Assembly (NCBI GenBank): GCA_964490075.1 | Contig: CAZBBK010000029.1 | Location: 383-64,382 of the forward strand | Direction of reading: 5' to 3' | DNA: 64,000 bases | From: an uncultured Gemmatimonadota bacterium | GTDB lineage: Bacteria; GCA-2686955 | Shown here: positions 1-64,000 of the stretch, piece by piece | Numbering within the stretch: the stretch's first letter is position 1 | Layout of the letters: each line of letters begins with the position of its first letter | The notes under the pieces: generated by a model | What the model saw: only the letters and a program-made list of their open reading frames with translations | What the model was told of the DNA's origin: nothing | Databases searched by the model: none | Program-made: the position numbers and the translations under genes

Positions 1-291
1 CGCCCCGACCATGTCGAAGGCCTGGTGCACGACAATGTGCTCGAGAAGGTCGATGCCTCGTCCTTCCCCAGCGCCCACTCGGCGCGCGCCGCCGCCATCG
101 CCTGGATCCTTCTCTCCGCCTACCCGGGCCGCTCCCCGTTCGGCCTCGTGGTCCTCCTCGGAGCGCTCGCCACCGGCGCCACGCGCGTGGTGCTGCGGCG
201 CCATTCCGTGCTCGATGTGCTGGGCGGCTTCGCCATCGGCGCCTGCGCGGCCGCGATCGTCACCATCGCGCTCGAGTCCTGGCTGCTCTGA
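1..291 (+). CDS. PAP2-family phosphatase, C-terminal fragment (5' end lies outside the window)
   Basis: The frame is open from position 1. The translation carries PAP2 motif 2 (SFPSAHS) and motif 3 (RVVLRRHSVLDVLGG), followed by a hydrophobic C-terminal helix. Confidence 0.5.
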   Translation, partial: RPDHVEGLVHDNVLEKVDASSFPSAHSARAAAIAWILLSAYPGRSPFGLVVLLGALATGATRVVLRRHSVLDVLGGFAIGACAAAIVTIALESWLL

Positions 292-388
292 CTCCGAGGG
301 CCGACTCGATCCGCCCCCGGCGCAATCGACGGTTACCATTGCGCCGGAGGCTCACTGAAGAATCAGAAGAACCAGGAGAACGACCCAG

Positions 389-1411
389 ATGCCGTTGATC
401 ACGGCCCTCTTCGCATTTCAGACATCGCTGCTGGGAGCCGCCGACGCGGCCCCCTGGATCTCCTTTCGGAGCACCGAAGCACCGCTTCCCATCGCCCAGT
501 GGGTGAGCCGCGCGCCCTGCCCCAAGACCGGTGCCTACGGCGAGGCCATCACCTCGACCGGCGACGCCCTGTGGGCGGTGCGCGACGCCACCGCGGCCTC
601 CACGCCCTACTTCTGGCGCTACGATCCGGGCGTCGATCTATGGGAGGAGCGCGACGTCTCGACCCTGCCCGACGGCGTCTTTCGCAACGGCACCGCGCTG
701 GCCTGGGACGGCGGCGACCGGCTCTACGCCCTGGCCGGCGCGCGTTACGAGGACTCCGATCGCACCGATTTCTGGCGCTACGAACTGGTCGGCGACACCT
801 GGACCCAGATCGAGCCGACCCCCGGGCCGCAGGGCGCCGGCGACGCCCTCGTCTACTGCGATCTGGACGCCAGCCTCTACGCCATCCTCGGCAGCCGCAG
901 CCACGGAACCACCTTCGCCCGCTACGACCTCGCCCAGCAGAGCTGGAGCGAGCTGACCGCGCCGCCGGAGAGAACCGACGACGGCGCCAGCCTGGCCTGG
1001 GGCGGCGGCACCAAGCTCTACGCCCTGGCCGGCGAGTACAGCGAGACCGTCGAGCATTTCGACTTCTGGGAGTACGACCTCCTCGGCGACGAGTGGAGCG
1101 CCCTGGCCGATGTCCCCGATCCCGGCGGCGTGGGCGACGGCGCATCGCTGCTCTGGGCCGGCGGCTTCGATCCGCGGCTGGAAGACACCCTCTACGCCCT
1201 CAGCGGCGGATCGGTCGACGAGACCGCCGGAGTGCTCGCGCATCGCTACTCGATCGCGCTCGACCAATGGTCGCCGCTGGCCGATCTGCCTTGCGAGATC
1301 GGCTACTACAACGGCAACCGCCTGGCCTTCGCCGATGGCTATCTCTACTGCTGGCAGGGGGGACGCAGCGGCTTCCTGGGCGGCGGCCGGATGCTGGTGC
1401 GGCTCGAGTAA
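389..1411 (+). CDS. Secreted Kelch-repeat beta-propeller protein
   Basis: There is an N-terminal signal-like segment (ALFAFQTSLLGAADA). At least four repeats follow of the form LYAL(A/S)G...W(R/E)YDL..D.W..L, which is the Kelch blade pattern. A GGAG lies 12 nt upstream of the ATG. Confidence 0.55.
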   Translation: MPLITALFAFQTSLLGAADAAPWISFRSTEAPLPIAQWVSRAPCPKTGAYGEAITSTGDALWAVRDATAASTPYFWRYDPGVDLWEERDVSTLPDGVFRNGTALAWDGGDRLYALAGARYEDSDRTDFWRYELVGDTWTQIEPTPGPQGAGDALVYCDLDASLYAILGSRSHGTTFARYDLAQQSWSELTAPPERTDDGASLAWGGGTKLYALAGEYSETVEHFDFWEYDLLGDEWSALADVPDPGGVGDGASLLWAGGFDPRLEDTLYALSGGSVDETAGVLAHRYSIALDQWSPLADLPCEIGYYNGNRLAFADGYLYCWQGGRSGFLGGGRMLVRLE

Positions 1412-1851
1412 GGATCCTCGAAGGCCAGCTGACACAGCACCGTCGTCCCGGCGCGGAAGTACAGGGTTGCACTGGGACCCTCGACGTCGGCCCAGTGCAC
1501 GACCTCGTAGCGCCGCCCGCTGCGCGGGTGGCGCACCGGGCCGAAGCGCCAGCGCCCGCGGCTCACCGGAATCTCCGCGCCCTGGGGCGGATCCTCCACG
1601 CGGAAGCGCAGCAGTGGATCCCAGAGCACGCTGCGCGCGATCGCGAAGCGGTGCGAGCGCCGCCGGTTGGTCTCTTCGAGCACCAGCACCGCGGCCTCGT
1701 CGTCGGAGAGCCAGGGTAGATCCTCCGGCTCCAGCTCGAACTCCGACCACAGCGAAGTGCGCGGCGTCAGCTCCGCGCCGCAGCCGCTGGCCTCGGTCGC
1801 CGTCCCCAGCCACGCCACCGCGATGGCCCCGAGGATGATCGATCTGCGCAT
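1345..1851 (-). CDS. Hypothetical small secreted protein or lipoprotein
   Basis: Reading from the internal ATG gives MRRSIILGAIAVAWLGTATEASGCG, a signal peptide with a Cys. No family was recognised. The 3' end converges on and overlaps the Kelch gene by 67 bp. In high-GC DNA this could also be a shadow ORF. Confidence 0.3.
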   Translation of the reverse strand: MRRSIILGAIAVAWLGTATEASGCGAELTPRTSLWSEFELEPEDLPWLSDDEAAVLVLEETNRRRSHRFAIARSVLWDPLLRFRVEDPPQGAEIPVSRGRWRFGPVRHPRSGRRYEVVHWADVEGPSATLYFRAGTTVLCQLAFEDPYSSRTSIRPPPRKPLRPPCQQ

Positions 1852-2160
1852 GCTTTCTCCTAGTACGCGGCGCCCAATGTCGCGCCGCCGCGACCGCTTG
1901 CAGAGAGGATGCCAACGCCATCGACGCTCGCCCCGACCTCGTCCCACCGGCGAAAGCCCCCAAGAGAGACCGACTTGTGGCGCCGCCGCGAGCCCCCGGC
2001 GGCAGTCCGGTCTGCTCCGCCGCCGCCGATCCGGGTCGATTCCCGACCCACCGTCTCAGCCCCTGACCCTCCCCTCCGCTCCAGCCCCGGGGACGATGCT
2101 CCGATGAATGGGTAGGGGCGCCACGTCCCGCTCAGGGTGCGGGGAGAGGCAGATCGTGCG

Positions 2161-3303
2161 ATGACACCGATTCCGAACATCCCCGGCGTGCTGCAGGTGG
2201 ACCAGCGCTGGTGCTCCTTGATCGAGAGCGAGCCCAGCTACCGGCTGCTCTACGTGGCCGGCGCCCCGGTCGATGCCGCGCTCGAATGGGTGCAGGCCGC
2301 CGGCGAGTACGGGGGCGGCGCCGGCACGGTCGATGACGGCGCCCTGGTGATCGTGCTGCCGGGCTCCGCGCCGGCGGAAGTCTTCGCGCAACTGGTCGCC
2401 GCGGTCGCCGAGCGGTCACCCTCCCACGGACTGGCGCGGATCGAGCTGCAAGAAGCCACCCGCTCCGCAGCGGCCTTCCAGGCGGCCTTGCACCGCGCCC
2501 GACTGGCGGCCTGGAACGGTTCGCCCAAGGTGGCCGACGATCCCTTGCGGGCCATCGACGACGCGCTCCGCGAAGGGTGGATCACCACCGTCTTCCAACC
2601 GATCGTGCGTGCCGAGGGCGGAGCATTGACCGGCTACGAGGCGTTGGTGCGAGGGTCGCGCGGCGCGCTCCGCGGAGCGCGCGAGATCTTGCAGACCGCA
2701 CTGGTGGCCGACCGGATGGCCGATCTCTCGGCGCGCATCCGGGTCTGCGCGGCACGCGGGATCGACGCCGCCGAAGGGGAGGCCCTGCTCTTCTTGAACC
2801 TGCACCCGCTCGATCTCTTCGATCCCGGCTTCGTCGAGCGCGACGCACTGCGCGGACCGTTGGCGCGGATCGCCGACCGGGTGGTGCTCGAGGTCAGCGA
2901 GCGCACCGCCATCGACAGCCTGGAAGAGGTCTGCCGGCGGATCACGCTGCTGCGCGGGCACGGCTATCGGGTCGCCGTCGACGATCTCGGCTCCGGCTAT
3001 GCCGGCCTGACCTCGCTGGTGGCGCTGGAGCCGGAGTTCATCAAGCTCGACATGGGTCTGGTGCGGCGCGTCGTGCGCTCCTCGCACACCCGCGATCTGC
3101 TCTCGGCCCTCTCTACCTTCGCCCGCAACGTCGGCACCCAGGTGGTGGCCGAGGGGGTGGAGACCAAGGCCGAGGCCCGGGCTCTGATCGAGCTCGGCTG
3201 CGACCACCTGCAAGGCCATTGGATCGGCCGCCCGGCGCCCGCCTGCGTGGCCCCTTCGACGCCGGAGCTCGGAAGCGCCGCCCGCTGGCGTCGGTCGGCC
3301 TAG
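2161..3303 (+). CDS. EAL-domain cyclic-di-GMP phosphodiesterase with a ~130-aa N-terminal domain of unknown function
   Basis: EAL signatures are present: YEALVRG, DDLGSGYAGL, EFIKLDMGL and the QGHW-type C-terminal motif. A GGAGAGG lies 11 nt upstream of the ATG at 2161. Confidence 0.8.
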   Translation: MTPIPNIPGVLQVDQRWCSLIESEPSYRLLYVAGAPVDAALEWVQAAGEYGGGAGTVDDGALVIVLPGSAPAEVFAQLVAAVAERSPSHGLARIELQEATRSAAAFQAALHRARLAAWNGSPKVADDPLRAIDDALREGWITTVFQPIVRAEGGALTGYEALVRGSRGALRGAREILQTALVADRMADLSARIRVCAARGIDAAEGEALLFLNLHPLDLFDPGFVERDALRGPLARIADRVVLEVSERTAIDSLEEVCRRITLLRGHGYRVAVDDLGSGYAGLTSLVALEPEFIKLDMGLVRRVVRSSHTRDLLSALSTFARNVGTQVVAEGVETKAEARALIELGCDHLQGHWIGRPAPACVAPSTPELGSAARWRRSA

Positions 3304-3399
3304 ACGAAGACCTCGATCCGGGTCTTGCCACCAGCCGTTCACGGGCGCACCATCGGGGTCCTCCACCTCTCGCCGATCCACCCGCCCAGGAGCTGCCCC

Positions 3400-4596
3400 A
3401 TGGCCCTCGACTTCGCCCCTTCCGAAGAGCAAGCGCTGATCCGCACCGCCGTATCGGACGCCATGCGGCGTTTCGCGCCCCGCCGCCAGGAGTTCATCGA
3501 GTCGATCCTCAAGGACCAGAAGGTACCCGCCGAGCTCTGGGACGCCTGCACCGAGCTCGGCATGCAGGGGGCGCTGATCCCGCCCGAGTACGGCGGCAAC
3601 GGCATGGGATTGACGGCGCTGACCATCGCCACCGACGAAATGGTGTCGCACGGCTACGCCAACATCTACCTGATCCTCGGCGCGATGGACTCGGCCTGCA
3701 TCCTGCGCAACGGCTCCGAGGAGCTCAAACGCAAGTATCTTCCCGACGTGGCCGCCGGCAACACCAAGCTCTGCTTCGCCCTCACCGAGCCCAACGCCGG
3801 CTCCAACACCGCCCGGGTCGAGACCACCGCCCGCCTCGAGGGTGCGGACTACGTGCTCGACGGTGAAAAGGTGTTCATCACCGGGGCCGACGAAGCGGAC
3901 TACATGATGATGGTGGCGCGCACCATGTCGGAAACCGACGCCAAGGCGCAGGGCCTGCCGCGCTTCTACGGACTGTCGGTGTTCATGGTCTCGACCAAGG
4001 CGCCCGGTCTGTCGCTGTCGCCGATCCCCACCCGCGGCATCGAGGGAGCGGGCCAGTTCTCGGTCCATTTCGATTCGGTGCGTGTTCCGGCCGACGACCT
4101 GATCGGCGAGGAGCACATGGGCGCCCAGGCCCTCTTTACCTCGCTCAATCCCGAGCGGATCCTGGCCGCGGCCTCGGCCGCCGGCATGAGCGCCTACCTG
4201 GTGCGGGCGGCCTGCGACTACGCGCGCGAGCGCAAAGTGTTTCGAGACACTCCGATCGGCGCCTACCAGGGGATCGCCCACCCGCTCGCCGAGATCCACA
4301 TCGAGGAAGAGGCGGTGCGAATGATGGCGCTCAAGGCGGCCTGGGCCTTCGACCACGACCTGCCGGCGACCGAAGTGGGGATGCTGGCGAACTCGGCGAA
4401 GTACCTGGGGGCAGAGCTGGCGATCAAGGCCGCCGACCGGGCCATCCAGACCCTGGGCGGCTACGGCTTCAGCGAGGAGTACGGGGTGATACACTTTTGG
4501 GAGAGCGCCCGCCTGCTGCGCACCGCGCCGATCTCCAAGGAGATGATCCTGAACTTCGTCGCCGAGCATCAGCTCGGGTTGCCGAAGTCGTACTGA
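3400..4596 (+). CDS. Acyl-CoA dehydrogenase
   Basis: The N, middle and C domains of an acyl-CoA dehydrogenase are all present (GMQGALIPPEYGG, CFALTEPNAGSN, and QTLGGYGFSEEYGVIHFWESARLL). An AGGAG precedes the ATG. Confidence 0.85.
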   Translation: MALDFAPSEEQALIRTAVSDAMRRFAPRRQEFIESILKDQKVPAELWDACTELGMQGALIPPEYGGNGMGLTALTIATDEMVSHGYANIYLILGAMDSACILRNGSEELKRKYLPDVAAGNTKLCFALTEPNAGSNTARVETTARLEGADYVLDGEKVFITGADEADYMMMVARTMSETDAKAQGLPRFYGLSVFMVSTKAPGLSLSPIPTRGIEGAGQFSVHFDSVRVPADDLIGEEHMGAQALFTSLNPERILAAASAAGMSAYLVRAACDYARERKVFRDTPIGAYQGIAHPLAEIHIEEEAVRMMALKAAWAFDHDLPATEVGMLANSAKYLGAELAIKAADRAIQTLGGYGFSEEYGVIHFWESARLLRTAPISKEMILNFVAEHQLGLPKSY

Positions 4597-4935
4597 GGGG
4601 CTTTCTCAGGCCACTGACCGCCTTCCTCGGTGACATTCCCTGATGCAGCCGATTCTCCTTGTTGCATGATGGGATGGATGGGGGGGGGACCGATGGTGCC
4701 GACGCCAGCGGCGCAGATCGTCCCGCGGACCGCGGCGGCGCCCGCGAAGGGTGACGCGGCCGTCCGGAGGGTCGCCGCCCGTGGCGTCTCAGCGTTGCGG
4801 CTCGGGGGAGCCACGGCTTCCTCTTCGCGCCCCCGCCACCACACGCGCACCACGAGCCGATTTCGATTCTCGAGACCGTGGTCGAGCGTCACGGATCGAT
4901 CCGACTCAGATGGACTGTGAACCGGCAGGGAACTG

Positions 4936-6143
4936 ATGCGACAACTCATACTCCTGATCCCGTTGTTCATCGCATGCGGCCCCGCCCAGGCCGACAACCA
5001 ACGCGGCCGCACCATCCACGTCCCGGGCGCGATCGCCACCATCCAGGCGGCGATCGAACTGGCGGCCGAAGGCGACACCGTTCTGGTGGCGGCCGGTACC
5101 TACACCGAGAACCTGGTCTTCCAGGGCCGCGACATCGTGCTGCGAGGAGCCGGCGTCGGCGCCACGGTGCTGGATGCCGACCGCAACGGCTCGGGCATCG
5201 TGATCGAGTCGGGCGAGAGCCGGGCTTGCGTCGTAGAGCGGATGTCGATCGTTCGTGGGACCGGGACGGTTCGGATCTTCCCGGACCGCTCAGGGTTCAT
5301 GGGGGGCGGCGGTATCTTCGTCGAGGAGGCGTCGCCGCCTGAGGGGGAGGCGGTATATTCGCTACAGCTTGCACCGGTCTCGAGCTAGTCGGCCTGACCA
5401 TTACCGATTGCGAAGGAGGGTTGTACGGCGGCGGCGGTATCGACGCGGGGGGAGTGAGCGACGTCCTTCGCGATTCCCTCAGCATCAGAAACTGCGATGG
5501 TAGCAACGATGAACCCTATCATGATGGCTCGGGAGGCGCCATCCAGATCGGTGGCACCAACATCACGATCCGCAACTCGACCTTCGCTGAGAACGTAGCC
5601 AACGATGGCGGTGCCGTGGAGTTCGTTCGAGGCGGCCCCTTCTACGTAGATAACTGCCTCTTCGTCCGCAACCACGCCACATCCTCCGGCGATCGCTACC
5701 CCGGCCCGCGCTATGGCGGTGCCATCCTCGCCTGGGGCGTGCCTGATCTGCACGTCACGAACTGTACCTTCGTCGACAACTTCGCCGTGGGCCGCCTGGG
5801 GGTCGCCCCGGAGGGCCTCGCCGTGGCGATGTGGGGCGGCACCTTCGTCAACAACATCGTCACCGACCACAAGTGGTACAGCGCCGTCATCGGCCCCGAG
5901 CGCCGCGAGTACAACCTCTACTTCCACAACGATCTCGACTTCTACGGCGATCCCCAAAAAGGCGAGATCTTCACCAACCCACGCTACCTGCGCCCGGGAA
6001 AGGACGACTACCGCCTGCGCCCCAACTCACCCGCGATCGACGCCGGCGATCCCGCGCGCCTCGATCCAGACGGCTCGCGCTCCGACATCGGGGCCTCTCC
6101 GGTGTATCGGCCGCGCGATCTGCTGCCGGTGGCGCGGGTATGA
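4936..6143 (+). CDS. Secreted right-handed parallel beta-helix lipoprotein, interrupted by one frameshift near 5340
   Basis: The N-terminus has a signal with a lipobox-like Cys (LFIACG). G/N/D-rich beta-helix rungs (GGGGIF, NCTFVDN, NSTFAEN) are found in both ORF fragments. The tail (NSPAIDAGDP...GASPV) matches the tail of the 41779..43422 paralogue. The frames switch at the gagggggagg homopolymer. Confidence 0.5.
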
Positions 6144-6521
6144 GACCTGGGGCTGCCCGGAGAACACACCCGGCCCGGCCGAATTCGGTTCTTTCCTCGG
6201 GTCATGTGGACTGGCGTTTCGACCATACGCTTTGCCGTCGATGCACTCCGCGCAGAAGCGCGGACCTCGCCGGAATCCGCGGGTTCTTGGGCGCGCATGA
6301 GGCGCTTCCGAGATTCTCTGTCGGCACGCATCTTCCCACGCCCATGCCCCCGCCCCCGCCCCTGCCTGGTCCGGTGGCGGGAATCGGGCATGGGCAGGGG
6401 CTCGATGGGAGGCGTGCCGGGCGCTCGCCGCGTAGAGCGCCGTTATGTCGAAGCCTCAGACGCGGAATTTCCCGCCCGCGTTTTGGCGCCCTCGCGCGAA
6501 CCTCGAGCGACCCAGGTGGGC

Positions 6522-7988
6522 TCAGGCCCCGCCCAGCTCCTCGATCGGCCCCATCACCGCGCGTTCCAGCGCGGCCAGGGCCAGGTGCACGTCGATCACC
6601 GCGTTGAGGCGGTCGCTCTCGGCGCGCCGCCGTGCATCCTCTTCTTGCAGCAGCCGTTGCGAGTCGATGCTGCCGGCCTCGAAGCGGATCAGGGCGATCT
6701 CGTAGGCTCGGGTGGCGGCGCTTTCGGCGCGTTCCAGCACCCGTGCCCGCACCCGAGCCTCCCGGTAGCGCCGGATCTGGGCGCGCAGATCGAGGGTCAC
6801 CCGGCGCCGGGCCTGCTCCTCGGCCAGGCTGCTGCGCTCCACCTCCGCCCGCGCCTCGTCGACCAGGCGCCGGCCGCGGGCACCGTCCCAGAGGGCCCAA
6901 TCGAAGCTCAGGCGCGCCGAGCGCTCGGCCTGACGGCCCTGATAAGCCGAGCGCAGGTCGTGGCCGTTGCCACGCAGCCCCGCGCCCAGCTCCAGCTCGC
7001 CGTTGATGCCCCGCGCCGAGCTCGCCCCGCGGGCCGTCAGGCGCGCACTCTCGGTGGCAAGCCGGGCGCCGCGGATCTCCTCGCGCCGCTCCAGGGCCCG
7101 CTCCAGCAACCGCTCGGGTTCCAGCTCGACCGGCGGCGGCGGGGGCACCTCGGCACGCACCGCGAGCGGCGCGCTGGCCGCTCGGCCGAGCACGTCGTTG
7201 AGCGCCTCTCGGGTCCGCGCCACGCCGCCGCGGGAGGTGATCAGAGAGGCCTCGCTCAGGTCGCGCGCCACCTCAAGCTGCAGCAAGTCGCCCTCGGCGA
7301 TCAGCCCGGCGGCGAACTTCTCCTGGGCGCGTTCGGCCTGGGTGCGGCTGGCCTCGTGGCTGCGCGCACGGATCCCCAGCAGCCCCTGGGCCCGCACCAG
7401 ACCGTAGTACGACTCGACCACCTGCACGCGCAGGTCGGCCAGCGCCGCATCGTGGTCCAGCCGCGCCTGCTCCAGGTCGAGCGCCGCCTGCCGATCGGCG
7501 TCGTCGAGCGAGCCGCTGCGATCCAGCAGCGGCACGGCCAGGCGAGCTTCCGCGATCCCGTCGACCTCGATCGGCAGGTCGGCCTGCTCTTGCGCGCGCT
7601 GGCGGTGCACCCCCGACCCCTCGAGCTCGAGCCGGGCCTGGAAGGGCAGCGGCTGGGTCAGCAGCAGAGCGCCGTCGGCCGCGGTCGATTCCTGGTCGAG
7701 CAGGTGGCGGGCGCCGGTGGTGTCGAACACGCTGAAGGCGCTCAGCCCGCTCTCGGCGCCGACGCTCAGCTCCAGCTCCGGCAGTCGCCGCTGGGCCGAC
7801 GATCGCATCCGCGCCGAACGGGCCTGGGCGATCTCGATGCGCGACTGGCGCAGGCCGAAGTTGGCCTCGAGCGCGATCGCCTGCGCCTGCTCCAGGCCGA
7901 GCGGCGCGGGTTCGGCGGCGCGGGCTTCGCGGGCCAGCGGGGCAACCAGTAACAGGGCGACGCAGCCAACGCAGCGTGGATCAGTCAT
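6522..7988 (-). CDS. TolC-family outer membrane efflux protein
   Basis: There is a signal peptide (CVALLLVAPLAREARA) and a two-repeat alpha/beta architecture with a long coiled-coil-like region typical of outer membrane factor (OMF) proteins. Its ATG overlaps the stop of the upstream permease (ATGACTGA). Confidence 0.75.
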   Translation of the reverse strand: MTDPRCVGCVALLLVAPLAREARAAEPAPLGLEQAQAIALEANFGLRQSRIEIAQARSARMRSSAQRRLPELELSVGAESGLSAFSVFDTTGARHLLDQESTAADGALLLTQPLPFQARLELEGSGVHRQRAQEQADLPIEVDGIAEARLAVPLLDRSGSLDDADRQAALDLEQARLDHDAALADLRVQVVESYYGLVRAQGLLGIRARSHEASRTQAERAQEKFAAGLIAEGDLLQLEVARDLSEASLITSRGGVARTREALNDVLGRAASAPLAVRAEVPPPPPVELEPERLLERALERREEIRGARLATESARLTARGASSARGINGELELGAGLRGNGHDLRSAYQGRQAERSARLSFDWALWDGARGRRLVDEARAEVERSSLAEEQARRRVTLDLRAQIRRYREARVRARVLERAESAATRAYEIALIRFEAGSIDSQRLLQEEDARRRAESDRLNAVIDVHLALAALERAVMGPIEELGGA

Positions 7989-9216
7989 GGCGCAGGGCCT
8001 CGATCGGATCGAGCGCGGCGGCGCGCCGCGCCGGGTAGATGCCGAACACCAGCCCCACCGCCAGGGCGACGCCGAAAGCAAGCGCCACACTGATCGGCGA
8101 CACCACCGCCGAGAAGTCGGCGAAGAGATCGATGGAGTGGGCCATCAGCACGCCGAGCACCGTTCCGGCGATCCCGCCGGCCACCGAGAGCAGCCCCGCC
8201 TCGGCCACGAACTGGGCCACCACGTCGCGGGCGGTGGCGCCCACCGCGCGCCGCACGCCGATCTCCCGCACCCGCTCCTGCACCGTCGCCAGCATGATGT
8301 TCATGATGCCGATCCCACCCACCAGGAGTGATATCCCGGCGATGGCGGCGAGCACCGCGTTGAACATCCGCTGCTCCTTCTGCTCTTCCTGCAGGAGCTG
8401 CTCGGGCAGCACCAGGGCGAAGTCCTCCACGCCATGATGGCGCCGCTCGAGCAGGCGCCGGGTGAGCAGCGCCACCGGGCGCAGCAGCCCACTCTCCGGC
8501 ACCGTGATGGTGATCTGATCCAGCTCCGGCTGCGGAAAGGCGCGCGGAGCACGGATCAACGCCGTCGGCAGCGGAATGTAGACATCGAGATCGACGTCGC
8601 GCGCCGCGAGACGATTGGCGGCCTGCGCGCGTCCCGAACGATCGCCCATCACTCCCACCACCCGATACCAGTCCGATCCCAGCTTCAGCCGCTCGCCCAC
8701 CGCCGCCTCGAAGTCGAAGAGCTTGCGCTTGATACCGTGGCCCAGCACGCACACCCGCGCGCCCCCCTCCATGTGGGAAACCCCGAGCGTCGATCCCTGC
8801 GCCGCGCGCAGCCCGAAGGCCTCGAAGTAGCCCACGTCCACTCCCACCACGGCGCCGCGTCGGGTCCGGTCGTGGCGACTCACGTCGAGCCGGCGTTCGC
8901 TCTGCGCGCTGACCACCACCCGCTCGGGAATCAGCTCCCGCAGCGCCGCCACGTCGCGCCGCGAGAGACCGCGCGAGAAGGCGGCGCGATCTTCGTCGAG
9001 CTGCGCGCTGCTGCGCTCGGGTGCGCGCACGAGGATGTTGTTGACCCCGAGCGAGGCGTACTTGCGCAGCGCCTCGTCGCGCGCCCCGGCGCCGATCGAG
9101 AGCATGGCGATCACCGCCGCCACGCCGAAGATGATCCCCATCGCGGTCAGTGAGCTGCGCATCTTGTGCGAGCGCAGCCCCTCCAGGCTGACGCGCATGA
9201 TCTCCCAGAGCGGCAT
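7981..9216 (-). CDS. ABC transporter permease of the FtsX/MacB type (no ATPase domain)
   Basis: The protein has an N-terminal TM helix, a large periplasmic domain and a C-terminal three-TM FtsX-like bundle (FNAVLAAIAGISLLVGGIGIMNIMLATVQERVREIG). Confidence 0.8.
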   Translation of the reverse strand: MPLWEIMRVSLEGLRSHKMRSSLTAMGIIFGVAAVIAMLSIGAGARDEALRKYASLGVNNILVRAPERSSAQLDEDRAAFSRGLSRRDVAALRELIPERVVVSAQSERRLDVSRHDRTRRGAVVGVDVGYFEAFGLRAAQGSTLGVSHMEGGARVCVLGHGIKRKLFDFEAAVGERLKLGSDWYRVVGVMGDRSGRAQAANRLAARDVDLDVYIPLPTALIRAPRAFPQPELDQITITVPESGLLRPVALLTRRLLERRHHGVEDFALVLPEQLLQEEQKEQRMFNAVLAAIAGISLLVGGIGIMNIMLATVQERVREIGVRRAVGATARDVVAQFVAEAGLLSVAGGIAGTVLGVLMAHSIDLFADFSAVVSPISVALAFGVALAVGLVFGIYPARRAAALDPIEALRHD

Positions 9217-9222
9217 CCGGCG

Positions 9223-10551
9223 CTACCTCCGGCGGTGCCGGCGCCGGCCGCGGCTGCTTTGGCCGGACTGCGCCGGGGATTCGGCCGACCCGGCCAGCTC
9301 CTCGAGCGTCGCGCTGTCCATATCCTGCGCCGCCCGCGGATCGATCAGCGCCAGCGCGTCGCCCTCCTCGACGCCCGAGACCACCACCGCGTGGTTCTCG
9401 CTGCGGGCGCCGAGCTCCACCGGGATTGCGTCCCAACCCGAGCCCTTGGCACGGTGCACCAGGGTCTCTTCCCCCTCCCTGAACACCGCGTCGATCGGCA
9501 AGGTCAACGTGTCCTCGAGCTCCGAGACCACGATCTCGCAGGATGCCGTCATCCCCGGCTTCAGGATCGTCGCCGTGGTGTCGATCAGCACGTTCACCTC
9601 GAACACCTTGACGTCGGACCCTTCGCTCTTGCGGCGCCCCAACGTGGCCACGTCGGAGACGGTGCCGGGAAACACCGGCCCTTCGAAGGCATCGAGCCGG
9701 ATTCGCACCTCCTGGCCGACCGCCAGCTTGGAGATGTCGACCTCGTTGACCTGGGTCTTGACGCGCACCTCGCTGAGATCGGGCAGGCCGATGATCGCCT
9801 GCCCCGGCCAGGGCGTGTCACCCACCTGGAACTTGTTGCCGGTGTTCCAGTTGCGTTCGTAGACGATGAGCCCGCCGGCGGCCGCCTTGACGTCCAGCGC
9901 GGCCCGGTCCTGGCGCGCCTTCTCGAGCTCCGCCCGGGCCTGGTCCAGCTCCAGCTCGAGCCTCCGCCGCTCCTCGGCGTCGATGATGCGTTGCGACCCG
10001 ATCTTGGCGCGGGAGCGCGCCAGGTCGTTCTCCGCCTGGGCGAAGCGCAGCTCCCCCTCGCGGCGGCGCACATCGGGCTCGAACTGCAGCTGCTCGAGCG
10101 CCAGCTTGGCCAGCTCGTGGGAGGCCTCGGTGTTGCGCAGCGCCGCCTCCAGCTCGGCGGCGGTCGCGGCCTGCGAGGCTTGCGCCCGGGTCAGGCTCGC
10201 CTTCTTGATCTCCAGCTCCGCCTCGGTATGGATCATGTGCTTCTCGAGACCGGAGGGGTCGAAGCGGGCGATCACGTCGCCCTGCTCGGCGCGCGATCCC
10301 TCGTCGGCCAGCCAGGTGATCTGCGGCCGAGATCCCCAGTCGCCGACCCGCGGTGAGGAGATGGTCATCGAGCGGGTCGCCTCCACCTCTCCCGACTCGG
10401 TGATGCTGACCACGAAGGGCCCGCGCGCGACCCGCGCGGTCGGCAGCTGGCCGCCGGCGCCGCCCCGCGAGCGCCGGATCGAGACCGCACCGGCGCCGAC
10501 CAGCGCCAGCAGCAGAATGGCGATCAGGGCCTTGGAGCGAAGGGCGTTCAC
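9223..10551 (-). CDS. HlyD/MacA-type periplasmic adaptor (membrane fusion protein)
   Basis: It has an N-terminal TM helix, a coiled-coil hairpin, and lipoyl plus beta-barrel signatures (GLIVYERNW, VRVKTQVNEVD). The start is GTG. Confidence 0.8.
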   Translation of the reverse strand: MNALRSKALIAILLLALVGAGAVSIRRSRGGAGGQLPTARVARGPFVVSITESGEVEATRSMTISSPRVGDWGSRPQITWLADEGSRAEQGDVIARFDPSGLEKHMIHTEAELEIKKASLTRAQASQAATAAELEAALRNTEASHELAKLALEQLQFEPDVRRREGELRFAQAENDLARSRAKIGSQRIIDAEERRRLELELDQARAELEKARQDRAALDVKAAAGGLIVYERNWNTGNKFQVGDTPWPGQAIIGLPDLSEVRVKTQVNEVDISKLAVGQEVRIRLDAFEGPVFPGTVSDVATLGRRKSEGSDVKVFEVNVLIDTTATILKPGMTASCEIVVSELEDTLTLPIDAVFREGEETLVHRAKGSGWDAIPVELGARSENHAVVVSGVEEGDALALIDPRAAQDMDSATLEELAGSAESPAQSGQSSRGRRRHRRR

Positions 10552-10711
10552 GTGAGTCGGATCTCTTTGGATGGGTGCGCCGGGTCGCGGGAGTCTACCC
10601 GCTTTTGCCTCTCGGTCGGATGGCGCTATCCTGAGTGTCGCGCCGGTTCCGCCCTGGCTCTTCGGAATCGCTCAGGCGCGACGCCTGCATACCGTCTCCG
10701 AAGGAGTATCC

Positions 10712-12313
10712 GTGTCCAGAACAGCCCGCATCGGCACCGTCCTGCTCGCCGCGGCTGCGCCCGCGTCTTCCGCCTCGCGCGAACAGGCCACGATCGACCG
10801 CCCCGAGGACCCGATCGAAATGGTCGGCGGCGACGTGGCGCAGCTGATCGACACCGCCGTCGACGGCTTCGCCCTCTACGTGTGGGTCGACGATCAGTTC
10901 CAGCCTCTCAACTTCCAGGTCGACGAGCGCGGACCGGGAGGGGGCTACTTCAGCGAAGAGGCCGAGACCGGCTTCATCGACGACAACGATCAGATCGTCT
11001 TCATGGTCGAGGACGGCGGGGACCGGGCGGGCACCGGCGAATGGCTCGATCATGCCAACGTCGAACCCGATCATCGTTACGAGATCGAGCTCGAGGATCC
11101 GCTGAATCCCGGCGCCAAGGGTTGGGTCTACCTCTTCCTCGGCGCCGATCTGCCGCGCTCTTCCGCCGACTACGTCGACGTGCTCGCCGACGATCCCTTC
11201 CACGTTGCTTCCGACCGCTACGGGGAGGAGTACCTGCCCGGCATTCCCGGGGCGCTCGACGATCTCACCATCCTGCCCGCGATCGGCGGCAGCGGCACCG
11301 ATCTCTACGATCGCATGAAGTTCCGCCTCAAGCTGGGACCGCTCTGGGATTGGCAGACCGAAGAAGACGGTGTCGCGGAAAACACTAACTACAAGGACGG
11401 CTCGGTGCGGGTGATCCTCGCCTACAATGTTACGATTCCGATCCTGGAGTTCGCGCTCTCCAACACCCAGGTCATCTATCACCGGCAGATGTCGATCACT
11501 CGCAACAAGATTTTCCAGCTCTATTGGCCGGAGGCCAAGCGGATGTTGTGGCTGACCGACCTGAATCCCCAGATCGACGACTTCGTCTACTACGACAACC
11601 GTGGCGGCGACAAGGAATCGCCGGCGACATTCACCGATCTGGTCGATGGGGACGGGATGCGCGACGAAGATGAGTCCTTCTCCTTCCAGGAGATCGTCAG
11701 CCCGACGCACGGCGCGTCGATCAGCGTCCAGGACAACGACCCGATTCCCGCCGACGAGACCCTTGCCTACTACTGCGACCAGTGTGGCGAGGAGGCGTGG
11801 CCCGAGACCGGCGACGGAGAGAAGTGGGGCGAGAGCGGCACCTGGCTGAAGCGTATCGAGTTCCAGAACGAGCCTTTCGAGCTGGAGTCCTGGAACTGGC
11901 GCACCGGGCCCTACGACGACGGCAGCCGCGGCCACCACTTTGCCAGCCGCTACTACCACCGCACCCAGATCACCGCCCGCTGGCAGGCGCCGACCGCGAT
12001 CGAGGACCAGGCCCCGCCGGCTCCGGCAGGCGCTGGACTGAGCCTCGCGCAAAACGTGCCCAACCCCTTCAATCCGCGGACCAAGATCTCCTTCGTCGTT
12101 CCGGAGAACGCCGGCGGGGTGCGGCTCGAGGTGTTCGACGTGGCCGGGCGCAAGGTGCGGGTGCTGGTTCGCGAGCCTCTGCCGGCCGGTGCCCACAGCG
12201 TCGTCTGGGACGGCCGGGGCGATGACGGACGCACGTTGCCCAGCGGCATCTACAGCTGTCGGATCGCCACCGCGGAGCGGTCGGCGGCGCGCCGCATGCT
12301 GCTCCTGAAGTAG
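10712..12313 (+). CDS. Secreted protein of unknown function with a C-terminal FlgD-Ig/T9SS-type sorting domain (paralogue 1)
   Basis: A signal peptide (TVLLAAAAPASSA) is present and an AGGAG lies 6 nt before the GTG at 10712. The C-terminus reads LSLAQNVPNPFNPRTKISF...GIYSCRI. The body shares motifs with the next gene: GWVYLF, DRY, PW.TEDG, and YYCDQCGEEAWPETGDGEKWGESGTW. Confidence 0.65.
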   Translation: MSRTARIGTVLLAAAAPASSASREQATIDRPEDPIEMVGGDVAQLIDTAVDGFALYVWVDDQFQPLNFQVDERGPGGGYFSEEAETGFIDDNDQIVFMVEDGGDRAGTGEWLDHANVEPDHRYEIELEDPLNPGAKGWVYLFLGADLPRSSADYVDVLADDPFHVASDRYGEEYLPGIPGALDDLTILPAIGGSGTDLYDRMKFRLKLGPLWDWQTEEDGVAENTNYKDGSVRVILAYNVTIPILEFALSNTQVIYHRQMSITRNKIFQLYWPEAKRMLWLTDLNPQIDDFVYYDNRGGDKESPATFTDLVDGDGMRDEDESFSFQEIVSPTHGASISVQDNDPIPADETLAYYCDQCGEEAWPETGDGEKWGESGTWLKRIEFQNEPFELESWNWRTGPYDDGSRGHHFASRYYHRTQITARWQAPTAIEDQAPPAPAGAGLSLAQNVPNPFNPRTKISFVVPENAGGVRLEVFDVAGRKVRVLVREPLPAGAHSVVWDGRGDDGRTLPSGIYSCRIATAERSAARRMLLLK

Positions 12314-12325
12314 GCGGTGTCGGCT

Positions 12326-13918
12326 ATGAGGCACGAACTCGAGCGGACCCTTGCGACGGCGATCGGGTGCCTGCTGGGCACGGCGGCGCCGCTGTGGGCC
12401 CTCGGGCTCGAAGAGGCGACCCTGGCGCGACCCGAGGAGCCGCTCGAGCTGCGCGGAGCCGATCTGGCGCAGCTCGACGGCCAGCCGCTGGCTCGCCTGC
12501 GGCTCTTCGCCTGGGGCGAGGGCGGGTGGCGGGCGATCCCGGTCCAGTTCGATGAACGCGGGCCGAGCGACAGCTTTTTCGAAAGCGACGATCGGCCCGA
12601 TACCCTCGATGGCAACGATTCGATCGTCTTCATGCAGGAGGATGTCGGAGGCCGAGTCGATGCCGGCACCTGGGTCGACGCCGCCGACGATCATCGCTAT
12701 CAGATCGAGGTGGTCGATCCGCGCCCGGGAGGGGGCCGGGGCTGGGTCTACCTCTTCGCGGGCGAGGCCTTGCCGCCCGCCGAGGACGACTACGTGGAGA
12801 TGGTGGCCTTCGATCCCTTCGAGATCGAGACCGATCGCTATCTGGAGCGCTTTGCCGCCGGCAATCCGGGAGTGTTGCTCGACCTGGTCATCTCCGAAGG
12901 CTTTGGCGGCAACGGTGTCGATCTCTTCGACCGGGTGAAGTACCGCGCCAAGCCGGGCTTTTTGACTCCCTGGTTGACCGAGGACGACGGCTGGGTCGAC
13001 TACGGCGACCGCGAGCCGATCGATGGACCGGTGCGGGTGCTCAACAGCTTCAAAGTGTCGCTGGCCGGATTCATCGACATGATGGACGGTACGGTCTTTT
13101 TCTACCGCCAGATGGTGGTCGTGGAGACCGTCGTGTACCAGATCATCTGGCCCGATGTGCGGCACATGGTCTGGCTGGCCGACGCCAATCCGGAGGTCGG
13201 CGACCTGATCTACTACAACAATGCCGGCGAGCAGGGGATCGCGCTGATCGACACTGTCGACGGCGACGGTTTGCGCAGCACCGATCAGCCGGCTCGATTT
13301 CACGAGTGGCGCAGTCCCAGCGCCGGCGGGGCGCTGACGATTCAGGATCCCTGGGAGATTCCGGGCGACGAGCACCTGAGCTACTACTGCGACGGTTGCG
13401 AGGAGACCCGCTGGACCGAGACCGGCGACGGCGTGCAGTGGGGTCAGTGGGGCAACTGGGTGAAGGGACTGCCCTTTGGCGCCGTGATCCCGACCGAGAT
13501 CTGGAACGTCTGGCTGCCGCCCGGCAGCGAGAGCGTGGGACAGGATTTCAGCGATCGCTTCATGGCCCGCAGTGAAGCCCTCGCCCTGTGGCAGGAACGG
13601 GAGACCACCGAAGTGCGCGAGGACGGCGAGCGACTGCCCGGCCTGCGCGTGGCGCTGCATCAGAACCACCCCAACCCCTTCAACCCAAGCACCACCTTGC
13701 GCTTCGACACGCCCGGCGGACCGCTGCGACTGGCGATCTACGATGCCCGCGGGGCGCGGGCGCGCACGCTGGTGGAGGGCGAGCCCGCTGCCGGGAGCCA
13801 TGCCGCGACCTGGGACGGCCGCGACGACGCGGGCCGGCTTCTGCCCTCGGGCCGCTACCTGGCGTGGCTGCATTGCGGCGGGCGAGTCGAGACCGCCAGC
13901 CTGGTGCTGGTGCGCTAA
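12326..13918 (+). CDS. Secreted protein of unknown function with a C-terminal FlgD-Ig/T9SS-type sorting domain (paralogue 2)
   Basis: It starts 13 nt after the paralogue-1 stop, or 4 nt after if the GTG at 12317 is used. The C-terminus reads ALHQNHPNPFNPSTTLRF...GRYLAWL. The same internal motifs recur, including YYCDGCEETRWTETGDGVQWGQWGNW. Confidence 0.65.
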   Translation: MRHELERTLATAIGCLLGTAAPLWALGLEEATLARPEEPLELRGADLAQLDGQPLARLRLFAWGEGGWRAIPVQFDERGPSDSFFESDDRPDTLDGNDSIVFMQEDVGGRVDAGTWVDAADDHRYQIEVVDPRPGGGRGWVYLFAGEALPPAEDDYVEMVAFDPFEIETDRYLERFAAGNPGVLLDLVISEGFGGNGVDLFDRVKYRAKPGFLTPWLTEDDGWVDYGDREPIDGPVRVLNSFKVSLAGFIDMMDGTVFFYRQMVVVETVVYQIIWPDVRHMVWLADANPEVGDLIYYNNAGEQGIALIDTVDGDGLRSTDQPARFHEWRSPSAGGALTIQDPWEIPGDEHLSYYCDGCEETRWTETGDGVQWGQWGNWVKGLPFGAVIPTEIWNVWLPPGSESVGQDFSDRFMARSEALALWQERETTEVREDGERLPGLRVALHQNHPNPFNPSTTLRFDTPGGPLRLAIYDARGARARTLVEGEPAAGSHAATWDGRDDAGRLLPSGRYLAWLHCGGRVETASLVLVR

Positions 13919-15831
13919 TGAGAGACGAAGTGACCGAAATGACCGATTCGAGCAAGGGATCGAAGTTGACGCTGCCGTGGAGCGAGCCGGCCAATCGGCT
14001 CAGTGTGGCCGACCTGAGCCTCTTCAGAGAGACGATCGGAGCGGAGGCCGACGGCGTCGGACCGCCCGCCGATGAGCACGGCTTTCTCGCGCTCTTCGCC
14101 CGCGCCCTGCGCGCCGGGGCGGAAGGCGAGGGGCTGGTGCGCGCGGCCCTGGACGAGCTGGCCAGCCACGGACTGTGGGAGCTTCTGGCGGAGGCGGCGG
14201 CCGCCGCCGGCGGAGGCGATGCCGAGAGTCCGCACGCCGGCGCGCTGCTGCGCGCCTGGAGCCGACTCGGGCGCGATGCCGAGCTGGCGCGGCTCGGGGG
14301 CGAGCTCGCCGCGCGCGATCCCCAGTACCTTCCCCCGCGCTATCGGCTCGACGTCGCTGCGGCGCTCTTCGAGCGCGGCGCGGATCCAGAGCTGGCGCGA
14401 AGGGTGTTGGCCAGTGCCGTGGAATACGTCGGCTCGAAGGGGAGAGAGGCGGAGATCGAGCGCCTCTTCGAGCTCCTCGCCGACCACGGCGGGGCGCCGG
14501 AGGTGCCCGCGGCGATCGAGCTCTGCGAGCGCATCGCGCGCCGCGGGCAGAGGGTGGCCGGCTACGCGGGTCTCTTCGCCATGGCCCTCGACGACGCGGG
14601 CGCGCCCGAGGCGCTCTGGCGCCTGGTCCGCGACGTGACGCTCTCCACCGGCGAGCTGGATGCCGTGGCCGCCGAGCTCGCTGGCCAGGCGATTGTCACG
14701 CTCTACGGCGCCGAGCTGGGGGCGTTGGGGCCACGCCTGGAGCGCGCCGCGCGCGGCGCCGATCCGCGCGCCGAGATCGAAGTGATCGAGCGCGCCATCG
14801 AGTGGCGCCCCGGCACCTTCGTATGCACCGAAACGGGTCTTTACTGGAGAGTCGTAGCCTGCGACGGCGTCCAAGTGACGCTCGCCAATCCGGCCGGAAT
14901 GGAGCGCCGCGAACCCCTCGATTCCCGGCTCCACGAGCGCGTGAACGCCGACTCGTGGCCGGTGCGGGTGGCCTTCTTCCGCGAGAGCCTGCGCGTGCGC
15001 GCCAGTGCCGAGCCGCTGGCGGTGGTCGAGGAGTTTCTGCGCGACCATCCGGGCAAGCTGACCGACCTCGGGCTGAAGGCCGAGCTCACCGCCCAGTTGC
15101 TCCTTCGGCCCGCGCAATGGGAGGCGTGGTTCGAAGATCTGCGCGCGGCGATCGGGCGCGGCGAGGGTGGGGTCTGCTACGCCGCCCGCAGCCGCGCCTT
15201 TACTCTGGGCAAGCCGAAGCCGGCCGCTCGCGCGACGCGCAAGAAAGCCGCCAAGAATGCGCCTCCGAAACGGCGCGTGCTGCCGATTCCGCGCCCCGAG
15301 GCGAAGGCGCGTGAGCCCGATCTCGATTCGCTCGAGCTGCGCATCGCCGCCATTCCCGAGGCGATGGCGTTGGCGCAGCGGCTGAAGGGGCGCATCAGTG
15401 CCCTGGAGCGCGAGCTGCGCATCGAGCTGCCGGAGCGGCTCAGGACCGCCGCGGCCCATGGCGATCTGAGCGAGAACGCTGAGTACGACGCAGCCAAGGA
15501 GCGCAAGGCGACCGTCGAGGGGCTCTTGACGGAGCTCGCGCCGCGCGCCCAATCGCTGGCGGCGACCGACGGGGTGCGCTGCAAGAGGGACCAGGCCGCC
15601 GTGCTGCGCTCGGTGCGGATCGTCGAGCTTCCGGAACGGACCCGCCGCGTCATTCACCTGGTGCCGAACGAGCTCGCCGATCCCGACCGGGCCTTCGTTT
15701 CGATCGGCTCCCCTCTGGGCAAGGCGCTCAACCGTCGCCGATGCGGCGAGACCGTCGAAGTGTCGCTGCCGGCCGGCAGCCGCGAGGTGACGATTCAGGC
15801 GGTCGGCGAGTTCGGTTGCGAGCCGGAGTGA
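13918..15831 (+). CDS. Large protein with a C-terminal GreA/GreB-like transcript-cleavage-factor module and a ~480-aa N-terminal region of unknown function
   Basis: The ATG overlaps the upstream stop (TAATG). The C-terminal ~160 aa contain GDLSENAEYDAAKERKA and SIGSPLGKALNRRRCGETVEVSLPAG, matching the GreA N-terminal and C-terminal domain signatures. The N-terminal region is Ala/Leu/Arg-rich and helical. A basic linker (KPKPAARATRKKAAKNAPPKRR) precedes the GreA part. Confidence 0.65.
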   Translation: MRDEVTEMTDSSKGSKLTLPWSEPANRLSVADLSLFRETIGAEADGVGPPADEHGFLALFARALRAGAEGEGLVRAALDELASHGLWELLAEAAAAAGGGDAESPHAGALLRAWSRLGRDAELARLGGELAARDPQYLPPRYRLDVAAALFERGADPELARRVLASAVEYVGSKGREAEIERLFELLADHGGAPEVPAAIELCERIARRGQRVAGYAGLFAMALDDAGAPEALWRLVRDVTLSTGELDAVAAELAGQAIVTLYGAELGALGPRLERAARGADPRAEIEVIERAIEWRPGTFVCTETGLYWRVVACDGVQVTLANPAGMERREPLDSRLHERVNADSWPVRVAFFRESLRVRASAEPLAVVEEFLRDHPGKLTDLGLKAELTAQLLLRPAQWEAWFEDLRAAIGRGEGGVCYAARSRAFTLGKPKPAARATRKKAAKNAPPKRRVLPIPRPEAKAREPDLDSLELRIAAIPEAMALAQRLKGRISALERELRIELPERLRTAAAHGDLSENAEYDAAKERKATVEGLLTELAPRAQSLAATDGVRCKRDQAAVLRSVRIVELPERTRRVIHLVPNELADPDRAFVSIGSPLGKALNRRRCGETVEVSLPAGSREVTIQAVGEFGCEPE

Positions 15832-15887
15832 GGAGTCTCACGCAGAGGCGCGAAGGCGCAAAGAGCAAGGAAAGAAGGACAACTAAC

Positions 15888-16072
15888 TAAGGGTCGGCGA
15901 AGAAACAACTCCCGTGTTTGCATCCCATCTGCACCGCGTCTCCGGCCGATCGGCGAGCCCCGAAATCCTCGAAATAGCTCTGCTATTCCTCCGGTTTCGG
16001 ACCTCACCGATCGACCGGATCCACGGCACATCTGGGCGCAAACCCGGGGAGTTATTTCTTCGCCGACCCTAA
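15888..16072. repeat. 27-bp near-perfect inverted repeats (15888-15914 and 16045-16072) flanking a 130-bp, lower-GC segment
   Basis: The left arm is taagggtcggcgaagaaacaactcccg. The right arm is cggggagttatttcttcgccgaccctaa, which is the reverse complement with two mismatches. It lies in the intergenic space between convergent genes, and the right arm contains the TAG stop of the sulfatase-like gene. Confidence 0.5.
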
Positions 16073-17453
16073 CCGCCCCCGCCCAGGTACCCCAGACTCT
16101 CGAGCTGGCTGCGCGTCGCCTGGTCGATGGTCACCAGCGACTCCCGCGGCCTCGGGCACAGGGCGCTGAGTGAATCGAGCTGGCCCTCGAGCGAGGCCAG
16201 CAGCGTGGCATCGACCTCGCGGCTCAGGTCGCGGCGCTCGCCGCGGTCTGCCTCTCGGTCGTAGAGCCGGCAAGCGCCGGTCGCGCCGTCTCGAATCAGC
16301 TTCCAGCGCGGCGTGATCAACGCGCGGTCCTGATCCCCGTAGAGCAGGGCCTCGGCGATGGTCGGTGCCATGGGGGGGCGCGGCCCGAGATCATCCCCTC
16401 CACCAGGCTGATCCCCCGGGCCCCGGGCAAGGGCGGCGCGTCCAGCAGCTCCAGCAGAGTCGGAGCCAGGTCGAGGATCCGGGCGCCGCCGGGGATCGTG
16501 CCATCGTCGCGCGCCGCTCGCGCCCGGCGCAGCTCGGTCATCTGGGCGCCGCCGCCGTGGGAGGGCGGCACCAGGATGCCCGGAACCCAGAGCAGCTCTC
16601 GATGCAGCGTGTGACCGTGCTCGGTGGCACCGTGATCCCAGTGCTCCTCGCCGTGATCGGAGACCACCAGGATCATCGTCTGGCGCGCCTCCCCGGTCGA
16701 GCGCAATGCCCGCATCAGCTCCGCCAGCCAGGCGTCCGCGAAGCGGATATCGGTCGCGTAGAGATGGCGGATATGGGCCCGCAGCGGCTGCGGCAGATCG
16801 GGCGAGGTGAGCAGCTGGCGGCGTACGATCGGCGGCGCGAAGGAGGTCGGCGGGGGCGGCTCGGGCGTCGGGGGCGGCAGATCGGCGTGCGCCAGGTAGG
16901 GAAGATGGGGCTCCATCAGGTGCAGATAGAAGAAGAAGGGGCGGTCCCCGTGCGCCAGGGAGCGCAGCATCTCGAGCGCGCGCGCGCGCAGCTCGCCGCG
17001 CCGCTCCTCGGCGATGAACTCGTAGGACTCGAAGCCCCGATCGAAGCGGGTCCAGGTTTTCAGGTGCGGATTGCTCTGCAGCGCCGCGACGGCATAGCCC
17101 GCGTCGGCGAGGGCCTGGGGCAGGGTGCCGACCTCTTCGGGCAGCGCCTGCATCACTCCGTTGTGCCCGCCGTGGTCGATCCCGAGCTCGGTGGGGTAGC
17201 GCGAGCTGAAGAGCGATCCTACCGCCGGGCGGGTCCATGGCGACTGGCTGATCAGATCCTCGAAGCGCAGTCCGCAGCGGGCCAGCGAATCGAGGGTCGG
17301 AGCGACGCCGGGATCGCCCCCGTAGCTGCCGAGCACATCCGGACGCAGCGTATCGACCAGGATCAAGAGCAGGTTGGGCCTCGGGTCGGGAGCCACGTCC
17401 CGGACCTGGCAGCCCAGCAACAGAGTAAGTGAAATTAGTGACAGTCGTCGCAC
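16069..17453 (-). CDS. Sulfatase-like hydrolase lipoprotein (alkaline-phosphatase superfamily), interrupted by one frameshift near 16380
   Basis: It starts with GTG. There is a lipobox (LLLGCQ). LILVDTLRPD and VVSDHGEE are metal-site motifs. The C-terminal part (PRWKLIRD...RLYDREADRGERRDLS) is in another frame (ORF 16069..17238). The frames switch at catggggggg. Confidence 0.55.
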
Positions 17454-17549
17454 CCTTTAGAGCCTATAGGGTCCGCGGTCGCTCCATCCTCTTTTTCCGC
17501 CCTTGCCCCCTTGTGCCGCGCCCTCGGATCGGCTATTCCAGACAGTGCG

Positions 17550-17569
17550 GGTGCGAATAGATGCGCACC
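17550..17569. promoter_or_regulatory. Perfect hexamer inverted repeat GGTGCG-N8-CGCACC, 85 bp upstream of the sigma-54 activator start
   Basis: The sequence is ggtgcgaatagatgcgcacc. A short AT-containing spacer inside a 70% GC context is suggestive of a dimeric regulator operator. Confidence 0.2.
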
Positions 17570-17654
17570 GGCAGCGTTTCCGCAACAATTGGCGCCCCGC
17601 GGTCGAGCGAGTGTACGGCAAGGCTCGCACGAAGGTGGGGTGAAGGGAGGTGAC

Positions 17655-19199
17655 ATGCCCAAAGCGGATCGCCGAATGGAGAGGCAAGAGAGGTTCGTTG
17701 AGTCGTTGACCTCGAAATTCGGGAGGAGACTGGGGGCTTCCCCAGAGAGCCGGCGAGACGAGCTGCTCACCCAGGCGGTGCTCTTCGCCCTGCAGGAAAG
17801 CGGCCTGGACTGGGATCTGGCGCCACGCGCGGCGGCGATCGAGACGGTGACCGGCACCTTGACCGTGCAGACATCGAATCTGAACGCCCCGGTACGTTCC
17901 GAGGTCAGCCGCACGGTGATCAACACGGTGATGCAGACCTGCGAGCCGATCCTGATCACGGAGTCGCCCCAGAGCGACGATTTCCTGAGCTCGACCAGCG
18001 TCACTCAGCTCGGCCTGCAGTCGATTCTCTGCGTGCCGGTCCCACACCCGACGCGGCGCAACCGCGCGATCGCGGTGATCTACTACGACAGTCGCGAGCC
18101 GGGCACCTTCGGGGTCGAGGATCTGGCGTTCCTGGAAGATGTCGTCGACCTCTGCGCGCCGGCATTTCTGGCGCTCGATGCACCCTATCCGGCGCTGCCG
18201 CCCGAGCTGATCCGACACAGCAAGCCCTTCAGTCGCGTGGTGCGCGCCCTGCGGAGGCAGCACAACGCCGGGCGCTCGGTGCTGATCGGCGGCGAGTCCG
18301 GAACCGGCAAGAGCCTGTTGGCCAACTGGCTGCGGGAGCACGGCCCGCGCAGCCAGATCCGCAGCGTGCGCATCGACTGCAGCCGCGGCGAAGAGGTGAG
18401 CGTGAGGCTCTTCGGCCGCGTCCAGGCCGGCATGGGAACCACCACCCGTCGTCGCAGCGCCATCGATGTCGCGCACCGGGGAGCGCTGATCCTGGAGCAG
18501 GTCGACGCTCTCACGCCGGACCTGCAAGCGCGGCTCCTGGCGCGGCTCGAGAGCGAAGAGAACGACGTGGTCATCATCGCCACCGAATCGCGCTCGATCC
18601 CCCGGATGATCGAGGATGGCCGATTCAGCCGCGGTCTTTTCGCGGCCCTCGGGGGGCGCCTCTACGTCGTGCCTCCGCTGCGCAACCGCCCGGAGGATCT
18701 GGAGGCGATCGCCCGCAGCATGATCGAGAGGGCGGGATTCGAGCTCGATCCGGCGCTCTTGGAGGCGCTGGCGGCGCGCTCCTGGCCGGGCAACGTTCGC
18801 CAGCTCGTCGAGACCCTGGAGCAGATGCTGTGGAAGGTCGTGGCGCGCGATCAGCTGGAGCTCAAGGCCGATGCCCTGCCGGCCTCCGCGGCCGAGATCG
18901 AGACCCAGGGCCAGACCACCGAGCCCGTGACCGGCGGCGTCGAGGAGGTCGCCCTGCGACAGCTGCGCGCCACCCTCGACGATCTGCCGATTCTGCCCTT
19001 CCGCCAGGTGGCTTCGGTGGTCTACGCCGCCGCGCTGCAGCGCCATGACGGCAACGTCTCCGCCGCCGCCAGGGCGCTGCGACTCAACCGCAACACCTTC
19101 TACTCGAGGATCGAGAAGGCCGGATTGGAGATCGATCGGACCCGCGACAACACCAACCATCGTGGTGACGAGGTGGCGGTGGAAGCGGAAGAGGAGTAG
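17655..19199 (+). CDS. Sigma-54-dependent transcriptional activator (GAF sensor, AAA+ and Fis-type HTH domains)
   Basis: The AAA+ domain has Walker A (GESGTGKS) and WPGNVRQL motifs. The C-terminal HTH reads GNVSAAARALRLNRNTFYSRI. The N-terminal region is GAF-like. A GGGAGGTG lies 3 nt before the ATG. Confidence 0.8.
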   Translation: MPKADRRMERQERFVESLTSKFGRRLGASPESRRDELLTQAVLFALQESGLDWDLAPRAAAIETVTGTLTVQTSNLNAPVRSEVSRTVINTVMQTCEPILITESPQSDDFLSSTSVTQLGLQSILCVPVPHPTRRNRAIAVIYYDSREPGTFGVEDLAFLEDVVDLCAPAFLALDAPYPALPPELIRHSKPFSRVVRALRRQHNAGRSVLIGGESGTGKSLLANWLREHGPRSQIRSVRIDCSRGEEVSVRLFGRVQAGMGTTTRRRSAIDVAHRGALILEQVDALTPDLQARLLARLESEENDVVIIATESRSIPRMIEDGRFSRGLFAALGGRLYVVPPLRNRPEDLEAIARSMIERAGFELDPALLEALAARSWPGNVRQLVETLEQMLWKVVARDQLELKADALPASAAEIETQGQTTEPVTGGVEEVALRQLRATLDDLPILPFRQVASVVYAAALQRHDGNVSAAARALRLNRNTFYSRIEKAGLEIDRTRDNTNHRGDEVAVEAEEE

Positions 19200-19209
19200 G
19201 CCTCATCTC

Positions 19210-20457
19210 TCAAAACCGGTAGCGAGCTCGCAGGTAGAAATTGTCGCCGCGGTCCAGGTCGCCGAAGAGCGTGCCTGGATCGCCATAGAAGAGATTGGCT
19301 CCGAGCGCCAGTTGGATCTCGTCGGTGTGGTCGTAGGCCACCAAGGGGCGCCAGTGGCCGTCGGCATCCGCCGGCGAGTGCAGGCCGAAGAGCGAGAGGC
19401 GCACGGAGTCGTAGTAGAGACGCTTTTCGAGCCGCAGCGTTACCAGCTGCCGGTCGCCGGGGGGCTCCGGCGTGCCGAGCGTCCGGGCGGCCTCCAGGAG
19501 CGAGTCGTGGTCGAGCTGCCACGCATGGTAGACCTGTAGCTCCCACGACGCACCGCCGCCGAAGGAGCGCTGGTAGCCGGCGATTGCGTCGATCCGCCCG
19601 CCGGGAAGCAGGGGATCGTCGCCGCTGGAGTTGTCCGAGATGTCTCGCAGCGCCCCCTCCAGCCAGAACACGCCGCCCGCCAGGGCTCGGCGCAGGCTGG
19701 AACCGAAGGCCCGCAGCTCGGCGTGATAGGGGGTGAGGGTCGATGCCTCCATGCGCAGCGCGTCGGGTGTCTTGGTGTAGCCCTGGTAGGCATAGAGCGA
19801 GAGTGTGCCGGAGCCGAGGCGCCGGTGCAGGCGCAGCGCCAGCTCGCCCTCTTCCAGAGAGCCGCCCGGCACCTCGGGCGCCAGGACCGTCATCCCTTCC
19901 GGTGCCGGGAAGTCGACCGGCAGGCGGCGCGGATCGGGCAGCACGTCGGCGTTGAAGCGCGGCGTGTAGACCAGGTCGATCCCGACCGGCAGGCGGTGCA
20001 GCGTGAGTCGAAAGGCGTCGGTCGGCACCTTCAGGTAGGGATCCTCCCGGCCGATGAAGAAGGCGTTCCAGTCTTTGGCGAAGAGATCGTTGGCGAAGAG
20101 CAGGTCGCCGGTTCCCCAGTTCAGCGCCTGGCGCCCGGCCTTCAGCTCCAGGCGATCGTCGAAGGCCTGCAGCTTGAGCCAGGCCTCGCGGATCTCGAGC
20201 GCGCCGGGGGTCGAAGAGGCCGCGTCGCGCACCAGGTCGATGCTGGAGAAGAACTCCCCCTTGTCGTGATAGTCCGAGAGCTGGATCTGCGCACGCACCT
20301 CCTCCAGGGAGAAGTCGTCGGCGGACGTGGCTGTGGCGCGAATTCCGGTGGCGGCCTCCACGAAGCCGTGCAATTCGACCTGGGCCGCTGCCGGGCGCGC
20401 GACGATCTGCGCGGCGCCGAGCATCAGTGCCGCGATCGATGAGTCCAAAAGCTTCAT
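19210..20457 (-). CDS. Outer-membrane beta-barrel protein, DUF1302-like partner of the RND/LolA-like genes
   Basis: It has a signal peptide, alternating amphipathic beta-strands, and a C-terminal aromatic residue (YLRARYRF). It lies 4 nt downstream of the LolA-like gene. Confidence 0.5.
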   Translation of the reverse strand: MKLLDSSIAALMLGAAQIVARPAAAQVELHGFVEAATGIRATATSADDFSLEEVRAQIQLSDYHDKGEFFSSIDLVRDAASSTPGALEIREAWLKLQAFDDRLELKAGRQALNWGTGDLLFANDLFAKDWNAFFIGREDPYLKVPTDAFRLTLHRLPVGIDLVYTPRFNADVLPDPRRLPVDFPAPEGMTVLAPEVPGGSLEEGELALRLHRRLGSGTLSLYAYQGYTKTPDALRMEASTLTPYHAELRAFGSSLRRALAGGVFWLEGALRDISDNSSGDDPLLPGGRIDAIAGYQRSFGGGASWELQVYHAWQLDHDSLLEAARTLGTPEPPGDRQLVTLRLEKRLYYDSVRLSLFGLHSPADADGHWRPLVAYDHTDEIQLALGANLFYGDPGTLFGDLDRGDNFYLRARYRF

Positions 20458-20461
20458 GACA

Positions 20462-21277
20462 TCAACCTCCGATCAGCTCGCGCGGCGGCGTGCGCAGCCG
20501 CCCCTCGGTAAACACATCGTCGTCGACGGCCAGGTCGTAGCCGATGCCGGAGAAGGTCACCGTCGACGTGCTCCTCTTCTTCACGTTGGTCATCGACTGC
20601 GCGGTGATCGTCATGTGGCCATCGATCTCGGCGGTGGCCTTGCTCTGGAACACACGCTCCAGCTCGTCCTTCTTGCCGTAGTACTCCGCCTTGATCGGCA
20701 ACCACGTCGCCTGGTCGACCCAGGTCAGCTTGCGGCTGTAGGACGACTTCCGACCCTCGGACGGTCGCGATTCGATCACATAGGCTGCGTGTTCCTCGAG
20801 CGTCTCTTCGCGCAGCAGAACGTGCTGGTCCTCGGCCCAGTGCCTGCCGCTCACGTCCTCGTAGTTGAAGTCGCTGCCGGCGAAGCTGGAGAACTTGTCG
20901 CGCGCGGAAATCTGTCGCACCAGGTCGATGGCGGGCACGTAGATCCACCGCGCGTCCTCGCCATGCGGCCTCTTCCAGGCCAGAAAGCTCATGCGCCGCA
21001 CGTCGCCGGGCGCCTGGAAGTAGACGAAAAAGCGTTGTTCTCCGCCGTCCTGGGCGTCCTTGCGCACGATCACGAACTCGCGCTTGCGCGTGCGGCCGCG
21101 CTTGTCCTTGATCGTCATCTCGACCGCGGCGCGGCCCGAGTCTCCGGCGTAGTACTGGGCGAGGTGCGAGCGCTCGGCGATCTCTCGCGCGTCGCTCAGC
21201 TGGGCAGCAGCACTCGACGGCGACAGCAGTGTCGCGCAGGCGGTCAGCAGTGCGGTGGTGAATGCTCTTCGTTTCAT
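20462..21277 (-). CDS. LolA-like outer membrane lipoprotein-sorting family protein (DUF1329-like)
   Basis: The translation begins MKRRAFTTALLTACATLLSPSSAAAQ. KLTWVDQATWLPIKAEYYGKKDELERVF is typical of the LolA-like partners of RND/MMPL exporters. A GAAGGAG lies 9 nt before the ATG. Confidence 0.6.
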   Translation of the reverse strand: MKRRAFTTALLTACATLLSPSSAAAQLSDAREIAERSHLAQYYAGDSGRAAVEMTIKDKRGRTRKREFVIVRKDAQDGGEQRFFVYFQAPGDVRRMSFLAWKRPHGEDARWIYVPAIDLVRQISARDKFSSFAGSDFNYEDVSGRHWAEDQHVLLREETLEEHAAYVIESRPSEGRKSSYSRKLTWVDQATWLPIKAEYYGKKDELERVFQSKATAEIDGHMTITAQSMTNVKKRSTSTVTFSGIGYDLAVDDDVFTEGRLRTPPRELIGG

Positions 21278-21291
21278 TTCTTGATACTCCT

Positions 21292-23661
21292 TCAGGAACT
21301 GATGCCGGCGATCTGGGGCTGCTGCTCGCGACATTTTGCGTCGCAGAAGAAGGAGCGATGAGCCAGGCTCAAGATCGCGGGAAGCGAGAACAGAGTGGTG
21401 ATGCCACTGATCAACATGATGGCGAAGAAGAAGGCACCGACCGTGATGTAGGGGACCAGGCTGGAGAAGAACATCGGCACGAAGCCGATGGCGATCACCA
21501 CGATGTTGCGGGCCAGGGCGTGCGCCGGACCCTCGTAGAAGCGCACCATGGTGCGCTCGAAGTCGGCGCCCTCTTCGCGGTAGATCTCGCGGCTGCGTTG
21601 CAGGAAGTGGATCGCAAAGTCGACCGCAAGTCCCAGCGACAGACTCGAGAGCACCGCGACCGGCATGTCGTAGGGGCGACCGGAGTAACCCAGAAATGCA
21701 TAGGTCATCGCGATCGCCGCGCTCAGCGGGATCATCGAGACCAGGCCCAGGCGAACGCTGCGGAAGAGGGCGATCATCATCAGCAGCACCACCGCGATCG
21801 ATCCCGCCAGGGCCTTGCCCATGCCGGCCACCATCTTCTCTTGCCAGACCACGTTGATATAGGGCAGGCCGGTCCATTCCAGCTCGATTCCCGGCGGCAG
21901 GGGATGGGTCGCCACCCAGGCGTTGGCTTCGTCCACCGCGGAGGAGACCGCCTGGTTCTCGCCGGCGCGCATCTGCACCCAGATATTGGCCTGTGAGTAG
22001 TCGGGGCTCACGAACTTGAAGAGATCCTCCGGATCTCCGCCGCTCATCTCGTAGAGGAAGAGGTACTGGGAGGCCTCCTCGCGGGTGGCGGGCAGGATCG
22101 CTTCGCTTCTGTCCTCGCCCTTGAGCTGGAAGCGCATCTTGCGCAGCACGTCGGCGACCGAAGAGGTGGCACCGACATTGTCGTGCTCGTGCAGGTGCCG
22201 TTGAAGCCGGTCGACGTAGCGCAGAAGCTCGGGATCGGTCAACGCGCCGGGCTCTCCCTTGACCACCAGGTGGGCCAGGTAGGTGCCGGCCAGGTGGCCG
22301 TTGAGAACCTGGTCGGCGACTCGAATCGGGTGGTCGGCCTTGAACCAACGAACCGGATTGTCGTTGACCACGATCCGGGTGAGGCCGAAGACCGAGATCG
22401 CGAATACCACAGCGCCGACGGTGGTGAAGAGCTTGCCGCGCGCGCAAGCGTGGCGGCGCATGAAGTGCAGAGCGGCTCCGATCGAGCTTCCGGCGTCGCG
22501 CTTGGAGCTCTCGGCGAAGCGCTCCAGGGTGTCGCGGCCGAGCAGCATGGCGACCGCCGGCAGGAAAGTGAAGGAGAGCGCCCAGGCCAGCGCCACGCCG
22601 ATCGCCACGAAGAGCCCGAAGACCTTGACCGGAGGGATCGGCGTCAGATAGAGCGACAAGAATCCGATCGCGGTGGTGAGCGTCGTGTAGGTGACCGGAA
22701 CGAAGAGCTCGTCGGCGGTCTGGCGGATGGCCGTCGCGACGTTGCCGCTGTGCCGGTAGCGGACTCCCAGCTCGGAGAGCAGGTGGATCGAGCTCAGAAC
22801 CGCGATCGGCACCAGGAAGACGGGGATCATGGAGCTCATGATGTGGACCGTGTGGCCGGTCGCCACCAAGAGCCCCATGGTCGCCGTCACCGTGAGCATC
22901 GCCAGCGCCATCGGCGCCAGCACCACCTTCACGTTGCGGAAGAAGTAGAGCATCAAGAGGAAGATGACCAGAAAGGCGCCGGGAGCGGCCACCGCCATCT
23001 GCATGAACATCTCGCCGCCGAAGGTGTCTTCCGCGATCGGAATGCCGGCGATGTGATACTGCTCGGCGCCGGAGTGGTCGACCACCTGCTCGATCTCGGC
23101 GGCCACTCGACTGGCGACATCTTTCGACTCCAGCGGAACGAAGAGGGCGATCGCCTTGCCCTCGTCCGACGCCAGCTTGCCGCGCAGCATCGGATTGGCC
23201 TTGATCTGCTCGAGGATCCGCCGACTCTCTTGCTGCGTTTCCGGCGCTTCCTCCATCAGGCGCTGGACGCGCAGCACTCCCTCGGGCGTGGTGATGATGT
23301 CGTCCACCTCGGTCGGAGCCAGCACATCCTCTGCCACCACCCCTTCGATCTCGAGAATGGCGTCGGTGAGGGTTGCGACACGGCCCAGGGTGGCCGGATC
23401 GAACACGCCCTGCTCGTTGTTCACGATTCCGACCACGATGAAATCGTGCAGGCCGAAATCCTCCTTCATGTGGTCGGATGCGAGACGAACCGGCTCATCC
23501 GCAGGCAGCATATTTTCCGGATCGGTATCGATGACGATGCGGGGGATCTGCAAGGCGAGCAAGAGGGTCAGCACGACCGAGAGCGCCAGCACCAACTTGG
23601 GGCGCCGGACCGAAAGTTCAACCAATGGTGTCTTCATCGTCATTCCTGTCCGCTCGCGCAT
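21292..23661 (-). CDS. RND-superfamily exporter (MMPL/HpnN-like, 12 TM helices with two periplasmic loops)
   Basis: It has two six-TM bundles with conserved GxxxD/E TM4 and TM10 regions (ALAMLTVTATMGLL, SLGLAVDFAIHFL) and large periplasmic loops. Alternative ATG starts lie at 23643 and 23637. Confidence 0.8.
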   Translation of the reverse strand: MRERTGMTMKTPLVELSVRRPKLVLALSVVLTLLLALQIPRIVIDTDPENMLPADEPVRLASDHMKEDFGLHDFIVVGIVNNEQGVFDPATLGRVATLTDAILEIEGVVAEDVLAPTEVDDIITTPEGVLRVQRLMEEAPETQQESRRILEQIKANPMLRGKLASDEGKAIALFVPLESKDVASRVAAEIEQVVDHSGAEQYHIAGIPIAEDTFGGEMFMQMAVAAPGAFLVIFLLMLYFFRNVKVVLAPMALAMLTVTATMGLLVATGHTVHIMSSMIPVFLVPIAVLSSIHLLSELGVRYRHSGNVATAIRQTADELFVPVTYTTLTTAIGFLSLYLTPIPPVKVFGLFVAIGVALAWALSFTFLPAVAMLLGRDTLERFAESSKRDAGSSIGAALHFMRRHACARGKLFTTVGAVVFAISVFGLTRIVVNDNPVRWFKADHPIRVADQVLNGHLAGTYLAHLVVKGEPGALTDPELLRYVDRLQRHLHEHDNVGATSSVADVLRKMRFQLKGEDRSEAILPATREEASQYLFLYEMSGGDPEDLFKFVSPDYSQANIWVQMRAGENQAVSSAVDEANAWVATHPLPPGIELEWTGLPYINVVWQEKMVAGMGKALAGSIAVVLLMMIALFRSVRLGLVSMIPLSAAIAMTYAFLGYSGRPYDMPVAVLSSLSLGLAVDFAIHFLQRSREIYREEGADFERTMVRFYEGPAHALARNIVVIAIGFVPMFFSSLVPYITVGAFFFAIMLISGITTLFSLPAILSLAHRSFFCDAKCREQQPQIAGISS

Positions 23662-23695
23662 TGGCGAGCGATCTGCGTCTCACAGTTGTCGAGAC

Positions 23696-24019
23696 CTAGT
23701 CCTGCGGCACGGCGCATTCCGTGGGACCGCTGTGGATGCAGCGCAGCACCTGGCTCACACGAGGCTGGGCGAGGCTGTAGTAGACATGCTGTCCCTCGCG
23801 GCGCCCGGCAACGACGCCGTGCCCTTTGAGGATCGCCAGCTGCTGGCTGGTCTGCGCCTGCGGAAGCTCGGCGCATTCGGCGATCTCGCTCACCCTTGCT
23901 TCGCAGCCATCCTTGAGGAGATCGATGATGCGCAGGCGAACGGGATGCGAGATCGCCCGCAACATCGGGGCGACCGCCCGCAGCAGATCCATCGGAAGAA
24001 GGTCTCGTGGCTCACTCAT
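23696..24019 (-). CDS. ArsR/SmtB-family transcriptional regulator
   Basis: It is a 107-aa winged helix-turn-helix protein (PVRLRIIDLLKDGCEARVSEIAE...QQLAILKGHGVV). It is the first gene of the RND/LolA-like/beta-barrel operon. Confidence 0.75.
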   Translation of the reverse strand: MSEPRDLLPMDLLRAVAPMLRAISHPVRLRIIDLLKDGCEARVSEIAECAELPQAQTSQQLAILKGHGVVAGRREGQHVYYSLAQPRVSQVLRCIHSGPTECAVPQD

Positions 24020-24060
24020 AGTGAGATCAAGATATAGCGAGAAGTATATATGTCAAGCAG
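24020..24060 (-). promoter_or_regulatory. Candidate sigma-70-type promoter or ArsR operator in an AT-rich island
   Basis: On the minus strand there is a perfect TTGACA (24056-24051), then 14-16 nt, then TATATC or TATCTT, ending ~10 nt before the arsR ATG. This would give a near-leaderless transcript. Confidence 0.3.
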
Positions 24061-24095
24061 AAAAAACAGGCCTCTTCGCTTCTCGCCTGGGAGAG
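24061..24095 (-). terminator. Candidate intrinsic terminator of the AsmA-family gene
   Basis: The minus strand reads CAGGC-gagaagcgaagag-GCCTG followed by TTTTTT. The stem is short (5-6 bp). Confidence 0.3.
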
Positions 24096-24104
24096 GGGGC
24101 GGGA

Positions 24105-26690
24105 CTACTTCTTCCTCTTCTTCTTCCCGCCAAAGAGCCCTTTGAGCCCCTCCAGTCCCTTTTCTTTGAGCTCTTCTACTTCCCGCGTGACCTGCTCCGC
24201 CACCGAGCTGGAATCGTCCTGCCCGGGATCACCCAGCTCTTCGATCAGTCCGCGGCTCAGCTCCCTTGCCTCTTGCTCGGCGCGCTCCTTGAGCTCTGCC
24301 TGCTCGGTCGCGAGGCGGATGCGCGCGGCCTGGGCCGCGGCGTCCGCGACCCGGCGATCGTCGAAGGAGACCCGGGGAGTGAGCGCGGGGCCCGCGATCC
24401 GGATCGGGATCGGGACCGAGCCGCCGCCGCCGGCCAGCGCCGCGAGGGGGGCGGGCAGTCGCTTCTGGATCGCGGCCAGCGCGGAGGCCGGCAGGCGGAC
24501 GTCGAGGGCGAAGTCGAGCACCCCTTCGAGGGAAACTGCGCCGCCACCGGTGAGCGTGATCCCGGCGGCCTCGATCTTCAGATCGTCGAGTGCCAGAGAG
24601 CCATCGTCGATGCGAATCGTCTGCCGCAGATCGGTGGCCCGCAGGGTGGCGAGATCCGGGGTGGCGAGCAGCTTCGCAAGCTCGGCCTGAGCCGGCAGCC
24701 CCTCGATGGCGAGGGCATCGAAGGCCAGGTCGCCGCTGGCGCTCAAGGACGAGAGCTCGATGCCCAAGGTGTCGTCGAAAGCCCCGCGCGCCCGGACCTC
24801 TGCATCACAACTTCCCCCCAGCCCCCCCGCCAGGCCGCCGAAGCCCTCGAAGGCCGGCGAGGAGCGCACCAGCTCTTGGGCCCGCACTCCCTCGAGCGTG
24901 GTCTCGAGATCGTAGCGCGGCGCCTCGGGATCGCTCAGATCGACCTCGCCGGTGGCTTGCACCGATCCCCCGAAGGCGAGCAGATCGGCCGCGACGATGC
25001 GAATACGCCCCGAATCGAGCTCGGCGCTCGCCGCGAGCTGGCGCATCTCGATTTCGTTCGACACCAGGCGGTCGATCTTCAGCGCCAGGCGGCCGTCGAG
25101 CGGGGGCAGCGGCTCGAACCCCTTCGGCGCCGTGGGATCGGGCGGAAAAAGCTGATCGAGGTCGAGGGTGTGGCTGCGCAGGCGGGCATCGAACTGCGCC
25201 CGCGCGCTTTCCTCGTCGAGCCCGGCCAGCGCCAGCGGGCGATCCAGAACGCCGCTCAGCGCCAGGTCGCTGGCGAGGATCGCGAAGTCGAGCTCGTCGA
25301 TCCACAGGCGCTCGGGCGTGAGCCGCAGGCGGGCGTCGAGGTCGCGGATCGGTCCCGGCAGCGAAGGCTCGCTGAGCCAGACGCTGCGCAGCTCGAGCGC
25401 GCCCTCGATCTCGAGCCCCATCGGGTCTGCGATCGGTCCGCCAATCGCCAGCTCCGCGCTCGCCCCACCCTCCAGCCGCAGCGCCTCGGCGGCGGGGTGC
25501 AGGCGCGCCAGCTCTCCGAGCTCGAGCTCGGCATCGATGGTGGCGGCCAGGCGTGCCTCCGCCGTCGGATTCTCGATCTCGGCCCGCACGCTCAGACGAC
25601 TGCCCGCTGCTCGCGCACCGAAGCGCTCCAGATCGAAACGCTCGGGCGTCAGGTGGGCGCGGATCTCGATCTCTTCGATCGCCGCTCCTTGCTCGCCGTA
25701 GGCCACTCGGCCCTGTTCCAGGAGCAGCCTGAGGTCGTAGTCCAGCTCGGCCGCTCCGGCCTCGATGCCCTCATTCCCCACGCCGCCGGCCGCCGACACC
25801 CGCCCCTGCAGCCGCACGCTTCCTCGTGAGCGCGCGTCGGGGGTGATCGGGAAGAGCTCCGCCGGAAGGAAGGCGAAGATCTCGTCGAGCTGGGCCGGCC
25901 CCCCCTCGAAGAGCAGCTCCACGCCGGGCTGCCCCGAGCCGAGTCGCGACACCACACCGTGGAGCGCCACCGGCAGGCCGCCGAGGCGCAGCCTGGCCTC
26001 GTCGATGTGCAAGCGGTCTTCGCCGGTCTCGTAGCGCAGCTCCTTGGAGAGCTCCAGGCGCAGCCCCTGACCCAGCCGCCCCGCGGGTGTGTGCAGCACC
26101 AGCTTCTCGATGCTGCTGCGGCCCTCGAGCTGAATCGTCTGCTGCTCCGGGCTCAGCGCCGCCCGCAGCTCCTCGGAGAAGCCCTCGATCTCCGCCACGG
26201 GTGCGCCCTTCGCGTCCCGGACGTCGATCCGACCCTCCTCGATCCGCAGGCTCTCGACCACGATCGCCAGCGGCAGCGCTCCCTCGCGCGCGGCGCTTCG
26301 CGGCTCGTCCGCACCCGCACCCGCGCCGGCCGCTTCGTCGGCGAGCACGATCTCGAGCTCGGGCCGCTCGATGTCGATGCCGCGCACCACCAGGTTGCCA
26401 CGCAGCAGGGGCGGCAGGGCCAGCTCGAGCGCCACGCTCGCCACCCGCACCAGGGGCGCACCCGGGGCCGCGCTCTCGCCGACGCCGAGATCCTCGAGGC
26501 GCAGCCGCAGGCCGCCGATCAGGCCGAGCGACACATCGCCCACCCTCACCGGCCGCTCGAGCGCCTCGGAGAGGCGCGCCACCGCTAGATCGCGAATGCG
26601 CTCCTCGGGAAAGAAGACCAGCACGAGCGCGACCGCCACCACGGCCGCGCCCGCGATCCAGGCGATGGCTTTGAGCGTTGCCCGCATCAT
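24105..26690 (-). CDS. AsmA-family protein (AsmA/TamB-like outer-membrane biogenesis protein)
   Basis: It has an N-terminal TM anchor (MMRATLKAIAWIAGAAVVAVALVLVFF), a long repetitive beta-rich body with DxxLxLxG-type repeats, and a Lys-rich tail. Confidence 0.7.
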   Translation of the reverse strand: MMRATLKAIAWIAGAAVVAVALVLVFFPEERIRDLAVARLSEALERPVRVGDVSLGLIGGLRLRLEDLGVGESAAPGAPLVRVASVALELALPPLLRGNLVVRGIDIERPELEIVLADEAAGAGAGADEPRSAAREGALPLAIVVESLRIEEGRIDVRDAKGAPVAEIEGFSEELRAALSPEQQTIQLEGRSSIEKLVLHTPAGRLGQGLRLELSKELRYETGEDRLHIDEARLRLGGLPVALHGVVSRLGSGQPGVELLFEGGPAQLDEIFAFLPAELFPITPDARSRGSVRLQGRVSAAGGVGNEGIEAGAAELDYDLRLLLEQGRVAYGEQGAAIEEIEIRAHLTPERFDLERFGARAAGSRLSVRAEIENPTAEARLAATIDAELELGELARLHPAAEALRLEGGASAELAIGGPIADPMGLEIEGALELRSVWLSEPSLPGPIRDLDARLRLTPERLWIDELDFAILASDLALSGVLDRPLALAGLDEESARAQFDARLRSHTLDLDQLFPPDPTAPKGFEPLPPLDGRLALKIDRLVSNEIEMRQLAASAELDSGRIRIVAADLLAFGGSVQATGEVDLSDPEAPRYDLETTLEGVRAQELVRSSPAFEGFGGLAGGLGGSCDAEVRARGAFDDTLGIELSSLSASGDLAFDALAIEGLPAQAELAKLLATPDLATLRATDLRQTIRIDDGSLALDDLKIEAAGITLTGGGAVSLEGVLDFALDVRLPASALAAIQKRLPAPLAALAGGGGSVPIPIRIAGPALTPRVSFDDRRVADAAAQAARIRLATEQAELKERAEQEARELSRGLIEELGDPGQDDSSSVAEQVTREVEELKEKGLEGLKGLFGGKKKRKK

Positions 26691-26707
26691 CGCCAGCGCT
26701 GGACCTC

Positions 26708-27685
26708 TCAGAGGAGGTCTTCGATGGCCTCGCGCTCGGCGCGCAGCTCGGCTTCGCTGGCGTCCATCCGCTCGCGGCTCGGGCCGTCGATCTCGAGCCC
26801 CTGCACGATCTGGTAGCCAGCGTTCTTGCAGGTGACCGGGAACGAGTAGACCACGCCCGGCGCGATGCCGTAGCTGCCGTCGGAGGGAACCGCCATGCTC
26901 ACCCAGTCGTTGGCCGGACTGCCGAGGATCCAGTCGCGCATGTTGTCGATCGCCGCCGACGCCGCCGATGCCGCCGACGAGGCGCCGCGCGCCTTGATGA
27001 TGGCGGCACCGCGCTTCTGCACGGTCGGGATGAACTCGCCGTCGACCCACGCGCCCTCGACCATCCCCTTGGCAAGCTCGCCGCGCACCAGGGTGTGGTT
27101 GATGTCGGGATACTGGGTCAACGAGTGGTTGCCCCAGATGGTCATGCGCCGGATCTCGCCGACGTGGGTGCCGGTCTTCTCGGAGAGCTGGCTCAGCGCC
27201 CGGTTGTGATCGAGGCGGGTCATCGCCGTGATCTGATTCGGCCGCAGATCGGGAGCGTTGCTGGCCGTGATCAGGGCGTTGGTATTGGCCGGATTGCCGA
27301 CCACCAGCACCCGCACCTCGCGGTCGGCGTGGTCGTTCAGCGCCTTGCCCTGGACCGAGAAGATCTTGGCGTTTTCGAGCAGCAGATCGCTGCGCTCCAT
27401 GCCCGGGCCGCGCGGCTTGGCGCCCACCAGGATGGCGTAGTTGGTGTCGCGGAAGGCCACGTTGGGATCATCGGTCGCCACCACGCCGTGCAAGGTGGAG
27501 AAGGCGCAGTCGTTCAGCTCCATGACCACGCCCTGCAACGCGCCGAGCGCCGGGGGAATCTCCAGAAGCTGGAGGATGATCGGTTGCTCGGGTCCGAACA
27601 TCTGTCCCGAGGCGATGCGGAAGGCCAAGGCATAGCCGATCTGACCGGCCGCGCCGGTGATGGCTACGCGGACGGGTTCGTTCAT
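26708..27685 (-). CDS. mdh: Malate dehydrogenase
   Basis: [16 protein letters not shown] is the NAD-binding site. [13 protein letters not shown] and IWGNHS are conserved catalytic motifs. A GGAG lies 9 nt before the ATG. Confidence 0.85.
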
Positions 27686-27822
27686 TTCGCTACTCCAATT
27701 CGAGCCGTGAGGACGTTTTTGCCAACCGCGCGCCACGCTACCACTTTTGATCCGAGGAAGGGCCCACAATCTGTTCCGCGAAGCGGCGGTCAAGCCAATC
27801 GCGCCTCGCGCCGATCTACTCC

Positions 27823-29568
27823 ATGAGCAGCAGGTTGGCGGGGGGCCCCGTGTCCGATTCCCCGACGACATTCTCCGCACCACGGATTCGCAAGCCGCTG
27901 GGTGAGATCCTGGTGCAGCGTGGGCTGGTCAACCCGGCCCAGTTGGAGCGAGCGCTGGCGGTCCAAAGGGACCGGGGCGGCATGCTCGGCCGCGTGTTGG
28001 TCGATCTCGGCCTGATCTCCGATTCCCACTTGGCCGAAATCGTCGCCGAGCAGAGCGGTTTCGACTATCTCGAGCTCAGCGAGATCATCATCGACGGCGA
28101 GGTGGTGGAGATGGTGCCGGGAGAGATGGCCCGGCGCTACAACGTGCTGCCGATCGACATTCGCGACGGCCGCCTGGTGGTGGCGATGTCCGATCCGATG
28201 GACGTCCCGGCCCTGGACGAGCTGCGCATCGCCACCGGTCTCGAGGTCCATCCCTGCATCGCTTCCGAGGGTGCGATCGATCGCGCTCTGGTGCGTCACT
28301 ACGGGGACGAGAACGAATTCTCCCGTCTCTGCGGCGTGCTCGGCGACGAGGAAGAGGGCGAGGGGACATCTGCGGAAGGCGAGGAGATCGCCGAAGCCCC
28401 GGTGGTGAAGCTGGTCGACGTGATCCTCACCACCGCGCTGCGCCGCGGCGCCAGCGACATCCACCTGGAGCCGGAGCGCGACGAGCTGCGGGTGCGCCTG
28501 CGCATCGACGGCACCCTGCACGAGATCCCTTCGCCGCCGCGCCGCTACCGAGCGTCGCTCACCTCGCGCATCAAGATCATGGCCGGCATCGACATCTCGA
28601 AGGCCAGCGTGCCCCAGGACGGACGCTTCGAGATCGAGCTCGGGCGCACCCGAATCGGTGTCCGGGTCTCGACCTTCCCGACCATCTACGGCGAGAACCT
28701 GGTGCTGCGGCTGCTCGATCGCATCGGTGCCCGCCGCGGCCTCGAGCGGCTGGGGCTCGACGAGCAGGATTTGCAGGTGCTGCGCGCCGCCACCGGCCGC
28801 CCCCACGGACTGATCCTCATCACCGGGCCGACCGGCAGCGGCAAGACCGCCACCCTGTACTCCATCCTGCAGGCGATCAACTCTCCCGACAAGAACATCG
28901 CCACGCTCGAGGATCCGGTCGAGTATCCGCTGCCGATGATCCGCCAGGGACAGCTCAACCGCAAGGCGGGGCTCACCTTCGCGAGCGGGCTGCGGGCCAT
29001 CCTCCGGCAGGACCCCGACGTGATCATGGTCGGCGAGATTCGCGACGACGAGACCGCCGAGATCGCGGCCCACGCGGCGCTCACCGGCCACCTGGTGCTG
29101 TCGACGCTGCACTCCAACGACGCCGCTTCCGCCCCCGGGCGCCTGATCCAGATCGGCGTCGCGCCCTACCTGATCGCCACCACCCTGGTGGCGGTGGTGG
29201 CGCAACGCCTGGTGCGCTGCGTCTGTTCGGCCTGCGCGGTGGACGATCCCCTGAGCGCCGACGCCGCCCGCGAGCTGGAGCTCGATCCCGGCATTCGGGT
29301 GCGTCGCGGCAACGGCTGCGGCGAGTGCGACGGGGCCGGGACCTCGGGCCGCGAAGGGGCCTTCGAGGTGCTGCCGATCGACGACGATATTCGGCGCCTG
29401 ATCTTGCGCAAGGCCGATGGCAGCGCCCTGGCGGCGCTGGCGCAGACCAAGGGGATGCGCCGTCTGGAAGATGCGGTGCTGGCCAAGGCGCTCGCAGGGC
29501 GGGTGCCGCTCTCGGAATTCCTGCGGCTGCGTCTCGAGCACCGCATGCCCGAGGAGCGCAGGCGATGA
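27823..29568 (+). CDS. Type II secretion/type IV pilus assembly ATPase (GspE/PilB family)
   Basis: It has a GSPII_E N-terminal domain, Walker A GPTGSGKT, Asp/His boxes, and a tetracysteine cluster (CVCSAC...CGEC). Confidence 0.85.
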
Positions 29569-30785
29569 GCGCGGTCTCCACCTGGGAATACCAGGCCCTG
29601 GACGAGCGCCAGGAGGCGCTTTCCGGTGCGCTCGACGGCGCATCGGCCGACGACGTGGCGCTGCGCCTGGTGGAGATGGGACTCAGGCCCCTGGAGATCC
29701 GCCAACAGGATCCGAACGCCCTTCCGCAGCGTCTCGCCGCCCGCTTTGCGCGTCCCGATCACGCCGGCCTGCTGATGTTCACCCGCGTGCTGCGGGCGAT
29801 GCTCGCCTCGGGAATCCCCATCCAGGCCGCCCTGGCCACCATCGAGGCACAGGTCGCCGGCCAGAAGATCGCCCGGATGGTGCGCGATGTTCGTCTCTCG
29901 GTCGAAGGCGGGAGCCCGCTCTCCGGCGCACTCGCGGCGCGCGGGGCGGCGGTGCCGCGCATCTACTGGGAGATGGTCGCCGCCGGCGAGGAGGCGGGAC
30001 AGCTCGACGTGGTCCTGGCCTGGCTCGGACGCCTTCTCGAGCACGAGATCAAGATCCGGCGCACGGTGCGCACCGCGCTGCGCTATCCGGCGATGGTGCT
30101 GGGAGCGGTCGGACTCGCCTCCCTGGTGGTGCTGACCTTCGTCGTGCCCCGCTTCACCAGTCTCTTCGCCACCATGGGGGCCGATCTTCCCTTGCCGACC
30201 CAGGTGTTGATGGCGGCCGGGGCGCTGATCTCCGATCACCCGCTGGCGCTCTTGATGGGACTGGGCGGCGTGCCGGCGGCTTTCGCCTGGGCACGATCGA
30301 CACGCCTGGGCAAGTGGTACATCGCGCGCGCGGTGCTCGAGATCCCGGTGATCGGAATGGTGGTCGCACAGCTCGAGCTGTCGCGAGTGTCGTTCATTCT
30401 CGAGGTGCTCTTTCGGAGCGGCATTCCCACGGTTCGTGCGGTGGAGCTGGCCGGTCGCACCGCGACCAATCCGGTGATCGAGGCGGAGTTGGCGCAGGTC
30501 GCGCAGGATATCGCCGAAGGGCGAGGCCTGGGTGGATCGTTCGCCGCAAGCAACAGATTTCCTCCGGTGTTCGTGCAGCTGCTGGCGGTTGGCGAAGCAT
30601 CGGGATCGCTCGAAACAATGTTGGCTGATGCGCGCCAGTTCCTCGAAGACGAGGCCGAGGTCAGCGTCAGCAATCTGACGGCGTTGGTCGAGCCCGTGCT
30701 CACGGTGCTCGTCGCGGCGCTGGTGGTCGGCCTGGCGCTGGCCATCTTCCTACCCATGTGGAACATGCCGGGACACATGCTTTGA
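29565..30785 (+). CDS. Inner-membrane platform protein (GspF/PilC family)
   Basis: It has two GspF repeats and three TM helices. Its ATG overlaps the gspE stop (ATGA) and is preceded by GAGGAG. Confidence 0.8.
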   Translation: MSAVSTWEYQALDERQEALSGALDGASADDVALRLVEMGLRPLEIRQQDPNALPQRLAARFARPDHAGLLMFTRVLRAMLASGIPIQAALATIEAQVAGQKIARMVRDVRLSVEGGSPLSGALAARGAAVPRIYWEMVAAGEEAGQLDVVLAWLGRLLEHEIKIRRTVRTALRYPAMVLGAVGLASLVVLTFVVPRFTSLFATMGADLPLPTQVLMAAGALISDHPLALLMGLGGVPAAFAWARSTRLGKWYIARAVLEIPVIGMVVAQLELSRVSFILEVLFRSGIPTVRAVELAGRTATNPVIEAELAQVAQDIAEGRGLGGSFAASNRFPPVFVQLLAVGEASGSLETMLADARQFLEDEAEVSVSNLTALVEPVLTVLVAALVVGLALAIFLPMWNMPGHML

Positions 30786-30808
30786 CCCGGTCTTTCGAAG
30801 GAGTTGTC

Positions 30809-31273
30809 ATGTCGATTCAGAAGATTCGCGATGCCCTGGAGACGCGCCGTCGCCTGCGTGCCCGCGCCGAAGCCGGCTTCACCCTGGTGGAGTTGGTGGT
30901 GGTGGTGGCGGTCCTCGGCCTGCTGGCCGCGGTGGCCATTCCGAAGTATCAGAACATCACCGCCGAGGCCAAGCTCTCGGCCTGCGAGGGGGCTCTGGGC
31001 GGGCTGCGCTCCGGAGTGGCGCTCTTCTACGCCAACTCCGCGGTCACCAATTCCGGATCGGCCTCCTGGCCCAGTCTGGTCGAGCTGCAAGCGGTCGGGA
31101 CGGTGATGATGCAAGAGATCCCCGCCAATCCTTATGCTGGTGACTACGGATCGGTGATCGTTGCCGGCACCACCCGCGGCGTGGTGGTCGAAGCCGATGC
31201 CGGGTGGGCGTACAATGCGACCAGCGGGGAGATCTGGCCCAACACCGACGATGCGGGCGAGAACGAGCTCTAG
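30809..31273 (+). CDS. Type IV pilin / pseudopilin (major subunit candidate) with an unusually long basic leader
   Basis: The leader plus prepilin motif reads MSIQKIRDALETRRRLRARAEAG-FTLVELVVVVAVLGLLAAVAIP. The predicted cleavage is after Gly with Glu at +5. A GAAGGAG lies 5 nt before the ATG. Confidence 0.75.
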   Translation: MSIQKIRDALETRRRLRARAEAGFTLVELVVVVAVLGLLAAVAIPKYQNITAEAKLSACEGALGGLRSGVALFYANSAVTNSGSASWPSLVELQAVGTVMMQEIPANPYAGDYGSVIVAGTTRGVVVEADAGWAYNATSGEIWPNTDDAGENEL

Positions 31274-31440
31274 CTAGGCCACCGGCAGTCCCGAGGGCCG
31301 GTCGCAAGAGGCGCTCCCCAAGTGTCGCTATCGCCTGGCGGCGAGTCGCGAGGCGAGCACCGGTGGGAAGCGGAGGGAGTGCCCTTGCGGCGCTGCTCGG
31401 GACTGGTCGGGATCGCGTGGAGTCCACTGTCGAGTTCCAG

Positions 31441-32988
31441 ATGATGCTGATCAGAACACCGATGCGCAAGCTGCGCACGATGCTCGCCAGACCGCAAGCG
31501 GTCGAGATCGCGCAGCGGATTCGCGAGATCGTGAGCATCGATTTGCCCCGTGGATCGAGCTGGACCGGGGGGCTCGGCGAGCTGGCCCAGCGCCGCTCGT
31601 CGATGCGCTTCGGATTGTGCACCGACGGTGGCCCGGAGGCGGTGACGCTGCGGCGCGGCGTCGATGGCGACACACTGGGCGCGGCGGGACAGTGGGACTC
31701 GGAAGGCGGAGCGCGCTGGCCGCAGGGGGGACGCGCGGCCCCCAGGGGCGTGCACGTGGTCGTCACGGGCTCCGGGATGATCACTCGCAGCACGCGGATC
31801 GCGAGCGGCGTGCGGGGCAATCCAGCGGCCACCGCGCGCTGGGAGATCCTCAGCCAGCTCAAACATCGCAACAAGCGTTTGCCGATCCTGGTGCGCCGGG
31901 AAGAGGACCAGGAGGATCGTTGGACCGCGGTGGCGGTTCCGCGGTCGACGCTGGATGCCGGCGCCCTGCGGTGCCGGGGTCTGAACGCGGTGGAGTACAC
32001 CTTCGCGCCCTTCGCCGCGGCGGCCCTCTCGACTCGGGAGCACCGCGTCCGCGGCGTGGAGCCGCCGGTCGAGCTGGTGCTGCACGTGACCGGCGAGTGG
32101 GCGGTGCTCGGCATCGGTCGCGGCGGGGCACTGGAGATCGTACGCGAGGTCCCGGCGCTGGCACGGCAAGGTTGGACCGAAGAGGGCCTCGGGGATGTGG
32201 TTCGCACCCTGGAGTTCTATCGCTTTCGGATGCGTGGCGACGACATCGCCCGCGTGGTGGTCAGCAAGGAGGATCTGCGCGAGCAGGAGCGGTCCCAGCT
32301 GGAGCGGAGCTTCGCGCGCCCAGTGGTCGACGTCCGCGAGCTGGCATCGAAGGTGATCGGTGAGGCGGTTCCGAGCTCGGCCCGAGCGCTGGCGATCGGA
32401 GCGGCCCTGGCGCCGGGATTCAGAGCGATCGACGAAAGTGTCGCGGCGGCGGGACGGGGCGGCGGCAGGTCCGAGCTGAAGAGGGTGCGCCGCGCGGCGA
32501 TGTTGGCGGCCCTGCCTCTGGCACTGCTCTTGGTGGGCGGCCACCAGTGGAGCCGGGGCAGCCGCGCGAGCGAATCCGCCGCGGCGGTGGAGGCGCGCAT
32601 CGCCAGCATCGAGAGTCGGATCGCGGCCCTGGCCGTGGTGCCGCCGGCACCGGCTCCGGAGCAGCCCGCGCGCCCGCCCGACGCGCTCGACGCCGTGATG
32701 CGGGTCGCGGCCTCGATCCCGGCCGAGATGGTGGCGCAGGAGATCTCCTGCATCTCGGCGACCAACGGCCCGGTCGATGTCGCACCCACGCGCCTCGATC
32801 TGCGCCTTTCGCTGGCCGGGGAAGAACCCGAGACGGCGCTGCGCGCGCTCGATCACTACTTCGACCTTCACGCGGCGGTCGCCGGCTGGAGCTTGCGCTC
32901 CGATCCCGTCGTCGAAGAGACCATGATGGCCGGTGCTCCGGCGATCGATCTGCGGGTCTCCTTCGACACCACCGTGGAGGGACTCTGA
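31441..32988 (+). CDS. GspL-like / PilM-PilN-like bitopic assembly protein
   Basis: It has a ~430-aa cytoplasmic region, one TM helix (AAMLAALPLALLLVGG), and a periplasmic coiled-coil plus ferredoxin-like domain. The start codon is uncertain. Confidence 0.4.
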   Translation: MMLIRTPMRKLRTMLARPQAVEIAQRIREIVSIDLPRGSSWTGGLGELAQRRSSMRFGLCTDGGPEAVTLRRGVDGDTLGAAGQWDSEGGARWPQGGRAAPRGVHVVVTGSGMITRSTRIASGVRGNPAATARWEILSQLKHRNKRLPILVRREEDQEDRWTAVAVPRSTLDAGALRCRGLNAVEYTFAPFAAAALSTREHRVRGVEPPVELVLHVTGEWAVLGIGRGGALEIVREVPALARQGWTEEGLGDVVRTLEFYRFRMRGDDIARVVVSKEDLREQERSQLERSFARPVVDVRELASKVIGEAVPSSARALAIGAALAPGFRAIDESVAAAGRGGGRSELKRVRRAAMLAALPLALLLVGGHQWSRGSRASESAAAVEARIASIESRIAALAVVPPAPAPEQPARPPDALDAVMRVAASIPAEMVAQEISCISATNGPVDVAPTRLDLRLSLAGEEPETALRALDHYFDLHAAVAGWSLRSDPVVEETMMAGAPAIDLRVSFDTTVEGL

Positions 32989-32990
32989 TC

Positions 32991-33626
32991 GTGCTCGCAA
33001 GGCTGTCGTTACGAGAGCGCGCCGCGTTGGCTCTGCTCCTGATGCTGGCGTTCTTCACCGCGCTGGAGATGCTCTACGTCGCGCCGCAGGAAGAGCGGAT
33101 CGCGCGCGCCGAGCGGCGCCTGGGATCGGCCGAGGCCGCCCTGGAGCGTGAGATGGCCAAGGCACAGGCCCGCGCCCTGCTGCCTGACGACGTGCTGCCG
33201 ATGGTGTCGCGTCTGCCCGAGATCGACCGTACCCTGCGCATCGACCGTCTGCCCCATGCCGTGCTCAAGCTGACTCTGGAGGCGCGCCGCCGGGGTCTCG
33301 AGATCGACACGGTGGAGCCGCACTATCTCGAGGTATTCCGCGCCCTGCGCGGTCGTGAGGAAGCCGTCGCGGTGCGCATCGATGCGGTCGGCCGCTGGGA
33401 CCTGCTGCGGGAATACGCCGAGTGGTTGCGCCTCGCTCCGGGCGTGCGTGGCTTCCGCCGGCTGGCGTTTCGCCGCGAGGAGCGCCTGGTCCCACGCATC
33501 AAGATGGAAGCGACATTCGTGCTGGCGGTCGATCCGCAGCTCGCGAAACCACCCGAAGAGGCGACGATCGCCGGCGCGGGGCGCGTCGCCGGTCGATCCC
33601 CCGCTGCGGAGGACCCATCGCTATGA
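32991..33626 (+). CDS. GspM/PilO-like bitopic assembly protein
   Basis: The GTG start lies 2 nt after the upstream stop. It has one TM helix (LALLLMLAFFTALEMLYV) followed by a coiled coil and a small periplasmic domain. Confidence 0.4.
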   Translation: MLARLSLRERAALALLLMLAFFTALEMLYVAPQEERIARAERRLGSAEAALEREMAKAQARALLPDDVLPMVSRLPEIDRTLRIDRLPHAVLKLTLEARRRGLEIDTVEPHYLEVFRALRGREEAVAVRIDAVGRWDLLREYAEWLRLAPGVRGFRRLAFRREERLVPRIKMEATFVLAVDPQLAKPPEEATIAGAGRVAGRSPAAEDPSL

Positions 33627-33994
33627 GTGCACCGAGATCGATCGCAGGGGGCCTGACGGCCATCTGCCTGGGCGCGTCCCTGGCGGCGGCTGCCGCCGGC
33701 GTCGACGCTCCGCAGCTCCGCGCCCGGGACCCCTTCTTGCTCCCGGCCGAGCAGGGCATGGCCCAGCAGGCAACGAAGCAGAGCGACTCCGCGAAGGTCC
33801 GCGTGGAGCGTCCACCCGCGATCGTCGGCTGGGTGCGCAGCGGCGAGGATCTGCGCGCGCTGACTCGCGGCGGCGCGATCGTGCGCCGGGGTGGGACGAT
33901 TTCCGGATGGACCTTGCTCGGCGAGAGCGCCGGTGTACTGACCCTGCAGAAGGGCGATCGCAAGGTCGCGTTGCGCCTGGAGGACAAGAAATGA
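33623..33994 (+). CDS. Small periplasmic pilus/secretion assembly protein (PilP/GspC-like candidate)
   Basis: It has ATGA overlaps on both sides. A signal/TM segment (IAGGLTAICLGASLAAAAAG) is followed by a small domain of ~90 aa. Confidence 0.3.
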   Translation: MSAPRSIAGGLTAICLGASLAAAAAGVDAPQLRARDPFLLPAEQGMAQQATKQSDSAKVRVERPPAIVGWVRSGEDLRALTRGGAIVRRGGTISGWTLLGESAGVLTLQKGDRKVALRLEDKK

Positions 33995-35280
33995 AGCGCA
34001 GCACGAGCCGGGTGTTCCGGCGATCGGTCGTTTTGGCGCTGACGATCTTGGCGAGCGCCGCCGCGCTGCCCGACGCCTTGGCCGCGACACCAGCCACCGG
34101 CGGCCAGACCGTCGACCTCGAGCTGCGCAACGCCGCACTGCGCGACGTGCTGCAGCTCCTGGCGGTGCAGGCCGGGTTCGATGTGGTGCTCGATCAGGAC
34201 CTGGAAGGTCGATTGTCGCTCAGTCTGAGCGACACTCCGGTCATGGGCGCATTCGACGCGGTGCTGCGGTCTCACGGCCTGGACTACACCCGCGAGGGAG
34301 AGGTGATCGTCGTTCGACCGCGCGCCGAGCTGCTCCCCGGTGATGCCGCGTCGCGGGTCTTCCAGTTGCGCTACGCCGACGCCGGGGCGGTCGCCGAGGC
34401 GCTGGCGTCGACCCTCTCCGAGCTCGGCAAGGTGCACGTGCTGCGCGAGGGCCCCCCTGCCCGCAACGCGGCATCGACCAGCCGCTCCCGGACTCTGCTG
34501 GTGAGCGACACGCCGCGCATCCTGGACCGGGTGGCGGCGATCGTCGAGCAGCTCGACCTGCCGCGCAGACAGATCGAGATCGAGGTGCGTTTCGTGGAGA
34601 CCTCGCTCGACAGCGGTCACGATCTGGGCCTGAAATGGGACAACGCCATTTCCTTCGCGGCCGGAGACAGCACGGGGAACGCGAGCATCATGAAGAACAT
34701 CGCGCCGACCAGTGGATTCACCTTCGGCACCCTCTCCGTAGGCGAGCTGGCCGGCACGCTGGAGTTCCTGGCCGAGAGCGGCAGCGCCAACCTGCTCTCC
34801 CATCCCCGGGTACTGGTTCGCGACAACACCGAAGCCCGGATCTCCAGTGGCACCACCATTCCGATCGCGACCATCAACCGCTTCAGCGGCACCGGCGGGC
34901 AGACCCAGGATATCGTCACCTTCCAGGATCGCGACGTGGCGATCGAGCTGGTGGTCACGCCCTGGGTCAACGAGGACGAGCGGGTGACGGTGCGCGTGCA
35001 TCCGCGCGTAGAGGAGATCACCGGCTGGACCGGTCCCCCCGATCAACAGCAGCCGATCACCTCCAAGCGAGAGGTCGAAACCGAGCTGACGGTGGCCAGC
35101 GGCGAGACCATCGCGATGGGGGGTTTGGTGAAGGAGAACGAGCTCGAAACCGTGAAGAAGACCTGGCTCTTGGGTGATATTCCGATCCTGGGTCACCTGT
35201 TTCGCCACACCAGCGTGCAACGCACCAAGACCAATCTGGTGATCTTCATCACTCCGCGACTGCTGGAAGAGACGCTTTGA
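33991..35280 (+). CDS. Secretin (GspD/PilQ family, short form)
   Basis: There is a signal peptide, a secretin N domain, and a C-terminal secretin domain (VRFVETSLD...LLGDIPILGHLF...NLVIFITPRLL). A GGAGG precedes the ATG. Confidence 0.8.
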   Translation: MKRSTSRVFRRSVVLALTILASAAALPDALAATPATGGQTVDLELRNAALRDVLQLLAVQAGFDVVLDQDLEGRLSLSLSDTPVMGAFDAVLRSHGLDYTREGEVIVVRPRAELLPGDAASRVFQLRYADAGAVAEALASTLSELGKVHVLREGPPARNAASTSRSRTLLVSDTPRILDRVAAIVEQLDLPRRQIEIEVRFVETSLDSGHDLGLKWDNAISFAAGDSTGNASIMKNIAPTSGFTFGTLSVGELAGTLEFLAESGSANLLSHPRVLVRDNTEARISSGTTIPIATINRFSGTGGQTQDIVTFQDRDVAIELVVTPWVNEDERVTVRVHPRVEEITGWTGPPDQQQPITSKREVETELTVASGETIAMGGLVKENELETVKKTWLLGDIPILGHLFRHTSVQRTKTNLVIFITPRLLEETL

Positions 35281-36260
35281 GCAGCTCGGCGCGAAGTGTC
35301 GCGGCGGAGCTTCACGATCTGGTGATGGCGGCGGCCGATGTGGGAGCATCGGATCTGCATCTGCGCGGCGGTGGGGCGCCGATCGTGCGCGTCGACGGGA
35401 CGCTGGCAGAGCTTCATTCCACCGCTCTGGAGCGAGCCGAGGTCGCATCACTGGTCCTCGCTCTGGGCGCCGAGCGAGGCCCGGAGCCGGAGCGAGAGGA
35501 CGGCACTTTCGACCTGGCGCTCAACCTCGAGGGCGGGCTGCGCCTGCGGGTGCACGTCTACGAGACTCGCCGCGGGGCGGCGATCGCCGTGCGCCTGCTG
35601 CCGGGACGAATTCCCACCTTGACCGAATGCGGCTTGCCTCCCGAGGTGGCCGCACTGTCGGAGGTGCGGCGCGGATTGGTGGCGGTGTGCGGCGTGACCG
35701 GCAGCGGGAAGTCGACGACCATCGCCGCCCTGGTCGATCAGGCCCGCGCCGACCGCGCGCTGCACGTGGTGACCATCGAGGACCCGATCGAATATGTCTA
35801 CGACTCGCGGCACGGCTTGGTCGGCCAGCGCGAGGTGGGGCGCCACACGCCGGATTTCGCCCAGGCTCTGAAACACGCCCTGCGCGCCGATCCCGACGTG
35901 ATCGTGGTGGGGGAGCTGCGCGATCCCGAGTCGATCGAGCTGGCGCTGATCGCCGCCGAAACCGGTCACGTGGTCTTCGCCTCGGTGCACGCCGGCAGCA
36001 CCGGCGGGGCCGTGGATCGCCTGGTGCACGCGCTGCCGGCGGGGCGCTGGAGCTGCATTCGATCCCAGATCGCCGCGGTGCTGGAAGGCGTCGTCTACCA
36101 GGAGCTGGTGGCGCTGGAGAACCAGCCGGGGCGGCGGGTGGCATGCGAGGTCCTGCGGGCCACACCGGCGGTGCGGCAGATGATCCGCGAGGGCAAGACC
36201 CACCAGATCCCATCGGTGATCGAGGTCTCGTCGGAAGCCGGCATGCGCCCGCTCGGATAG
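35277..36260 (+). CDS. pilT: Twitching-motility/retraction ATPase of the PilT/PilU family
   Basis: GASDLHL, Walker A GVTGSGKSTT, IEDPIEY and VGELRD are all present. The size is ~327 aa with no GspE N-terminal domain. The start is TTG/GTG overlapping the secretin stop. Confidence 0.8.
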   Translation: MSSSARSVAAELHDLVMAAADVGASDLHLRGGGAPIVRVDGTLAELHSTALERAEVASLVLALGAERGPEPEREDGTFDLALNLEGGLRLRVHVYETRRGAAIAVRLLPGRIPTLTECGLPPEVAALSEVRRGLVAVCGVTGSGKSTTIAALVDQARADRALHVVTIEDPIEYVYDSRHGLVGQREVGRHTPDFAQALKHALRADPDVIVVGELRDPESIELALIAAETGHVVFASVHAGSTGGAVDRLVHALPAGRWSCIRSQIAAVLEGVVYQELVALENQPGRRVACEVLRATPAVRQMIREGKTHQIPSVIEVSSEAGMRPLG

Positions 36261-36333
36261 CCGACGGCTCCCCTCCGCGCCCCGTGCTACGCTTGGACCT
36301 TCGCAGTGCCACCGCGACCCTGGAGACCCACTG

Positions 36334-36825
36334 ATGACCGAGATCGACCCGGAGCCGGGAACCCTCGAAACCGACCGCATCGAGGTCCGCGCGCTGCAGC
36401 CGAGCGACCTGGATTGGGTGATTCGAATCGACCAGGAGCGCACCGGTCGCGCCCGGAGCGAGTACTACCGGGTCAAGTTTCACGAGGCGGAAAGCGATAC
36501 CGGAGTGCGCATCTCGCTGGCCGCCACGATCGACTCCGACCCGGCGGGCTTCCTCATGGGGCGCCTCTACTACGGAGAGTTCGGGCTGCCCGAAGCGGTC
36601 GCGGTGCTCGATTCGATCGGCGTGGTGCGCGCTCACGGTGGCAAGCAGGTCGGTCGCGCGCTGATGCGCCAGCTCTCGATGAACCTGGCGGCGCTGCGCA
36701 TCGAGAAGGTGCAGACCCAGGTGGAGTGGGACGATGCCGAGCTGATCGGCTTCTTCCGGCACTTCGGCTTCCGCCCCGCCTCGCGCCTCTGCCTGGAGAT
36801 GTCGGTCGAGCCCCCCAACGAGTGA
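36334..36825 (+). CDS. GNAT-family N-acetyltransferase
   Basis: The acetyl-CoA binding motif is VVRAHGGKQVGRALMRQL (Q/RxxGxG/A), within a ~160-aa protein. Confidence 0.7.
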   Translation: MTEIDPEPGTLETDRIEVRALQPSDLDWVIRIDQERTGRARSEYYRVKFHEAESDTGVRISLAATIDSDPAGFLMGRLYYGEFGLPEAVAVLDSIGVVRAHGGKQVGRALMRQLSMNLAALRIEKVQTQVEWDDAELIGFFRHFGFRPASRLCLEMSVEPPNE

Positions 36826-36827
36826 GG

Positions 36828-37997
36828 CTACTGCCCGATCCCGGTGGTCCCGAAGGACATCGTCGAGCCATCGCTGAAGTCGAGCTCGAACTCGACGCCA
36901 CGCATGTCGACCGGATCCCCATGGTAGTTGGGACGGTTGCGGAAATGCTCGATCTTGATCTCCACGTTCGAGCCGGCGCGGATCACCGGGAACACACCCC
37001 GCACCGCCTCTCCGGAGCCGTAGCGGGCCTGCGGTGAGTTGGCGACCAGAGTAGCGTCGACGGTCACCCGTTGGAAATACGCGGTTTTCTCGTAGCTGCA
37101 GACGAGGTAGTCGAGCTCGATGTCGATCTCGCTGGTGTTGAGCACCCGGAACACCAGTTTGTTGTTCTGAGGACCGGTGATCAGCGCGCTTCCTTCGACG
37201 TACTCCAGCGCGGTCAAGCCCGATCCGCCCTGTGAGGGCCAGGTGAACCCGAAGAGCAGATCCTGATGCGTGGCCCGTCCGGGATACACGGTCAGGTCGA
37301 CAGAAACAGTGTCGCTCAGAAGGCCCTGCTCGAGTGCAGCGTACACTGTATGTCGACCGATCGGAACCTCTGAGTCGAAAGTGTAGCGTCCGGAAGGATC
37401 GACATCGACCGCCGACAGGAGCTCGGAACCGACGCCGTCCGGATAGCTCATCCAGACCGACAGATTGACGTAGGAGTATCCGGGGGGCGAAGCGGCGGCG
37501 TCGCGCAGCGTGCCCGTGACGGTGTTGTAGAGCAGCGCCGCCTCGTTCGACGCCAGCATCAGCGTCAGCTCCTCTCCCTCGGCGCCGCCTTCGCTCGAGA
37601 GCATGGTGCCCGCATAGCCATAGTCGTCGCCCCAGGCGTCGCGCGCGTGACCGTACTGATCCTCCTCGAAGCGCGCGAGATAGGGTCCCCCCCAGGTCGC
37701 CAGACCGGGGTGCTCCACCAGGTCGTCGAGGGTGGAGGGCAGCGCGCCGATATCGCCGACATACCCGAAGTCGATGCGCGAGCCGCCCTCGATCAGCCGC
37801 GCGTCGCCGACGATGGCGCGCGCGATTTCCTCCATCTCCGCGGCGGTCGCTTCGAAGCGCTTGCGATCCAGCGAAGGCTGCATGGTGCGCAGCGCGGTGC
37901 CGGCGAAGATCGAGATCATCACCATCACCAGCAGCACCTCGATGAGGGTGAAGCCGCCGCCGGAGCACGGCGCGTCAGAACGACATCTGGATGACAT
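36828..37997 (-). CDS. Large pseudopilin/minor pilin with a prepilin N-terminus and a GspG-like motif
   Basis: The N-terminus reads MSSRCRSDAPCSGGG-FTLIEVLLVMVMISIFAG. WGGPYLARFEEDQYGHARDAWGDDYGY resembles the GspG PW-GNPY signature. It is 389 aa. Confidence 0.6.
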   Translation of the reverse strand: MSSRCRSDAPCSGGGFTLIEVLLVMVMISIFAGTALRTMQPSLDRKRFEATAAEMEEIARAIVGDARLIEGGSRIDFGYVGDIGALPSTLDDLVEHPGLATWGGPYLARFEEDQYGHARDAWGDDYGYAGTMLSSEGGAEGEELTLMLASNEAALLYNTVTGTLRDAAASPPGYSYVNLSVWMSYPDGVGSELLSAVDVDPSGRYTFDSEVPIGRHTVYAALEQGLLSDTVSVDLTVYPGRATHQDLLFGFTWPSQGGSGLTALEYVEGSALITGPQNNKLVFRVLNTSEIDIELDYLVCSYEKTAYFQRVTVDATLVANSPQARYGSGEAVRGVFPVIRAGSNVEIKIEHFRNRPNYHGDPVDMRGVEFELDFSDGSTMSFGTTGIGQ

Positions 37998-38442
37998 TTT
38001 CGGGATTCTGGCTGGTGAGGGTTCTGGCGCTGGCGTCGTACTCGTAGTCGAGACCCCAGGCGTCGGTGGTGATGGCTTCGATGTCGTCCTCCAGGTAGGG
38101 ACCGTTCCAGCCCAGCCCGGTGAAGCGGTCGAAGGCCGAAACGCCCTCGGGAGGATCGACCAGCGCCTCCAGGTCGGGCGGTGGTGCCCCCAGGTCGTTC
38201 TCGTAGCCGGTGCGCTCGGATTGCGAGTCGCCGACGATCGCCCCGATGATGATCTGCATCTCGCGGCGCGTGGCGCTCTCCTTGCCGCTGGAGATCACAT
38301 CGCCCAGGTGGGGCAGCGCGACGGCGGAGAGCAGCCCCAGCACCACGATGACCACCACGATCTCCACCACGGTGAATCCGCTGGTGGCGTGACGGGCCGC
38401 GGCCGGCTGGCTTCTGGTTCTCTGATCACGAGGTCGATGCAC
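37975..38442 (-). CDS. GspG-like pseudopilin
   Basis: It contains SG-FTVVEIVVVIVVLGLLSAVALP and GWNGPYLEDDIEAITTDAWGLDYEYD. A GTG start at 38442 leaves an 83-bp divergent promoter region with the GDPD gene. An alternative GTG lies at 38556. Confidence 0.6.
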   Translation of the reverse strand: MHRPRDQRTRSQPAAARHATSGFTVVEIVVVIVVLGLLSAVALPHLGDVISSGKESATRREMQIIIGAIVGDSQSERTGYENDLGAPPPDLEALVDPPEGVSAFDRFTGLGWNGPYLEDDIEAITTDAWGLDYEYDASARTLTSQNPENVIQMSF

Positions 38443-38525
38443 GCTGCGCTCTGTGACTGCATCCCCTGGTTTGATCGACACGTGGGGCGCCGCAAATTGA
38501 GAGAAGCTGCCAGAATCGGTTCCAC

Positions 38526-39284
38526 ATGCACCCCTTTCTCGACCATCCCCGACCACTGGCCTTCGCCCACCGGGGCGGTGCGCAGGAGGCGCCCGAGAAC
38601 ACCATGCGGGCCTTCGAGGCGGCCGTGCGCCTGGGCTACCGCTACGTCGAGACCGACCTCAGGCTCAGTGCCGACGGCGTGCCCATGGTCTTTCACGACG
38701 CAACGCTGGAGCGGGTGACCGACGGCGTCGGGCTGGTCGCGGAACGGACGCGGCGCGAGCTGCAGGGGGTGCGGGTGGCGGGCGGCGAGCCGATTCCGAC
38801 TCTGGAGGAGCTGCTCGGCACCTGGCCCGATCTGCGCGTCAACATCGACCCCAAGTGCGACGCCGTGCTGACGGTCCTGGCCGCCACGCTGCGCCGCACG
38901 CGTGCCCTCGATCGAGTCTGCGTCGCCTCCTTCTCCGAGCGCCGCATCCGGCGCGCGCGGCGCCTCATCGGTCCCGGCCTCTGCACTTCGCTGGGGCCTC
39001 TGGGCGTGGCGCGGCTGCGGCTCCTCGGCGGTGCGGCGGGGCGCGGGTCGGGCGCGGCCCCCTGCGCTCAGGTGCCGCCTCGCTGGCGCGGCATTCCCCT
39101 GGTCGACGCGCGGCTGCTGCGCGCCGCCCGGCGCGCGGACCTGCAAGTGCACGTCTGGACCGTCGATCGGCAGCGGGAGATGCACCGGCTGCTGGAGCTC
39201 GGGGTCGACGGCCTGATGAGCGATCGGCCCACCCTGCTGCGCGCGGTCTGCCTAGAGCGCGGCCTGTGGACCGGCGGCGCCTAA
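38526..39284 (+). CDS. Glycerophosphodiester phosphodiesterase (GDPD family)
   Basis: FAHRGG...ENTMRAF...YVETDLRLSADGVPMVFHD is the GDPD catalytic N-terminus. Confidence 0.75.
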   Translation: MHPFLDHPRPLAFAHRGGAQEAPENTMRAFEAAVRLGYRYVETDLRLSADGVPMVFHDATLERVTDGVGLVAERTRRELQGVRVAGGEPIPTLEELLGTWPDLRVNIDPKCDAVLTVLAATLRRTRALDRVCVASFSERRIRRARRLIGPGLCTSLGPLGVARLRLLGGAAGRGSGAAPCAQVPPRWRGIPLVDARLLRAARRADLQVHVWTVDRQREMHRLLELGVDGLMSDRPTLLRAVCLERGLWTGGA

Positions 39285-39421
39285 GTGGCCCACTCCGCGA
39301 GTACGGTGGCATTCGGCCGCCGCTGCATCCACGCTGGCTGCGTTGCTCCTCCTCGCCATAGCCTCCGGCTATGACTCGTCGTCGCGCCTTGCCAGCGCGG
39401 CGCAGCGGCGCCCTCGGTGCT

Positions 39422-40456
39422 TCACCGTATTTGTGGAGTGGGCCACTTTGAGCGATCGAAACGCCCCGGCAGATCGGTTCCGCAGCGCCGGCAGCGTCCC
39501 CCGCTCAGGCCGCCCGCATCGACCCGGTAACCCCGCCGCTCGACCAGCACGGCGCCGCAGCGAGGGCAGCTCGTCCGCTGCCCCTCCGGGTCGGCGATGT
39601 TGCCCGTATAGACGAAGCGCAGACCCTCTTCCAGGGCGATTTCGCGCGCGTTGCGCACCACTTGCGGAGGCGTGGCCGGGTTGCGCAGCTCGAAGGCCGG
39701 ATGGTAGGCGCTGAAATGCAGCGGAAGATCGGCATGGAGCTGGTCGCGGATCCAGGCGCAGAGGGCGTGCAGCTCGCGCTCCGAGTCGTTTTCGCCGGGG
39801 ATCAAGAGGGTCGTGATCTCGGTCCACACGCGGGTCTCGTGCACCAGGTAGCGCAGAGTGTCGAGCACCGGTTCCAGGTGGGCCCGGCAGAGCCGGCGGT
39901 AGAAGGACTCGGACAGCGACTTGAGATCGACGTTGGCGGCATCGATGGTCGCGAAGAGCTCTTCTCGGGCTCCTTCCTGGATGTAGCCGGCGGTCACCGC
40001 GACCGAGCTCAGCCCGACTTCGCGACAGGCCTGCGCGGTGTCGATGGCGTACTCGGCGAAGATCACCGGATCGTTGTAGGTGTAGGCGACCGAGCGGCAG
40101 CCCTGGCGCAGAGCCGCACGGGCGATCTCCCGCGGTGCGGCCGCCCGTCCCGCGCCGTCGACCGGCTCCGCCTTCGACAGATGCCAGTTCTGGCAGAACC
40201 GGCAGCCTAGATTGCAGCCGGCGGTGCCGAAGGAGAGCACGTTGCTCGCGGGGTGGAAGTGGTAGAGGGGCTTCTTCTCGATCGGGTCGACCGCGAGCCC
40301 CGAAGAGCGTCCGTAGGTCGAGAGCACGATCCCCCGCTCATCGGCCTCGCGCACAAAGCAGAAGCCGCGCTGTCCGGCCGCCAGGCGGCAGCAACGGGGG
40401 CAGAGATCGCAGACCCAGCGTGCCCCCCGGCGATGAAACCAGCGAGCGCGGCTCAC
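39422..40456 (-). CDS. AmmeMemoRadiSam-system radical SAM enzyme (AmrS-like)
   Basis: It has an N-terminal Cys cluster (CDLCPRCC...GFCFVRE) and the radical SAM motif GTAGCNLGCRFCQNW. The GTG start overlaps the upstream stop (GTGA). Confidence 0.7.
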   Translation of the reverse strand: MSRARWFHRRGARWVCDLCPRCCRLAAGQRGFCFVREADERGIVLSTYGRSSGLAVDPIEKKPLYHFHPASNVLSFGTAGCNLGCRFCQNWHLSKAEPVDGAGRAAAPREIARAALRQGCRSVAYTYNDPVIFAEYAIDTAQACREVGLSSVAVTAGYIQEGAREELFATIDAANVDLKSLSESFYRRLCRAHLEPVLDTLRYLVHETRVWTEITTLLIPGENDSERELHALCAWIRDQLHADLPLHFSAYHPAFELRNPATPPQVVRNAREIALEEGLRFVYTGNIADPEGQRTSCPRCGAVLVERRGYRVDAGGLSGGRCRRCGTDLPGRFDRSKWPTPQIR

Positions 40457-41688
40457 GGCTGGGTCGTCTTCTGAGCACGGAAGCGTTTCAACTCGAAGGG
40501 CTCCGAGGGATCGATCCCGGCCTTGCGCAGGGCGATGGCGATGGCCTGGTCGGCGCTCTCCACGAAGGGCAGGGCCGGCAGCAGCACCCCGCGGCGCTCG
40601 CCCGCCGAGACGATCACGCCGTCCACCCGGGGATCGAGCAGCGACCGATCCGCCACCGGCTCGATCTCTCCCAACGAGCTGACCTCGTAGCGCAAGCGCG
40701 GCAGCTCCTCCTCCTCGACCGCCTGGAAGCGCGGATCCCGGGTCGCCGAGCTGACCGCGACCTCCGCGACCTCTCGATAGAGCCACTCGCCGGCCGGTCG
40801 CAGTCGGCCGGAGCAGCCGCGCAGCTCGCCCCCCTTGCGAATCGTCACGAAGATGCCGCGCCCGGGCGGGCCGCGGTCCGGAATGCGGGTGCGATCGCCG
40901 CGCACGTGGCAGCCGACCGCGCAGCGGGCGATGGCGTAGAGTGCCGGCCGCGCGTCGTGGAGGATCGCCACGGTGTAGCCCACACCCCAGGGTCCTTCGT
41001 AGGAGAGCACCTCCGAGGCCAGCGGTCCGCCGGCCGCCACCATCGCCACCCGCGTGCTGTCGATCACGTCTTCCGCGGCCTCGGCGCGCGCGGGGGCCTC
41101 CAGGGCGCTGCGCCAGGCAGCGCGGCGCAACGCCCGCACGAAGGAGCGGTCGAACTCGGCGGCCCGCGGGTGGTAGCCGGCCGGCGCGTCCTCTCGCAGT
41201 CGGTGGCTCATGTCGCCGGAGGCGATCACCGCGGTGCGGCCCGGCAGCCTCGCTAGCGCTTCGCCCCACGCGTCGTCCTCGTCGAGGGGGTAGGGCGGCG
41301 CCAGCACCACCGTCGGTCCCTCCCAGTCCGCCCGCCGCAAGAAGAGCAGCGGAACGACCGCGCCGTGATCGAGCTCGCCGCGCGGCAGATGCCCTGGTGC
41401 GAGCGCACGCAGCGCCTCGGGGTCGGGGGGCAGCGAGAGCCGCGCCTCGGCATGACCGAAGCGCGCCAGATCGCCCGCGATCGGTCCCTGCCACCCCCCC
41501 CAGATCGACCGGTGGCGTGGAGAGTGCGGCGAGATCACCACCACGCGGTCGGGGGCGGCGGCGACACAGCGCTGCGCCACCTCATTCATGGATCGGGTCG
41601 TGGCGCCACAGCGGTGGGCCTCGGCCCCACCCACATCTGGCACCACGATCGGGGCGTGGCACATCAGGGCCGCGAACTCGACTCCCAC
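40453..41688 (-). CDS. Fusion protein with an N-terminal Memo/LigB-superfamily domain and a C-terminal AMMECR1 domain
   Basis: The N-terminal half reads VGVEFAALMCHAPIVVP...VVVISPHSP, which resembles the class III extradiol dioxygenase/Memo fold. The C-terminal half (ARCAVGCHVRGD...GIFVTIRKGGELRGCSG) is AMMECR1. The start is GTG. Confidence 0.6.
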   Translation of the reverse strand: MGVEFAALMCHAPIVVPDVGGAEAHRCGATTRSMNEVAQRCVAAAPDRVVVISPHSPRHRSIWGGWQGPIAGDLARFGHAEARLSLPPDPEALRALAPGHLPRGELDHGAVVPLLFLRRADWEGPTVVLAPPYPLDEDDAWGEALARLPGRTAVIASGDMSHRLREDAPAGYHPRAAEFDRSFVRALRRAAWRSALEAPARAEAAEDVIDSTRVAMVAAGGPLASEVLSYEGPWGVGYTVAILHDARPALYAIARCAVGCHVRGDRTRIPDRGPPGRGIFVTIRKGGELRGCSGRLRPAGEWLYREVAEVAVSSATRDPRFQAVEEEELPRLRYEVSSLGEIEPVADRSLLDPRVDGVIVSAGERRGVLLPALPFVESADQAIAIALRKAGIDPSEPFELKRFRAQKTTQP

Positions 41689-41778
41689 ACCCCGAATCTA
41701 CATCAGAGCCCGACTTGCCGCCATTACCATACCAAAGACCCAGGGAGAACCCTTCGGCGCACCACCCAGGAAGCCCAG

Positions 41779-43422
41779 ATGCCCATGATCCGACCGACAT
41801 TTACAGCGACCGCCCTTCTTGCGTTGGTCGCCCACAGCGCGGCCGCCGCCGGCCTCGGGGAGGGGCGTTCCTTCGCCGGCTTGCTGGCCTCTGGAGCCGG
41901 CCCCGGCGACCTGATGCACCTGCCCGGCGCCCCCCCGGCCGCCACGCTGACCTGGGACACCCTCTTCGTCGACCCGGCCTGCACGCCCCCCCAGCCGCCC
42001 TGCTACGGCACCATCCAGGAGGCGGTCGATCAGGCCCGGGCCGGTTCCGTCGCCGTGATCCGCGTGGCGCCGGCCCTCTACCAGGAGCGGATCCACGTCT
42101 ATCCCACGGCACCGGCCTTCTCGGCGCTCATCCTCGAGGCTCAGGATCCCGTCTCGCCGCCTCGGCTGCGGCTCACCCACGATCCCGCCCTGGTCAAGGA
42201 CGACGAGGGCGCGGCGGCGATCGAGATTCACAATCGACCTCAGGACGGAGCGACCTGCGCCGATCTGCGGGTCGCCATCTGGGGGTTTGACGTCGAGGTC
42301 GCCGGCGACGGCTACGGCAGCGCGATCTCGGTCTGGAGCACCCAGGACGATCCCGATCAGCAGTGGAACACCGCGCTCGACATAGCCGGCAATCGGATCC
42401 GTTGCGAGGCCGGCGGACCCGCACTGGTCATCGGTCTCCGGGCCTCGGAGCTCGAGGGACTGATCGATCAATCGCCGAAATGGGGCTGGGTACGCAACAA
42501 CATCATCAGCAGCACCGAGACTCAGGAAGGGGACGGCGTCGCCTCCTGGAAGTTCGTCGGCGCAATCGCCAACAACGAGATCGCCGCGGCCTCGGAGGGC
42601 TGGCATCTGGGATTCGCCCGCACCGATTCGCGACACGAATCGGGGCCGATCCCGGGCGACTTCCGGACCGCGACCGTGGAGCACAACTACTTCCACTGCA
42701 CCACCTGGAACGCCTTTCATTTCGCCCACGGCTCGGTTGGCCTCTTCCGCAACAACATCATGACCGAATCGCAGCAGGTGCTGCTTCCGAATCAGACCCT
42801 GTCGACCGGGCTCGGTTTTTTCGCCGGGCCGCCGCCCACCGACGAACCCGACTACCCGGTGATGGTCGACGTGCATAACAACGTCGCCTTCGCGAACGAC
42901 GGCAGCGGCTTCATGGTCCACGAAGACGCTCGGGTGCGCTTCGGCGGCAACTCCTCGGTCGGCAACGGCTGGGGGCTGGCCGATCCCAACGCCGGCTTCG
43001 GTTTCGAGCTGCGCACCACCGGCGGACCGGCCGACCATCTGCTCACCGACTTCAACCTGCTCTACCAGAATCGCGAGGACTACTCGCGGCCCAGCCTGGA
43101 GGCCCGCCACGACGTCAACGAGGGCGGCATCTGGCCCGATCCGGGGGGCGCGCCGCCGCGCTTCGTCGGCGATCTCGATCCCCGCGGCTACAGCTTCCAG
43201 CTGCGCACCGCGGCCGGACCCCACCCCTGCGGCTACGACGTTCCGGTCGAGTCGCCGGCCATCGATGCCGGGCCGCCGATGATCCCCGACGCCGCCGGTG
43301 CGGGTCTGGGCGGAGCGCGCAACGACGTCGGCGCCTACGGAGGCCCCGGCGCGATCTGGGATCCGGAGGGCTTCGATCCCTGCTGGCAGATCTGGATCGA
43401 CCCCGCGCTCTGCGAGCGCTGA
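41779..43422 (+). CDS. Secreted right-handed parallel beta-helix protein (paralogue of the 4936..6143 gene)
   Basis: It has a signal peptide (MPMIRPTFTATALLALVAHSAAAAG), NN/NG-rich rungs (RNNIMTE, HNNVAFANDGSG), and a tail SPAIDAGPP...DVGAYGGPG. An AGGAAG lies 7 nt before the ATG. Confidence 0.55.
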   Translation: MPMIRPTFTATALLALVAHSAAAAGLGEGRSFAGLLASGAGPGDLMHLPGAPPAATLTWDTLFVDPACTPPQPPCYGTIQEAVDQARAGSVAVIRVAPALYQERIHVYPTAPAFSALILEAQDPVSPPRLRLTHDPALVKDDEGAAAIEIHNRPQDGATCADLRVAIWGFDVEVAGDGYGSAISVWSTQDDPDQQWNTALDIAGNRIRCEAGGPALVIGLRASELEGLIDQSPKWGWVRNNIISSTETQEGDGVASWKFVGAIANNEIAAASEGWHLGFARTDSRHESGPIPGDFRTATVEHNYFHCTTWNAFHFAHGSVGLFRNNIMTESQQVLLPNQTLSTGLGFFAGPPPTDEPDYPVMVDVHNNVAFANDGSGFMVHEDARVRFGGNSSVGNGWGLADPNAGFGFELRTTGGPADHLLTDFNLLYQNREDYSRPSLEARHDVNEGGIWPDPGGAPPRFVGDLDPRGYSFQLRTAAGPHPCGYDVPVESPAIDAGPPMIPDAAGAGLGGARNDVGAYGGPGAIWDPEGFDPCWQIWIDPALCER

Positions 43423-43427
43423 TAGCC

Positions 43428-44630
43428 CTATACGTCGCTGGTCATGATGAAGAGCGGCTGGCGCACGAACGACTGGTAGGTCGGTCGCAGGCGATCGACG
43501 TTGTAGTACTTCTGCACGTCGATCCCCTTCTTGCGTCCCACCACCACGTCGACCGGCACGCTGTCGTAGACGCCGTTGCGCAGGCTCACCAGGCGCCCCG
43601 AGGTGTTCGAGAGCACCAGGTCCATCGCCAGGTTGCCGAAGGCCATCGGCACGATCGAGTCGAGCGCATCGGGATCGCCGCAGCGCACCAGGTAGCCCAG
43701 ACGCTGGTTGACGATGGCGATCTGCCTGCCCTTGTTGTACTTGGGCGAGAGCGCCTTGAGATGGGCCGCGACCTTGTCGCCGATGCCGCCCAGCTTGCGA
43801 TGGCCGTACTGGTCGGTCTCCTCGCCCTCGAATGACATCTCGCTCTCGCCGGCGATCGTCGCCCCCTCGGAGACCAGCACCACCGAGTAGGGGTTGTGGT
43901 GGCGCTTGCGGTCCTCGATCAAGAGCTCCGCCAGGCGCTCGATGTCGAAGGGATGCTCGGGGATCACGCAACGGTCGGCGGCGCCGGCCATGGTCGGGAG
44001 CAGGGCGGTGAAGCCGGCGTAGCGGCCGAACACCTCGATCACCAGGAAGCGCTCGTGCGAGCCCGCGGTGGTGCGCAAGCTATGGGTCAGCTCGATGGTG
44101 CGGCTGACACAGGTGCTGAAACCGATGCAGTAGTCGGTTCCCGGCACGTCGTTGTCCATGGTCTTGGGGACCGCGACGATCTTCACGCCATTGGCATGCA
44201 GGCGGTGGCCGTAGCTCAAGGTGTCGTCGCCGCCGATCGGGATCAGGAAGTCGACCCCCAGGAAATCCAGGCTCGCCAGCACCGCGTCGGTCACGTCGTT
44301 GATCTGTTCAGTGTAGCGCTCTTTCAAGTGCGGCGGCACGAGCTCCAGCGGCAGATGGCTGGGACGGGTGCGAGAGGTGTGCAGGAAGGTGCCGCCGGTG
44401 CGGCCGGCACGGTCCACCACCTCCTCGGTCAGCAGCCGCACGCAGTGCGAATTGTCTGCTTCCTGGTCCGGCACCAGGTCGACCAGCCCGGCCCAGCCGC
44501 GGCGGATGCCGAGCACCCGGTAGCCTTCGCGAAGCGCCCGGAGGGTGAGCGCGCGGATGGCGGGATTGAGCCCCGGCACATCGCCTCCACCGGTCAATAT
44601 GGCGATCGTGCCCTTGACTGCTGACATCAT
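43428..44630 (-). CDS. 6-phosphofructokinase, pyrophosphate-dependent type by signature residues
   Basis: GGDDT (in place of GGDGS) and PKTMDND (in place of PGTIDND) are the Gly-to-Asp and Gly-to-Lys substitutions diagnostic of PPi-PFKs. A GGAG lies 5 nt before the ATG. Confidence 0.8.
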   Translation of the reverse strand: MMSAVKGTIAILTGGGDVPGLNPAIRALTLRALREGYRVLGIRRGWAGLVDLVPDQEADNSHCVRLLTEEVVDRAGRTGGTFLHTSRTRPSHLPLELVPPHLKERYTEQINDVTDAVLASLDFLGVDFLIPIGGDDTLSYGHRLHANGVKIVAVPKTMDNDVPGTDYCIGFSTCVSRTIELTHSLRTTAGSHERFLVIEVFGRYAGFTALLPTMAGAADRCVIPEHPFDIERLAELLIEDRKRHHNPYSVVLVSEGATIAGESEMSFEGEETDQYGHRKLGGIGDKVAAHLKALSPKYNKGRQIAIVNQRLGYLVRCGDPDALDSIVPMAFGNLAMDLVLSNTSGRLVSLRNGVYDSVPVDVVVGRKKGIDVQKYYNVDRLRPTYQSFVRQPLFIMTSDV

Positions 44631-44777
44631 CGACTCCTGTCGTGCGTGCATCTGTGGCGCCCGCGCCGGCGCCATGGCGGAGGGGCAGATTAGCAGCAGC
44701 CGAGGTTGCTTGCACGAGGTCCTCCACAGGCGAACGATTCGCTAGACTGCCCGCCGACCCATCCCGGAGGATCGACC

Positions 44778-46097
44778 GTGCTGAACACCATCTCCCGAGT
44801 CCGGAATCGTCTCGATCCCGCGCGCAACTCGATCGACACCCTCGATGCCGAGGAGGCGGCGCGCCGGGTGGCCAGTGGCGACCCCGCGGCGGTGGCCGAG
44901 ATCGAGGGCTCGTTCGCGATCGTCGCCTGCGATCCGCCCTACGTGCGCATGGCGCGCACCCTCGATCGGCCGATGCGCTATTTCCTCGCCAAGGCCGCCG
45001 ACGGCCCCGAGCTGGTGGTGTCGGACCGGATCGACGACATCGCCGGCTGGCTGCGCACGCGCGGCATGGAGGAGCAGTTTCATCCGAGCTACACCCGCAT
45101 GGTGCCGGCCCACTACCTGCTCAGCTTGCACCTGGTCGGCTGTCCCGATCCCGAACCCAGCGTGGAGCGCTTCTTCAGCCCTCCGCGCGGCGTCCTGCCG
45201 GCCGATCTCGACCTCGTCGGAGAGCGCTACGTCGGCGCCCTGGCGACCGAGATCGAGAGCATGCTGCGCCCCATCCCCGCCGACGAGGCGATCGGCGTCG
45301 CCTTCTCCGGCGGCATCGACTCGGGCGCGGTCTTCCTCCTGGTGCACCACGCGATGCTGGCGCTCGGCATGAGCCCGGCCCGTCTCAAGGCCTTCACCCT
45401 GCACATGGAAGGCGGTCCCGATCTGGCCCAGGCGCGCGAATTCCTGGAGGCTCTCGATCTGGCCCTCTTCCTGGAGCCGATCGAAGTCTCCGCCGACACC
45501 CTCGACCGCGACCGGATCCTGCGTGTGGTCGAGGACTACAAGCCGCTCGATCTCGAAGCGGCCGCCATGAACCTCGCCCTGCTCACCGGGGTGCGCGCCC
45601 GCTACCCCGAATGGCGTTGGGTCTTCGACGGCGACGGCGGCGACGAGAACCTGAAGGACTATCCGATCGAGGCGAGCTCCGAGCTCACCATCCGCTCGGT
45701 GCTCGGCAACCCACTCCTCTACCAGGAGGGATGGGGGGTGGGCAGCATCAAACACAGCCTCACCTACTCGGGCGGGCAGAGCCGGGCCTGCACGCGCGGC
45801 TACGCACCCGCCGCGCGCACCGGCTTTCAGCTCCTCTCGCCCCATGCGCGCCGCCCGGTCGTCGCCGTGGCCGAGGCGATCCCCTTCGTCGAGCTCACCG
45901 ATTGGCGGGTTGATCGGCTCTACGCGCTCAAGGGCGAGATCGTGCGGCGCGGAATTCGCGCCATCACCGGTCGCGAGATGCCGGTGTTCCCGAAACGTCG
46001 CTTCCAGCACGGTGCTCTCGCCGAGACCCGCCTGCGGCGGATTCTGCCGCTCGACGAGGCCGAGTGCCGGCGCCGCTACCACACGCTCTGCGCGTGA
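44778..46097 (+). CDS. Asparagine-synthetase-like PP-loop ATP pyrophosphatase domain protein, lacking the glutaminase domain
   Basis: The PP-loop is IGVAFSGGIDSGAVFLLV. The ~200-aa N-terminal region was not recognised. A GGAGGA lies 7 nt before the GTG. Confidence 0.55.
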   Translation: MLNTISRVRNRLDPARNSIDTLDAEEAARRVASGDPAAVAEIEGSFAIVACDPPYVRMARTLDRPMRYFLAKAADGPELVVSDRIDDIAGWLRTRGMEEQFHPSYTRMVPAHYLLSLHLVGCPDPEPSVERFFSPPRGVLPADLDLVGERYVGALATEIESMLRPIPADEAIGVAFSGGIDSGAVFLLVHHAMLALGMSPARLKAFTLHMEGGPDLAQAREFLEALDLALFLEPIEVSADTLDRDRILRVVEDYKPLDLEAAAMNLALLTGVRARYPEWRWVFDGDGGDENLKDYPIEASSELTIRSVLGNPLLYQEGWGVGSIKHSLTYSGGQSRACTRGYAPAARTGFQLLSPHARRPVVAVAEAIPFVELTDWRVDRLYALKGEIVRRGIRAITGREMPVFPKRRFQHGALAETRLRRILPLDEAECRRRYHTLCA

Positions 46098-46963
46098 GCG
46101 ATCCGCGCCGGCCCCACGCCTTTCACATCGAGCAGGAGCCGCACGGCGCCGGCCTGGTCTCGATCGCAACACTTTTTCTGAAGGGTCGACGCTGCCCCTG
46201 GCGTTGCGTGATGTGCGATCTCTCGCGGCACGCACCCGCCACCCCGACGCCGCCGGGCGCCATCCCCGAGCAGATCGACCACGCGCTCGAGAACTTGTCT
46301 CCAGCCGTCTGGATCAAGCTCTACAACGCCGGGTCGTTCTTCGACCGAGCCGCCGTGCCGCCCGCCGACCACGGCGCGATCGCTCAGCGACTGCGCCCGT
46401 TCGAGCGGACCATCGTCGAATGCCATCCGAAGCTGGTCGGCGACGATCTGCTCCGCTTCCACGAGCGCCTCGACGGCGCCGAGCTCGAGGTGGCCGTCGG
46501 GCTCGAGACCGCCGATCCCGCCACCCTGGCGCGGCTCGACAAGGGCGCCGGCCTCGACGACTTCGCCCGCGCCGCGCGCCTCTTGCGGCGGGTAGGTGTC
46601 CTCCTGCGCGCCTTCGTTCTGATCCAGCCGCCCTTTCAGGCGCCCGGCGAGGCGCTGATGTGGGTTCGGCGCTCGGCCGACTTTGCCTTCCACCACGGCG
46701 CCGAGACCCTGGTGTTGATTCCGACCCGCCCGGACAGCGCCGAGCTGCGCCGCATGGTGGCCCGCGGCACCTTCCACCCACCCGACTTGACGACCGTCGA
46801 GGACAGCCTCGATCTGCTCCTGGAGCGGCCGCGCGGCCGGGTGCTGGTCGATCTGTGGGGATTCGACGAGCTCTACGCCGCCGCCCCGGGAATCACCGAG
46901 CGGCGCCGGCGTCTCGAAGGGATCAACCTCTCTCAACGAGTGACGGATCGGATCGGGACCTGA
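46094..46963 (+). CDS. Small radical SAM protein (CPWRCVMC cluster), translationally coupled to the PP-loop gene
   Basis: The GTG start overlaps the upstream stop (GTGA). KGRRCPWRCVMCDL is a CxxxCxxC motif. The size is ~289 aa. Confidence 0.5.
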   Translation: MSDPRRPHAFHIEQEPHGAGLVSIATLFLKGRRCPWRCVMCDLSRHAPATPTPPGAIPEQIDHALENLSPAVWIKLYNAGSFFDRAAVPPADHGAIAQRLRPFERTIVECHPKLVGDDLLRFHERLDGAELEVAVGLETADPATLARLDKGAGLDDFARAARLLRRVGVLLRAFVLIQPPFQAPGEALMWVRRSADFAFHHGAETLVLIPTRPDSAELRRMVARGTFHPPDLTTVEDSLDLLLERPRGRVLVDLWGFDELYAAAPGITERRRRLEGINLSQRVTDRIGT

Positions 46964-47014
46964 TCCACCTGGTTATCCTGGACGTATCGCCTCACTTTGC
47001 CCACAGAGGATCCG

Positions 47015-50000
47015 ATGCCCCGTCCCCTTCCCGCCCTGCTCCTGGTCTTCCTCCTGCCCGCCGCCGCCCTCGGCTACAGCCAGGGCTTCAACTGCGGTGA
47101 CAACAAGAGCCGCACCGCCGCCGACGGCGTGGTCTATGCGGCGGACCGGGTCTACAACGCCGGCAACGGCGCCGGCCACATCGGCGGCGAGAGCTACCGG
47201 CCGGGGCTCTTCGACAGCGTCGACGATATTGGCGGCGTCGATTCCGTCACCCACCGGCGAATGCTCGGCTCGCGCCTGGAAGGATGGCGCGAATACCGCT
47301 TCGATTTGCCCAGCGGCGATTACGTGGTGCACCTGCATCTGCTCGAGAATTTCCACCACTGGCGCGGGCTGCGCAGCTTCTCGATCGCCGCCGAAGACGG
47401 GGCGCTGGTGCTCGATCTGGACATCTTCGCCGAGGTCGATCGGCGCTACGCCCTGGCCCTGCGCCGCGCGGTCGGGGTCACGGACGGTCAGCTCAACGTG
47501 CGGGCCGCGGCCAGCATCGACCAGACATGCATCCAGGGCATCTACGTGGAGTCCTACACCGACGACGCCACGCCGCCGCCGGTGCCGACCAACCTGGTCG
47601 CGCTGCCGAGCTACCGCGAGGCGCTCTTGCTGCTTGAGCGTCCCTGGGCCACCGACGAGCTGGGAGTGCATATCTGGCGCACCGATCTCAGCGCCGGCGG
47701 TCCCGAAGAGCGGATCACCGAGGAGCCGTTGCTCTTCGACCGCCACCGCGACCGCGGCCTGGTCCCCGGCCACCAGTACCGCTACCGCCTGAGCGCGGTC
47801 GACGCCGGCGGCAACGAGAGCGATCCGAGCGCGCCCGTCCTGGTGACGCCGCTCGGCGCCGGCGACTCGATCCTACCGGTGCGCGGCTTCGACATGGCCG
47901 AGCCCGACTTCGTCACTCTCTACACCCAGCGCGGCGACGACGACTACCTGCCGGCGCTGGTCTGGGCCGACGGCGAGCTCTGGCCCGATGCCGAGTTGCG
48001 GCTGCGCGGCAACACCACGCGCAGTCTCACCAAGAAGAACTACAAGGCGCGCACCTCGGCCGGCGATCTCTTTCCGGGCAATCGGATCAAGTGGAACCTG
48101 CAGTCGGAATGGCAGATGCCTTCGCCCTTGCGCGAGAAGCTCGGCTTCGAGTACTTCGCCATCGCCGGCGCCCACGCCTCGGCCGCCGAGTACGTCAACC
48201 TGGAGCGCGGCGACGAGTACCTGGGCGTCTATGTCGACATAGAGCAGGTCGACAAGTACTTCCTGCAGAACCGCGGTCTCTCGGCCACCGTGTGGCGTGC
48301 CGACAGCGAGGAGGCTGGTGGCGATTTCACGCGCAAACCCCGTCTCGAGCTCTACTACCCGATCTACACACTGGAGCACGGCCGCTACGCCGACTACGCC
48401 GATCTCGACGAGCTCTTCCGGGTGGTCAACGAGAGCTCTCCCGAGGAGTTCCGCACCGCGATCCGCCAGGTCGTAGACATCGACTCCTTCATGCGTTTCT
48501 ACTCGGTACAGGCGCTGCTCTCGAACTGGGACCACGTGGTTCACAACTACTTTTTGATTCGCGACCATGCATCCGGCCTGTTCCATTTCGCGCCCTGGGA
48601 CGTCCAGCTCGGTTGGGATGATGTGCGTCATCCGATCGACTACGGCACCCGCGATCACCGCTGGTTCTTCCTGTTCTACAATCGTCTCTACGAAAATCTG
48701 ATGTCTTCTCCGCAGTACGCGCGGATCTATGCAGCGACCCTCGGTACCCTCTTGCGCGACACATTTCCTCTCGACGCGGTGCAGAGCTGGATCGCGGATG
48801 ACCACGCCCTGGTACGTCCCGACGTCGAACGTGACATGCACAAGCCCGGCTACGAGGATCTGGGGCTTTTCGACGGGGAGCTCGCCTACCTGCAACAATT
48901 CATGGACGATCGGCGCGCCAACATCATCGAGCAGCTGCGCGGCTTCGCGCCACACCCGACGGTCAATCTCTTCGTCAACGAGCTGATGCGCTGGAACCTG
49001 AGCGGCATCGTCGACGAAGCGCTCGAGCACGAGCCCTGGGTCGAGATCCACAACTTCGGCACCGAGACCATTGGGCTGGAGGGGATCGGCCTGTCGCGGG
49101 ACCCCGATGAGCCGCATCAGTGGACCTTCCCCGCCGGAGCCGAGATCGGTCCCGGCGCGCATCTCGTGGTCTGGCTCGACGGCGAGCCGCTCGAGGGTCC
49201 GCTGCACACCTCCTTCCGGGCCGGAACCGGGCTGCAGTTGATCTACCTCTCACGCGCCGACGGCACCCCGATCGACGCCCTGGCGCCGGGCATGCCCGCT
49301 TTTCCGGACGTGCCCGACGCCCGCACCCCCGATGCCGGCGCCCAGATCATCCCGGTCGCCGCGCCGACTCCCGGCTCCGCCAACGATCCGCGCCCGGCGG
49401 TCGAGCTGCTGCTGGAGGGCGCCCGCGACTACCTGCCGGGAGACGAAGCCGCGGTCGAGATCGCGCTCGTCAACCACACGCCGGTGGCCGTCGACGGCGC
49501 GCTCGCGGTCACGCTGCTGGTCGGCGCCGAGGAGATCGAGCTCGAGGAGACGGCGATCCATCTCGACCCCGGCGGCTCGCTGGGCGAACGCGTCGAGCTG
49601 ATGGTGCCCCCCGGCGCTCCGGCGCTGCGCGCGACCGTGCGCGCCGAGCTGCGGGAGTCGGGGGGGCACCTGCTCAGCTCCCAGCTCTTCGAAGTCCGGG
49701 TCTGGGACGGACGCCCGATCCCACTGGTGATCAACGAGCTGATGGCAGACAACGACACCACCGTGGCCGACCCCAACGACCAGTTCGAGGACTGGGTCGA
49801 GATCCACAATCCGAGCGAGCGCAGCGTCCCGCTGGAGGGTCTCTATCTCTCGGACGACGCGTCCGATCCCACCAAGTGGGCCTTTCCCCAACGCTCGATC
49901 GCCTCCGGCGAATACCTGATCGTCTGGTGCGACGACGACGAGGACCAGGGGCCCTTGCACACCCCCTTCAAGCTCTCGGCCGCCGGGGAGGAGCTGGGGC

Positions 50001-50149
50001 TCTACGACCTCGACGTGCGCGGCAACGCGGCTATCGACTACACCGCCTTCGGCGATCTATCCGATGACCGGGTGTGGGGCCGCAGCCCGGACGGCATCGG
50101 CGAGTTCTCCCTGCTCCCCCGCGCCACCCCGGGAGCTCCCAACCCCTGA
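47015..50149 (+). CDS. Secreted multidomain CotH-kinase-family protein (malectin-like, FN3, CotH, two lamin-tail domains)
   Basis: It has a signal peptide. DGVVYAADRVYNAGNGAGHIGG is malectin-like, and PPPVPTNLVA...YRYRLSAVDAGGNESDPS is FN3. LRLRGNTTRSLTKKNYKA...NWDHVVHNYFLIRDHASGLFHFAPWDVQLGW is the CotH core. Two WVEIHN...GxxLxDD repeats are LTD domains. Confidence 0.65.
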   Translation: MPRPLPALLLVFLLPAAALGYSQGFNCGDNKSRTAADGVVYAADRVYNAGNGAGHIGGESYRPGLFDSVDDIGGVDSVTHRRMLGSRLEGWREYRFDLPSGDYVVHLHLLENFHHWRGLRSFSIAAEDGALVLDLDIFAEVDRRYALALRRAVGVTDGQLNVRAAASIDQTCIQGIYVESYTDDATPPPVPTNLVALPSYREALLLLERPWATDELGVHIWRTDLSAGGPEERITEEPLLFDRHRDRGLVPGHQYRYRLSAVDAGGNESDPSAPVLVTPLGAGDSILPVRGFDMAEPDFVTLYTQRGDDDYLPALVWADGELWPDAELRLRGNTTRSLTKKNYKARTSAGDLFPGNRIKWNLQSEWQMPSPLREKLGFEYFAIAGAHASAAEYVNLERGDEYLGVYVDIEQVDKYFLQNRGLSATVWRADSEEAGGDFTRKPRLELYYPIYTLEHGRYADYADLDELFRVVNESSPEEFRTAIRQVVDIDSFMRFYSVQALLSNWDHVVHNYFLIRDHASGLFHFAPWDVQLGWDDVRHPIDYGTRDHRWFFLFYNRLYENLMSSPQYARIYAATLGTLLRDTFPLDAVQSWIADDHALVRPDVERDMHKPGYEDLGLFDGELAYLQQFMDDRRANIIEQLRGFAPHPTVNLFVNELMRWNLSGIVDEALEHEPWVEIHNFGTETIGLEGIGLSRDPDEPHQWTFPAGAEIGPGAHLVVWLDGEPLEGPLHTSFRAGTGLQLIYLSRADGTPIDALAPGMPAFPDVPDARTPDAGAQIIPVAAPTPGSANDPRPAVELLLEGARDYLPGDEAAVEIALVNHTPVAVDGALAVTLLVGAEEIELEETAIHLDPGGSLGERVELMVPPGAPALRATVRAELRESGGHLLSSQLFEVRVWDGRPIPLVINELMADNDTTVADPNDQFEDWVEIHNPSERSVPLEGLYLSDDASDPTKWAFPQRSIASGEYLIVWCDDDEDQGPLHTPFKLSAAGEELGLYDLDVRGNAAIDYTAFGDLSDDRVWGRSPDGIGEFSLLPRATPGAPNP

Positions 50150-52162
50150 TCCCTCACTCGCCCCGGAACGCGGCGGCGGCGCCTCCCCGGCGACGTGCGC
50201 GCCGATCACCTCCAGCCAGTCGGCCCCGAACTGCCGGGCCTTGGTCGGGCCGATGCCGTGGATTTCCAGCAGCTCCTGCTGCCCCGCGGGCCGCGCCTGT
50301 GCCAGACCGCGCAAGGTCCGATCCGAGGCCACCACGAAGGGCGGCACCGCCAGCTCGCGGGCGGTCTCCAGGCGGTGCGCGCGCAGCTTTTCGAAGAGCT
50401 CCAGATCTTCGCTCTCCAGCTCCACCGCGACCGGCTTCAACGCCGCCGCCGCCGCGCGTCGGGTCACCGGGGCGGGCTGCGTGCGGCTCCGCTCGGGGGG
50501 AAGCAGAATGCGCGCCGGCTTGCGCCCGTACATCACCTCGCCACCCTCGCGGGTCAGAACCGCCAGCGGCCGCTCGCCGGTCGTGAAGCTCACCCATCCG
50601 GCGGTGACGCAGCGCCGCAGCAGGGCGATGATCCACTCGGGGCGACGATCGGCCAGCACTCCGAAGGTGCTGACCCTGTCGAGGCTGCTGCGCGATAGCC
50701 GCGGATCGGGGTCGCCGCGGAGCAGCTTGGCCGCCAGCCCGAGCCCGTAGCGGCGGTGCACTCGGGCGACCCCGCAGAGCGCCTTGCGAGCCAGCTCCGC
50801 CGCCAGCTCGGGGCCCGCCTCGGGCGTGGCCAGGCTCACGCAGACGTCGCAGCGCCCGCAGCCCTGCAACGCATCCTCCTGAGTTCCGAAGTAGCGCAGA
50901 ATCGCGTCGTGACGGCAGCTTCCGCCCTCCGCCCAGCGCATCAGCTCCAGGAAGAGCGACCACTTGTGCTCCACCACGCTTGCGTCGGGCGCGCGCCCCT
51001 CGATCTCCGCCTCGATCATCCTGCGGCGCAGCGGAAAGTCCTGGGCGGAGGAGAGCATCAGCCCCCAGGCGGGCTCCCCGTCGCGCCCGGCGCGCCCCAC
51101 CTCCTGGTAGTACGACTCCAGCGACCCCGGGGGCGCCAGGTGGATCACGGTTCGCACGTCGCCGCGATCGATGCCCATGCCGAAGGCGTTGGTGGCGACC
51201 ACCACCTCGAGCCGGCCGCTGCCGAACTCGCCCTGGGTGCGTGCCCGCTCGGCCGGCGCCAGGCCGGCATGGTAGGGATCCGAGCGCCAGCCCAGCTCGC
51301 TCAGGCGTCGCGCCTCGGCCTCGGCCATCTTGCGGGTCGGCGAATAGACGATGGCGCTGCCGCGTCCTTCGCCGGGCGCCCGCAACGCATCGGCCAGCTG
51401 GGCGTCGACGCGCCGCCGCCGCTCCGCGGCACCGGCCGTCTCCGCGGCACGCAGAATCAGGTTGGGACGGGCGAAGCCGCGGATCAGTTGCGGGGTGTCG
51501 GCGCCGAGGCCGAGGCGGGCCAGGATCTCGTCGCGCACGATCGGCGTGGCGGTCGCCGTGCAGGCCAGGATGCGGGCCTCGGGGAGGTCGCGGATCAGCG
51601 CGCCGATCTGCAAGTACTCGGGCCGGAAATCGTGCCCCCACTCGCTGATGCAATGCGCCTCGTCGATCGCCACCAGGGGGCAGTCGAGACGTCGCAGCCG
51701 GGCGCGAAAGCCGTCGAGGGCCAACCGCTCCGGCGCGACATAGATCAGCTCGTAGCGGCCCTGCTCCATGGCCTCGATGCGCCGCCCGAGCTCCGCCGAG
51801 TCGAGCGTGGACGCCAGAAAAGTGGCGGAGACGCCGCGCCGCTCGAGGCTCTCCACCTGGTCGTTCATCAGCGCGATCAAGGGCGAGATCACCAGCGTGG
51901 TGCCGCCCAGAATCAGCGCCGGCAGCTGATAGGCGAGGCTCTTACCGCCGCCGGTCGGAGCCACCAAGAGCAGCCGGCGGCGTTCCAGCAGGGTGTCGAT
52001 CGCTTCCCGCTGGCCGGGACGGAATTCGGTGAAGCCGAGGCGGATCAGCGTGGCGTCGAGAGGATCGGTGGGCACGGGCGGGGTCCGGGGTATCGGCGCC
52101 GGCGTTGTTGCCGCGGCGCGGTCCCCATCATCCGCGAAAGATGCGCCCCGGTCACTGGTCAA
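50057..52162 (-). CDS. recQ: ATP-dependent DNA helicase RecQ
   Basis: APTGGGKSLAYQLPAL, DEAHCISEWGHDFRPEY, a Zn-binding CGRCDVC, and RQC and HRDC regions are present. The 3' end overlaps the convergent CotH gene by 93 bp. Confidence 0.85.
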   Translation of the reverse strand: MTSDRGASFADDGDRAAATTPAPIPRTPPVPTDPLDATLIRLGFTEFRPGQREAIDTLLERRRLLLVAPTGGGKSLAYQLPALILGGTTLVISPLIALMNDQVESLERRGVSATFLASTLDSAELGRRIEAMEQGRYELIYVAPERLALDGFRARLRRLDCPLVAIDEAHCISEWGHDFRPEYLQIGALIRDLPEARILACTATATPIVRDEILARLGLGADTPQLIRGFARPNLILRAAETAGAAERRRRVDAQLADALRAPGEGRGSAIVYSPTRKMAEAEARRLSELGWRSDPYHAGLAPAERARTQGEFGSGRLEVVVATNAFGMGIDRGDVRTVIHLAPPGSLESYYQEVGRAGRDGEPAWGLMLSSAQDFPLRRRMIEAEIEGRAPDASVVEHKWSLFLELMRWAEGGSCRHDAILRYFGTQEDALQGCGRCDVCVSLATPEAGPELAAELARKALCGVARVHRRYGLGLAAKLLRGDPDPRLSRSSLDRVSTFGVLADRRPEWIIALLRRCVTAGWVSFTTGERPLAVLTREGGEVMYGRKPARILLPPERSRTQPAPVTRRAAAAALKPVAVELESEDLELFEKLRAHRLETARELAVPPFVVASDRTLRGLAQARPAGQQELLEIHGIGPTKARQFGADWLEVIGAHVAGEAPPPRSGASEGSGVGSSRGGAGEQGELADAVRAAAPHPVIG

Positions 52163-52202
52163 GATTCGCCGCCGCGGGTCGAAATCTGCCTCCTGGCCTG
52201 GT

Positions 52203-52718
52203 TCAGGCCCCCAGGCGTGCGAGGACGCGCAGGAACTCCATGGTGGAGATGATGCCGACGAATCGCTGCCGATCGTCGACCACCAAGACCCGGTGGATCT
52301 CCAGGCGGATCATCACCCGCGCCACCTCCGGCACCTTCATCTCGGTGGGCACGGTGTGTACCAGGGGGGTCATCAGGTCTTCCGCCACCGTGGTGTCGTC
52401 CTCGGGAATGGTGACCCGGTAGCGCTCGTCGTCCTCCTGGGTCTTGTACCACTCCTCGCGATGCTCGCTGCTCAGCACCGGCCCTTCGCTCAGATGGGTG
52501 ATCAGATCGCGCCAGGAGACGATGCCGATCACCACTCCCGACTCGTTCACCACCGGCATGCCGGAGATGTTGCTGTCGACCAGCACTCGCTCGACCTCGG
52601 CGATCGAGTCCTTGGCGTCGACCGCAACGATCTCATTGTGCATGATGTCGGCCGCGTTCAGCGCCGCCAGGTCGACCTGTTTCACCGTTTGGGACTCCGG
52701 GGCTGATAATGCTGGCAT
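52203..52718 (-). CDS. CBS-pair domain protein
   Basis: It has two CBS motifs (DIMHNEIVAVDAKDSIAEV...GMPVVNESGVVIGIVS and LMTPLVHTVPTEMKV...HRVLVVDDRQRFVGIIS). The start is uncertain. Confidence 0.55.
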   Translation of the reverse strand: MPALSAPESQTVKQVDLAALNAADIMHNEIVAVDAKDSIAEVERVLVDSNISGMPVVNESGVVIGIVSWRDLITHLSEGPVLSSEHREEWYKTQEDDERYRVTIPEDDTTVAEDLMTPLVHTVPTEMKVPEVARVMIRLEIHRVLVVDDRQRFVGIISTMEFLRVLARLGA

Positions 52719-52851
52719 CCAGTCGGGGGGCAGTGTGCTTCCCGCGCGCCGGCAGGATAGCGAAAACTCCCCGCGCACGTCAGCGCCCCGGATCAGAAAA
52801 TTTTCGAACGAACGGAAATGCTGCGGCGTGCTCGCAGCGAGGAGAGAACGA

Positions 52852-53865
52852 ATGCGCGCGATCCAGATCGAAGGCGGATTCGGCATCGACCATCTGAGAG
52901 TCGTCGAGCGGCCCGATCCGCGCCCGGCGGCGGACCAGGTGCTGGTGCGGATCGCGGCCGTCTCGCTCAACTACCGCGACCTCTTGATGGTCCGGGGCCA
53001 CTACGACCCGCGCCAACCCTTGCCCTTGGTCCCCTGCTCCGACGCCGCCGGAGTGGTGGTCGAGGTCGGCGACCAGGTCCGGCAGCTCCGGGTCGGAGAT
53101 CGGGTCATGCCGATCTTCGCTCAGGACTGGTGGGACGGGGATCCGGTGCGCGCCGCCCTGCGCTCTACCCTGGGCGGGCCGCGCGACGGCGTGCTGGCCG
53201 AGCTGGTCGCGCTGCCGGAGGCAGGCCTGGTGCCGATTCCGGCCCATCTCGACGACCGCGAGGCCGCCACCCTGCCCTGCGCCGCGCTCACCGCCTGGAG
53301 CGCACTCGTGACCCACGGAGCGATCGCCCCCGGCGCCTCCGTGCTGACTCTCGGCACCGGCGGCGTGTCGCTCTTCGCCCTGCAGCTGGCCAAGCTGCTC
53401 GGGGCACGGGTGGCGATCACCTCCTCCAGCGAGGCCAAGCTGGCGCGCGCGCAAGAGCTCGGCGCCGACCACGGCATCCACTACCCGAGCGATCCCACCT
53501 GGGGCCGCAGTGCGCGCCGCTGGGCCGGGGGAGAGGGGGTCGACCAGGTGATCGAGCTCGGCGGGGCCGGCACCCTGCCCCAATCGCTGGAGGCCGTGCG
53601 CCCGGGGGGACGGCTGAGCCTGATCGGCGTACTGGCGGGCGCCGGCGCGAAGCTCAGCCTGCTGCCGATCCTGATGCGCAACATCACCGTGCAAGGCATC
53701 TTCGTCGGCCATCGGATGGGCTTCGAGGCGCTGAACCGCGCGGCAGCCGAACACCGCCTGCGCCCGGTGATCGACCGCGTCTTCCCCTTCGAAGAGGCCG
53801 GCGCCGCGCTGGAGCACCTGGCGGGCGGAGCCCACTTCGGGAAGATCGTCATCGAGATAGCTTGA
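52852..53865 (+). CDS. Zn-independent MDR-family NADPH:quinone oxidoreductase / alcohol dehydrogenase
   Basis: It starts MRAIQIEGGFGIDHLRVVERPDP and has a Rossmann motif (LTLGTGGVSLFALQLAKLLGARV). A GAGGAG lies 9 nt before the ATG. Confidence 0.8.
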   Translation: MRAIQIEGGFGIDHLRVVERPDPRPAADQVLVRIAAVSLNYRDLLMVRGHYDPRQPLPLVPCSDAAGVVVEVGDQVRQLRVGDRVMPIFAQDWWDGDPVRAALRSTLGGPRDGVLAELVALPEAGLVPIPAHLDDREAATLPCAALTAWSALVTHGAIAPGASVLTLGTGGVSLFALQLAKLLGARVAITSSSEAKLARAQELGADHGIHYPSDPTWGRSARRWAGGEGVDQVIELGGAGTLPQSLEAVRPGGRLSLIGVLAGAGAKLSLLPILMRNITVQGIFVGHRMGFEALNRAAAEHRLRPVIDRVFPFEEAGAALEHLAGGAHFGKIVIEIA

Positions 53866-53947
53866 TGGGCGCCGTGGCGCGATCCGAACCCCTGTCCGAA
53901 TCTGCTAGCATCGGCCACCTCCTCCATACCCTCGCCGGGCCCAGACC

Positions 53948-55279
53948 ATGCCCTCCGCCGCCACCAAGCTCTTCGTGCTCGATACCAACGTCATCCTCCA
54001 CGACGCGGGGTGCATGCGCAAATTCGCCGAGCACGACGTCGCCATTCCGATCGTCGTGCTGGAAGAGCTCGATCGCTTCAAGCGCGGCAACGAGCAGATC
54101 AACGCCCAGGCCCGGCATTTCCTCCGCGAGCTCGACGGCCTGACCGGCGAGGTGGTGTTCGACGAAGGCGCCCGGCTGGGCGACGGCCTGGGGCGGGTGC
54201 GAGTGCTGGTCAACCCGAACTGGGATCCGGCGGTGCGCGAGGTGTTCCAGTCCGACACGCCCGACCACCGGATCCTCAACACCGCGCTGCGGATCCTCAA
54301 AGAGGACACCTATCGCAGCGTGATTCTGGTATCCAAAGACACCAATCTGCGCATGAAGGCCAAGTCGTTGGGCATTCCCGCTCACGACTACACCAGCGAC
54401 AAAGTCGAAAGCCTGGATAAAGTGTATTCAGGAAGGCGCATGGTGGAAGGCGTCGACGACCAACTGATCGATCTCCTGCACACCGCCCCGCATCAGCTGC
54501 CGGCCGATGAAGTGGCGATCGTCGACGAACCGGTCCCCAATGAGAACTTCATCATTCGCAACAACAACAAATCGGTGTTGGCAACGTTCGACCCCTTCGA
54601 ACGGCTCTACCATCGCGTCGAACGTTGCAGCGCCTACGGGATTCACTCGCGCAACGCCGAGCAGGCATTCGCGCTGCACGCGTTGCTCGATTCCAGGTTG
54701 CAGTTGGTGACCTTGACCGGCAAGGCCGGAACCGGCAAGACCTTGTTGGCTCTGGCCGGTGCGCTAGAGCGGCGCACACTGTTCCGGCAGATTTTCTTGG
54801 CGCGGCCGATCGTTCCTTTGAGCAACAGAGATATCGGTTTCTTGCCGGGCGATGAGCAGTCGAAGATCGGTCCCTATATGGCACCGCTCTTCGACAATCT
54901 GACCGTCATCAAACACCAGTTCATGCCGCAGGACGAGCGCTTCAACAACATCGACGCCATGCTCGAATCGAACAAGCTGGTGATTACACCCCTGGCTTAT
55001 ATTCGCGGCCGATCGTTCCAGAAAGTGTGCTTCATCGTCGACGAGGCTCAGAACTTGACGCCGCACGAGGTGAAGACGATTATCACGCGGGCCGGCGAAG
55101 GGGCCAAGATCATTCTCACCGGTGATATCGAGCAGATCGACCAGCCCTATCTGGACAGCCTGTCGAACGGCATGACCTACTTGATCAATCGCATGAAGGG
55201 GCAGAGCATCTACGCCCACATCACGCTCACCAAGGGGGAACGCTCTCCCCTGGCGGAGCTGGCCAGCCACCTTCTCTGA
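53948..55279 (+). CDS. PhoH2 (N-terminal PIN domain fused to a PhoH-like ATPase)
   Basis: The PIN domain ([12 protein letters not shown]...[10 protein letters not shown]) is followed by a PhoH P-loop ([10 protein letters not shown]) and IVDEAQN. Confidence 0.8.
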
Positions 55280-55299
55280 TTTGGTCCCGGATCTCCGCG

Positions 55300-58200
55300 A
55301 TGTCGCAGCCGCTGCAATTCACTCTCAACGGACGCAAGATCGAAGAGCACGATTCGTCGCCCTCGCTGACCGTGCTCGACTATCTCCGAGAGCACCAGGG
55401 GCTGCACGGCACCAAGGAGGGATGCGCGGAGGGGGACTGCGGCGCCTGCACCGTGGTGGTGCTCGACCGCGGAGCGCCGGGCGGGCCGGCCTTTCGGGCC
55501 CTGAACTCCTGCCTGATGCTGCTCGGCGAGCTGCACGGCGCCGAGCTCTTGACGGTGGAAGGGCTGGCCGAGGGCGAGACCCTGCACCCGGTGCAGCAAG
55601 CGCTGGCCGAGCACGGCGGATCGCAATGCGGCTACTGCACGCCCGGAGTGGTGATGTCGCTCTACGAGGCGGCTCAGCGCGAGAAGCTAGGGGAGCGGGA
55701 GCTGGCCGATCAGATCTCCGGCAATCTCTGTCGCTGCACCGGCTACGGTCCGATTCGCCGCGCCGCGCGCCAGGTCGCGGGAACGCAACCGGCCGATCGC
55801 CATACCGCGTTGGCGGAGCGAGCGGACGCCGGCGCGCCCCCGTTTGTGCGCTATCGCGCCGCGGGACAGCTTTTCGTGCGCCCCGCGAGCCTCGATGAGC
55901 TCTGGCCGCTGCTGGCCGAGCATCCGCGGCATCGCCTGGTGGGCGGCGCATCCGACCTGACGCTGGATGCCGCCGCGGCGCTGCGCGCGCAGCCATGCCT
56001 GGTCAGCCTGCGGGGCATCGCCGAGCTGCGCGGCGTGCGCTGCGACGACAACGCGATGCGCATCGGCGCCACGACCCCCCTCGCCGACCTGGAGGCGGTG
56101 GCCGTCGAGCGCCTGCCGATGCTGGCCGAGATGCTGCGCTATTTCGGCAGCCGCCAGATCAAGAACCTGGGAACGGTGGGCGGCAATCTGTGCACCGCCT
56201 CGCCGGTGGGCGACCTGGCGCCCTGCTTCCTGGCGCTGGGCGCCACGCTGCGGCTGGCCTCGGCCGATGGCGGCCGCTCCCTTTCGATCGATGACTTCTT
56301 CACCGGCTATCGGCGCACCGCGCTGCGCCCCGGCGAGATCCTCCTGGAGGTGGAGCTGCCCTTGCCGGCGGCCGACTCGCTGAGCACGGCCTTCAAAGTG
56401 TCGAAGCGGCGCGAGCTGGACATCGCCGCGGTGGCGGCGGCCTTCTACCTGGAGTGCGGAGCCGACTCTTCCATCGCCGTCGCGCGCGTCGCCTTCGGCG
56501 GCATGGCGGCGACTCCGGCGCGCGCGCCCTCGGTCGAGGCGGCGCTGCTCGGCGCCGAGCTCACGCCGGCCGCCTTCGAGGCCGCGGCCGCGGCCGTGGC
56601 GGACGACTTCGAGCCGATCTCCGATCTGCGCGGCTCGGCCTGGTTCCGGAGCACCCTGGCGCGCAACCTCGTGCTCGAGCTCGGTGCGGCGGCGACCCCC
56701 GCGAAAAGGCCCCGGCCGACCCGGCCCCGAGGCAGTTCCGCCGCCGAGCGCGCCCTGCCCGAGAACCCCGGCCTCCGCCCCCCCGTGCCCCACGAGAGCG
56801 GCAGGCTGCACGTCCAGGGCGCCGCCCGCTACGTCGACGAGCTGCCCGAGGCGCGCAACGCTCGCGTCGCCCTGGTGGTGGCGGGCGACGCGGCCCACGG
56901 ACGGATCGTGCGCCGCGACCGCGCCCGCGCCGAGCGCGCTCCGGGCATCGACGCGGTGCTCTTCGCCGAGGAGATCCCCGGCGACCCGATGATCGGTCCG
57001 GTCGCCCACGACGAGCCGCTCCTGGCGGCGCGCGAGGTCGACCACGCCGGCCAGGCGGTCGCCTTGATCGTGGGCGAGTCGCTCGCCGCCTGTCGCGCCG
57101 CGGCGCCCTTGCTAGAGATCGAGATCGAGCCCCTGCCGGCGATTCTCGGCATCCAGGCAGCGATCGCCGCCGACAGCTTCTTCGGCGATCCGCACGTGAT
57201 CCAGCGCGGCGCCGTCGATGCCGCCCTGGAGCGGGCCGAGGTGCGCATCTCCGGCGAGCTGGCGACCCCCGCCCAGGACCATTTCTACCTCGAGACCCAG
57301 GCCGCGCTGGCGCTGCCCGAAGAGGGGGGGAGCTGGCATATCCATACCTCCTCGCAGCATCCCTCCGAAGTGCAGCACATGGTGGCCCGGGCGCTCGGCG
57401 TCGGACGCCACCGGATCGTCTGCGAGGTGCCGCGCATGGGCGGCGGATTCGGCGGCAAAGAATCGCAGCCGGCGCACTACGCCGCCCTGGCCGCGATCGC
57501 CGCGGCGCGCGTCGGGCGCCCGGTCAAGCTGCGCCTGAGCCGCCCCGACGACATGCGCATGACCGGCCCGCGCCACCCCTGCTGGTCGCGCTATTCGGCG
57601 GGCTTCGACCGCGACGGAACGATTCGGGCCTTCGAGGTGCAGATCTACGCCGACGGCGGCTACTCGCTCGACCTCTCGCTGGCCATCCTGTCGCGCGCTC
57701 TCTTCCATCTCGACAACGCCTATTACATCCCCGAGCTGCGCTTCGAAGGGAAGATCTGCAAGACCCACAGCCCCTCGTCCACCGCCTTCCGCGGCTTCGG
57801 CGGCCCCCAGGGCATGGCCGTGATCGAGGACGCCATCAACCGTTTCGCCGAGAGCCGGGGACTCGATCCGGACGCGGTGCGCGCCCGCAACTTCTACGGC
57901 GACGCGCCGCGCGACCGCGCCCCCTATCACCAGCGCGTCCCGGAGCCGCGGCTGACGCGGATCTACACCGAGCTCAGGGCCGAGGCCGACCTGGAACGTC
58001 GCGCCGCGGACCTCGAGCGTTTCAACCGCGAGTCGCCCGAGAGCAAGCGGGCCATCGCCTTCCAGCCGGTGAAGTTCGGCATCTCGTTCACCAACAAGAT
58101 CCTCAACCAGGCCGGTGCTCTGGTCCACTTCTACGCCGACGGCACCGCGCAGCTCAACCACGGCGGCACCGAGATGGGACAGGGCCTGCACACCAAGATG

Positions 58201-59061
58201 TTGGCGGTCTGCGCGTCCGAGCTCGGTCTCTCGCTCGACCGGGTGCGGGTGATGCCCACCTCCACCGCCAAAGTCCCGAACACCTCCGCCACCGCCGCCT
58301 CCAGCGGCTCCGATCTGAACGGACAGGCGATCGCCGACGCCTGCGCCAAGCTGCGGGCGCGCTTGAGCCCGGTCGCCGCCGGCCTGCTCGGCGTCCCCGC
58401 CGACCAGGAGCTGCGCTTCGCCGACGACCGCGTCGCCACCGCCGCCGGCGACCACTCGGTCGAGCTCTCGGCGGTGGCGCAGCAGGCCTGGCTCGAACGC
58501 GTCTCCCTTTCCGCGACCGGCTTCTATCGCACCCCTGGCATCTCCTACGATCCGGCCACCGGCCGCGGCTGCCCGTTCTTCTACTTCGCCTACGGCGGCG
58601 CCCTGGTCGAGGTCGAGCTCGAAGGCCACACCGGCCGCCACCGCATCCTGCGCGTCGACATCCTGCACGACGTCGGCCGCTCGCTGGTGCCGAACATCGA
58701 CCGCGGACAGATCGAGGGGGGATTCCTGCAAGGGGTCGGCTGGCTCACCTGCGAGGAGCGCCTGGAGAGCGACCAGGGCCGAGTCCTCACCCTCGGGCCT
58801 TCCACCTACAAGATCCCCGCCGCCGGCGACGCTCCGGCCGAGCTGCGCATCCGCCTCCTCGACCGCGCCGATCAGCCGAGCGTCATCGGCCGCTCGAAGG
58901 CGGTCGGCGAGCCGCCCTTCATGCTCGCCCTCGGCGTGATCACCGCCCTCCGGCAGGCGGTGCTGGCCTTCTCCGATGCGCCGCGCGGGCCGGTCGAGCT
59001 GCGCCTTCCGGCCACCCCGGAGTCGCTCTTGCGCGCCATCGAGGCGGTCCGCCGGCGCTGA
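55300..59061 (+). CDS. Xanthine dehydrogenase as one polypeptide (XdhA-like 2Fe-2S/FAD part fused to XdhB-like molybdopterin part)
   Basis: The 2Fe-2S clusters (CAEGDCGACTV, CGYCTPG, CRCTGY), an FAD/CO-dehydrogenase flavoprotein domain, and the molybdopterin Ald_Xan_dh domains (GGGFGGKE, the E-loop) lie in one 1253-aa ORF without a stop. Confidence 0.8.
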   Translation: MSQPLQFTLNGRKIEEHDSSPSLTVLDYLREHQGLHGTKEGCAEGDCGACTVVVLDRGAPGGPAFRALNSCLMLLGELHGAELLTVEGLAEGETLHPVQQALAEHGGSQCGYCTPGVVMSLYEAAQREKLGERELADQISGNLCRCTGYGPIRRAARQVAGTQPADRHTALAERADAGAPPFVRYRAAGQLFVRPASLDELWPLLAEHPRHRLVGGASDLTLDAAAALRAQPCLVSLRGIAELRGVRCDDNAMRIGATTPLADLEAVAVERLPMLAEMLRYFGSRQIKNLGTVGGNLCTASPVGDLAPCFLALGATLRLASADGGRSLSIDDFFTGYRRTALRPGEILLEVELPLPAADSLSTAFKVSKRRELDIAAVAAAFYLECGADSSIAVARVAFGGMAATPARAPSVEAALLGAELTPAAFEAAAAAVADDFEPISDLRGSAWFRSTLARNLVLELGAAATPAKRPRPTRPRGSSAAERALPENPGLRPPVPHESGRLHVQGAARYVDELPEARNARVALVVAGDAAHGRIVRRDRARAERAPGIDAVLFAEEIPGDPMIGPVAHDEPLLAAREVDHAGQAVALIVGESLAACRAAAPLLEIEIEPLPAILGIQAAIAADSFFGDPHVIQRGAVDAALERAEVRISGELATPAQDHFYLETQAALALPEEGGSWHIHTSSQHPSEVQHMVARALGVGRHRIVCEVPRMGGGFGGKESQPAHYAALAAIAAARVGRPVKLRLSRPDDMRMTGPRHPCWSRYSAGFDRDGTIRAFEVQIYADGGYSLDLSLAILSRALFHLDNAYYIPELRFEGKICKTHSPSSTAFRGFGGPQGMAVIEDAINRFAESRGLDPDAVRARNFYGDAPRDRAPYHQRVPEPRLTRIYTELRAEADLERRAADLERFNRESPESKRAIAFQPVKFGISFTNKILNQAGALVHFYADGTAQLNHGGTEMGQGLHTKMLAVCASELGLSLDRVRVMPTSTAKVPNTSATAASSGSDLNGQAIADACAKLRARLSPVAAGLLGVPADQELRFADDRVATAAGDHSVELSAVAQQAWLERVSLSATGFYRTPGISYDPATGRGCPFFYFAYGGALVEVELEGHTGRHRILRVDILHDVGRSLVPNIDRGQIEGGFLQGVGWLTCEERLESDQGRVLTLGPSTYKIPAAGDAPAELRIRLLDRADQPSVIGRSKAVGEPPFMLALGVITALRQAVLAFSDAPRGPVELRLPATPESLLRAIEAVRRR

Positions 59062-59254
59062 CTCGAGCGATTTCCGTTATCCTGGCGGCTGCACAGCTCC
59101 GATCGGCAGCCGCGGTGCGTGAAGCGTCGTCCCCAACGCGGGGCGGCGGCGCAGCGACGTCTCGTCCCGGACCGAATCCTCTCCTCCCCACCCAAGACGC
59201 GTGGCGACGAGCCGCTCCGGCGCGCCGCCCATGGACCCGTGAAGGGACCCTCTC

Positions 59255-59726
59255 ATGTTGAAGCGCACATTCGGATTCCTGGCCACTCTGATCTTGGTCG
59301 GCGGATTGAGCTCCGGCTGCAAGAAGGACAGCGGAACCAACAACCAGAACGGTGATTGGAAGCTGACGATCACCGTGATCGTGGGCGGATTCGCTCTCGA
59401 TCCGATCGTCCAGTACGTCGACATGGACACACCCTGAGGAGTACAACTACTCCGACGGCACCTACACCGACGACGACTGCACGATCAACTTCGGCGGCGG
59501 CGTCATGGACGTGACCTGTCAGTTCGAGGACGAGCTGGCCGGCTCGGGCGGCTGCCTGTTCACGGTCGACGTCGACGGAGGCGGCACCTACACCGACACC
59601 TCCTTCGACTACACCTACGACAACATCTACACCTGCAACGGCGCCACCTGCGACTTCATCCAGTGCGCGACCATTCTGGGCATGGCGACCACCGTCAACA
59701 TCGTCGGCGAGTACGTCGGCGACTGA
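59255..59726 (+). CDS. Small Cys-rich lipoprotein, interrupted by one frameshift near 59433
   Basis: The lipobox is LSSGCKK. The ORF 59255..59437 ends at DTP, and the frame-0 ORF continues EEYNYSDGTYTDDDC... through to 59726. The switch is at the gacacaccctgagg site. Confidence 0.4.
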
Positions 59727-59744
59727 TTGGCCAAGAGACCGCCT

Positions 59745-59790
59745 CCAGGGCGCGGAACGAGCTCGATCGCGAAGCTCGGCCGCGCCCTGG
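59745..59790 (+). terminator. GC-rich 11-bp stem-loop between the lipoprotein gene and argG
   Basis: CCAGGGCGCGG, a 24-nt loop, then CCGCGCCCTGG, followed by atcgatttgacgg, which has only a weak U-tract. Confidence 0.35.
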
Positions 59791-59823
59791 ATCGATTTGA
59801 CGGAACCACGAAGGGACCCCCTC

Positions 59824-61064
<1,241 letters not shown>

Positions 61065-61068
<4 letters not shown>

Positions 61069-62267
61069 CACTCTGGGACCAAAGAGGCCGAGGCGCCGCC
61101 GATCGGGTGCTGGAGCGCTTCCTGGCCGGCGACGATCCGCGCCTCGACCTGCGCCTTGCCCCCTACGACCTGCGGGCCAGCGCGGCCCACGCCCGCATGC
61201 TGGCCTCGATCGGACTGCTCGACGCGGCCGAGGCCGATGCCCTCGTCGCCGAGCTCGAGGTGCTCGGCCGCAGCGCCGCGGCGGGCGAGCTCCGGATCGC
61301 GGACGCCGACGAAGACATCCACACCTGCATCGAGCGTCACCTGGTCGAGCGGCTCGGCGATCTGGGCAAGAAGATCCACACCGGCCGGTCGCGCAACGAC
61401 CAGGTGCTGGTGGCGCTGCGCCTGCACGCCAAAGATGCCGCCGAATCGGTCGCGGCGGCCGCGGCCGAGCTGAGCGCGGCGCTGGAGCGCTGCGCCGCCA
61501 CCCACGGCGCCGTGGCGCTGCCCGGCTACACCCACATGCAGCAGGCGATGCCGACCACCCTCGGCATGTGGACCGGCGCCTACCGCGACGCCCTCGCCGA
61601 CGACTGCGCGCTGCTCGCCGCCGCGCGCCGCCTGCTCGACCAGAACCCGTTGGGCAGCGCCGCCGGCTTCGGCTCGCCCCTGCCCCTCGATCGGGCCCGG
61701 ACCACCGCCGAGCTCGGCTTCGAGCGCATCCAGGAGAACCCGATCTACTGCCAGAACAGCCGCGGCAAGCTCGAGGGCGCGTTGCTCTTCGCCTTCGTCC
61801 ACCTCGGGCAGACCCTGAACCGCCTGGCCTGCGACCTGTTGCTCTACACCACCCGCGAGTTCGCCTTCTTCGAGCTGCCCGAGGCCGCGACCACCGGCTC
61901 GAGCATCATGCCGCAGAAGCGCAATGCCGACGTGCTCGAGCTGATCCGCGCCCGCAGCGCCCGCCTGCCTGCGCTGCTGGCCCAGCTCGTCGCCACCACC
62001 CTCAATCTGCCCAGCGCCTACAACCGCGACTACCAGGAGCAGAAGGCCCCCTACTTCCGCGCCATCGACGACATCGAGGGCTGCCTCGCCGCCCTGACCC
62101 GGGTGATCGAGGGGCTCCGGCCCGACCCCGAGGGAATCGCCGCGCGCACCGACCCCGCCATCCACGCCACCGCAGCCGCCTACCGCCTGGTGCGCGCCGG
62201 CATGCCCTTCCGCGACGCCCACCACGAGATCGCCCGCCGCCTGCGCGCCGGCGAGCCCCTGGGTTAG
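61065..62267 (+). CDS. argH: Argininosuccinate lyase (short form)
   Basis: GSSIMPQKRNAD is the fumarate-lyase signature. The GTG start overlaps the argG stop (GTGA). Confidence 0.8.
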
Positions 62268-62280
62268 GCGCCCCCCGGCT

Positions 62281-62901
62281 CTACAAGGACGCCAACCCCT
62301 TCCCCAGCCTTCCGCGCGTCTCCCGCGCCAGCTCGAGCAGCGCCTCGCGTCTCTGCGCCACGCCGAAGAGCGCCACCGGATCGATTGCCGAGACCACCAC
62401 CGCCGACCCCGACTCCACGACCGCCACGCTCAGCGGCAGCAGCAGTGCGGCCGCCGGCTCGAGCGCCAGCAGTGCCTGGGTGAGCTCCCCCGCCTCGATC
62501 CCCAGCACCACGTAGCGTTCATCCCGCCCCGCCTCCGGGTCGAGCTCGTAGCGCACCGTGAATCCCGCCGCTTCGAGCATCCCCCGGACCCGTCCCAGCA
62601 CCTCCTCGACGCTCCTGCCCTCGAGCCTGCGGGTGAGCGCGAAGCTCGGGTCACCGAAGCGATCCGCCTCCGCGCGGGCGGCCAGGTGGGCCAGGATCTC
62701 CTCCGAGCCCTGAATCCACCGCTCGCCGTCGCGCAGAATCGGAATCTCGCGGCTCGTCACCCCTTCGTGGGCGCTCAGGTCGGGCCGGTCGACCGGCAGC
62801 TTCGCCACCGCCACCGCCTCGAAGCTCAGATTCTGGCGGGTCAGCTCCTCGCGCACCGCCTGGCAATGCGGGCAGCCTTCGCGCTGATAGAGGCGCAACA
62901 T
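62281..62901 (-). CDS. Glutaredoxin-like (CPHC) domain fused to a DUF302-like domain
   Basis: The N-terminus reads MLRLYQREGCPHCQAVREEL. The C-terminal domain is ~130 aa, alpha/beta and DUF302-like. An AAAGGAG lies 10 nt before the ATG. Confidence 0.55.
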   Translation of the reverse strand: MLRLYQREGCPHCQAVREELTRQNLSFEAVAVAKLPVDRPDLSAHEGVTSREIPILRDGERWIQGSEEILAHLAARAEADRFGDPSFALTRRLEGRSVEEVLGRVRGMLEAAGFTVRYELDPEAGRDERYVVLGIEAGELTQALLALEPAAALLLPLSVAVVESGSAVVVSAIDPVALFGVAQRREALLELARETRGRLGKGLASL

Positions 62902-62923
62902 CCGATTCACTCCTTTTCCGGTC

Positions 62924-64000
62924 TCAGACACTCCGCGAAAACGACTGCCCCTGGCGCGCCTGCACCCTCTCCAGGTGGGCATCGAAGGGCATCGCCACCA
63001 CCCGAATCAAAAGCTCGCCGAGCTCGGTCGCCCGGAAGCCGCCCTCCCGCAGCTCCACCAGACCCTCCTCGGCCAGGCGCTCCAACCCCCGCAGCTCGGA
63101 CCCGAAGCGGCCCGCGAAGTCGATCCCCCACTGCGCCTCGACCGCTCCGAAGTCGAGACCGAAGCCGCACAGGATCTGGTGGATCACCGCCTTGCGCAGC
63201 TCATCCTCGGGCGTCCGGAGATAGCCCCGATAGGTCGCCAGCTCCCCCGCCGCGACCCTCTCGAGATAGGCCCTCAGGTCGGCCTCGTTCTGCACGTAGG
63301 CCCCGCCCAGGTCGCCGATCGCGCTCATCCCCAGTCCAATCGTGTCCGAGCCCGGAATCACGGTGTAGCCCTGGAAGCTGCGTTTCAGCGTTCCCCCCTC
63401 CAGCGCCCGGCTGAGCTCGTCCTCCGGCAGCGCGAAATGATCCATCCCGATCTGCCGGTAGCCGGCCTCTCGCAGCGTTTGGCGCGCGTCGCAGTAGAGC
63501 GCCAGCTTGTCGATCGGCGCCGGCAACGAGCTCTCGGGAATCGCCCGCTGGTGCGGACGCATCCAGGGCACGTAGGCGAAGCTGAACACCGCGATCCGGT
63601 CGGGGCGCAGCGTCACCACCCGCTCGATGGTGCGCGCGAAACGTCTCCGGGACTGTCCCGGCAGACCATAGACCAGGTCGATGTTGATCCCGCCGAAGCC
63701 GGCCTCGCGCGCCGCCGCCACGCATTCGACCCCCGCCTCCTCCTCCTGGCGCCGGTGAATCAGCCGCTGCACCTCCGCATCGAAGTCCTGGACCCCGAAG
63801 CTGATGCGGTTGAAACCGAGCCGCGCCAGCCCGCGAACCTGATCCCCCGATCCGACTCTGGGGTCGATTTCGATCGAGACCTCGGCGCCCTCGTCGGCAT
63901 CGAAGTGCATCCCGAGCATTGCCATCAGGCGCTCGAGCTGGTCTGTCGGCAGGTGGTTCGGCGAGCCCCCGCCGAGGTGGATCTGCGCGACCGAGCGGCG
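62924..64000 (-). CDS. HemN/HemW-family radical SAM protein, 5' end outside the window
   Basis: IHLGGGSPN is the end of the radical SAM core. ISFGVQDFD and the HemN_C-like tail are present. The frame is open to position 64000. Confidence 0.75.
   Translation of the reverse strand, partial: RRSVAQIHLGGGSPNHLPTDQLERLMAMLGMHFDADEGAEVSIEIDPRVGSGDQVRGLARLGFNRISFGVQDFDAEVQRLIHRRQEEEAGVECVAAAREAGFGGINIDLVYGLPGQSRRRFARTIERVVTLRPDRIAVFSFAYVPWMRPHQRAIPESSLPAPIDKLALYCDARQTLREAGYRQIGMDHFALPEDELSRALEGGTLKRSFQGYTVIPGSDTIGLGMSAIGDLGGAYVQNEADLRAYLERVAAGELATYRGYLRTPEDELRKAVIHQILCGFGLDFGAVEAQWGIDFAGRFGSELRGLERLAEEGLVELREGGFRATELGELLIRVVAMPFDAHLERVQARQGQSFSRSV

Follow-up and report, generated by a model that had tools for sequence, protein, structure and literature searches.

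In mutarotases, PL4/PL26 lyases, GH174 fucanases and GH186 OpgG/D, it is the supersandwich that binds the sugar or carries out catalysis. The described proteins closest in fold to the pair reported here are the CAZyme supersandwiches of the PL26 exo-rhamnogalacturonan lyase (5xq3), PL4 (1nkg) and the GH174 endo-1,3-fucanase (8jd7/9k1g), with further kin in GH186 OpgG/OpgD, GH38 C-terminal domains and aldose 1-epimerases. The likeness holds at the fold level, as the structural alignments of the body to supersandwich proteins have an identity of 5-12% and no profile or sequence match accompanies them, and a key difference is that the body carries an extra, highly conserved N-terminal sandwich, for which the PDB holds no structural analogue. 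A second likeness is to T9SS type A domains and the FlgD Ig-like domain (PF13860), which share the ~75-80-aa Ig-like sandwich at the extreme C-terminus in combination with a signal peptide, although the host of our pair is a Gemmatimonadota-labelled MAG and not a member of the Bacteroidota, and the T9SS models TIGR04183 and PF18962 score below cut-off. In having one body with alternative C-terminal modules, or none, the family resembles the "choice-of-anchor" concept of NCBIfam, but it matches no such named model and the likeness is one of behaviour only. Type Vd autotransporters (PlpD-like; N-terminal passenger, POTRA, Omp85-type barrel) are comparable in domain order to seven distant relatives of the pair, not to the pair itself: signal peptide, body, linker and Omp85 barrel follow one another in these relatives, as passenger and barrel do in type Vd, but they have no patatin passenger and no POTRA by Pfam.

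Genes A and B as a tandem pair

The two genes lie next to each other in the 64-kb window, that is, the whole stretch of DNA that was analysed:

10712..12313, + strand: gene A, 533-aa secreted paralogue (A-type); open reading frame, GC3 0.84, 40% identity to B
12317..13918, + strand: gene B, 533-aa secreted paralogue (B-type); open reading frame, GC3; P0001 is 100% identical

Gene A starts with a GTG inside a longer open reading frame (10571-12313) and stops with TAG at 12311-12313. Gene B was taken to start with the GTG at 12317, leaving a gap of 3 nt to A; other gene callers use the ATG at 12326, which gives 530 aa and a 12-nt gap. Both frames are supported by codon-position GC, with GC3 of 0.84 to 0.85. 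A 1092-aa antisense open reading frame (10595-13873) was rejected as a gene since, unlike the sense frames, it failed the GC3 filter, and it thus looks like a high-GC artefact.

BLASTP aligned A and B collinearly from the signal peptide to the last residue with 211/528 identities (40%) and an E-value of 3e-130, so that the tandem paralogy of two adjacent ~530-aa genes noticed in the original prediction extends over the full length, and all the internal motifs listed there were seen in this alignment. The A-type orthologue comes first in the pair and the B-type second in the related loci L001, L004, L005, L012 and L014. Identity to A-type orthologues was 50% to 69% and to B-type orthologues 51% to 68%, in comparison to ~40% between A and B in every genome, which indicates that the duplication predates these lineages. 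Judged from these alignments, the pair goes back to an old tandem duplication, and both copies have been kept intact. The 3-nt gap recurs in L001 and L005, a tight coupling that we counted in favour of the best reading given below.

Domain architecture, fold and conserved residues

The features of the two proteins are as follows, where the boundaries of the first two domains of A were transferred from the B model via pairwise alignment:

10712..10777, + strand: A, predicted Sec signal peptide, residues ~1-22, by inspection (MSRTARIGTVLLAAAAPASSAS before REQ)
10799..11146, + strand: A, N-terminal beta-sandwich, residues ~30-145, with QxDER, DxND and DxG motifs
11168..11992, + strand: A, galactose-mutarotase-like beta-supersandwich, residues ~153-427
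11768..11845, + strand: A, YYCDQCGEEAWPETGDGEKWGESGTW block, from the A/B alignment
12071..12310, + strand: A, C-terminal FlgD-Ig / T9SS-type-A-like domain, PF13860 45.1 bits
12317..12400, + strand: B, predicted Sec signal peptide, residues ~1-28, by inspection (…LLGTAAPLWA before LGLEE)
12428..12766, + strand: B, N-terminal beta-sandwich, residues ~38-150, holding Q77, D79, E80, R81, D98, D101, D109, G111 and Y145
12788..13606, + strand: B, galactose-mutarotase-like beta-supersandwich, residues ~158-430, holding D205, K208, G237, R240, D289 and D359
13382..13459, + strand: B, YYCDGCEETRWTETGDGVQWGQWGNW block, from the A/B alignment
13682..13915, + strand: B, C-terminal FlgD-Ig / T9SS-type-A-like domain, PF13860 36.7 bits

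By the B model, both proteins are built of three domains: an N-terminal beta-sandwich of ~115 aa with an invariant acidic motif (Q-x-D-E-R, D-x-N-D, D-x-G), a supersandwich of ~270 aa and a C-terminal Ig-like tail. The ~430-aa body of A and B had no Pfam or NCBIfam match even at E<=1, Pfam found no match on the body in 48 aligned family members, and phmmer and a body-profile hmmsearch against all PDB sequences gave nothing relevant for the body at E<=10. Neither sequence nor profile placed it in Aldose 1-epimerase, PL4, PL26, GH174 or GH186, and the fact that no characterised family, CAZy-type or other, is linked to the body by sequence was counted against a glycan reading. The original prediction that the body cannot be placed therefore stands for curated sequence families but not for structure, where the model allows the core to be assigned with confidence, at the fold level, to the galactose-mutarotase-like beta-supersandwich. 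Many glycoside hydrolases, and polysaccharide lyases as well, contain a supersandwich of this type. The structural matches also include non-glycan proteins, namely the YidC P1 domain, the chloroplast NDH subunit PnsB2 and a PBCV-1 capsid protein, and this too was set against the glycan reading. Our literature search on structural details of PcRGLX/PL26 and on Omp85 combined with a supersandwich returned nothing usable.

Ten polar residues (Q77, D79, D101, D109, D205, K208, R240, D289, D359 and Y145) were 88% to 100% conserved over 186 family sequences and are kept by both A and B; this pattern in the alignment speaks more for a site of ligand or metal binding or of catalysis than for a scaffold. 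Many of the most conserved residues fall in the N-terminal sandwich, which in A also keeps the family-invariant residues, and their concentration in a domain without a structural analogue was counted against the glycan reading. Within the Cys-pair block, only the tailed clade has the Cys pair itself, while a D and two G are kept family-wide.

By inspection, the N-termini of A and B each combine a basic and a hydrophobic stretch with a cleavage-like site of small residues (…AAAPASSAS before REQ in A, …GTAAPLWA before LGLEE in B), in agreement with the signal peptides assigned to both earlier; residues 1-27 of the B model had a pLDDT<50. Both tails exceed the FlgD_ig (PF13860) gathering score of 27, with 45.1 bits for A and 36.7 bits for B, and the B tail was modelled as six or seven strands at 459-531, up to the last residues, with pLDDT of 86 to 94. 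The A tail stays below the T9SS cut-offs (20.4 vs 23 bits for TIGR04183 and 14.7 vs 27 bits for PF18962), the B tail has no match to either at E<=1, and PF18962 matches at E<=0.1 in 6/48 family members with a best E-value of 1.2e-4. The earlier description of a FlgD-Ig/T9SS-type tail is thus supported in both proteins, with the correction that the T9SS-specific models do not reach their cut-offs. Like T9SS type A cargo, both proteins have an Ig-like sandwich (~70-100 aa) at the C-terminus and, by inspection, an N-terminal Sec signal, and Foldseek gave weak matches to PorU and PorZ. The PDB sequence matches of the tail were FlgD Ig domains only (FlgD chains, residues 461-516); a flagellar FlgD role was rejected because only the Ig domain matches, the NCBIfam FlgD equivalogs scoring 15 to 31 bits against cut-offs of 230 to 383.

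Numerous unrelated exoproteins from FCB-group metagenomes bear the same tail, among them S8, C1 and other peptidases, multicopper oxidases and VCBS proteins, and some of these exoproteins are named "T9SS type A sorting domain-containing"; signal peptides together with a FlgD_ig tail common to so many exoproteins were counted for an extracytoplasmic setting of A and B. None of the ~35 open reading frames scanned in the window is a T9SS gene, which, along with the sub-cut-off T9SS models, was counted against a T9SS route. According to a published study (PMC11285876), Gemmatimonadetes may possess T9SS components, and this phylum-level report was taken to add plausibility to T9SS; a literature search on FlgD-Ig tails in MAGs gave nothing usable beyond that statement.

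Family breadth and gene neighbourhood

At 50% identity the body family falls into 2,552 clusters, most of which are tail-less proteins of ~440 aa; its members come from marine MAGs with a Gemmatimonadota label, from MAGs assigned by label to Actinobacteria orders (Acidimicrobiales and Solirubrobacterales) and from many unnamed metagenome lineages. On this clustering the body is not rare, and it is a single clade, not the family, that is marked by the Cys pair and the tail. Most relatives carry a signal peptide only, so that a periplasmic location is possible, which was counted against surface export. An Omp85 barrel is C-terminal in 7/19 long relatives (P0226, P0258, P0215, P0255, P0260, P0261 and P0269), and the modules of other relatives include PKD with CarboxypepD_reg and zinc ribbons, fn3, Por_Secre_tail and a sub-threshold "lipo-invert" tail; the interchangeability of these C-terminal modules was counted for the best reading. 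Two bodies occur in a single chain in four relatives (P0009, P0132, P0136 and P0174), an observation that we counted for the pairing of A and B. A word-indexed search with the N-domain profile gave mainly short fragments, and no combination of domains that had not been seen before.

On its two sides the pair is accompanied by the following genes:

6522..10551, - strand: divergent efflux genes for OEP, a MacB-type permease and a HlyD-type adaptor (Pfam; context)
13918..15831, + strand: 637-aa neighbour with a ~480-aa N-terminal extension and C-terminal GreA, GreA domains at 488-630 (context)

The junction of B with the GreA-domain gene reads GCGC-TAATG-AGA, the TAA of B (13916-13918) sharing one base with the ATG (13918), and the TAATG overlap pointed out before is therefore present in the sequence. 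The GreA domains of the neighbour are above cut-off (PF03449 46.8 vs 24.5 bits, PF01272 48 vs 26.9 bits), GreA_GreB_N and GreA_GreB covering residues ~488-630, while full-length GreA equivalogs are below cut-off owing to the 480-aa N-terminal extension. In relatives the 1-nt overlap is absent, and the gap from B to GreA is 45 nt in L001, 31 nt in L004 and 155 nt in L005. The order A, B, GreA is kept in six loci and is confined to a narrow group of related marine Gemmatimonadota-labelled MAGs, the narrow-alignment locus search giving 3 species-level genomes out of 185,579. The efflux genes are kept in three of the loci (syntenic in L004, L005 and L012, absent from L001). Around A, B and GreA these MAGs also conserve genes for efflux, a sulfatase and a sigma-54 activator, and since the flanking sulfatase and sigma-54 genes are equally conserved, the order of A, B and GreA is what shared ancestry would lead one to expect.

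A third (C-type) paralogue and six inspected tail-less relatives are single genes in unrelated contexts with no recurrent neighbour theme around them. No carbohydrate-utilisation theme was seen in the inspected contexts of distant relatives, which was counted against the glycan reading. The question raised in the original prediction, whether homologues are always tandem and followed by a GreA-domain gene, is thus answered differently within and outside the narrow lineage: the order is kept inside it, but elsewhere single genes in unrelated contexts are found. Singly scattered homologues belong to what was named there as speaking against the prediction, and this half of it is seen here. A promoter and terminator scan of 10300-16400 gave counts at shuffle level. 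A functional GreA operon was rejected, as relatives do not keep the overlap and the synteny extends over the whole lineage. From gene order, the GreA link looks like lineage synteny only, and the GreA-fusion gene would be a syntenic neighbour and probably not a functional partner.

Proposed function and alternatives

We propose, with a probability of about 0.45, that A and B are a co-expressed surface or secreted pair which binds or cleaves a glycan and uses a T9SS-like export. The two proteins would be expressed together and leave the cytoplasm by Sec, a T9SS-like route, to which the tail directs them, would carry them through the outer membrane onto the cell surface or into the medium, the paralogues would work as a pair, probably as a heteromer, and a putative pocket with the conserved Asp/Gln/Lys/Arg/Tyr residues would bind, and possibly cleave, an extracellular glycan. 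The paralogy, the domains and their fold, the breadth of the family, its invariant residues and the reach of the synteny come out of the analysis itself; the export route, the pairing and the glycan ligand we infer. A bolder version, which we regard as speculative and rather unlikely, is that the body forms a new CAZyme family (glycoside hydrolase or polysaccharide lyase), in which a previously unseen N-terminal sandwich fold and the supersandwich would share an active centre of invariant Asp/Gln/Lys/Arg in a (pseudo)dimer, with at least three export or anchor routes: the T9SS-like tail, a type-Vd-like Omp85 barrel and Sec alone.

The acidic residues may instead be structural metal ligands, with A and B being a non-catalytic surface pair, either a lectin-like adhesin or a surface-layer scaffold, of Ca2+-stabilised sandwiches anchored via the C-terminal domain. 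The all-beta, multi-sandwich architecture with its Ig-like tail fits such a pair, as do the DxND and DxG motifs, which look like Ca2+ sites, the PKD, fn3 and CarboxypepD_reg modules of relatives, which are typical of surface proteins, and the lack of any catalytic signature recognised in the Pfam, NCBIfam and PDB profile searches. Adhesin families are usually repetitive and variable, however, whereas the body is a fixed unit of ~400 aa, and Q77, K208, R240 and several Asp are near-absolute across ~2,500 clusters from very different phyla, which is more than adhesins usually show; we consider this alternative rather unlikely. Somewhat less probable still is that the family consists of periplasmic or outer-membrane envelope factors, acting mainly in the periplasm in an OpgG/D-like glycan metabolism or as a chaperone-like domain cooperating with Omp85. 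Classical Omp85 proteins have the region in front of their barrel in the periplasm, and that topology would put the body of the seven Omp85 fusions in the periplasm; the signal peptide that stands alone on most relatives and the fold matches to periplasmic OpgG/OpgD (supersandwich with an Ig-like C-domain) and to YidC P1 point the same way. A type-Vd-like arrangement, in which the N-terminal passenger is secreted as in PlpD, is likewise possible for Omp85 fusions, and A, B and their clade bear the T9SS-like tail of exoproteins. Acidimicrobiales and Solirubrobacterales are monoderms without periplasm or Omp85, and the presence of family members in MAGs labelled as these orders also argues against an envelope factor.

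Very improbable, in our estimate, is a module of A and B with their neighbours, in which they would be coupled by translation to the GreA fusion or would be cargo or accessory of the MacB/HlyD/OEP efflux. The TAATG overlap, the lack of a terminator-like site between A, B and GreA (scan at shuffle level) and the loci that share the GreA order (six) and the efflux genes (three) are in its favour, but the overlap is replaced by longer gaps in three relatives, the efflux genes are missing from L001, the conservation is limited to the one narrow lineage, and the third paralogue and the six inspected tail-less relatives have neither neighbour; a mechanism that would tie a cytoplasmic transcript-cleavage factor to Sec-exported proteins is also lacking.

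At present the body stands as a domain of unknown function, well delimited and confidently assigned to a fold. Should the glycan-active reading be true, the ~2,500 clusters, unnamed in any database, would be a new enzyme or lectin family with bearing on marine and soil polysaccharide turnover, and its invariant residues are ready for mutation. The body family is also a clean case of one extracytoplasmic module with alternative export or anchor devices, and it could help to define sorting-signal C-terminal domains outside Bacteroidota.

Tandem Genes and Their Body Family

The two paralogous genes, A and B, and the GreA-fusion gene downstream of them were delimited as follows.

Gene features in the window
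10712-12313, + strand: gene A, ORF with GTG start, 533 aa
12317-13918, + strand: gene B, ORF, 533 aa
13918-15831, + strand: GreA-fusion gene, 637 aa, the C-terminal 145 residues forming a complete GreA

In this high-GC window (64-73% GC), the GC3 of the A and B frames (0.84-0.85) is typical for coding frames, and an antisense ORF of 1092 aa spanning both genes (10595-13873, - strand) failed the GC3 filter passed by both sense frames, which suggests a high-GC artefact. Gene A stops at TAG 12311-12313 and B may start at GTG 12317 or, as in public gene calls, at ATG 12326 (530 aa); these two possible starts therefore account for the spacing of 3-13 nt in the original prediction. The two proteins align end to end (40% identity, E 3e-130), all of the motifs that had been listed for them are present in this alignment, both N-termini are signal-peptide-like by inspection, and Pfam FlgD_ig lies above its cut-off of 27 bits in both tails (45.1 bits for A and 36.7 bits for B), showing that the feature is real and was accurately described.

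The body, i.e., the part between signal peptide and tail, had no Pfam or NCBIfam match at E<=1 over residues ~30-440, no PDB match by sequence or by profile, and no Pfam match in any of 48 aligned relatives. Among 5.8 billion proteins, a word-indexed search returned only about ten full-length tailed relatives, which are "hypothetical" in every source giving a name, while the other 80-odd matches had the tail alone in common. The same tail is also found on peptidases, multicopper oxidases, VCBS/FG-GAP proteins and others, some of which are annotated as "T9SS type A sorting domain-containing protein" (Fidelibacterota, WOR-3 and Bacteroidetes MAGs). When a profile of the body alone (alignment A1) was run exhaustively with HMMER, 2,552 cluster representatives at 50% identity matched at E<=1e-3, 823 of them at E<=1e-30, so that the block earlier called unexplained is, judged by profile matches, one clade within a large family that has no Pfam or NCBIfam model. 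Most members are ~440 aa long with a signal peptide and without a tail; the tail and the Cys pair (YYCDxC) are confined to that one clade, and distant members carry YYVDD…PGQWGNxGY in place of the Cys-pair motif. At the sequence level the body belongs to no CAZy-type family and was therefore not filed as one; it merits a domain-of-unknown-function entry. Five proteins of 250-280 aa (P0293, P0300, P0308, P0310 and P0314) gave a strong match to the N-terminal sandwich (E 1e-27 to 1e-34), and since their contigs are 150-790 kb long, they are perhaps true short forms or split genes and not pieces cut off at a contig end.

Predicted Fold and Conserved Residues

The AlphaFold2 model of B, built on the 48-sequence alignment, is all-beta, with a mean pLDDT of 85.6 and pTM of 0.80.

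Regions of the B model
Residues ~38-150: sandwich
Residues ~158-430: large sheet-rich domain
Between the sheet-rich domain and the C-terminal sandwich: low-confidence linker
Residues 459-531: six- or seven-stranded sandwich

The best Foldseek match of this model was to PL26 (query TM 0.43-0.44), and the supersandwich fold turned up also in a PBCV-1 capsid protein, in PnsB2 of chloroplast NDH and in the P1 domain of YidC. The family is modelled as a mutarotase-like core with an N-domain of unassigned fold. For conservation, 186 sequences of the family were aligned to the profile.

Fraction conserved among 186 sequences (B numbering)
D79, D101, R240: 1.00
Q77, G237: 0.99
D205: 0.98
G111, Y145: 0.97
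D109: 0.95
K208: 0.92
D289: 0.90
D98, D359: 0.88

About half of the most conserved residues belong to the N-terminal sandwich motifs QxDER, DxND and DxG, and the remaining ones to the supersandwich motifs DR.K, DGPVR and YYxD. All of them are retained in A and in B, and therefore neither copy looks degenerate. That such a set of charged residues is invariant in lineages so far apart suggests a ligand, metal or catalytic site.

Tails, Domain Architectures and Gene Order

The tail forms an Ig-like sandwich at the C-terminus; a flagellar role is ruled out, as full-length FlgD models fail. The A tail scored below the cut-offs of both T9SS models (20.4 vs 23 for TIGR04183 and 14.7 vs 27 for PF18962), the B tail matched neither, and no T9SS genes were found among roughly 35 window ORFs scanned; the window contains housekeeping genes and two T2SSE-type ATPases. 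T9SS "may also be present" in Gemmatimonadetes according to a review (PMC11285876), and T9SS export of A and B is plausible.

Among 19 long relatives scanned, seven (P0226, P0258, P0215, P0255, P0260, P0261 and P0269) end in an Omp85 barrel, preceded by signal peptide, body and linker in that order. Here the body could serve as a passenger in type-Vd-like fashion or form a new periplasmic arm of the Omp85 protein. PKD domains were found in three, two of these with CarboxypepD_reg and one with zinc ribbons; FlgD_ig or Por_Secre_tail in two, one also with fn3; and a sub-threshold "lipo-invert" tail in one. With C-terminal modules so varied, the body behaves as an extracytoplasmic module whose export or anchor device can be exchanged. 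Four proteins (P0009, P0132, P0136 and P0174) have two complete or near-complete bodies in tandem, a parallel to the A/B gene pair which hints that two bodies work together.

The last base of the B stop codon (TAA, 13916-13918) is the first base of the GreA-fusion ATG. By tblastn of the window proteins against fetched loci, the order A-type, B-type, GreA fusion recurs in L001/L011, L004, L005, L012 and the fragment L013. Identity between orthologues is 50-69% for A-type and 51-68% for B-type, in comparison to ~40% between A and B in every case, which places the duplication before the split of these lineages, with both copies maintained since. The 3-nt A-B gap recurs in L001 and L005, and B-to-GreA gaps of 45, 31 and 155 nt in relatives make the TAATG overlap a local one. 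The divergent upstream OEP, MacB and HlyD genes are kept in L004, L005 and L012, the sulfatase in L004, L005 and L013, and the GAF sigma-54 activator in L001, L004 and L012. In a scan of 185,579 species genomes the tailed clade was found in only three, each of them a MAG labelled Gemmatimonadetes or Gemmatimonadota. The tandem arrangement with a GreA neighbour held within a narrow Gemmatimonadota-labelled lineage. A third paralogue, C (~38% identical to A and B), stands alone beside TrkA and AMP-binding genes in two genomes, and the six tail-less relatives inspected have unrelated contexts with no recurrent neighbours. A, B and C occur together in one MAG.

Interpretation and Further Observations

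The supersandwich fold, taken with the invariant polar residues and with the export or anchor modules, leads us to give a probability of roughly 0.45 to A and B being a co-expressed, Sec-exported pair, at the surface or secreted, which would act on a glycan by binding or cleaving it. As an alternative, a non-catalytic adhesin or scaffold, in which Ca2+ sites would be structural, is rather doubtful. The Omp85 fusions and the resemblance to OpgG and YidC-P1 suggest an envelope role in the periplasm or at the outer membrane, which we regard as unlikely, and a functional unit that joins the pair to GreA or to the efflux pump is very improbable: the A-B-GreA order fits shared ancestry in a narrow lineage and is not evidence for a functional unit. 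A and B are best described as a tandemly duplicated branch, specific to its clade and bearing a T9SS-like tail, within a large uncurated family, and they belong to an already-known kind, the secreted beta-supersandwich protein with a sorting tail.

The GreA fusion has a ~480-aa N-terminal extension without match in the local Pfam copy, and its orthologues (634-641 aa) are kept in the lineage; public precomputed matches list PF27167 HTH_GRAD, flagged as weak for the window's gene and given with no such flag for the L001 orthologue. The C genes (L007 8001-9602; L015 4982-6349) have the tail and lack CxxC, their TrkA and AMP-binding neighborhood is syntenic in both loci, and an NAD-dependent epimerase gene follows C in L007, whose downstream flank is available. 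In L009 (9281-10048), the body gene of a tail-less relative and the DUF3047 gene downstream of it overlap by 4 nt, an arrangement not seen in the other contexts. Elsewhere in the window, ORFs at 41257-43419 (+, 721 aa) and 25830-26585 (+, 252 aa) have coding-like GC3 without Pfam match. The two T2SSE-family ATPases (27751-29565 and 35178-36257, both +), of which one has an MshEN domain, suggest a locus for a type IV pilus or a T2SS, and the ORFs between them (31144-32985 and 33012-33620) are without Pfam match. The 1061-aa protein at 46964-50146 (+) combines Malectin (42-190), CotH kinase (345-653) and Lamin-tail domains (921-1022), an unusual multi-domain make-up in an apparently extracellular protein.

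Follow-up and report, generated by a model that had tools for sequence, protein, structure and literature searches.

A predicted GreA fusion protein with a rare N-terminal module in uncultured marine bacteria labelled Gemmatimonadota

The locus and the reading frame

The window, a 64,000-nucleotide stretch of DNA, carries on its forward strand a long GreA gene that probably starts at an ATG at position 13939 and ends with its stop codon at position 15831 (13939–15831; 630 residues plus stop). Upstream on the same strand are genes for two paralogous, probably secreted proteins of 533 residues each (10712–12313 and 12317–13918), which are 40% identical to each other and have a C-terminal FlgD_ig domain according to Pfam. 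The two FlgD_ig genes are separated by 3 nt, and the ATG at 13939 follows the second one after 20 nt. The same order of FlgD_ig followed by long GreA was found at the homologous loci L001, L009, L011 and L013, and a gene for a GAF-sigma54 activator lies 1–3 kb beyond the long GreA gene in the window, L001 and L011. The only plausible terminator is at 16031–16048, 200 nt downstream of the gene, and a scan for sigma-70 promoters found nothing. No second Gre gene was found in the window or in any other locus examined. The 3-nt and 20-nt gaps, and only these, point to possible co-transcription with the FlgD_ig genes. Co-expression with surface proteins, as proposed in a preliminary description of this DNA, is plausible here given the 20-nt gap or overlap, but two of the four other lineages examined, L011 and L013, have 155–175 nt before the long GreA gene, and the start that creates the overlap is probably not real.

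That overlap depends on an alternative annotated start, ATG 13918, from which positions 13918–15831 of the forward strand translate as a single uninterrupted open reading frame of 637 residues plus stop, or 638 codons. The preliminary description had reported a 638-residue protein; the single long reading frame is indeed there, but its product has 637 residues from ATG 13918 and likely 630. The base said to be shared by start and stop is also literally present in a TAATG (upstream stop TAA at 13916–13918, ATG at 13918–13920). However, all six homologues aligned from the methionine encoded at 13939 (residue 8 of the 637-residue form) and, because every homologue begins there, the overlap at 13918 is probably unused. 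The DNA of the start region (ATGACCGATTCG) is common to the window and L001, where the long GreA starts 45 nt past the upstream stop. Together with the starts of the homologues, this makes a product of 630 residues from ATG 13939 likely. GC3 was 0.84–0.93 in every 300-nt slice, so the reading frame looks coding over its whole length, and the protein was identical on contigs of JGI, ENA, NCBI and Logan assemblies.

A complete GreA module at the C terminus

The last ~165 residues, or 26% of the 630-residue protein, make up a GreA module that is complete. Pfam detected both Gre domains, correctly ordered and above their gathering scores: GreA_GreB_N at residues 487–541 (46.8 bits, with the cut-off at 24.5; E = 3.6e-12) and the C-terminal GreA_GreB at residues 558–629 (48.1 bits against 26.9; E = 1.2e-12). 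In an AlphaFold2 model, two long helices (residues 473–505 and 514–542) are followed by a beta-rich domain, and the coiled coil has its full length. We place the N-terminal coiled coil at residues 466–543 (15334–15567, forward strand) and the C-terminal globular domain at residues 544–630 (15568–15828, forward strand), the latter on the basis of Pfam, Foldseek and an S-x-x-S-P motif that aligns as VSIGSPLGKAL with ISVNSPIARGL of E. coli GreA. Using BLASTP, the last 165 residues aligned with residues 1–155 of the 158 of E. coli GreA with one single-residue gap (E = 4e-16), and Foldseek matched the module to structures of GreA, GreB and Gfh1 (E = 8e-8 to 3e-4). The complete C-terminal Gre module of the preliminary description is therefore borne out by both Pfam domains and by colinearity with E. 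coli GreA, and the three strings that it quoted (GDLSENAEYDAAKE, KPKPAARATRKKAAKNAPPKRR and SIGSPLGKALNRRRCGETVEV) are all found in the protein.

Acidic residues at the tip of the coiled coil, D41 and E44 in E. coli GreA, are required for cleavage stimulation, and the globular domain of that protein docks on RNA polymerase. An alignment of the tip, which had been suggested as a check, found both acidic residues kept (HGDLSENAEY aligned with HGDLKENAEY), at D509 (nt 15463–15465) and E512 (nt 15472–15474) on the forward strand, and all five fused proteins have the D-x-x-E-N-A-E-Y tip. We infer from homology that the Gre module may bind in RNA polymerase's secondary channel and stimulate transcript cleavage. 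Because its scores fall below the cut-offs of the NCBIfam GreA equivalogs (98.2 bits against 145 for NF001263 and 88.3 against 139 for TIGR01462), we regard it as a divergent GreA, whose cleavage activity is assumed.

Three predicted parts of the N-terminal module

The 426 residues at the N terminus, hereafter the N-module, were modelled by AlphaFold2 as an acidic helical repeat, then a five-stranded beta-barrel and then a winged helix (mean pLDDT 83.5 and pTM 0.56 for the full model). The alpha-helical repeat is TPR-like and comprises 15 helices (residues 1–288; 13939–14802, forward strand), with a pLDDT of about 90 for the helices at 23–288. Foldseek matched it weakly to TPR/PPR structures (E = 0.05–0.1). 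The repeat carries a net charge of −16 in the window protein and of −9 to −28 in homologues; for so strongly acidic a repeat, protein binding or autoinhibition fits as well as anchoring. The small SH3/Tudor/KOW-like barrel that follows (residues 289–338; 14803–14952, forward strand) has its strands at 294–335 and reached a pLDDT of 92.4 in a sub-model. Its low-rmsd local matches, all with E above 0.01, included the RapA N-terminal domain (51 columns, rmsd 1.9–2.4 Å), the UvrD C-terminal domain, an Spt5 KOW domain and SH3 domains. The winged-helix domain (residues 339–426; 14953–15216, forward strand), with helices at 340–406 and a hairpin at 412–423, is presumably what Pfam PF27167 (HTH_GRAD) matches. 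Residues W397 and R417 are invariant across fused and stand-alone homologues.

A model of the barrel and winged helix had no significant match among PDB structures (best E = 0.03), and the N-terminal region had no direct match among Pfam-A models, PDB sequences or PADLOC. A likeness of the barrel and helices to CarD/TRCF-RID (PF02559) was considered and rejected: hhalign gave a probability of 0.08% (E = 0.61), BLASTP an E value of 0.72 and Pfam no match at E ≤ 10, and CarD was not among the top 50 Foldseek matches.

The N-module is joined to the Gre module by a basic linker rich in K, R, P and A (residues 427–465; 15217–15333, forward strand), with a net charge of +8 and predicted to be disordered (pLDDT below 50 at 430–460), in keeping with the basic linker noted previously. 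Its sequence is not conserved; its positive charge (+3 to +8) is kept in all five fused proteins. The 480-residue helical region that had been described N-terminal to the Gre module stands as a large fused region, but it also holds a beta-barrel and a winged helix in the AlphaFold2 model.

Rarity and relatives of the N-module

The N-module is very rare, with five matches among 1.84 billion representative proteins. Four other clusters, at 39–59% identity, agree with the window protein in architecture and start, and lack a conserved internal methionine. The preliminary description had suggested a homologue search with the N-terminal region alone; two of the five matches to the N-module are stand-alone proteins, P0006 (435 residues) and P0007 (437 residues). 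Both align with the N-module over residues ~50–430 at 27% identity (E = 7e-11 and 1e-8, respectively), share its domain order and stop at the point where the linker starts, whereas the linker and the Gre module are absent and there is no Gre gene close to them. The conserved genes around them (PilZ, NUDIX and glycosyltransferase genes) differ from those in the window. Judged by sequence, the N-module is a unit in its own right and also occurs apart from Gre. A genome scan for long GreA loci, in which a 4-sequence alignment was used, found only two species representatives, both Gemmatimonadota MAGs. The family is tiny and is known only from uncultured marine MAGs labelled Gemmatimonadota.

Long GreA fusions as such are already catalogued. 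NCBIfam has two models for them: one of 718 positions under the name 'transcript cleavage factor/unknown domain fusion protein' (NF004969/PRK06330), and a GreA model of 906 positions (NF011309/PRK14720). We take these to be the Chlamydia and Borrelia/spirochaete types of GreA, and Borrelia GreA is presumably a long form. GreA is listed among the proteins that co-purify with the RNA polymerase of Borrelia (PMC7237435). In the precomputed Pfam annotation, the window protein has HTH_GRAD (PF27167), GreA_N and GreA_C; the PF27167 hit is marked 'weak' for this protein and is unmarked for P0002. With NF004969, NF011309 and PF27167 on record, the earlier presentation of a GreA with an extra domain as unusual was overstated.

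The window protein scored below the full-length cut-offs of both fusion models (24.7 bits against 697 for NF004969 and 34.8 against 714 for NF011309), which matched its Gre part only, and the N-terminal region alone matched neither at E ≤ 1. Because the N-terminal region has no direct NCBIfam match, its link to known long GreAs runs through one intermediate, P0008, and the 'weak' Pfam hit. P0008 is a 728-residue GreA from a cluster with a member named 'GreA/GreB family elongation factor'. Its N-terminal part matches NF004969 positions 7–460 (E = 7e-23) and NF011309 positions 214–480 (E = 5e-29), and in hhalign a profile of the N-module aligned with it over 230 columns (residues 179–413 of the window protein with 23–260 of P0008; probability 97.3%, E = 2e-11). 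Because the N-module profile links to P0008, whose N-terminal part matches the NCBIfam fusion models, the window protein is of a known but apparently uncharacterised kind. The N-module is a distant homologue of the 'unknown domain' at the N terminus of the catalogued 720–900-residue GreA fusions, and the protein as a whole is a rare, rearranged relative of them. Full-text literature searches turned up no study dealing with the N-terminal region of long GreAs or its function, or with 'HTH_GRAD'.

Two further points concern P0008. By eye, its 'KVGDYFYHP' and 'EWSRWW' resemble 'KVGDTVVYP' and 'NWSRRY' of CarD. An origin of P0006 and P0008 from the same genome, suggested by their shared assembly and similar coverage, was rejected because their GC contents are 50% and 70%.

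A possible role for the tethered module

The architecture and homology of the long GreA are well supported by sequence comparison and by the structural model; the role of the N-module is our hypothesis, and the added sensor or anchor domain of the preliminary description is a sensible guess. We consider it reasonably probable that this is a long-form GreA of two separable modules, in which the tethered N-module gives a second contact. The Gre module would insert into RNA polymerase's secondary channel and stimulate cleavage of backtracked RNA, as GreA does, and the N-module, in an anchoring or recruiting role, would contact RNA polymerase, nucleic acid or a partner protein. This second contact may raise the occupancy of the factor or direct it to particular complexes, and the basic linker may add non-specific contacts with nucleic acid. 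We suggest only tentatively, as a possible but doubtful extension, that the N-module is an autonomous RNA-polymerase- or nucleic-acid-binding unit which also works alone in the form of 435-residue proteins, and that its fusion to Gre by the flexible basic linker gives a cleavage factor attached at two points.

Several alternatives were weighed against these proposals. It is hardly credible that the long reading frame is an annotation or assembly artefact, in which a normal-length GreA starts internally or a frameshift error has merged two genes. An in-frame ATG does occur at 15364 (residue 483 of the 637-residue form), roughly where a slightly short GreA could start, but homologues have K, K, D or L in place of its methionine, the sole GAGG near it is only 2 nt upstream, and both GC3 and protein-level conservation (41–57% identity) extend across the whole N-terminal region. 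We rejected an internal start or merged genes on the grounds of this unconserved methionine and of a fused frame shared by five clusters and seen in independent assemblies of four different sources. Judged by sequence, the fusion of GreA and the N-module in one polypeptide is real, as the preliminary description had claimed; a normal-length GreA from a downstream start fails, and the architecture recurs in four other clusters. A fused Gre module might still be non-cleaving and act as a competing or inhibitory secondary-channel factor of the Gfh1, Rnk or DksA kind, with the N-module conferring specificity. Its scores below the GreA equivalog cut-offs and the Gfh1 structures among its matches would fit such a factor, and inhibitory Gre homologues such as Gfh1 also have acidic tips, which we counted in its favour. 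We nevertheless find it improbable, given that GreA scored 45.7 bits against 18.5 for Gfh1 in a PDB search and that the GreA model scored 98 bits against 22 for the Rnk model NF004548. The exact tip of cleavage-active GreA is kept in all five fused proteins, and the modelled coiled coil is full length instead of shortened as in Rnk.

The conserved gene order at these loci and the short gaps in the window could also mean that the long GreA is a dedicated elongation factor for the upstream surface-protein operon, perhaps together with the GAF/sigma-54 activator. This is very improbable: all the loci come from one narrow lineage, so the shared order may be simply inherited, the wide gaps in L011 and L013 speak against it, and the stand-alone N-module proteins and P0008 are found in unrelated contexts. 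Sigma-54 motifs were not above chance (18 matches against 18.6 expected), and the intergenic regions in question held none; on this count we rejected a sigma-54 promoter as a link between the operon and the activator nearby. It seems rather unlikely, finally, that the N-module is a sensor or autoinhibitory unit whose acidic repeat folds on the linker or the Gre module and is released by a ligand, partner or modification. Such a unit would be consistent with the opposite net charges that all five fused proteins have on the helical repeat (−16 to −28) and on the linker (+3 to +8), with the weak Foldseek matches to TPR-like repeats, which typically bind peptides or proteins, and with a function independent of Gre, as the N-module exists alone. 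However, Pfam, NCBIfam and PADLOC revealed no ligand-binding domain family in the N-module, and the pTM of 0.56 indicates no confident packing between domains; nothing separates the sensor and anchor readings.

Few bacterial transcription factors are understood as well as the Gre factors, and the present finding alone leaves current knowledge unchanged, the architecture being already in Pfam and NCBIfam. What this lineage offers is a compact arrangement of N-module, linker and Gre together with natural stand-alone copies of the N-module, which together define the boundaries of the N-module, show its independence and therefore make its function more tractable. If two-point attachment is true, the factor could out-compete other secondary-channel factors or reach particular transcription complexes, and the 630-residue protein would be a compact model for the role of the N-terminal region of Chlamydia/spirochaete GreA.

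Comparison with known Gre-like factors

Canonical GreA (E. coli GreA, PDB 1grj; PF03449 and PF01272) shares with the Gre module the D41/E44 pair, the NAEY and S-P motifs and the fold, whereas the two are only 25% identical. HelD is a helicase-like protein with a Gre-like N-terminal coiled coil that enters RNA polymerase's secondary channel, and its function is polymerase recycling. It was among the Foldseek matches (E = 0.01–0.02) and likewise has a Gre-like secondary-channel probe on a large body, which makes other polymerase contacts (PDB 6wvk and 6zca). In HelD, however, the Gre-like part is N-terminal and its partner is an ATPase, whereas the window protein has no ATPase or helicase domain. 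Catalogued long GreAs, as represented by P0008, likewise have a complete C-terminal Gre module behind a large N-terminal region, and P0008 and the window protein share a core of a helical segment, a small beta-barrel and the HTH_GRAD winged helix. P0008 has a helical region of ~300 residues between the winged helix and Gre, in place of which the window protein has the basic, predicted-disordered linker of ~40 residues. The window protein also has ~178 extra helical residues at its N terminus relative to P0008, and the Gre modules of the two proteins are only 30% identical over 107 residues.

The reading frame and its Gre module

The long GreA gene occupies 13918–15831 of the forward strand, which translates to 637 residues without an internal stop. 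GC3 was 0.84–0.93 in every 300-nt slice, the same as in the two upstream genes, so the whole open reading frame looks coding. Very long open frames on the opposite strand or in other frames between 9 and 20 kb are high-GC shadow ORFs, and in comparison with these only the forward frame of the long GreA gene is backed by GC3. A 580-aa ORF runs antisense to the gene (13915–15657, reverse strand), and another long ORF, of 1092 aa, spans 10595–13873. No tRNA, tmRNA or Rfam family was matched at gathering thresholds anywhere in 1–64000.

The preliminary description had the gene share one base with its upstream neighbour, and this overlap exists: the TAA at 13916–13918 that ends the upstream gene runs into an ATG at 13918–13920. 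All six aligned homologues start at the methionine matching residue 8, that is, ATG 13939, and in L001, the closest homologous locus, the gene opens with the same ATGACCGATTCG, 45 nt past the upstream stop. These shared starts suggest that the product is likely a 630-aa protein beginning at ATG 13939, 20 nt past the upstream stop; the gene caller probably picked the overlapping ATG instead. Except for Pfam positions, residues are numbered from here on with the methionine at ATG 13939 as residue 1.

Two Pfam domains scored above their gathering thresholds, GreA_GreB_N at residues 487–541 (E = 3.6e-12) and the GreA_GreB C-terminal domain at residues 558–629 (E = 1.2e-12) of the 637-residue translation; Pfam gave no match in the first 480 residues. 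Over its final 165 residues the protein aligns with residues 1–155 of the 158 in E. coli GreA (25% identity, E = 4e-16, one single-residue gap), with HGDLSENAEY placed over E. coli HGDLKENAEY and the catalytic D41 and E44 retained. Together, the domains and the alignment indicate, at the level of sequence, that the Gre module is complete and makes up the last 26% of the protein. The C-terminal module first described thus holds up along with its acidic tip, and every string quoted for it is found in the protein.

We considered whether the long frame could be an artefactual fusion, or could conceal an internal start that yields a GreA of normal length. The in-frame methionine at ATG 15364 is a possible short-GreA start, but the homologues have K, K, D or L at that residue, and the Shine–Dalgarno spacing is not usable. 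The identical protein is present on contigs of JGI, ENA, NCBI and Logan assemblies, and the same fused layout was found in four more clusters (634–641 aa, 39–59% identity). With this methionine not conserved, and with the fused frame recurring in independent assemblies and further clusters, neither an artefact nor a downstream start appears tenable on the sequence evidence.

A self-contained N-terminal module

The preliminary description had proposed a search for homologues of the N-terminal region alone. Of 1.84 billion representative proteins, phmmer matched five and no more to the first 480 residues at E ≤ 0.001; three of these are fused proteins. The other two, P0006 (435 aa) and P0007 (437 aa), stand alone; they share 27% identity with the N-terminal region (E = 7e-11 and 1e-8), cover residues ~50–430 and end exactly at the start of the basic linker, which argues that this region is a self-contained module also found by itself. 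The fused gene was found in 2 of 185,579 species (one genome per species), both of them MAGs labelled Gemmatimonadota. The stand-alone genes, which carry HTH_GRAD only (435–437 aa), lie within 2687–4673 of locus L007 and 7366–9308 of L015/L016, on contigs that differ strongly in GC (66% versus 50%). The conserved neighbourhood of both comprises an adjacent PilZ-domain gene, transcribed divergently, and, close by, NUDIX and family-2 glycosyltransferase genes.

An AlphaFold2 model built on a seven-sequence alignment had a mean pLDDT of 83.5. It comprises fifteen helices (residues 23–288), five short strands (294–335), further helices (340–406) and a hairpin (412–423), then a segment with pLDDT below 50 (430–460), two long helices (473–505 and 514–542) joined by a loop that holds HGDLSENA and a beta-rich domain (545–624). 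Modelled separately, residues 286–430 reached a pLDDT of 92.4. In Foldseek searches of the PDB, the full model matched GreA, GreB and Gfh1 structures (E = 8e-8 to 3e-4), its helical part gave weak TPR/PPR-type matches and nothing stronger, and the barrel and winged-helix model gave no significant match (best E = 0.03). The modelled barrel superposes at 1.8–2.5 Å on generic small barrels, among them the N-terminal domain of RapA, the C-terminal domain of UvrD, an Spt5 KOW domain and SH3 domains; such superpositions define a fold class and no function. Net charge makes the helical repeat strongly acidic (−16 here and −9 to −28 in homologues) and the linker basic (+8 here and +3 to +8 in the other fused proteins), and the linker sequence is not conserved. 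A suspected resemblance of the N-module to CarD failed when tested.

Genomic neighbourhood

In the window and in related loci L001, L009, L011 and L013, the long GreA gene is preceded by one or two paralogous proteins of ~530 aa. In the window these are tandem forward-strand genes for 533-aa proteins at 10712–12313 and 12317–13918 (40% identity, E = 3e-130). Both have signal-peptide-like N termini, and the one family that they match is FlgD_ig, as a C-terminal domain; a T9SS sorting-tail model scored just under its cut-off (20.2 versus 23 bits), and the first ~450 residues matched nothing. Across related loci the FlgD_ig gene or genes always lie before the long GreA gene and diverge from a MacB/HlyD/OEP efflux operon. 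This OEP, MacB-FtsX and HlyD-type operon is at about 6500–10551 (reverse strand), with the same arrangement in L004, L011 and L013. A regulator with GAF, sigma-54-activator and HTH_8 domains lies 1–3 kb downstream of the long GreA gene in three loci or lineages (window 17511–19199, forward strand; L001 12861–14372; L011 13675–15150), and a sigma-54 −24/−12 promoter motif was not above chance in the window. A sulfatase-family gene (16317–17453, reverse strand) sits between the two, likewise in L013; L001 lacks it at that position and L011 has a BNR/sortilin-like gene instead, which makes the slot variable.

The link to cell-surface proteins, first suggested as co-expression, is weak. The gap ahead of the long GreA gene is 20 nt in the window and 45 nt in L001, and widens to 175 nt in L011 and 155 nt in L013; because all the loci come from one narrow lineage, their common gene order may be simple inheritance. 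No second Gre gene was found in the window or in any locus retrieved.

A possible role for the N-module

The GreA homology covers a coiled coil with an Asp/Glu tip and the RNA polymerase-docking domain at the C terminus. We infer that the Gre part would enter the secondary channel and stimulate cleavage of backtracked RNA, while the N-module, an independent unit on a flexible basic tether, may hold on at a second point, be it RNA polymerase, nucleic acid or a partner, and thereby increase occupancy or steer the factor. Such a second contact is the most economical reading. It fits equally well that the N-module is an autoinhibitory or sensor part, a role that suits an acidic repeat facing a basic linker, and no result separates the two.

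Relation to catalogued long GreAs

The initial observation stands once the start is shifted and the domain map made finer, and its interpretation is right in part: the added module is present, but long GreA fusions were already catalogued. Precomputed protein-database annotation assigns PF27167 (HTH_GRAD) and both Gre domains to the long GreA protein and to its relatives; P0007 receives PF27167 alone. An N-module profile search found P0008, a 728-aa long GreA clustered with an NCBI entry that bears the name 'GreA/GreB family elongation factor'; hhalign paired residues 179–413 with P0008 23–260 (probability 97.3%, E = 2e-11). The neighbourhoods of P0008 and the stand-alone proteins are unrelated to the long GreA locus. 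Stripped of its Gre module, P0008 matched positions 7–460 of NF004969, the NCBIfam 'transcript cleavage factor/unknown domain fusion protein' (E = 7e-23), and positions 214–480 of NF011309, a GreA model of 906 positions (E = 5e-29). We take these to be the Chlamydia and Borrelia/spirochaete GreA types. The Borrelia GreA that co-purified with RNA polymerase is presumably the long form. No paper in the literature searched dealt with the N-terminal part of long GreAs, and that co-purification, in which GreA was among the proteins recovered (PMC7237435), is the sole experimental hint found.

In P0008 the winged helix and the Gre module are separated by ~300 more helical residues; in the window protein a 40-residue disordered linker takes that place, and ~178 additional residues lie at the N terminus. 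This differing layout, and the lack of a direct match between the N-terminal region and either NF004969 or NF011309, mark the protein, by sequence comparison, as a rearranged and divergent relative of the catalogued class that falls outside both curated equivalogs. Its compact layout and the stand-alone copies of its N-module could help to reveal the role of the extra region of long GreAs.

Follow-up and report, generated by a model that had tools for sequence, protein, structure and literature searches.

A divergent, compact type IV pilus gene cluster in an uncultured marine Gemmatimonadota-like bacterium

The gene cluster

The window, by which we mean the whole stretch of 64,000 nucleotides analysed, carries at positions 27823-38442 a type IV pilus gene cluster of an uncultured marine Gemmatimonadota-like bacterium. 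The cluster is real, though divergent, and belongs to a widespread and uncharacterised family of compact pilus operons. An earlier reading from the sequence alone (the sequence-only reading) had listed ten genes; these are present, with domain matches far beyond chance, but we count 11:

27823..29568, plus strand: assembly ATPase, PilB/MshE-type, 581 aa (Pfam T2SSE 1e-120, MshEN 4.4e-22)
29565..30785, plus strand: inner membrane platform protein, PilC/GspF, 406 aa (Pfam T2SSF 1.1e-46, two repeats)
30809..31273, plus strand: probable major pilin, 154 aa (N_methyl 7.7e-07)
31441..32988, plus strand: PilM-PilN fusion (PilMN), 515 aa from ATG 31441 (family profile comparison)
32991..33626, plus strand: PilO-like bitopic protein, 211 aa (family profile against PilO)
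33623..33994, plus strand: PilP/GspC-HR-like small periplasmic protein, 123 aa (hhalign to family)
33991..35280, plus strand: short secretin, 429 aa (Pfam Secretin 2.4e-44, Secretin_N 6.9e-11, STN 6.5e-08)
35277..36260, plus strand: PilT retraction ATPase, 327 aa (TIGR01420 331.6 bits, cut-off 319.1)
36334..36825, plus strand: GNAT acetyltransferase, 163 aa (Acetyltransf_1 8.3e-09)
36828..37997, minus strand: large modular minor pilin pp1, 389 aa (N_methyl and T2SSG, both below cut-off)
37975..38442, minus strand: small GspG-like minor pilin pp2, about 155 aa from GTG 38442 (TIGR01710 GspG 43.4 bits)

All eleven ORFs are intact with a strong third-position GC bias, and the description of a compact, translationally coupled type IV filament cluster is borne out. 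There are four start/stop overlaps of 4 nt each, of which three (ATPase/platform, with the platform ATG in the ATPase stop codon, PilO-like/PilP-like and PilP-like/secretin) are the ATGA overlaps described earlier; the fourth, where the TTG start of pilT overlaps the secretin stop codon, is TTGA and not GTGA. The PilMN and PilO-like genes are separated by a 2-nt gap with no overlap, and pp2 and pp1 overlap by 23 nt. The two minor pilin genes had been called divergent, but both are minus-strand genes that run towards the operon. Three proteins of the cluster have prepilin N-terminal motifs.

The absence of a prepilin peptidase was correctly noted: Pfam gave no Peptidase_A24 match among the window's called genes, a set that leaves out a 107-aa ORF at 23696-24019 (minus strand) and in which four genes were annotated solely by contig look-up. 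On our preferred reading the peptidase is the sole missing part and must be encoded elsewhere. The cluster does not fit cleanly to canonical T4aP, T2SS or MSH (mannose-sensitive haemagglutinin pilus), and among the core proteins only PilT reaches an NCBIfam equivalog or subfamily cut-off, in agreement with the suggestion of an uncharacterised filament subtype.

Motor ATPase and platform

In its N-terminal part the ATPase carries two 24-residue copies of the MshEN c-di-GMP motif in tandem (aa 25-48 and aa 54-77, 5 residues apart), followed by the remaining MshEN domain and a T2SSE core with CxxC...CxxC. The c-di-GMP motif model NF053729 gives 66.7 bits (cut-off 38). However the first residue of the two motifs is P and M, where relatives have R or K, and binding of c-di-GMP may thus be weakened. 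With NCBIfam models the protein scores 546 bits for PilB and 521 bits for GspE, neither reaching cut-off, and against PDB entries the full-length protein gives 530 bits with Thermus PilF, 437-451 with PilB and 346 with full-length GspE. The catalytic core alone scores the same with PilF as with GspE (about 338 bits in PDB for either), which counts against assignment to T4aP, as does the higher NCBIfam score of the platform protein for GspF (297 bits) than for PilC (246 bits), both under cut-off. Against PDB the platform matches M. xanthus PilC at 198 bits, the N-domain of Thermus PilC at 57.7 and the N-domain of GspF at 40.

Pilins

The leader of the probable major pilin, ending ...AEAG|FTLVE, is 23 aa long and leaves 131 aa in the mature protein, whose C-terminus is conserved (GWAY..G.IWPNT..EN). 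The long leader noted earlier is real, but relatives have leaders of 6-13 aa and it is thus not a trait of the family. There is a single Cys and therefore no disulfide D-region. It is the best conserved component of the family, with a median identity of 52% compared with 43% for the ATPase; 337 protein clusters match at E<=1e-10, and some homologues carry the name MshA in JGI records. In its conservation and lack of a D-region it is closer to GspG of T2SS than to surface-exposed T4a pilins, which is a point against the T4aP assignment, as is the GspG-like nature of both minor pilins.

The GspG-like motif reported for the pseudopilins is present in both minor pilins as GPYL...DAWGxDYxY. In pp1 the leader is 15 aa long; the protein combines a GspG-like module of pilin type (DFGYVGDIG ... 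GPY ... DAWGxxYxY) with two beta-sandwich domains. Many of its 258 homologues are from Zixibacteria and named PulG/GspG-like. In the AF2 model (pLDDT 81.7) the C-terminal part resembles CnaB, CarboxypepD_reg and Ig-like sandwiches by Foldseek, with low whole-chain TM-scores. pp2, for which the start was chosen by likeness to the orthologue in the Gemmatimonadota MAG L008, has a leader ending ...ATSG|FTVVE and matches TIGR01710 GspG across 1-106 of 134 (cut-off 88.85); its orthologues in family operons are immediately 3' of the major pilin gene.

Alignment proteins and secretin

The protein at 31441..32988 had been called GspL-like, an identity that we reject, as the family profile matches M. 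xanthus PilM and Pfam PilM_2 and PilN: it is a natural PilM-PilN fusion. Gene callers also offer starts at GTG 31363 and GTG 31417. An actin-like PilM part in the cytoplasm is joined by one transmembrane helix (about aa 380-395, counting from GTG 31363) to a PilN-like domain in the periplasm. Alone it has no Pfam or NCBIfam match, and only one other cluster matches it among 1.84 billion representatives. However, by hhalign it matches A4, the profile of its positional equivalents in the family (95.5%, E 1.6e-8, 397 columns), and A4 in turn matches M. xanthus PilM (3jc8_M) at 1.5e-29 and Thermus PilM at 8e-20, with PilM_2 found in 8 and PilN in 9 of 15 family members. The AF2 model is unusable (pLDDT 39.8), so the fold assignment rests on these profile comparisons.

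For the next protein, read earlier as GspM/PilO-like, the PilO part stands and the GspM part does not: a profile including it matches PilO of M. xanthus (5.5e-8) and P. aeruginosa (0.0035), while Pfam T2SSM gives 0.04, under cut-off. The window and sister sequences match the remaining family by hhalign (79.9%, E 1.4e-5). The PilP-like protein, which has an RDPF motif and ends in a beta domain, has no significant PDB sequence match but matches its family (hhalign 96.4%, E 1.3e-9), 15 members of which gave Pfam matches to CdsD_C (9), T2SSB (7) and T2SSC (4). The PilM/N/O/P set, which the sequence-only reading had thought missing in its classical form, is thus present, although fused and very divergent.

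The secretin has a signal peptide but no lipobox; N0 (STN) and a single N domain precede the secretin domain, and this is the PilQ/HofQ core layout (N0-N1-secretin) without AMIN domains. It matches TIGR02515 PilQ from end to end at 231 bits (cut-off 284), GspD at 210 bits in the C-terminal part alone, and the MshL model well below these at 130.5 bits (cut-off 250.2). In PDB, Neisseria PilQ gives 135 bits over aa 37-425 and the top GspD 121 bits.

The earlier view of T2SS parts mixed with a PilT is not supported, the supposed GspL being PilMN and the supposed GspM PilO-like. Among solved structures the full-length ATPase, platform and secretin match T4aP proteins slightly better than T2SS proteins, and PilT is therefore not out of place.

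PilT and the GNAT gene

PilT has Walker A, Asp box, Walker B, His box and an AIRNLIRE-like motif, all intact in alignment with PDB PilT entries, which it matches at 232-252 bits; compared with model PilTs it lacks about 25 aa at the C-terminus. The orthologue in L008 is likewise coupled to the secretin gene (GTGA), but in the sister lineage L006/L007 pilT is broken by a 527-bp internal deletion.

The GNAT has only a weak generic NCBIfam match. It is present only in the window's own contigs and absent from the two closest lineages (L006 and L008) and from every wider family locus; window positions 36248-36851 have no counterpart in L008. The gene is a neighbour peculiar to this lineage and does not belong to the conserved system, and the proposed role in modifying pilin N-termini is thus unsupported.

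Distribution of the family

The usual order is PilB-PilC-pilin-small GspG-like pilin-large pilin-PilMN-PilO-PilP-like-secretin, and besides L009 and L091 at least 15 long metagenome loci, a number of them named Zixibacteria, have collinear operons. In those long loci no pilT, GNAT or prepilin peptidase gene is nearby, and most family loci have no pilT within 10 kb. In the window lineage, for which the closest named genome is a Gemmatimonadota MAG, the two minor pilin genes have been moved and inverted and pilT newly coupled to the secretin gene. Only within this narrow clade do pilT and the GNAT gene adjoin the operon. The window's lineage has added a retraction motor (PilT), and given the many loci without pilT and its loss in the sister lineage, retraction is not a family trait. 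In L008 and L006 a gene for an 815-aa trypsin-like protease with a signal peptide lies directly 3' of the minor pilin genes; it is absent from the window.

Relationship to other systems and proposed function

Every functional class of T4aP as in Myxococcus xanthus and Thermus thermophilus (PilB/C/M/N/O/P/Q/T) is represented in the window. The top solved-structure matches are to T4aP for the ATPase (Thermus PilF, Geobacter and Myxococcus PilB), platform, PilM/PilO and secretin, PilT is a family member by curated cut-off, and the pilins have the F1/E5 N-terminus, the major pilin being small when mature. The window differs from T4aP in having PilM and PilN in one polypeptide, a secretin without AMIN domains, only three pilins with no FimU-PilVWXE/PilY1-type set, GspG-like minor pilins, an unusually conserved major pilin with no disulfide D-region, leaders of 15-23 aa, its nine to ten genes all in one locus, and scores under the PilB, PilC and PilQ cut-offs.

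The best explanation, and we think a likely one, is that the cluster encodes a compact filament machine of the T4aP lineage, complete save for the prepilin peptidase. In the window lineage it is probably c-di-GMP-gated and retractile. The hexameric PilB/MshE-type ATPase, with the tandem MshEN motif for c-di-GMP binding in its N-terminus, would drive the PilC platform, which would polymerise the small and very conserved putative major pilin. The two paralogous GspG-like minor pilins probably prime assembly, and pp1 with its two beta-sandwich domains may be at the tip as adhesin or cap. PilMN and the PilO-like and PilP/GspC-HR-like proteins would link the motor to the short PilQ-core secretin, and the secretin-coupled pilT would supply retraction in this lineage. 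The product would then be a retractile and dynamic pilus, serving adhesion, surface motility or the uptake of DNA. There is a precedent in V. cholerae, where MshE is a c-di-GMP-binding protein and the MSHA pilus is served by an unlinked PilT (PMC4624765).

It is also conceivable, but in our view unlikely, that the cluster serves secretion by means of a short periplasmic endopilus, having arisen from T4aP separately from the proteobacterial T2SS, as in the so-called T2SS of Cytophaga and Bacteroidetes, with PilT a secondary addition here. The very conserved major pilin without disulfide loop, the GspG-like minor pilins, the matches of the small protein to the HR-type domains T2SSC, T2SSB and CdsD_C, the many operons without nearby pilT and the protease gene in L008 and L006 would all suit such a machine. 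However the window has no protease neighbour, and in both the window and L008 the gene start/stop-coupled to that of the secretin encodes a genuine PilT that looks intact; to our knowledge canonical T2SS have no PilT. With canonical T2SS (GspC-O) the window shares the ATPase, with a catalytic core as near to GspE as to PilF, the platform, the GspG-like pilin motif, the HR-type small protein, the secretin, and in PilMN a bitopic GspL-like topology. In contrast, Pfam and NCBIfam found in the cluster no GspC with PDZ, no GspH-I-J-K set and no multi-N-domain GspD, GspN is also lacking, the secretin has one N domain after N0 (N1-N3 in GspD) with no S domain detected, and the ATPase N-terminus is MshEN-type. 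The Cytophaga hutchinsonii system (chu_3191-3201) is likened to ours by description and not by sequence: its cluster too is compact and belongs to the same broad superphylum, with PilM/N/O/P-like proteins seen by profile methods only, a GspG-like pilin, few minor pilins and, as in our family, pilT missing in most loci, but it has its own prepilin peptidase and another gene order, and the window has PilT. It was grouped with T4aP, not T2SS, by Denise et al. in 2019, according to whom it may be a novel secretion system (PMC6668835), and its PilMNOP-like proteins and G-like pilin are described in PMC5553014.

Membership of the MSH class is very unlikely. In that class the ATPase MshE binds c-di-GMP, MshI is a fused GspL/PilN-like protein, MshJ is PilO-like, MshK is small and MshL is the secretin; no prepilin peptidase is linked and PilT is supplied separately. 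The window has the MshEN domain with its MshE-related c-di-GMP motif above cut-off and the fused PilM/N-type protein followed by PilO-like protein, small protein and secretin. Its locus lacks a peptidase, and in some JGI records the major pilin is entered as MshA. As in V. cholerae, PilT would act on the pilus. MshI resembles GspL/PilN and MshJ resembles PilO (PMC4624765); however the window's fused protein matches PilM by sequence, its secretin is nearer to PilQ than to MshL, and Pfam and contig look-up found no MshM-like (ExeA/AAA) or MshN (TPR) gene in the cluster, mshM being a gene that the MSH model requires (PMC6668835). The gene order and much smaller set of three pilins are unlike the MSH layout of mshI-F then mshB-Q, pilT is within the operon, and the family is found in Gemmatimonadota and Zixibacteria, not Gammaproteobacteria. 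That no machine is built, the cluster being a decaying remnant or a chance juxtaposition of T4P-related genes, we find hardly credible: pilT is indeed broken in L006/L007, and PilMN, PilO and the PilP-like protein are too divergent for single-sequence searches, but the window's ORFs and catalytic motifs are intact, start/stop coupling is retained, and the gene set and order are conserved among very divergent organisms.

Position of the cluster among type IV filaments

The cluster at 27823-38442 appears, on sequence evidence, to lie in the T4aP/T2SS/MSH part of the superfamily, and to lean to T4aP on most of its components without being a clean member of any described class. The exceptions to this leaning are the catalytic core of the ATPase, which ties with GspE, and the platform protein, for which NCBIfam favours GspF.

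As the window has a G+C content of about 69%, its ORF lists are full of spurious frames. Eleven genes, one more than the ten counted in the sequence-only reading, are obtained both from third-position GC bias and from gene calls made independently on metagenome contigs of identical sequence:

27823-29568, +, assembly ATPase
29565-30785, +, platform protein
30809-31273, +, probable major pilin
31363 or 31441 to 32988, +, PilM-PilN fusion (PilMN), 515-541 aa
32991-33626, +, PilO-like protein, 211 aa
33623-33994, +, PilP/HR-like protein, 123 aa
33991-35280, +, secretin
35277-36260, +, PilT
36334-36825, +, GNAT
36828-37997, -, large minor pilin, 389 aa
37975-38442, -, small GspG-like minor pilin, ~155 aa

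The Pfam and NCBIfam matches of these proteins are far beyond chance. Start and stop codons overlap as ATGA at the ATPase/platform, PilO-like/PilP-like and PilP-like/secretin junctions and as TTGA at secretin/pilT, there are 2 nt between the PilMN and PilO-like genes, and the pilin genes on the minus strand share 23 nt. The latter had been described as divergent pseudopilins and in fact converge on the operon; in all else the description of the cluster was right, and both minor pilins do have the GPYL...DAWGxDYxY motif. A search for sigma-54 promoters gave matches at chance level only, and a sigma-70 and terminator scan found none inside the cluster. There is a long imperfect RNA hairpin at 31282-31412 (+; MFE -90.6 kcal/mol, z = -2.1) after the stop codon of the major pilin gene, overlapping the alternative GTG start at 31363 of the PilMN gene, and this might set the expression ratio of pilin to machinery.

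Assembly ATPase and platform protein

The best-scoring model for the ATPase is TIGR02538 (PilB), with a near end-to-end match of 546.2 bits (cut-off 675.65); the NCBIfam GspE model gives 521 bits, also below its cut-off. Among solved structures in the PDB the ATPase scores 530 bits with Thermus PilF, 437-451 with PilB proteins and 346 with full-length GspE, and for the catalytic core alone PilF and GspE tie at about 338 bits. The match to BfpD is weak (91 bits). It is the N-terminus that gives the protein its PilB/MshE-like character, with an MshEN domain (PF05157, 4.4e-22; NF053729, 66.7 bits, above the cut-off of 38) carrying two 24-residue motifs at aa 25-48 and 54-77 with 5 residues between them. 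In this segment (window 27895-28053, aa 25-77) the first residue of the motif is P or M, and it is R or K in the other ATPases of the family. In MshEN the arginine at this position contacts c-di-GMP, and for this reason we rate c-di-GMP binding by the window ATPase as no more than plausible.

For the platform protein the NCBIfam PilC models give 246 and 236 bits (cut-off 700) and the GspF model a higher 297 bits; against solved structures in the PDB, PilC ranks above GspF.

Secretin and PilT

The secretin matches TIGR02515 (PilQ) end to end with 231.3 bits (cut-off 284.35), and TIGR02517 (GspD) at model positions 302-591 of 600 only, with 210.6 bits (cut-off 351.35). The score for TIGR02519 (MshL), 130.5 bits against a cut-off of 250.2, is lower than for either. 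The best PDB match is Neisseria PilQ, spanning N0 to the C-terminus, and Pfam finds a single Secretin_N domain, giving a PilQ/HofQ core without AMIN domains.

PilT, the retraction ATPase of T4aP, passes the subfamily cut-off of TIGR01420 (331.6 bits, cut-off 319.1) and keeps the Walker A, Asp box, Walker B and His box motifs and an AIRNLIRE-like motif (AVRQMIRE), with a C-terminus about 25 residues short. The sequence-only reading had seen T2SS-like parts mixed with a PilT, which T2SS do not normally carry. As the machine leans to T4aP on most components, the presence of PilT is not anomalous.

The alignment proteins

The 515-541-aa protein had been called GspL-like. Only one other cluster, with 60% identity, came up in a word search of 5.8 billion sequences, and HMMER run in full over 1.84 billion representatives added no further one; this relative is located on the TARA contig L006 and on L007, both among the nearest relatives of the window. 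BLASTP against the protein in the equivalent position in L009, a locus of the wider family with the same operon, gave no match, and an AF2 model from the 3-sequence alignment was unusable (pLDDT 39.8). Its identity came from a family profile derived from synteny. The fifteen positional equivalents have 11-30% identity to the first sequence of the alignment and keep a motif typical of PilM. Their profile matches PilM of M. xanthus (1.5e-29), Thermus (8e-20) and P. aeruginosa (2.5e-12), with a weak, non-significant match to PilN in the correct position, and Pfam finds PilM_2 in 8 of the 15 and PilN in 9. The window protein, which has no match alone, aligns with the family profile over 397 columns (hhalign, 95.5% probability, E 1.6e-8). 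It is on these matches that we take it to be a natural PilM-PilN fusion; GspL was not matched, and the earlier label is replaced by PilM and PilN. The fusion has a GspL-like topology, and PilM plus PilN are regarded in reviews as corresponding to GspL (PMC4471445), yet its sequence is that of PilM/PilN.

Of the label GspM/PilO-like for the 211-aa protein, the GspM half also falls: T2SSM gives 14.6 bits, under the cut-off of 27.8, and the profile of its family, which it joins at 79.9%, matches PilO at 5.5e-8. The 123-aa protein joins its family at 96.4%, and members of that family match the HR-type domains CdsD_C, T2SSB and T2SSC, with T2SSC touched by 4 of 15. The protein alone has no PDZ and no Pfam or NCBIfam match to GspC, and against PDB sequences the family profile finds only designed kelch proteins, nothing meaningful. 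We suggest that it is a PilP/GspC-HR equivalent, the least certain of the three assignments.

The pilins

No other component of the family is as conserved as the first pilin, the probable major one, with a median identity to the window protein of 52%; the corresponding values are 43% (ATPase), 38% (secretin) and 33% (platform). This pilin is matched by 337 clusters at E<=1e-10. It has a conserved acidic C-terminus and a single cysteine, and so no disulfide D-region. We considered a type IVb reading on account of its 23-aa leader and rejected it, as the mature part is only 131 aa with F1/E5; the long leader is a peculiarity of the window's clade, the relatives having leaders of 6-13 residues.

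The two minor pilins are paralogues with a common GspG-like module, the small one scoring 43.4 bits with the GspG model (cut-off 88.85). The large one has in addition two beta-sandwich domains (AF2, pLDDT 81.7), for which Foldseek finds CnaB, CarboxypepD_reg and Ig-like domains as matches, the TM-scores for the whole chain being low. This suggests that it may be a modular tip pilin. In the small-pilin orthologues at L006 5674-6261 (-) and L008 4291-4746 (-) the residue just before the predicted prepilin cleavage point (position -1; …AA|FTV…) is Ala, and the window protein has the canonical Gly.

Comparison with described classes

GspC, with HR plus PDZ or coiled coil, is mandatory in the final TXSScan T2SS model (PMC6668835), and the only candidate in the cluster is the 123-aa HR-like protein without PDZ. 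The cluster has no GspL and GspM, and in place of GspG with the GspH, I, J and K set there are three pilins only, NCBIfam finding no equivalents of GspI, GspJ or GspK. The secretin has a single Secretin_N and a C-terminal model match in place of a GspD with N0-N3, and PilT, the absence of which marks T2SS, is coupled to the secretin gene. With MSH the cluster shares an MshE-type ATPase with MshEN domain, subject to the P or M at motif position 1. The secretin is not MshL, and there is no ExeA/AAA_22-type gene in the cluster or its flanks to represent MshM, which is mandatory in the TXSScan MSH model (PMC6668835). The T4bP combination of long leader and large mature pilin, variable position 1 and BfpC/TcpR-type genes was not found. 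The T4aP PilM/N/O/P alignment subcomplex is there, with PilM and PilN as one fused protein; the set is detectable only with family profiles, and the assignment of PilP is the weakest. The earlier suggestion of an uncharacterised subtype holds to the extent that no described class fits cleanly: parts defining T2SS and MSH were not found and the equivalog cut-offs of T4aP are not reached. In the survey of Denise et al. 2019 hundreds of systems stayed 'generic', and a Bacteroidetes system was singled out as a possible independent invention (PMC6668835).

A family of compact operons

For the large minor pilin there are 258 homologues, of which many are in Zixibacteria and many are annotated as PulG/GspG-like. 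The neighbourhoods of these homologues, together with a metagenome scan giving 80 loci, were annotated with phmmer. At least 15 long loci have one collinear operon, with ATPase (MshEN + T2SSE), platform, major pilin, small GspG-like pilin and large pilin, then proteins of 520-575, ~190 and ~150 aa and a secretin of 426-554 aa (mostly ~430). In none of these long loci is there a pilT, GNAT or prepilin peptidase gene within 10 kb. In the window, unlike the wider family, the two minor-pilin genes have been relocated behind the secretin gene and inverted, and pilT has been added. In L091, another family locus, on a 3.98-Mb contig, the operon is without the large pilin. A second, common type of locus has about four tandem large-pilin paralogues, one with Laminin_G_3/DUF2341 (L010, L049, L053, L056-L058, L060-L063, L071-L073, L081, L085, L090); genes for an ATPase, platform or secretin are absent within 10 kb, and such loci are probably minor-pilin operons of the family that have become detached. 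We found no description of the family in Zixibacteria or Gemmatimonadota in the searchable literature.

The cluster had been noted to have no prepilin peptidase, and this extends further: Peptidase_A24 has no Pfam match among the genes scanned across the 64-kb window, a crude prepilin-peptidase motif regex was also negative, and there is none near the family operons. In MSH loci the prepilin peptidase is likewise encoded elsewhere (PMC6668835), and by analogy the same would have to be true here.

Nearest relatives, and gain and loss of pilT

The DNA of the window is also present in several marine metagenome assemblies. A secretin scan with one genome per species gave one locus, L008, from a Gemmatimonadota MAG, with the order PilO-like (partial), PilP-like, secretin, PilT (331 aa, GTGA-coupled) and the two minor pilins on the opposite strand. 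The window segment with the GNAT (36248-36851) has no counterpart in L008, and the GNAT is missing from L006 and L007 also; it is thus confined to the contigs of the window itself and does not belong to the machine. The proposal that it could modify pilin N-termini is rejected, as the gene is not conserved among these relatives or in the family loci.

In L006 (3825-4681) and L007 (3801-4657), two independent assemblies of a sister lineage, pilT has been destroyed by a 527-bp internal deletion relative to L008 1901-3298, leaving N- and C-terminal fragments in different frames. PilT is a feature of the small clade around the window, and has been lost once already.

Proposed function

Our working model, which we consider the most likely reading, is that a c-di-GMP-responsive PilB would drive the conserved pilin's assembly by way of a PilMN-PilO-PilP-PilQ conduit, and that PilT would provide retraction in the window's lineage. 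Its main rival is an endopilus machine of secretion type resembling the Cytophaga system, which Denise et al. placed with T4aP and for which they suggest a possible independent origin as a secretion system (PMC6668835, PMC5553014). Such a machine would fit the conserved major pilin, the GspG-like minor pilins and the absence of pilT from most loci of the family. It would also fit a secreted trypsin-like protease adjoining the pilin genes in L008 and L006, an 815-aa Trypsin_2 protein with signal peptide encoded immediately beyond the pair of minor pilin genes in L008 (5158-7605, -) with a partial copy in L006 (6306-7391, -), which could be a substrate or a mere neighbour. The window has no homologue of this protease, and its coupled and intact pilT speaks, for the window itself, against the rival.

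A wider proposal, which we regard as rather unlikely, is that the operon family is a distinct type IV filament branch derived from T4aP on its own, extending through Zixibacteria, Gemmatimonadota and related uncultured phyla and comparable in rank to MSH or the Bacteroidetes 'T2SS', with the window capturing the gain of pilT and the sister lineage its loss. If so, there would be a natural filament switch between a PilT-less state, of secretion or adhesion type, and a PilT-driven retractile state.

Both parts and principle were known before, and we claim no new principle. What is new is the family-level architecture, with a natural PilM-PilN fusion, a three-pilin set and a short secretin in a single operon, and also its spread in uncultured Zixibacteria, Gemmatimonadota and relatives and the local gain and loss of pilT; the window itself contributes only the PilT variant. 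Type IV filament classification rests mostly on Proteobacteria and Firmicutes, and with this locus a compact single-operon family has an anchor in uncultured phyla. The fusion, GspL-like in topology with recognisable PilM/PilN sequence, bears on the origin of GspL-like proteins, and the very conserved pilin and the lineage-specific gain and loss of PilT are also of interest. The small defined set of 9-10 genes plus a peptidase is suited to heterologous rebuilding, for the minimal needs of assembly and retraction.

Other genes in the window

Two genes upstream of the cluster is a gene for an AsmA-family protein (24105-27050, -); the T2SS protein GspN is reportedly AsmA-like, according to a 2025 paper. 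This gene and those for an EAL-domain c-di-GMP phosphodiesterase (2137-3303, +) and a GAF-sigma54 activator (17511-19199, +) might be related to the pilus system. A 1050-aa Malectin-CotH kinase-Lamin-tail-domain protein (46997-50149, +) and two adjacent large proteins terminating in FlgD_ig-type domains (10571-13918, +) are unrelated to the pilus cluster.

Follow-up and report, generated by a model that had tools for sequence, protein, structure and literature searches.

A widespread gene pair of an asparagine-synthetase-like adenylating enzyme and a RaSEA-like radical SAM protein, present in reduced form in an uncultured Gemmatimonadota bacterium

The 64,000-nucleotide stretch of an uncultured Gemmatimonadota bacterium analyzed here (the window) carries two overlapping genes, which we call A and B, on its forward strand (all coordinates below refer to the + strand). 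Gene A (44,778–46,097) encodes a 439-residue asparagine-synthetase-like PP-loop adenylating enzyme without a glutaminase nucleophile, and gene B (46,094–46,963) encodes a 289-residue radical SAM enzyme, a shortened member of a bacterial family that is sister to archaeal RaSEA. Both open reading frames lie where a preliminary description made from the letters of the window had placed them, with SGGIDSG in the product of A and CPWRCVMC in that of B. The GTG start of A at 44,778 falls at the column where its homologs also start, and a Shine-Dalgarno-like GGAGGA, read from the sequence, lies 6 nt 5′ of it (44,766–44,771). At a GTGA junction (46,094–46,097), a possible GTG start of B (46,094) overlaps the TGA stop of A (46,095–46,097), bearing out the overlap proposed earlier. 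A second possible start, a GTG at 46,064 with GAGG 4 nt upstream, would give a protein of 299 residues and also overlaps A; the 4-nt overlap is called in the closest relatives as well (loci L085–L088). Within A, a profile match, structural alignment, and invariant columns delimit an N-terminal domain of about 135 residues (44,778–45,182); the translation reveals the PP-loop S177-G-G-I-D-S-G183 (45,306–45,326), invariant in 120 homologs; and conserved columns together with pLDDT mark a family-specific loop, LYQEGWGVGSIKHSLTYSGGQSR (residues 314–336; 45,717–45,785). The translation of B contains the radical SAM cluster motif C34-PWR-C38-VM-C41 (46,193–46,216), the three cysteines of which are invariant in 120 homologs. 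Neighboring genes in the window encode PFK, AmmeMemoRadiSam proteins and, beginning after a 51-nt gap as the next gene after B, a malectin-CotH-LTD-LTD protein (47,015–50,149). A and B are genuine genes rather than chance open reading frames, since each has many database homologs (more than 8,000 for A and 1,535 for B) and a confident AlphaFold model.

Protein A belongs to a strongly conserved family. Its best 120 database matches are of equal length and 60–72% identical to it across phyla, with a mean column identity of 71% and 90 invariant columns; an archaeal homolog is 43% identical, and at E ≤ 1e-30 only 286 representatives were found among 1.84 billion. The sole Pfam match is Asn_synthase (residues 168–299, E 1e-10), and the asparagine synthetase model TIGR01536 gives 38.5 bits, below its equivalog cut-off of 267.1. 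A profile alignment matches the stretch from the PP-loop through GDGGDE to human ASNS, with SGGIDSG opposite SGGLDS, and A retains all the adenylation motifs of asparagine synthetase B, namely the PP-loop, GDGGDE, and KRRFQ. The N terminus reads MLNTISR, without Cys2, the family consensus MxxYIERVVDL is also Cys-free, and Pfam detects no GATase domain in A. A has thus lost both its N-terminal cysteine and the opening portion of the glutaminase domain, and it cannot obtain nitrogen from glutamine. The original view of A as a glutaminase-less, asparagine-synthase-like enzyme with SGGIDSG is thereby upheld. In sum of its parts, A resembles asparagine synthetase B in its Asn_synthase domain, its SGGxDS PP-loop, and an aligned G-x-G-x-D-E, but it lacks the N-terminal Cys nucleophile, is about 110 residues shorter, and falls far under the equivalog cut-off.

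The AlphaFold2 model of A (mean pLDDT 91) found its best PDB fold match by Foldseek in β-lactam synthetase (BLS; 1mc1_A, E 5e-14, TM 0.66 over 444 columns), with further matches to CarA (1q19, TM 0.62), ASNS, and TsnB9; residues 35–78 also gave a weak profile match to ASNS residues 109–154. Because the alignment with BLS spans the entire model, the N-terminal domain is a shortened, vestigial, Cys-less class II (Ntn) glutamine amidotransferase fold. The preliminary description had proposed an unassigned domain of about 200 residues here; structural alignment to BLS and ASNS replaces it with a glutaminase-type fold of about 135. GCPDP (residues 121–125) is invariant within this domain, and together with DGDGGDENLKDYPIE, LYQEGWGVG-IKHSLTYSGG, and KRRFQHGA it makes up the invariant motifs of the family. 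The loop at residues 314–336 is almost invariant yet modeled with the lowest confidence (pLDDT blocks 72/60/74 over residues 311–340), a combination that makes it a candidate lid over a substrate or partner.

For B, the best 120 of the 1,535 database matches are about 50% identical, and Pfam recognizes Radical_SAM (32 bits). The RaSEA model TIGR01210 was the top NCBIfam match for all six family members that we tested, window B included (83–111 bits); window B scores 83.4 bits and the other five 92–111, with a cut-off of 212 that leaves window B below equivalog level. MnmL/YtqA is a weak family-level match. The AlphaFold2 model of B (mean pLDDT 95) is closest in the PDB to PFL-activating enzyme, the Elp3 radical SAM domain, and LipA; a B profile run against PDB sequences returned nothing meaningful, and RaSEA is absent from both the sequence and the fold matches in the PDB. 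These comparisons show B to be an intact radical SAM TIM-barrel whose nearest described family is RaSEA, and its sequence points to a sister of archaeal RaSEA. As in RaSEA, a CxxxCxxC cluster (C34-x3-C38-x2-C41) is predicted to sit in a small Elp3-like barrel. The scores lie well under the RaSEA cut-off, so the chemistry of B may differ from that of RaSEA, for which archaeal tRNA modification is, to our knowledge and in the papers searched, the only described role. The profile searches of A and B that the preliminary description had proposed, run against Pfam and NCBIfam, thus gave superfamily-level or sub-threshold matches only.

Gene order across genomes argues for a functional pair. B lies directly 3′ of A on the same strand at about 60 of 80 genome loci, drawn from Acidobacteriota, Verrucomicrobiota, Planctomycetota, and Bacteroidota including Chitinophagaceae, and A lies directly 5′ of B at 62 of 72 informative B-centered metagenome loci. 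In at least four phyla, A precedes B on one strand, and the two genes overlap or are only minimally spaced. This comparison, an earlier suggestion, supports the pairing first proposed from the window and adds a usual third gene, C, encoding a PltM-like flavin halogenase and following B at 71 of 75 informative loci. The best-described relative is PltM, which C proteins of related loci match with E 6e-41. Like the halogenases PltM, CtcP, and ChlB4, it retains the flavin-halogenase GxGxxG, the conserved lysine of CGLKRGF, and WxW; unlike them, it continues the last of these motifs as WxWxL(R/Q) and not WxWxIP. A tblastn search of the 64-kb window with C returned a best E of 0.44, and C is also missing after B in the nearest relatives, leaving A-B only in this lineage. 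The window pair is a trimmed two-gene copy of a three-gene A-B-C module (AS-like ligase, RaSEA-like enzyme, and flavoprotein) that occurs in thousands of soil and aquatic bacteria.

The association has exceptions. A occurs without B within 10 kb at 17 informative loci, mostly in Verrucomicrobia, and also in archaeal relatives, and B-C occurs without A at about 10 loci, so the enzymes may work independently. Two distant archaeal A genes have an Lrp/AsnC-like neighbor and neither B nor C; two further relatives lie on short contigs. Given these loci, we considered whether A is an autonomous ammonia-dependent amide synthetase, such as a truncated asparagine synthetase, with the adjacency of B reflecting co-regulation or history. 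Canonical AS-B enzymes can use ammonia (PMC13060819). The many Verrucomicrobial and archaeal contigs with A alone would fit, as would the Lrp/AsnC-type regulators beside archaeal A, which are typical of amino-acid metabolism, and no residue column separates A-alone from A-with-B proteins at the 80% level. We nevertheless judge this account quite improbable: overlapping or near-touching A→B genes are retained in several phyla, the C-terminal half of A has invariant motifs that are specific to this family and absent from asparagine synthetases, and the asparagine synthetase model falls short of its cut-off by the wide margin given above.

In the window, the gene after B invited a different association. 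The preliminary description had stressed that the pair lies directly upstream of the CotH gene, and as a position this stands. In the closest relatives, however, in which A is 72% identical and the upstream synteny is the same, PFK remains next to A-B, which is followed by a convergent NUDIX gene and not by CotH, and a link was rejected. That A-B works with the downstream protein, for instance by modifying CotH or making its ligand, is accordingly extremely improbable. It draws on the same-strand CotH start 51 nt past B and on a promoter and terminator scan of positions 44,500–47,200 in which no terminator-like site was found between the two genes; against it stand the NUDIX gene of the nearest relatives and the lack of any CotH-type gene among the families that recur near A or B at the other loci examined. 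At family level, the association is refuted and the adjacency incidental, with lineage-specific co-transcription as the only candidate link.

Apart from C, no gene family within 10 kb on either side of the module is common across phyla. Clustering of all open reading frames from 85 loci yielded only A, B, C, shadow frames, and clade-specific synteny (an ABC transporter and FG-GAP genes). All-against-all tblastx of 450-nt flanks, 5′ of A at 123 loci and 3′ of C at 85 loci, revealed no conserved small open reading frame; the similarities it returned were lineage-specific neighbors, including a large downstream group that is a convergent FG-GAP/ASPIC gene of Acidobacteriaceae. The precursor-peptide gene that the preliminary description had proposed looking for near the pair therefore has no conserved counterpart at these loci. 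Rfam had no match in the whole window, and at 11 loci from several phyla it detected only one tRNA and one Acido-Lenti-1 RNA, both outside the module. With no shared family but C, no conserved small open reading frame, and no Rfam element, the module is self-contained. A riboswitch or other RNA element was rejected for want of an Rfam match at the module, as was a defense system, since PADLOC had no match for A, B, or C.

The same searches bear on whether A-B matures a ribosomally synthesized peptide (RiPP), with A as a lasso-type cyclase or C-terminal amidase and B as a radical SAM enzyme acting on the peptide, a lead that goes back to the preliminary description. RiPP clusters often contain radical SAM enzymes and also AS-like enzymes, such as lasso cyclases and the C-terminal amidases or nitrile synthetases TsrC and PesC (PMC13060819), and A shares with the latter group the character of an AS-like adenylating enzyme acting on non-aspartate substrates. 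At the loci studied here, by contrast, precursor-peptide, protease, and RRE genes do not accompany the module, nor do leader peptidase or transporter genes appear among its neighbors, and upstream of A and downstream of C there is no conserved small open reading frame. The gaps flanking the pair in the window span only about 100 nt (44,676–44,777) and 51 nt (46,964–47,014), B has no SPASM/twitch domain, and the NCBIfam macrolactam-cyclase model does not match window A. Peptide maturation is, in our assessment, very unlikely.

A small metabolite is another conceivable product: A would be a cyclase of the BLS/carbapenam-synthetase type that closes a lactam, and B, with C where present, would tailor the metabolite or make its precursor. 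AS-like enzymes perform lactamization, lasso cyclization, C-terminal amidation, and nitrile formation (PMC13060819). BLS is the best fold match of A, and the two share a two-domain AS-B layout with a glutaminase-type domain lacking the catalytic Cys, along with (predicted for A) a reaction in which ATP at the PP-loop adenylates a carboxylate before an amide is formed; C, too, is nearest to the small-molecule halogenases PltM and CtcP. A is, however, only 12–17% identical to BLS and carbapenam synthetase, with 16–17% for BLS itself, has a shorter N-terminal domain (about 135 residues) and invariant motifs of its own, and is broadly distributed and highly conserved, its 60% identity across phyla being unusual for secondary metabolism. 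Window A lies outside any clavam or carbapenem cluster, elsewhere only B and C are common neighbors, and no transporter, regulator, NRPS/PKS, or resistance gene accompanies the module at the loci examined. We regard the cyclase as unlikely; were it true, the module would amount to a very small biosynthetic cassette, conserved to an unusual degree, whose product is a cofactor or signaling molecule.

The kinship of B turns attention to RNA. If the pair modified an RNA or DNA nucleoside, A would adenylate a base or carboxylated side group on tRNA or rRNA and B would finish the modification, possibly yielding a 7-deazaguanine derivative. PP-loop enzymes do act in such pathways, TilS on a tRNA base and QueC on a 7-deazaguanine precursor. 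The only family-level relatives of B are RNA-modifying radical SAM enzymes (RaSEA at 83–111 bits and, weakly, MnmL/YtqA), the Elp3 radical SAM domain is among its top fold matches, and the cross-phylum conservation of A, with 43% identity to an archaeal protein, fits an invariant macromolecular substrate. At one Verrucomicrobial locus, A adjoins a 23S rRNA m5C methyltransferase gene, a neighbor that is not conserved among the A-alone loci. Against a nucleoside substrate, neither tgt, queC/D/E, nor other RNA-modification genes recur near the module in about 170 loci examined, the product of the third gene, where the module has one, looks like halogenases that act on small phenolics, and the acidic character of both families (median pI of about 6.0) argues mildly against RNA. 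We know of no member of the asparagine-synthetase branch that acts on RNA. A shares with QueC and GAT-QueC, which form 7-deazaguanine amides, nitriles, and amidines, the predicted PP-loop ATP activation of a carboxylate followed by nitrogen transfer, but neither Pfam nor NCBIfam reports a QueC match and the 7-deazaguanine context is absent. On balance, nucleoside modification seems to us rather improbable.

A-B is a real, widespread module without a described function, though both superfamilies are well studied. The preliminary description had been unable to assign the pair to a described pathway, and this judgment withstood NCBIfam and Pfam searches (sub-threshold or superfamily-level matches), PADLOC (no match), and a literature search on RaSEA, TIGR01210, K06936, and asparagine synthetase with radical SAM and halogenase, in which we found no paper on the module.

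A close parallel in organization is the ArcS-RaSEA archaeosine synthase complex of Euryarchaeota, likewise a two-component system, which closely links a group-transfer enzyme with a small radical SAM partner from the family that B matches best. ArcS adds lysine to preQ0 and requires binding to RaSEA to do so, and RaSEA turns the lysine adduct into an amidine, so that the nitrogen comes from lysine in place of glutamine or ammonia (PMC11298593). The module differs in that the partner, A, is an AS-like adenylating enzyme and not a TGT/PUA-type ArcS, in that its hosts are mostly bacterial, in that no arcTGT, preQ0, or TGT-like gene recurs nearby, and in that it usually includes a flavoprotein gene. 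GAT-QueC can functionally take the place of ArcS-RaSEA.

By analogy with this system, we propose that the window encodes a reduced A-B-C module in which A activates a carboxylate by adenylation and joins it to an amine donor, after which B performs RaSEA-style radical C–N chemistry on the adduct, a reading to which we assign a probability of roughly 35%. The carboxylate would belong to some conserved substrate in the cell. A small molecule or protein side chain seems likelier here than RNA, because both protein families are acidic and neither a peptide gene nor RNA-modification neighbors accompany them. Once activated, the carboxylate would be linked by A to an amine supplied from outside, such as that on the side chain of lysine or of a different amino acid. 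B, presumably translationally coupled to A, probably docks on A as RaSEA does on ArcS, and would use a 5′-deoxyadenosyl radical to cleave or rearrange the C–N-linked adduct. Together, the two enzymes would install an amide (or amidine) with no glutaminase involved, and in most bacteria C might next hydroxylate or halogenate an aromatic part of the product, a step that the window lineage may have lost or relocated. The analogy draws on a single archaeal case, and the ligase there, ArcS, is not related to A. Use of free ammonia by A is a simpler alternative, which we counted against the proposed mechanism.

A more specific form of this proposal, which we hold to be doubtful, is that the RaSEA-like B replaces the lost glutaminase: A would ligate an amino-acid side-chain amine of the lysine type, and B would remove the donor by radical C–N scission. 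If so, bacteria would possess ATP-dependent amidation with an amino acid as donor, extending the ArcS-RaSEA strategy past archaeal tRNA, and the product would be some metabolite, cofactor, or protein modification that is very widely conserved among Acidobacteriota, Verrucomicrobiota, and Planctomycetota. Of the gene sets common to these three phyla, which are dominant and poorly studied in soil and water, the module ranks with the better conserved. Its study could reveal a new glutamine-bypassing route to amides or amidines, or else a conserved product of a new kind, be it a metabolite, a cofactor, or a modified macromolecule, and bacterial relatives of RaSEA that each come with a defined partner offer a concrete, testable entry point.

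Within the module, the window pair combines an intact A with a reduced and divergent B, and is unrelated to the adjoining CotH. Window B has neither the usual N-terminal extension nor the C-terminal CxxC...CxxC tail, as is also the case at loci L085 and L088. The preliminary description had remarked on an unusually small radical SAM partner; the 289 residues are confirmed, but the small size is a lineage-specific loss of the N-terminal extension and the C-terminal Cys4 motif, and typical family members are longer. Window B also deviates at 18 of 104 columns of at least 90% conservation, where the median for other members is 2, and from these departures its function might be altered or decaying.

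The window (G+C ~69%) carries on its forward strand a gene for a 439-aa asparagine-synthetase-like protein (A), running from a GTG at 44778 to a TGA at 46095–46097, and a gene for a 289-aa radical SAM protein (B; 46094–46963), which opens at the GTG within the GTGA that holds the stop codon of A. The start of A is backed by homologues whose first residues share its alignment column, and a same-strand GGAGGA (44766–44771) can be read in the sequence before it. An alternative in-frame GTG for B at 46064, with GAGG 4 nt upstream, would yield 299 aa; A and B overlap with either start, and gene calls in the closest relatives have a 4-nt overlap. SGGIDSG occupies residues 177–183 of A and CPWRCVMC residues 34–41 of B, and 51 nt downstream of B lies a forward-strand gene for a Malectin-CotH-LTD-LTD protein of ~1044 aa with a signal peptide (47015–50149). 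The sequence thus bears out a preliminary description of the gene pair, its motifs, the GTGA junction, and the downstream CotH gene.

A and B are coupled and co-inherited. A profile scan centered on A, in which each species was represented by a single genome, yielded 80 loci spanning Acidobacteriota, Verrucomicrobiota, Planctomycetota, Abditibacteriaceae, and Chitinophagaceae; in ~60 of these, tblastn located a same-strand homologue of B no more than a few hundred bases downstream. In a scan of metagenome contigs centered on B, A was directly upstream in 62 loci and absent from 10 with enough upstream sequence to tell; the pairing proposed earlier is therefore meaningful. Pooling informative genome, metagenome, and look-up contigs, 17 loci, mostly from Verrucomicrobia, have A but no B nearby. 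Their A proteins group together, and no alignment column separates them from B-linked A proteins. One Verrucomicrobial lineage has a 23S rRNA (cytosine-C5) methyltransferase homologue just upstream of its lone A (contigs L001, 6995–7915, and L002, 2388–3308); this RlmI-type protein scores 435 bits on NF033380, short of the cut-off of 650, and is not kept in other A-alone loci.

When all ORFs from 85 loci were clustered for shared neighbor families, one family alone besides A and B was common across phyla: a ~520-aa protein (C), encoded directly after B in 56 loci. Of the informative loci in the B-centered set, only 4 lack C after B, against 71 that have it. C is a relative of flavin-dependent halogenases (PltM, 144 bits, E 6e-41; tetracycline 7-halogenase, 131 bits), with Pfam matches to DAO and Trp_halogenase and a conserved GxGxxG. 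Its CGLKRGF(T/S)F aligns with CGIKLGFSF of PltM, and we take the conserved lysine, with PrnA as the reference, to correspond to the halogenase lysine; in place of WxWxIP, the WxW motif of C has WxWxL(R/Q). Some Acidobacteriaceae encode, besides C, a second flavoprotein ~4 kb upstream of A (L014, 6864–8237; similar positions in L022, L026, L029, L059, and L070), which is QhpG/GoxB/geranylgeranyl-reductase-like and has a Trp_halogenase Pfam match. No C gene was found anywhere in the 64-kb window (best tblastn E 0.44) or in the closest relatives, marine contigs whose A is 72% identical, so the module of this lineage is a reduced two-gene form. We put at roughly 0.9 the probability that A and B are a conserved, uncharacterized functional pair, reduced from a three-gene module. 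A literature search found no publication on the A-B(-C) module, in which known enzyme superfamilies occur in a widely conserved, previously undescribed combination.

Asn_synthase (residues 168–299) is the sole Pfam domain of A. A reaches only 38.5 bits on the asparagine synthetase equivalog model (cut-off 267) and has no Cys nucleophile, which places it outside asparagine synthetase B. Comparison of the A profile with PDB sequences matched the segment from the PP-loop to GDGGDE to the asparagine synthetases of human and E. coli and, weakly, residues 35–78 to ASNS residues 109–154 in the glutaminase domain. An AlphaFold model made from 120 homologues is confident (pLDDT 91, pTM 0.92); its best PDB match is beta-lactam synthetase (1mc1; E 5e-14, TM 0.66 over 444 columns), and the human and E. 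coli asparagine synthetases, carbapenam synthetase, and TsnB9 are also among the best, every match being full-length. The N-terminal region, which the preliminary description had left unassigned, is therefore not an unknown domain; judging from the model, its ~135 residues are a shortened remnant of the Ntn glutaminase fold that lacks the N-terminal cysteine, as does the glutaminase-type N-domain of beta-lactam synthetase. This resemblance of A to beta-lactam synthetase in architecture would suit a beta-lactam-synthetase-like cyclization cassette, a reading we consider unlikely.

A has more than 8000 database matches. In the alignment of the best 120 (60–72% identity, 438–463 aa), mean column identity is 71% and 90 columns never vary, among them those of GCPDP, which lies within the vestigial domain, DGDGGDENLKDYPIE, LYQEGWGVG-IKHSLTYSGG, and KRRFQHGA. 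Among 1.84 billion 50%-identity representatives, an exhaustive search gave 286 matches at E<=1e-30, mostly fragments, reducing to a handful of full-length clusters. A retains every element for adenylating a carboxylate and none for glutamine hydrolysis. The lone A genes would fit an autonomous ammonia-dependent amide synthetase; given the usual presence of B, we think this improbable. Two archaeal contigs (L172, 6095–9969; L174, 5533–8499) encode more distant homologues of A, 43% identical to the window protein, with neither B nor C nearby. There, A adjoins a divergently oriented ~328-aa protein with two tandem Lrp/AsnC-type HTH modules and weak matches to siroheme decarboxylase AhbA/AhbB, then a 144-aa ORF with no family match; L172 carries in addition, immediately upstream, an ORF with weak haem-oxygenase likeness.

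B is an intact radical SAM enzyme that is closest to RaSEA, the archaeosine radical SAM enzyme. Besides Pfam Radical_SAM, its top NCBIfam match is TIGR01210 (RaSEA; 83 bits, cut-off 212), with MnmL/YtqA a weak match. Five other bacterial members score 92–111 bits on TIGR01210, which makes the family a sister group to RaSEA rather than its equivalog. The B model is a compact radical SAM barrel (pLDDT 95) that best matches solved structures of PFL-activating enzyme, the Elp3 radical SAM domain, and lipoyl synthase; its sequence profile has no meaningful match in the PDB. Typical members are ~320 aa long, extended at the N terminus (YP...RD-WI..RR) and with a C-terminal CxxC...CxxC that is nearly invariant; both features are missing from the window B and its two nearest relatives. 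The window B departs at 18 of the 104 columns conserved at 90% or above (median of other members, 2) and keeps all three cysteines of the cluster along with most of the barrel motifs. In L169 (10313–11260), the B homologue of a complete A-B-C operon likewise lacks the C-terminal Cys4 motif, so more than one lineage can dispense with the motif, and its loss is not tied to that of C.

In logic, the pair appears nearest to ArcS-RaSEA of Euryarchaeota, where ArcS adds lysine to preQ0-tRNA only while bound to RaSEA, which turns the adduct into an amidine with lysine as nitrogen donor (PMC11298593). Asparagine-synthetase-like enzymes perform amidation, lactamization, lasso cyclization, and nitrile formation (PMC13060819). 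We tentatively propose that A would activate a carboxylate of a conserved substrate and join it to an amine from outside, which may be the side chain of an amino acid; that B would carry out radical C-N cleavage or rearrangement of this adduct; and that C, where present, would hydroxylate or halogenate an aromatic part of the product. RNA or 7-deazaguanine modification by A-B, in keeping with the kinship of B to RaSEA, seems unlikely; both families are acidic (median pI ~6.0). The pair falls outside RaSEA proper, B scoring below the RaSEA threshold, with a different partner and no preQ0 context. A role in RiPP maturation, to which lasso cyclization by A's relatives might point, is very improbable; no precursor was found, and the check for a small precursor-peptide ORF suggested earlier met with no conserved small ORF on either side of the module. 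Widespread, compact, and with bacterial RaSEA relatives, the A-B-C module is a good experimental lead; the window copy is a reduced form with a divergent B.

No other neighbor is conserved across phyla beside the module, and PADLOC gave no matches. Rfam detected no element in the 64-kb window, which also has no tRNA gene, nor in the region upstream of A at 11 diverse loci. The nearest marine relatives (L085 and L088) share with the window the gene order radical SAM / LigB-AMMECR1 / PFK <-> A-B; in these relatives a convergent NUDIX gene follows B. Because they keep this upstream order without CotH, the CotH adjacency is incidental: the position noted in the preliminary description holds in the window and is not kept in its closest relatives. 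The Malectin-CotH-LTD-LTD protein, not being conserved beside A-B, is probably unrelated to the pair, and we rejected a role linked to CotH, suggested by adjacency, as highly implausible. The AmmeMemoRadiSam-type set (39422–41688, reverse strand) comprises a radical SAM gene (~39422–40474) and a 411-aa fusion of a LigB/Memo-like domain to AMMECR1 (40453–41688); a 690-aa ORF (39422–41494) that overruns the real radical SAM gene is a high-GC artefact. Nearby are a reverse-strand gene (37975–38556) whose 193-aa product has a hydrophobic, prepilin-like N terminus and no Pfam match, and a forward-strand gene (41797–43422) for a putative secreted 541-aa protein whose sole match, a weak one, is to right-handed beta-helix; neither product was assigned to a family. 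Ordinary housekeeping neighbors lie within 50057–55279: RecQ helicase and a CBS-pair protein on the reverse strand, and a zinc-type alcohol dehydrogenase/quinone oxidoreductase and a PIN-PhoH ATPase on the forward strand.
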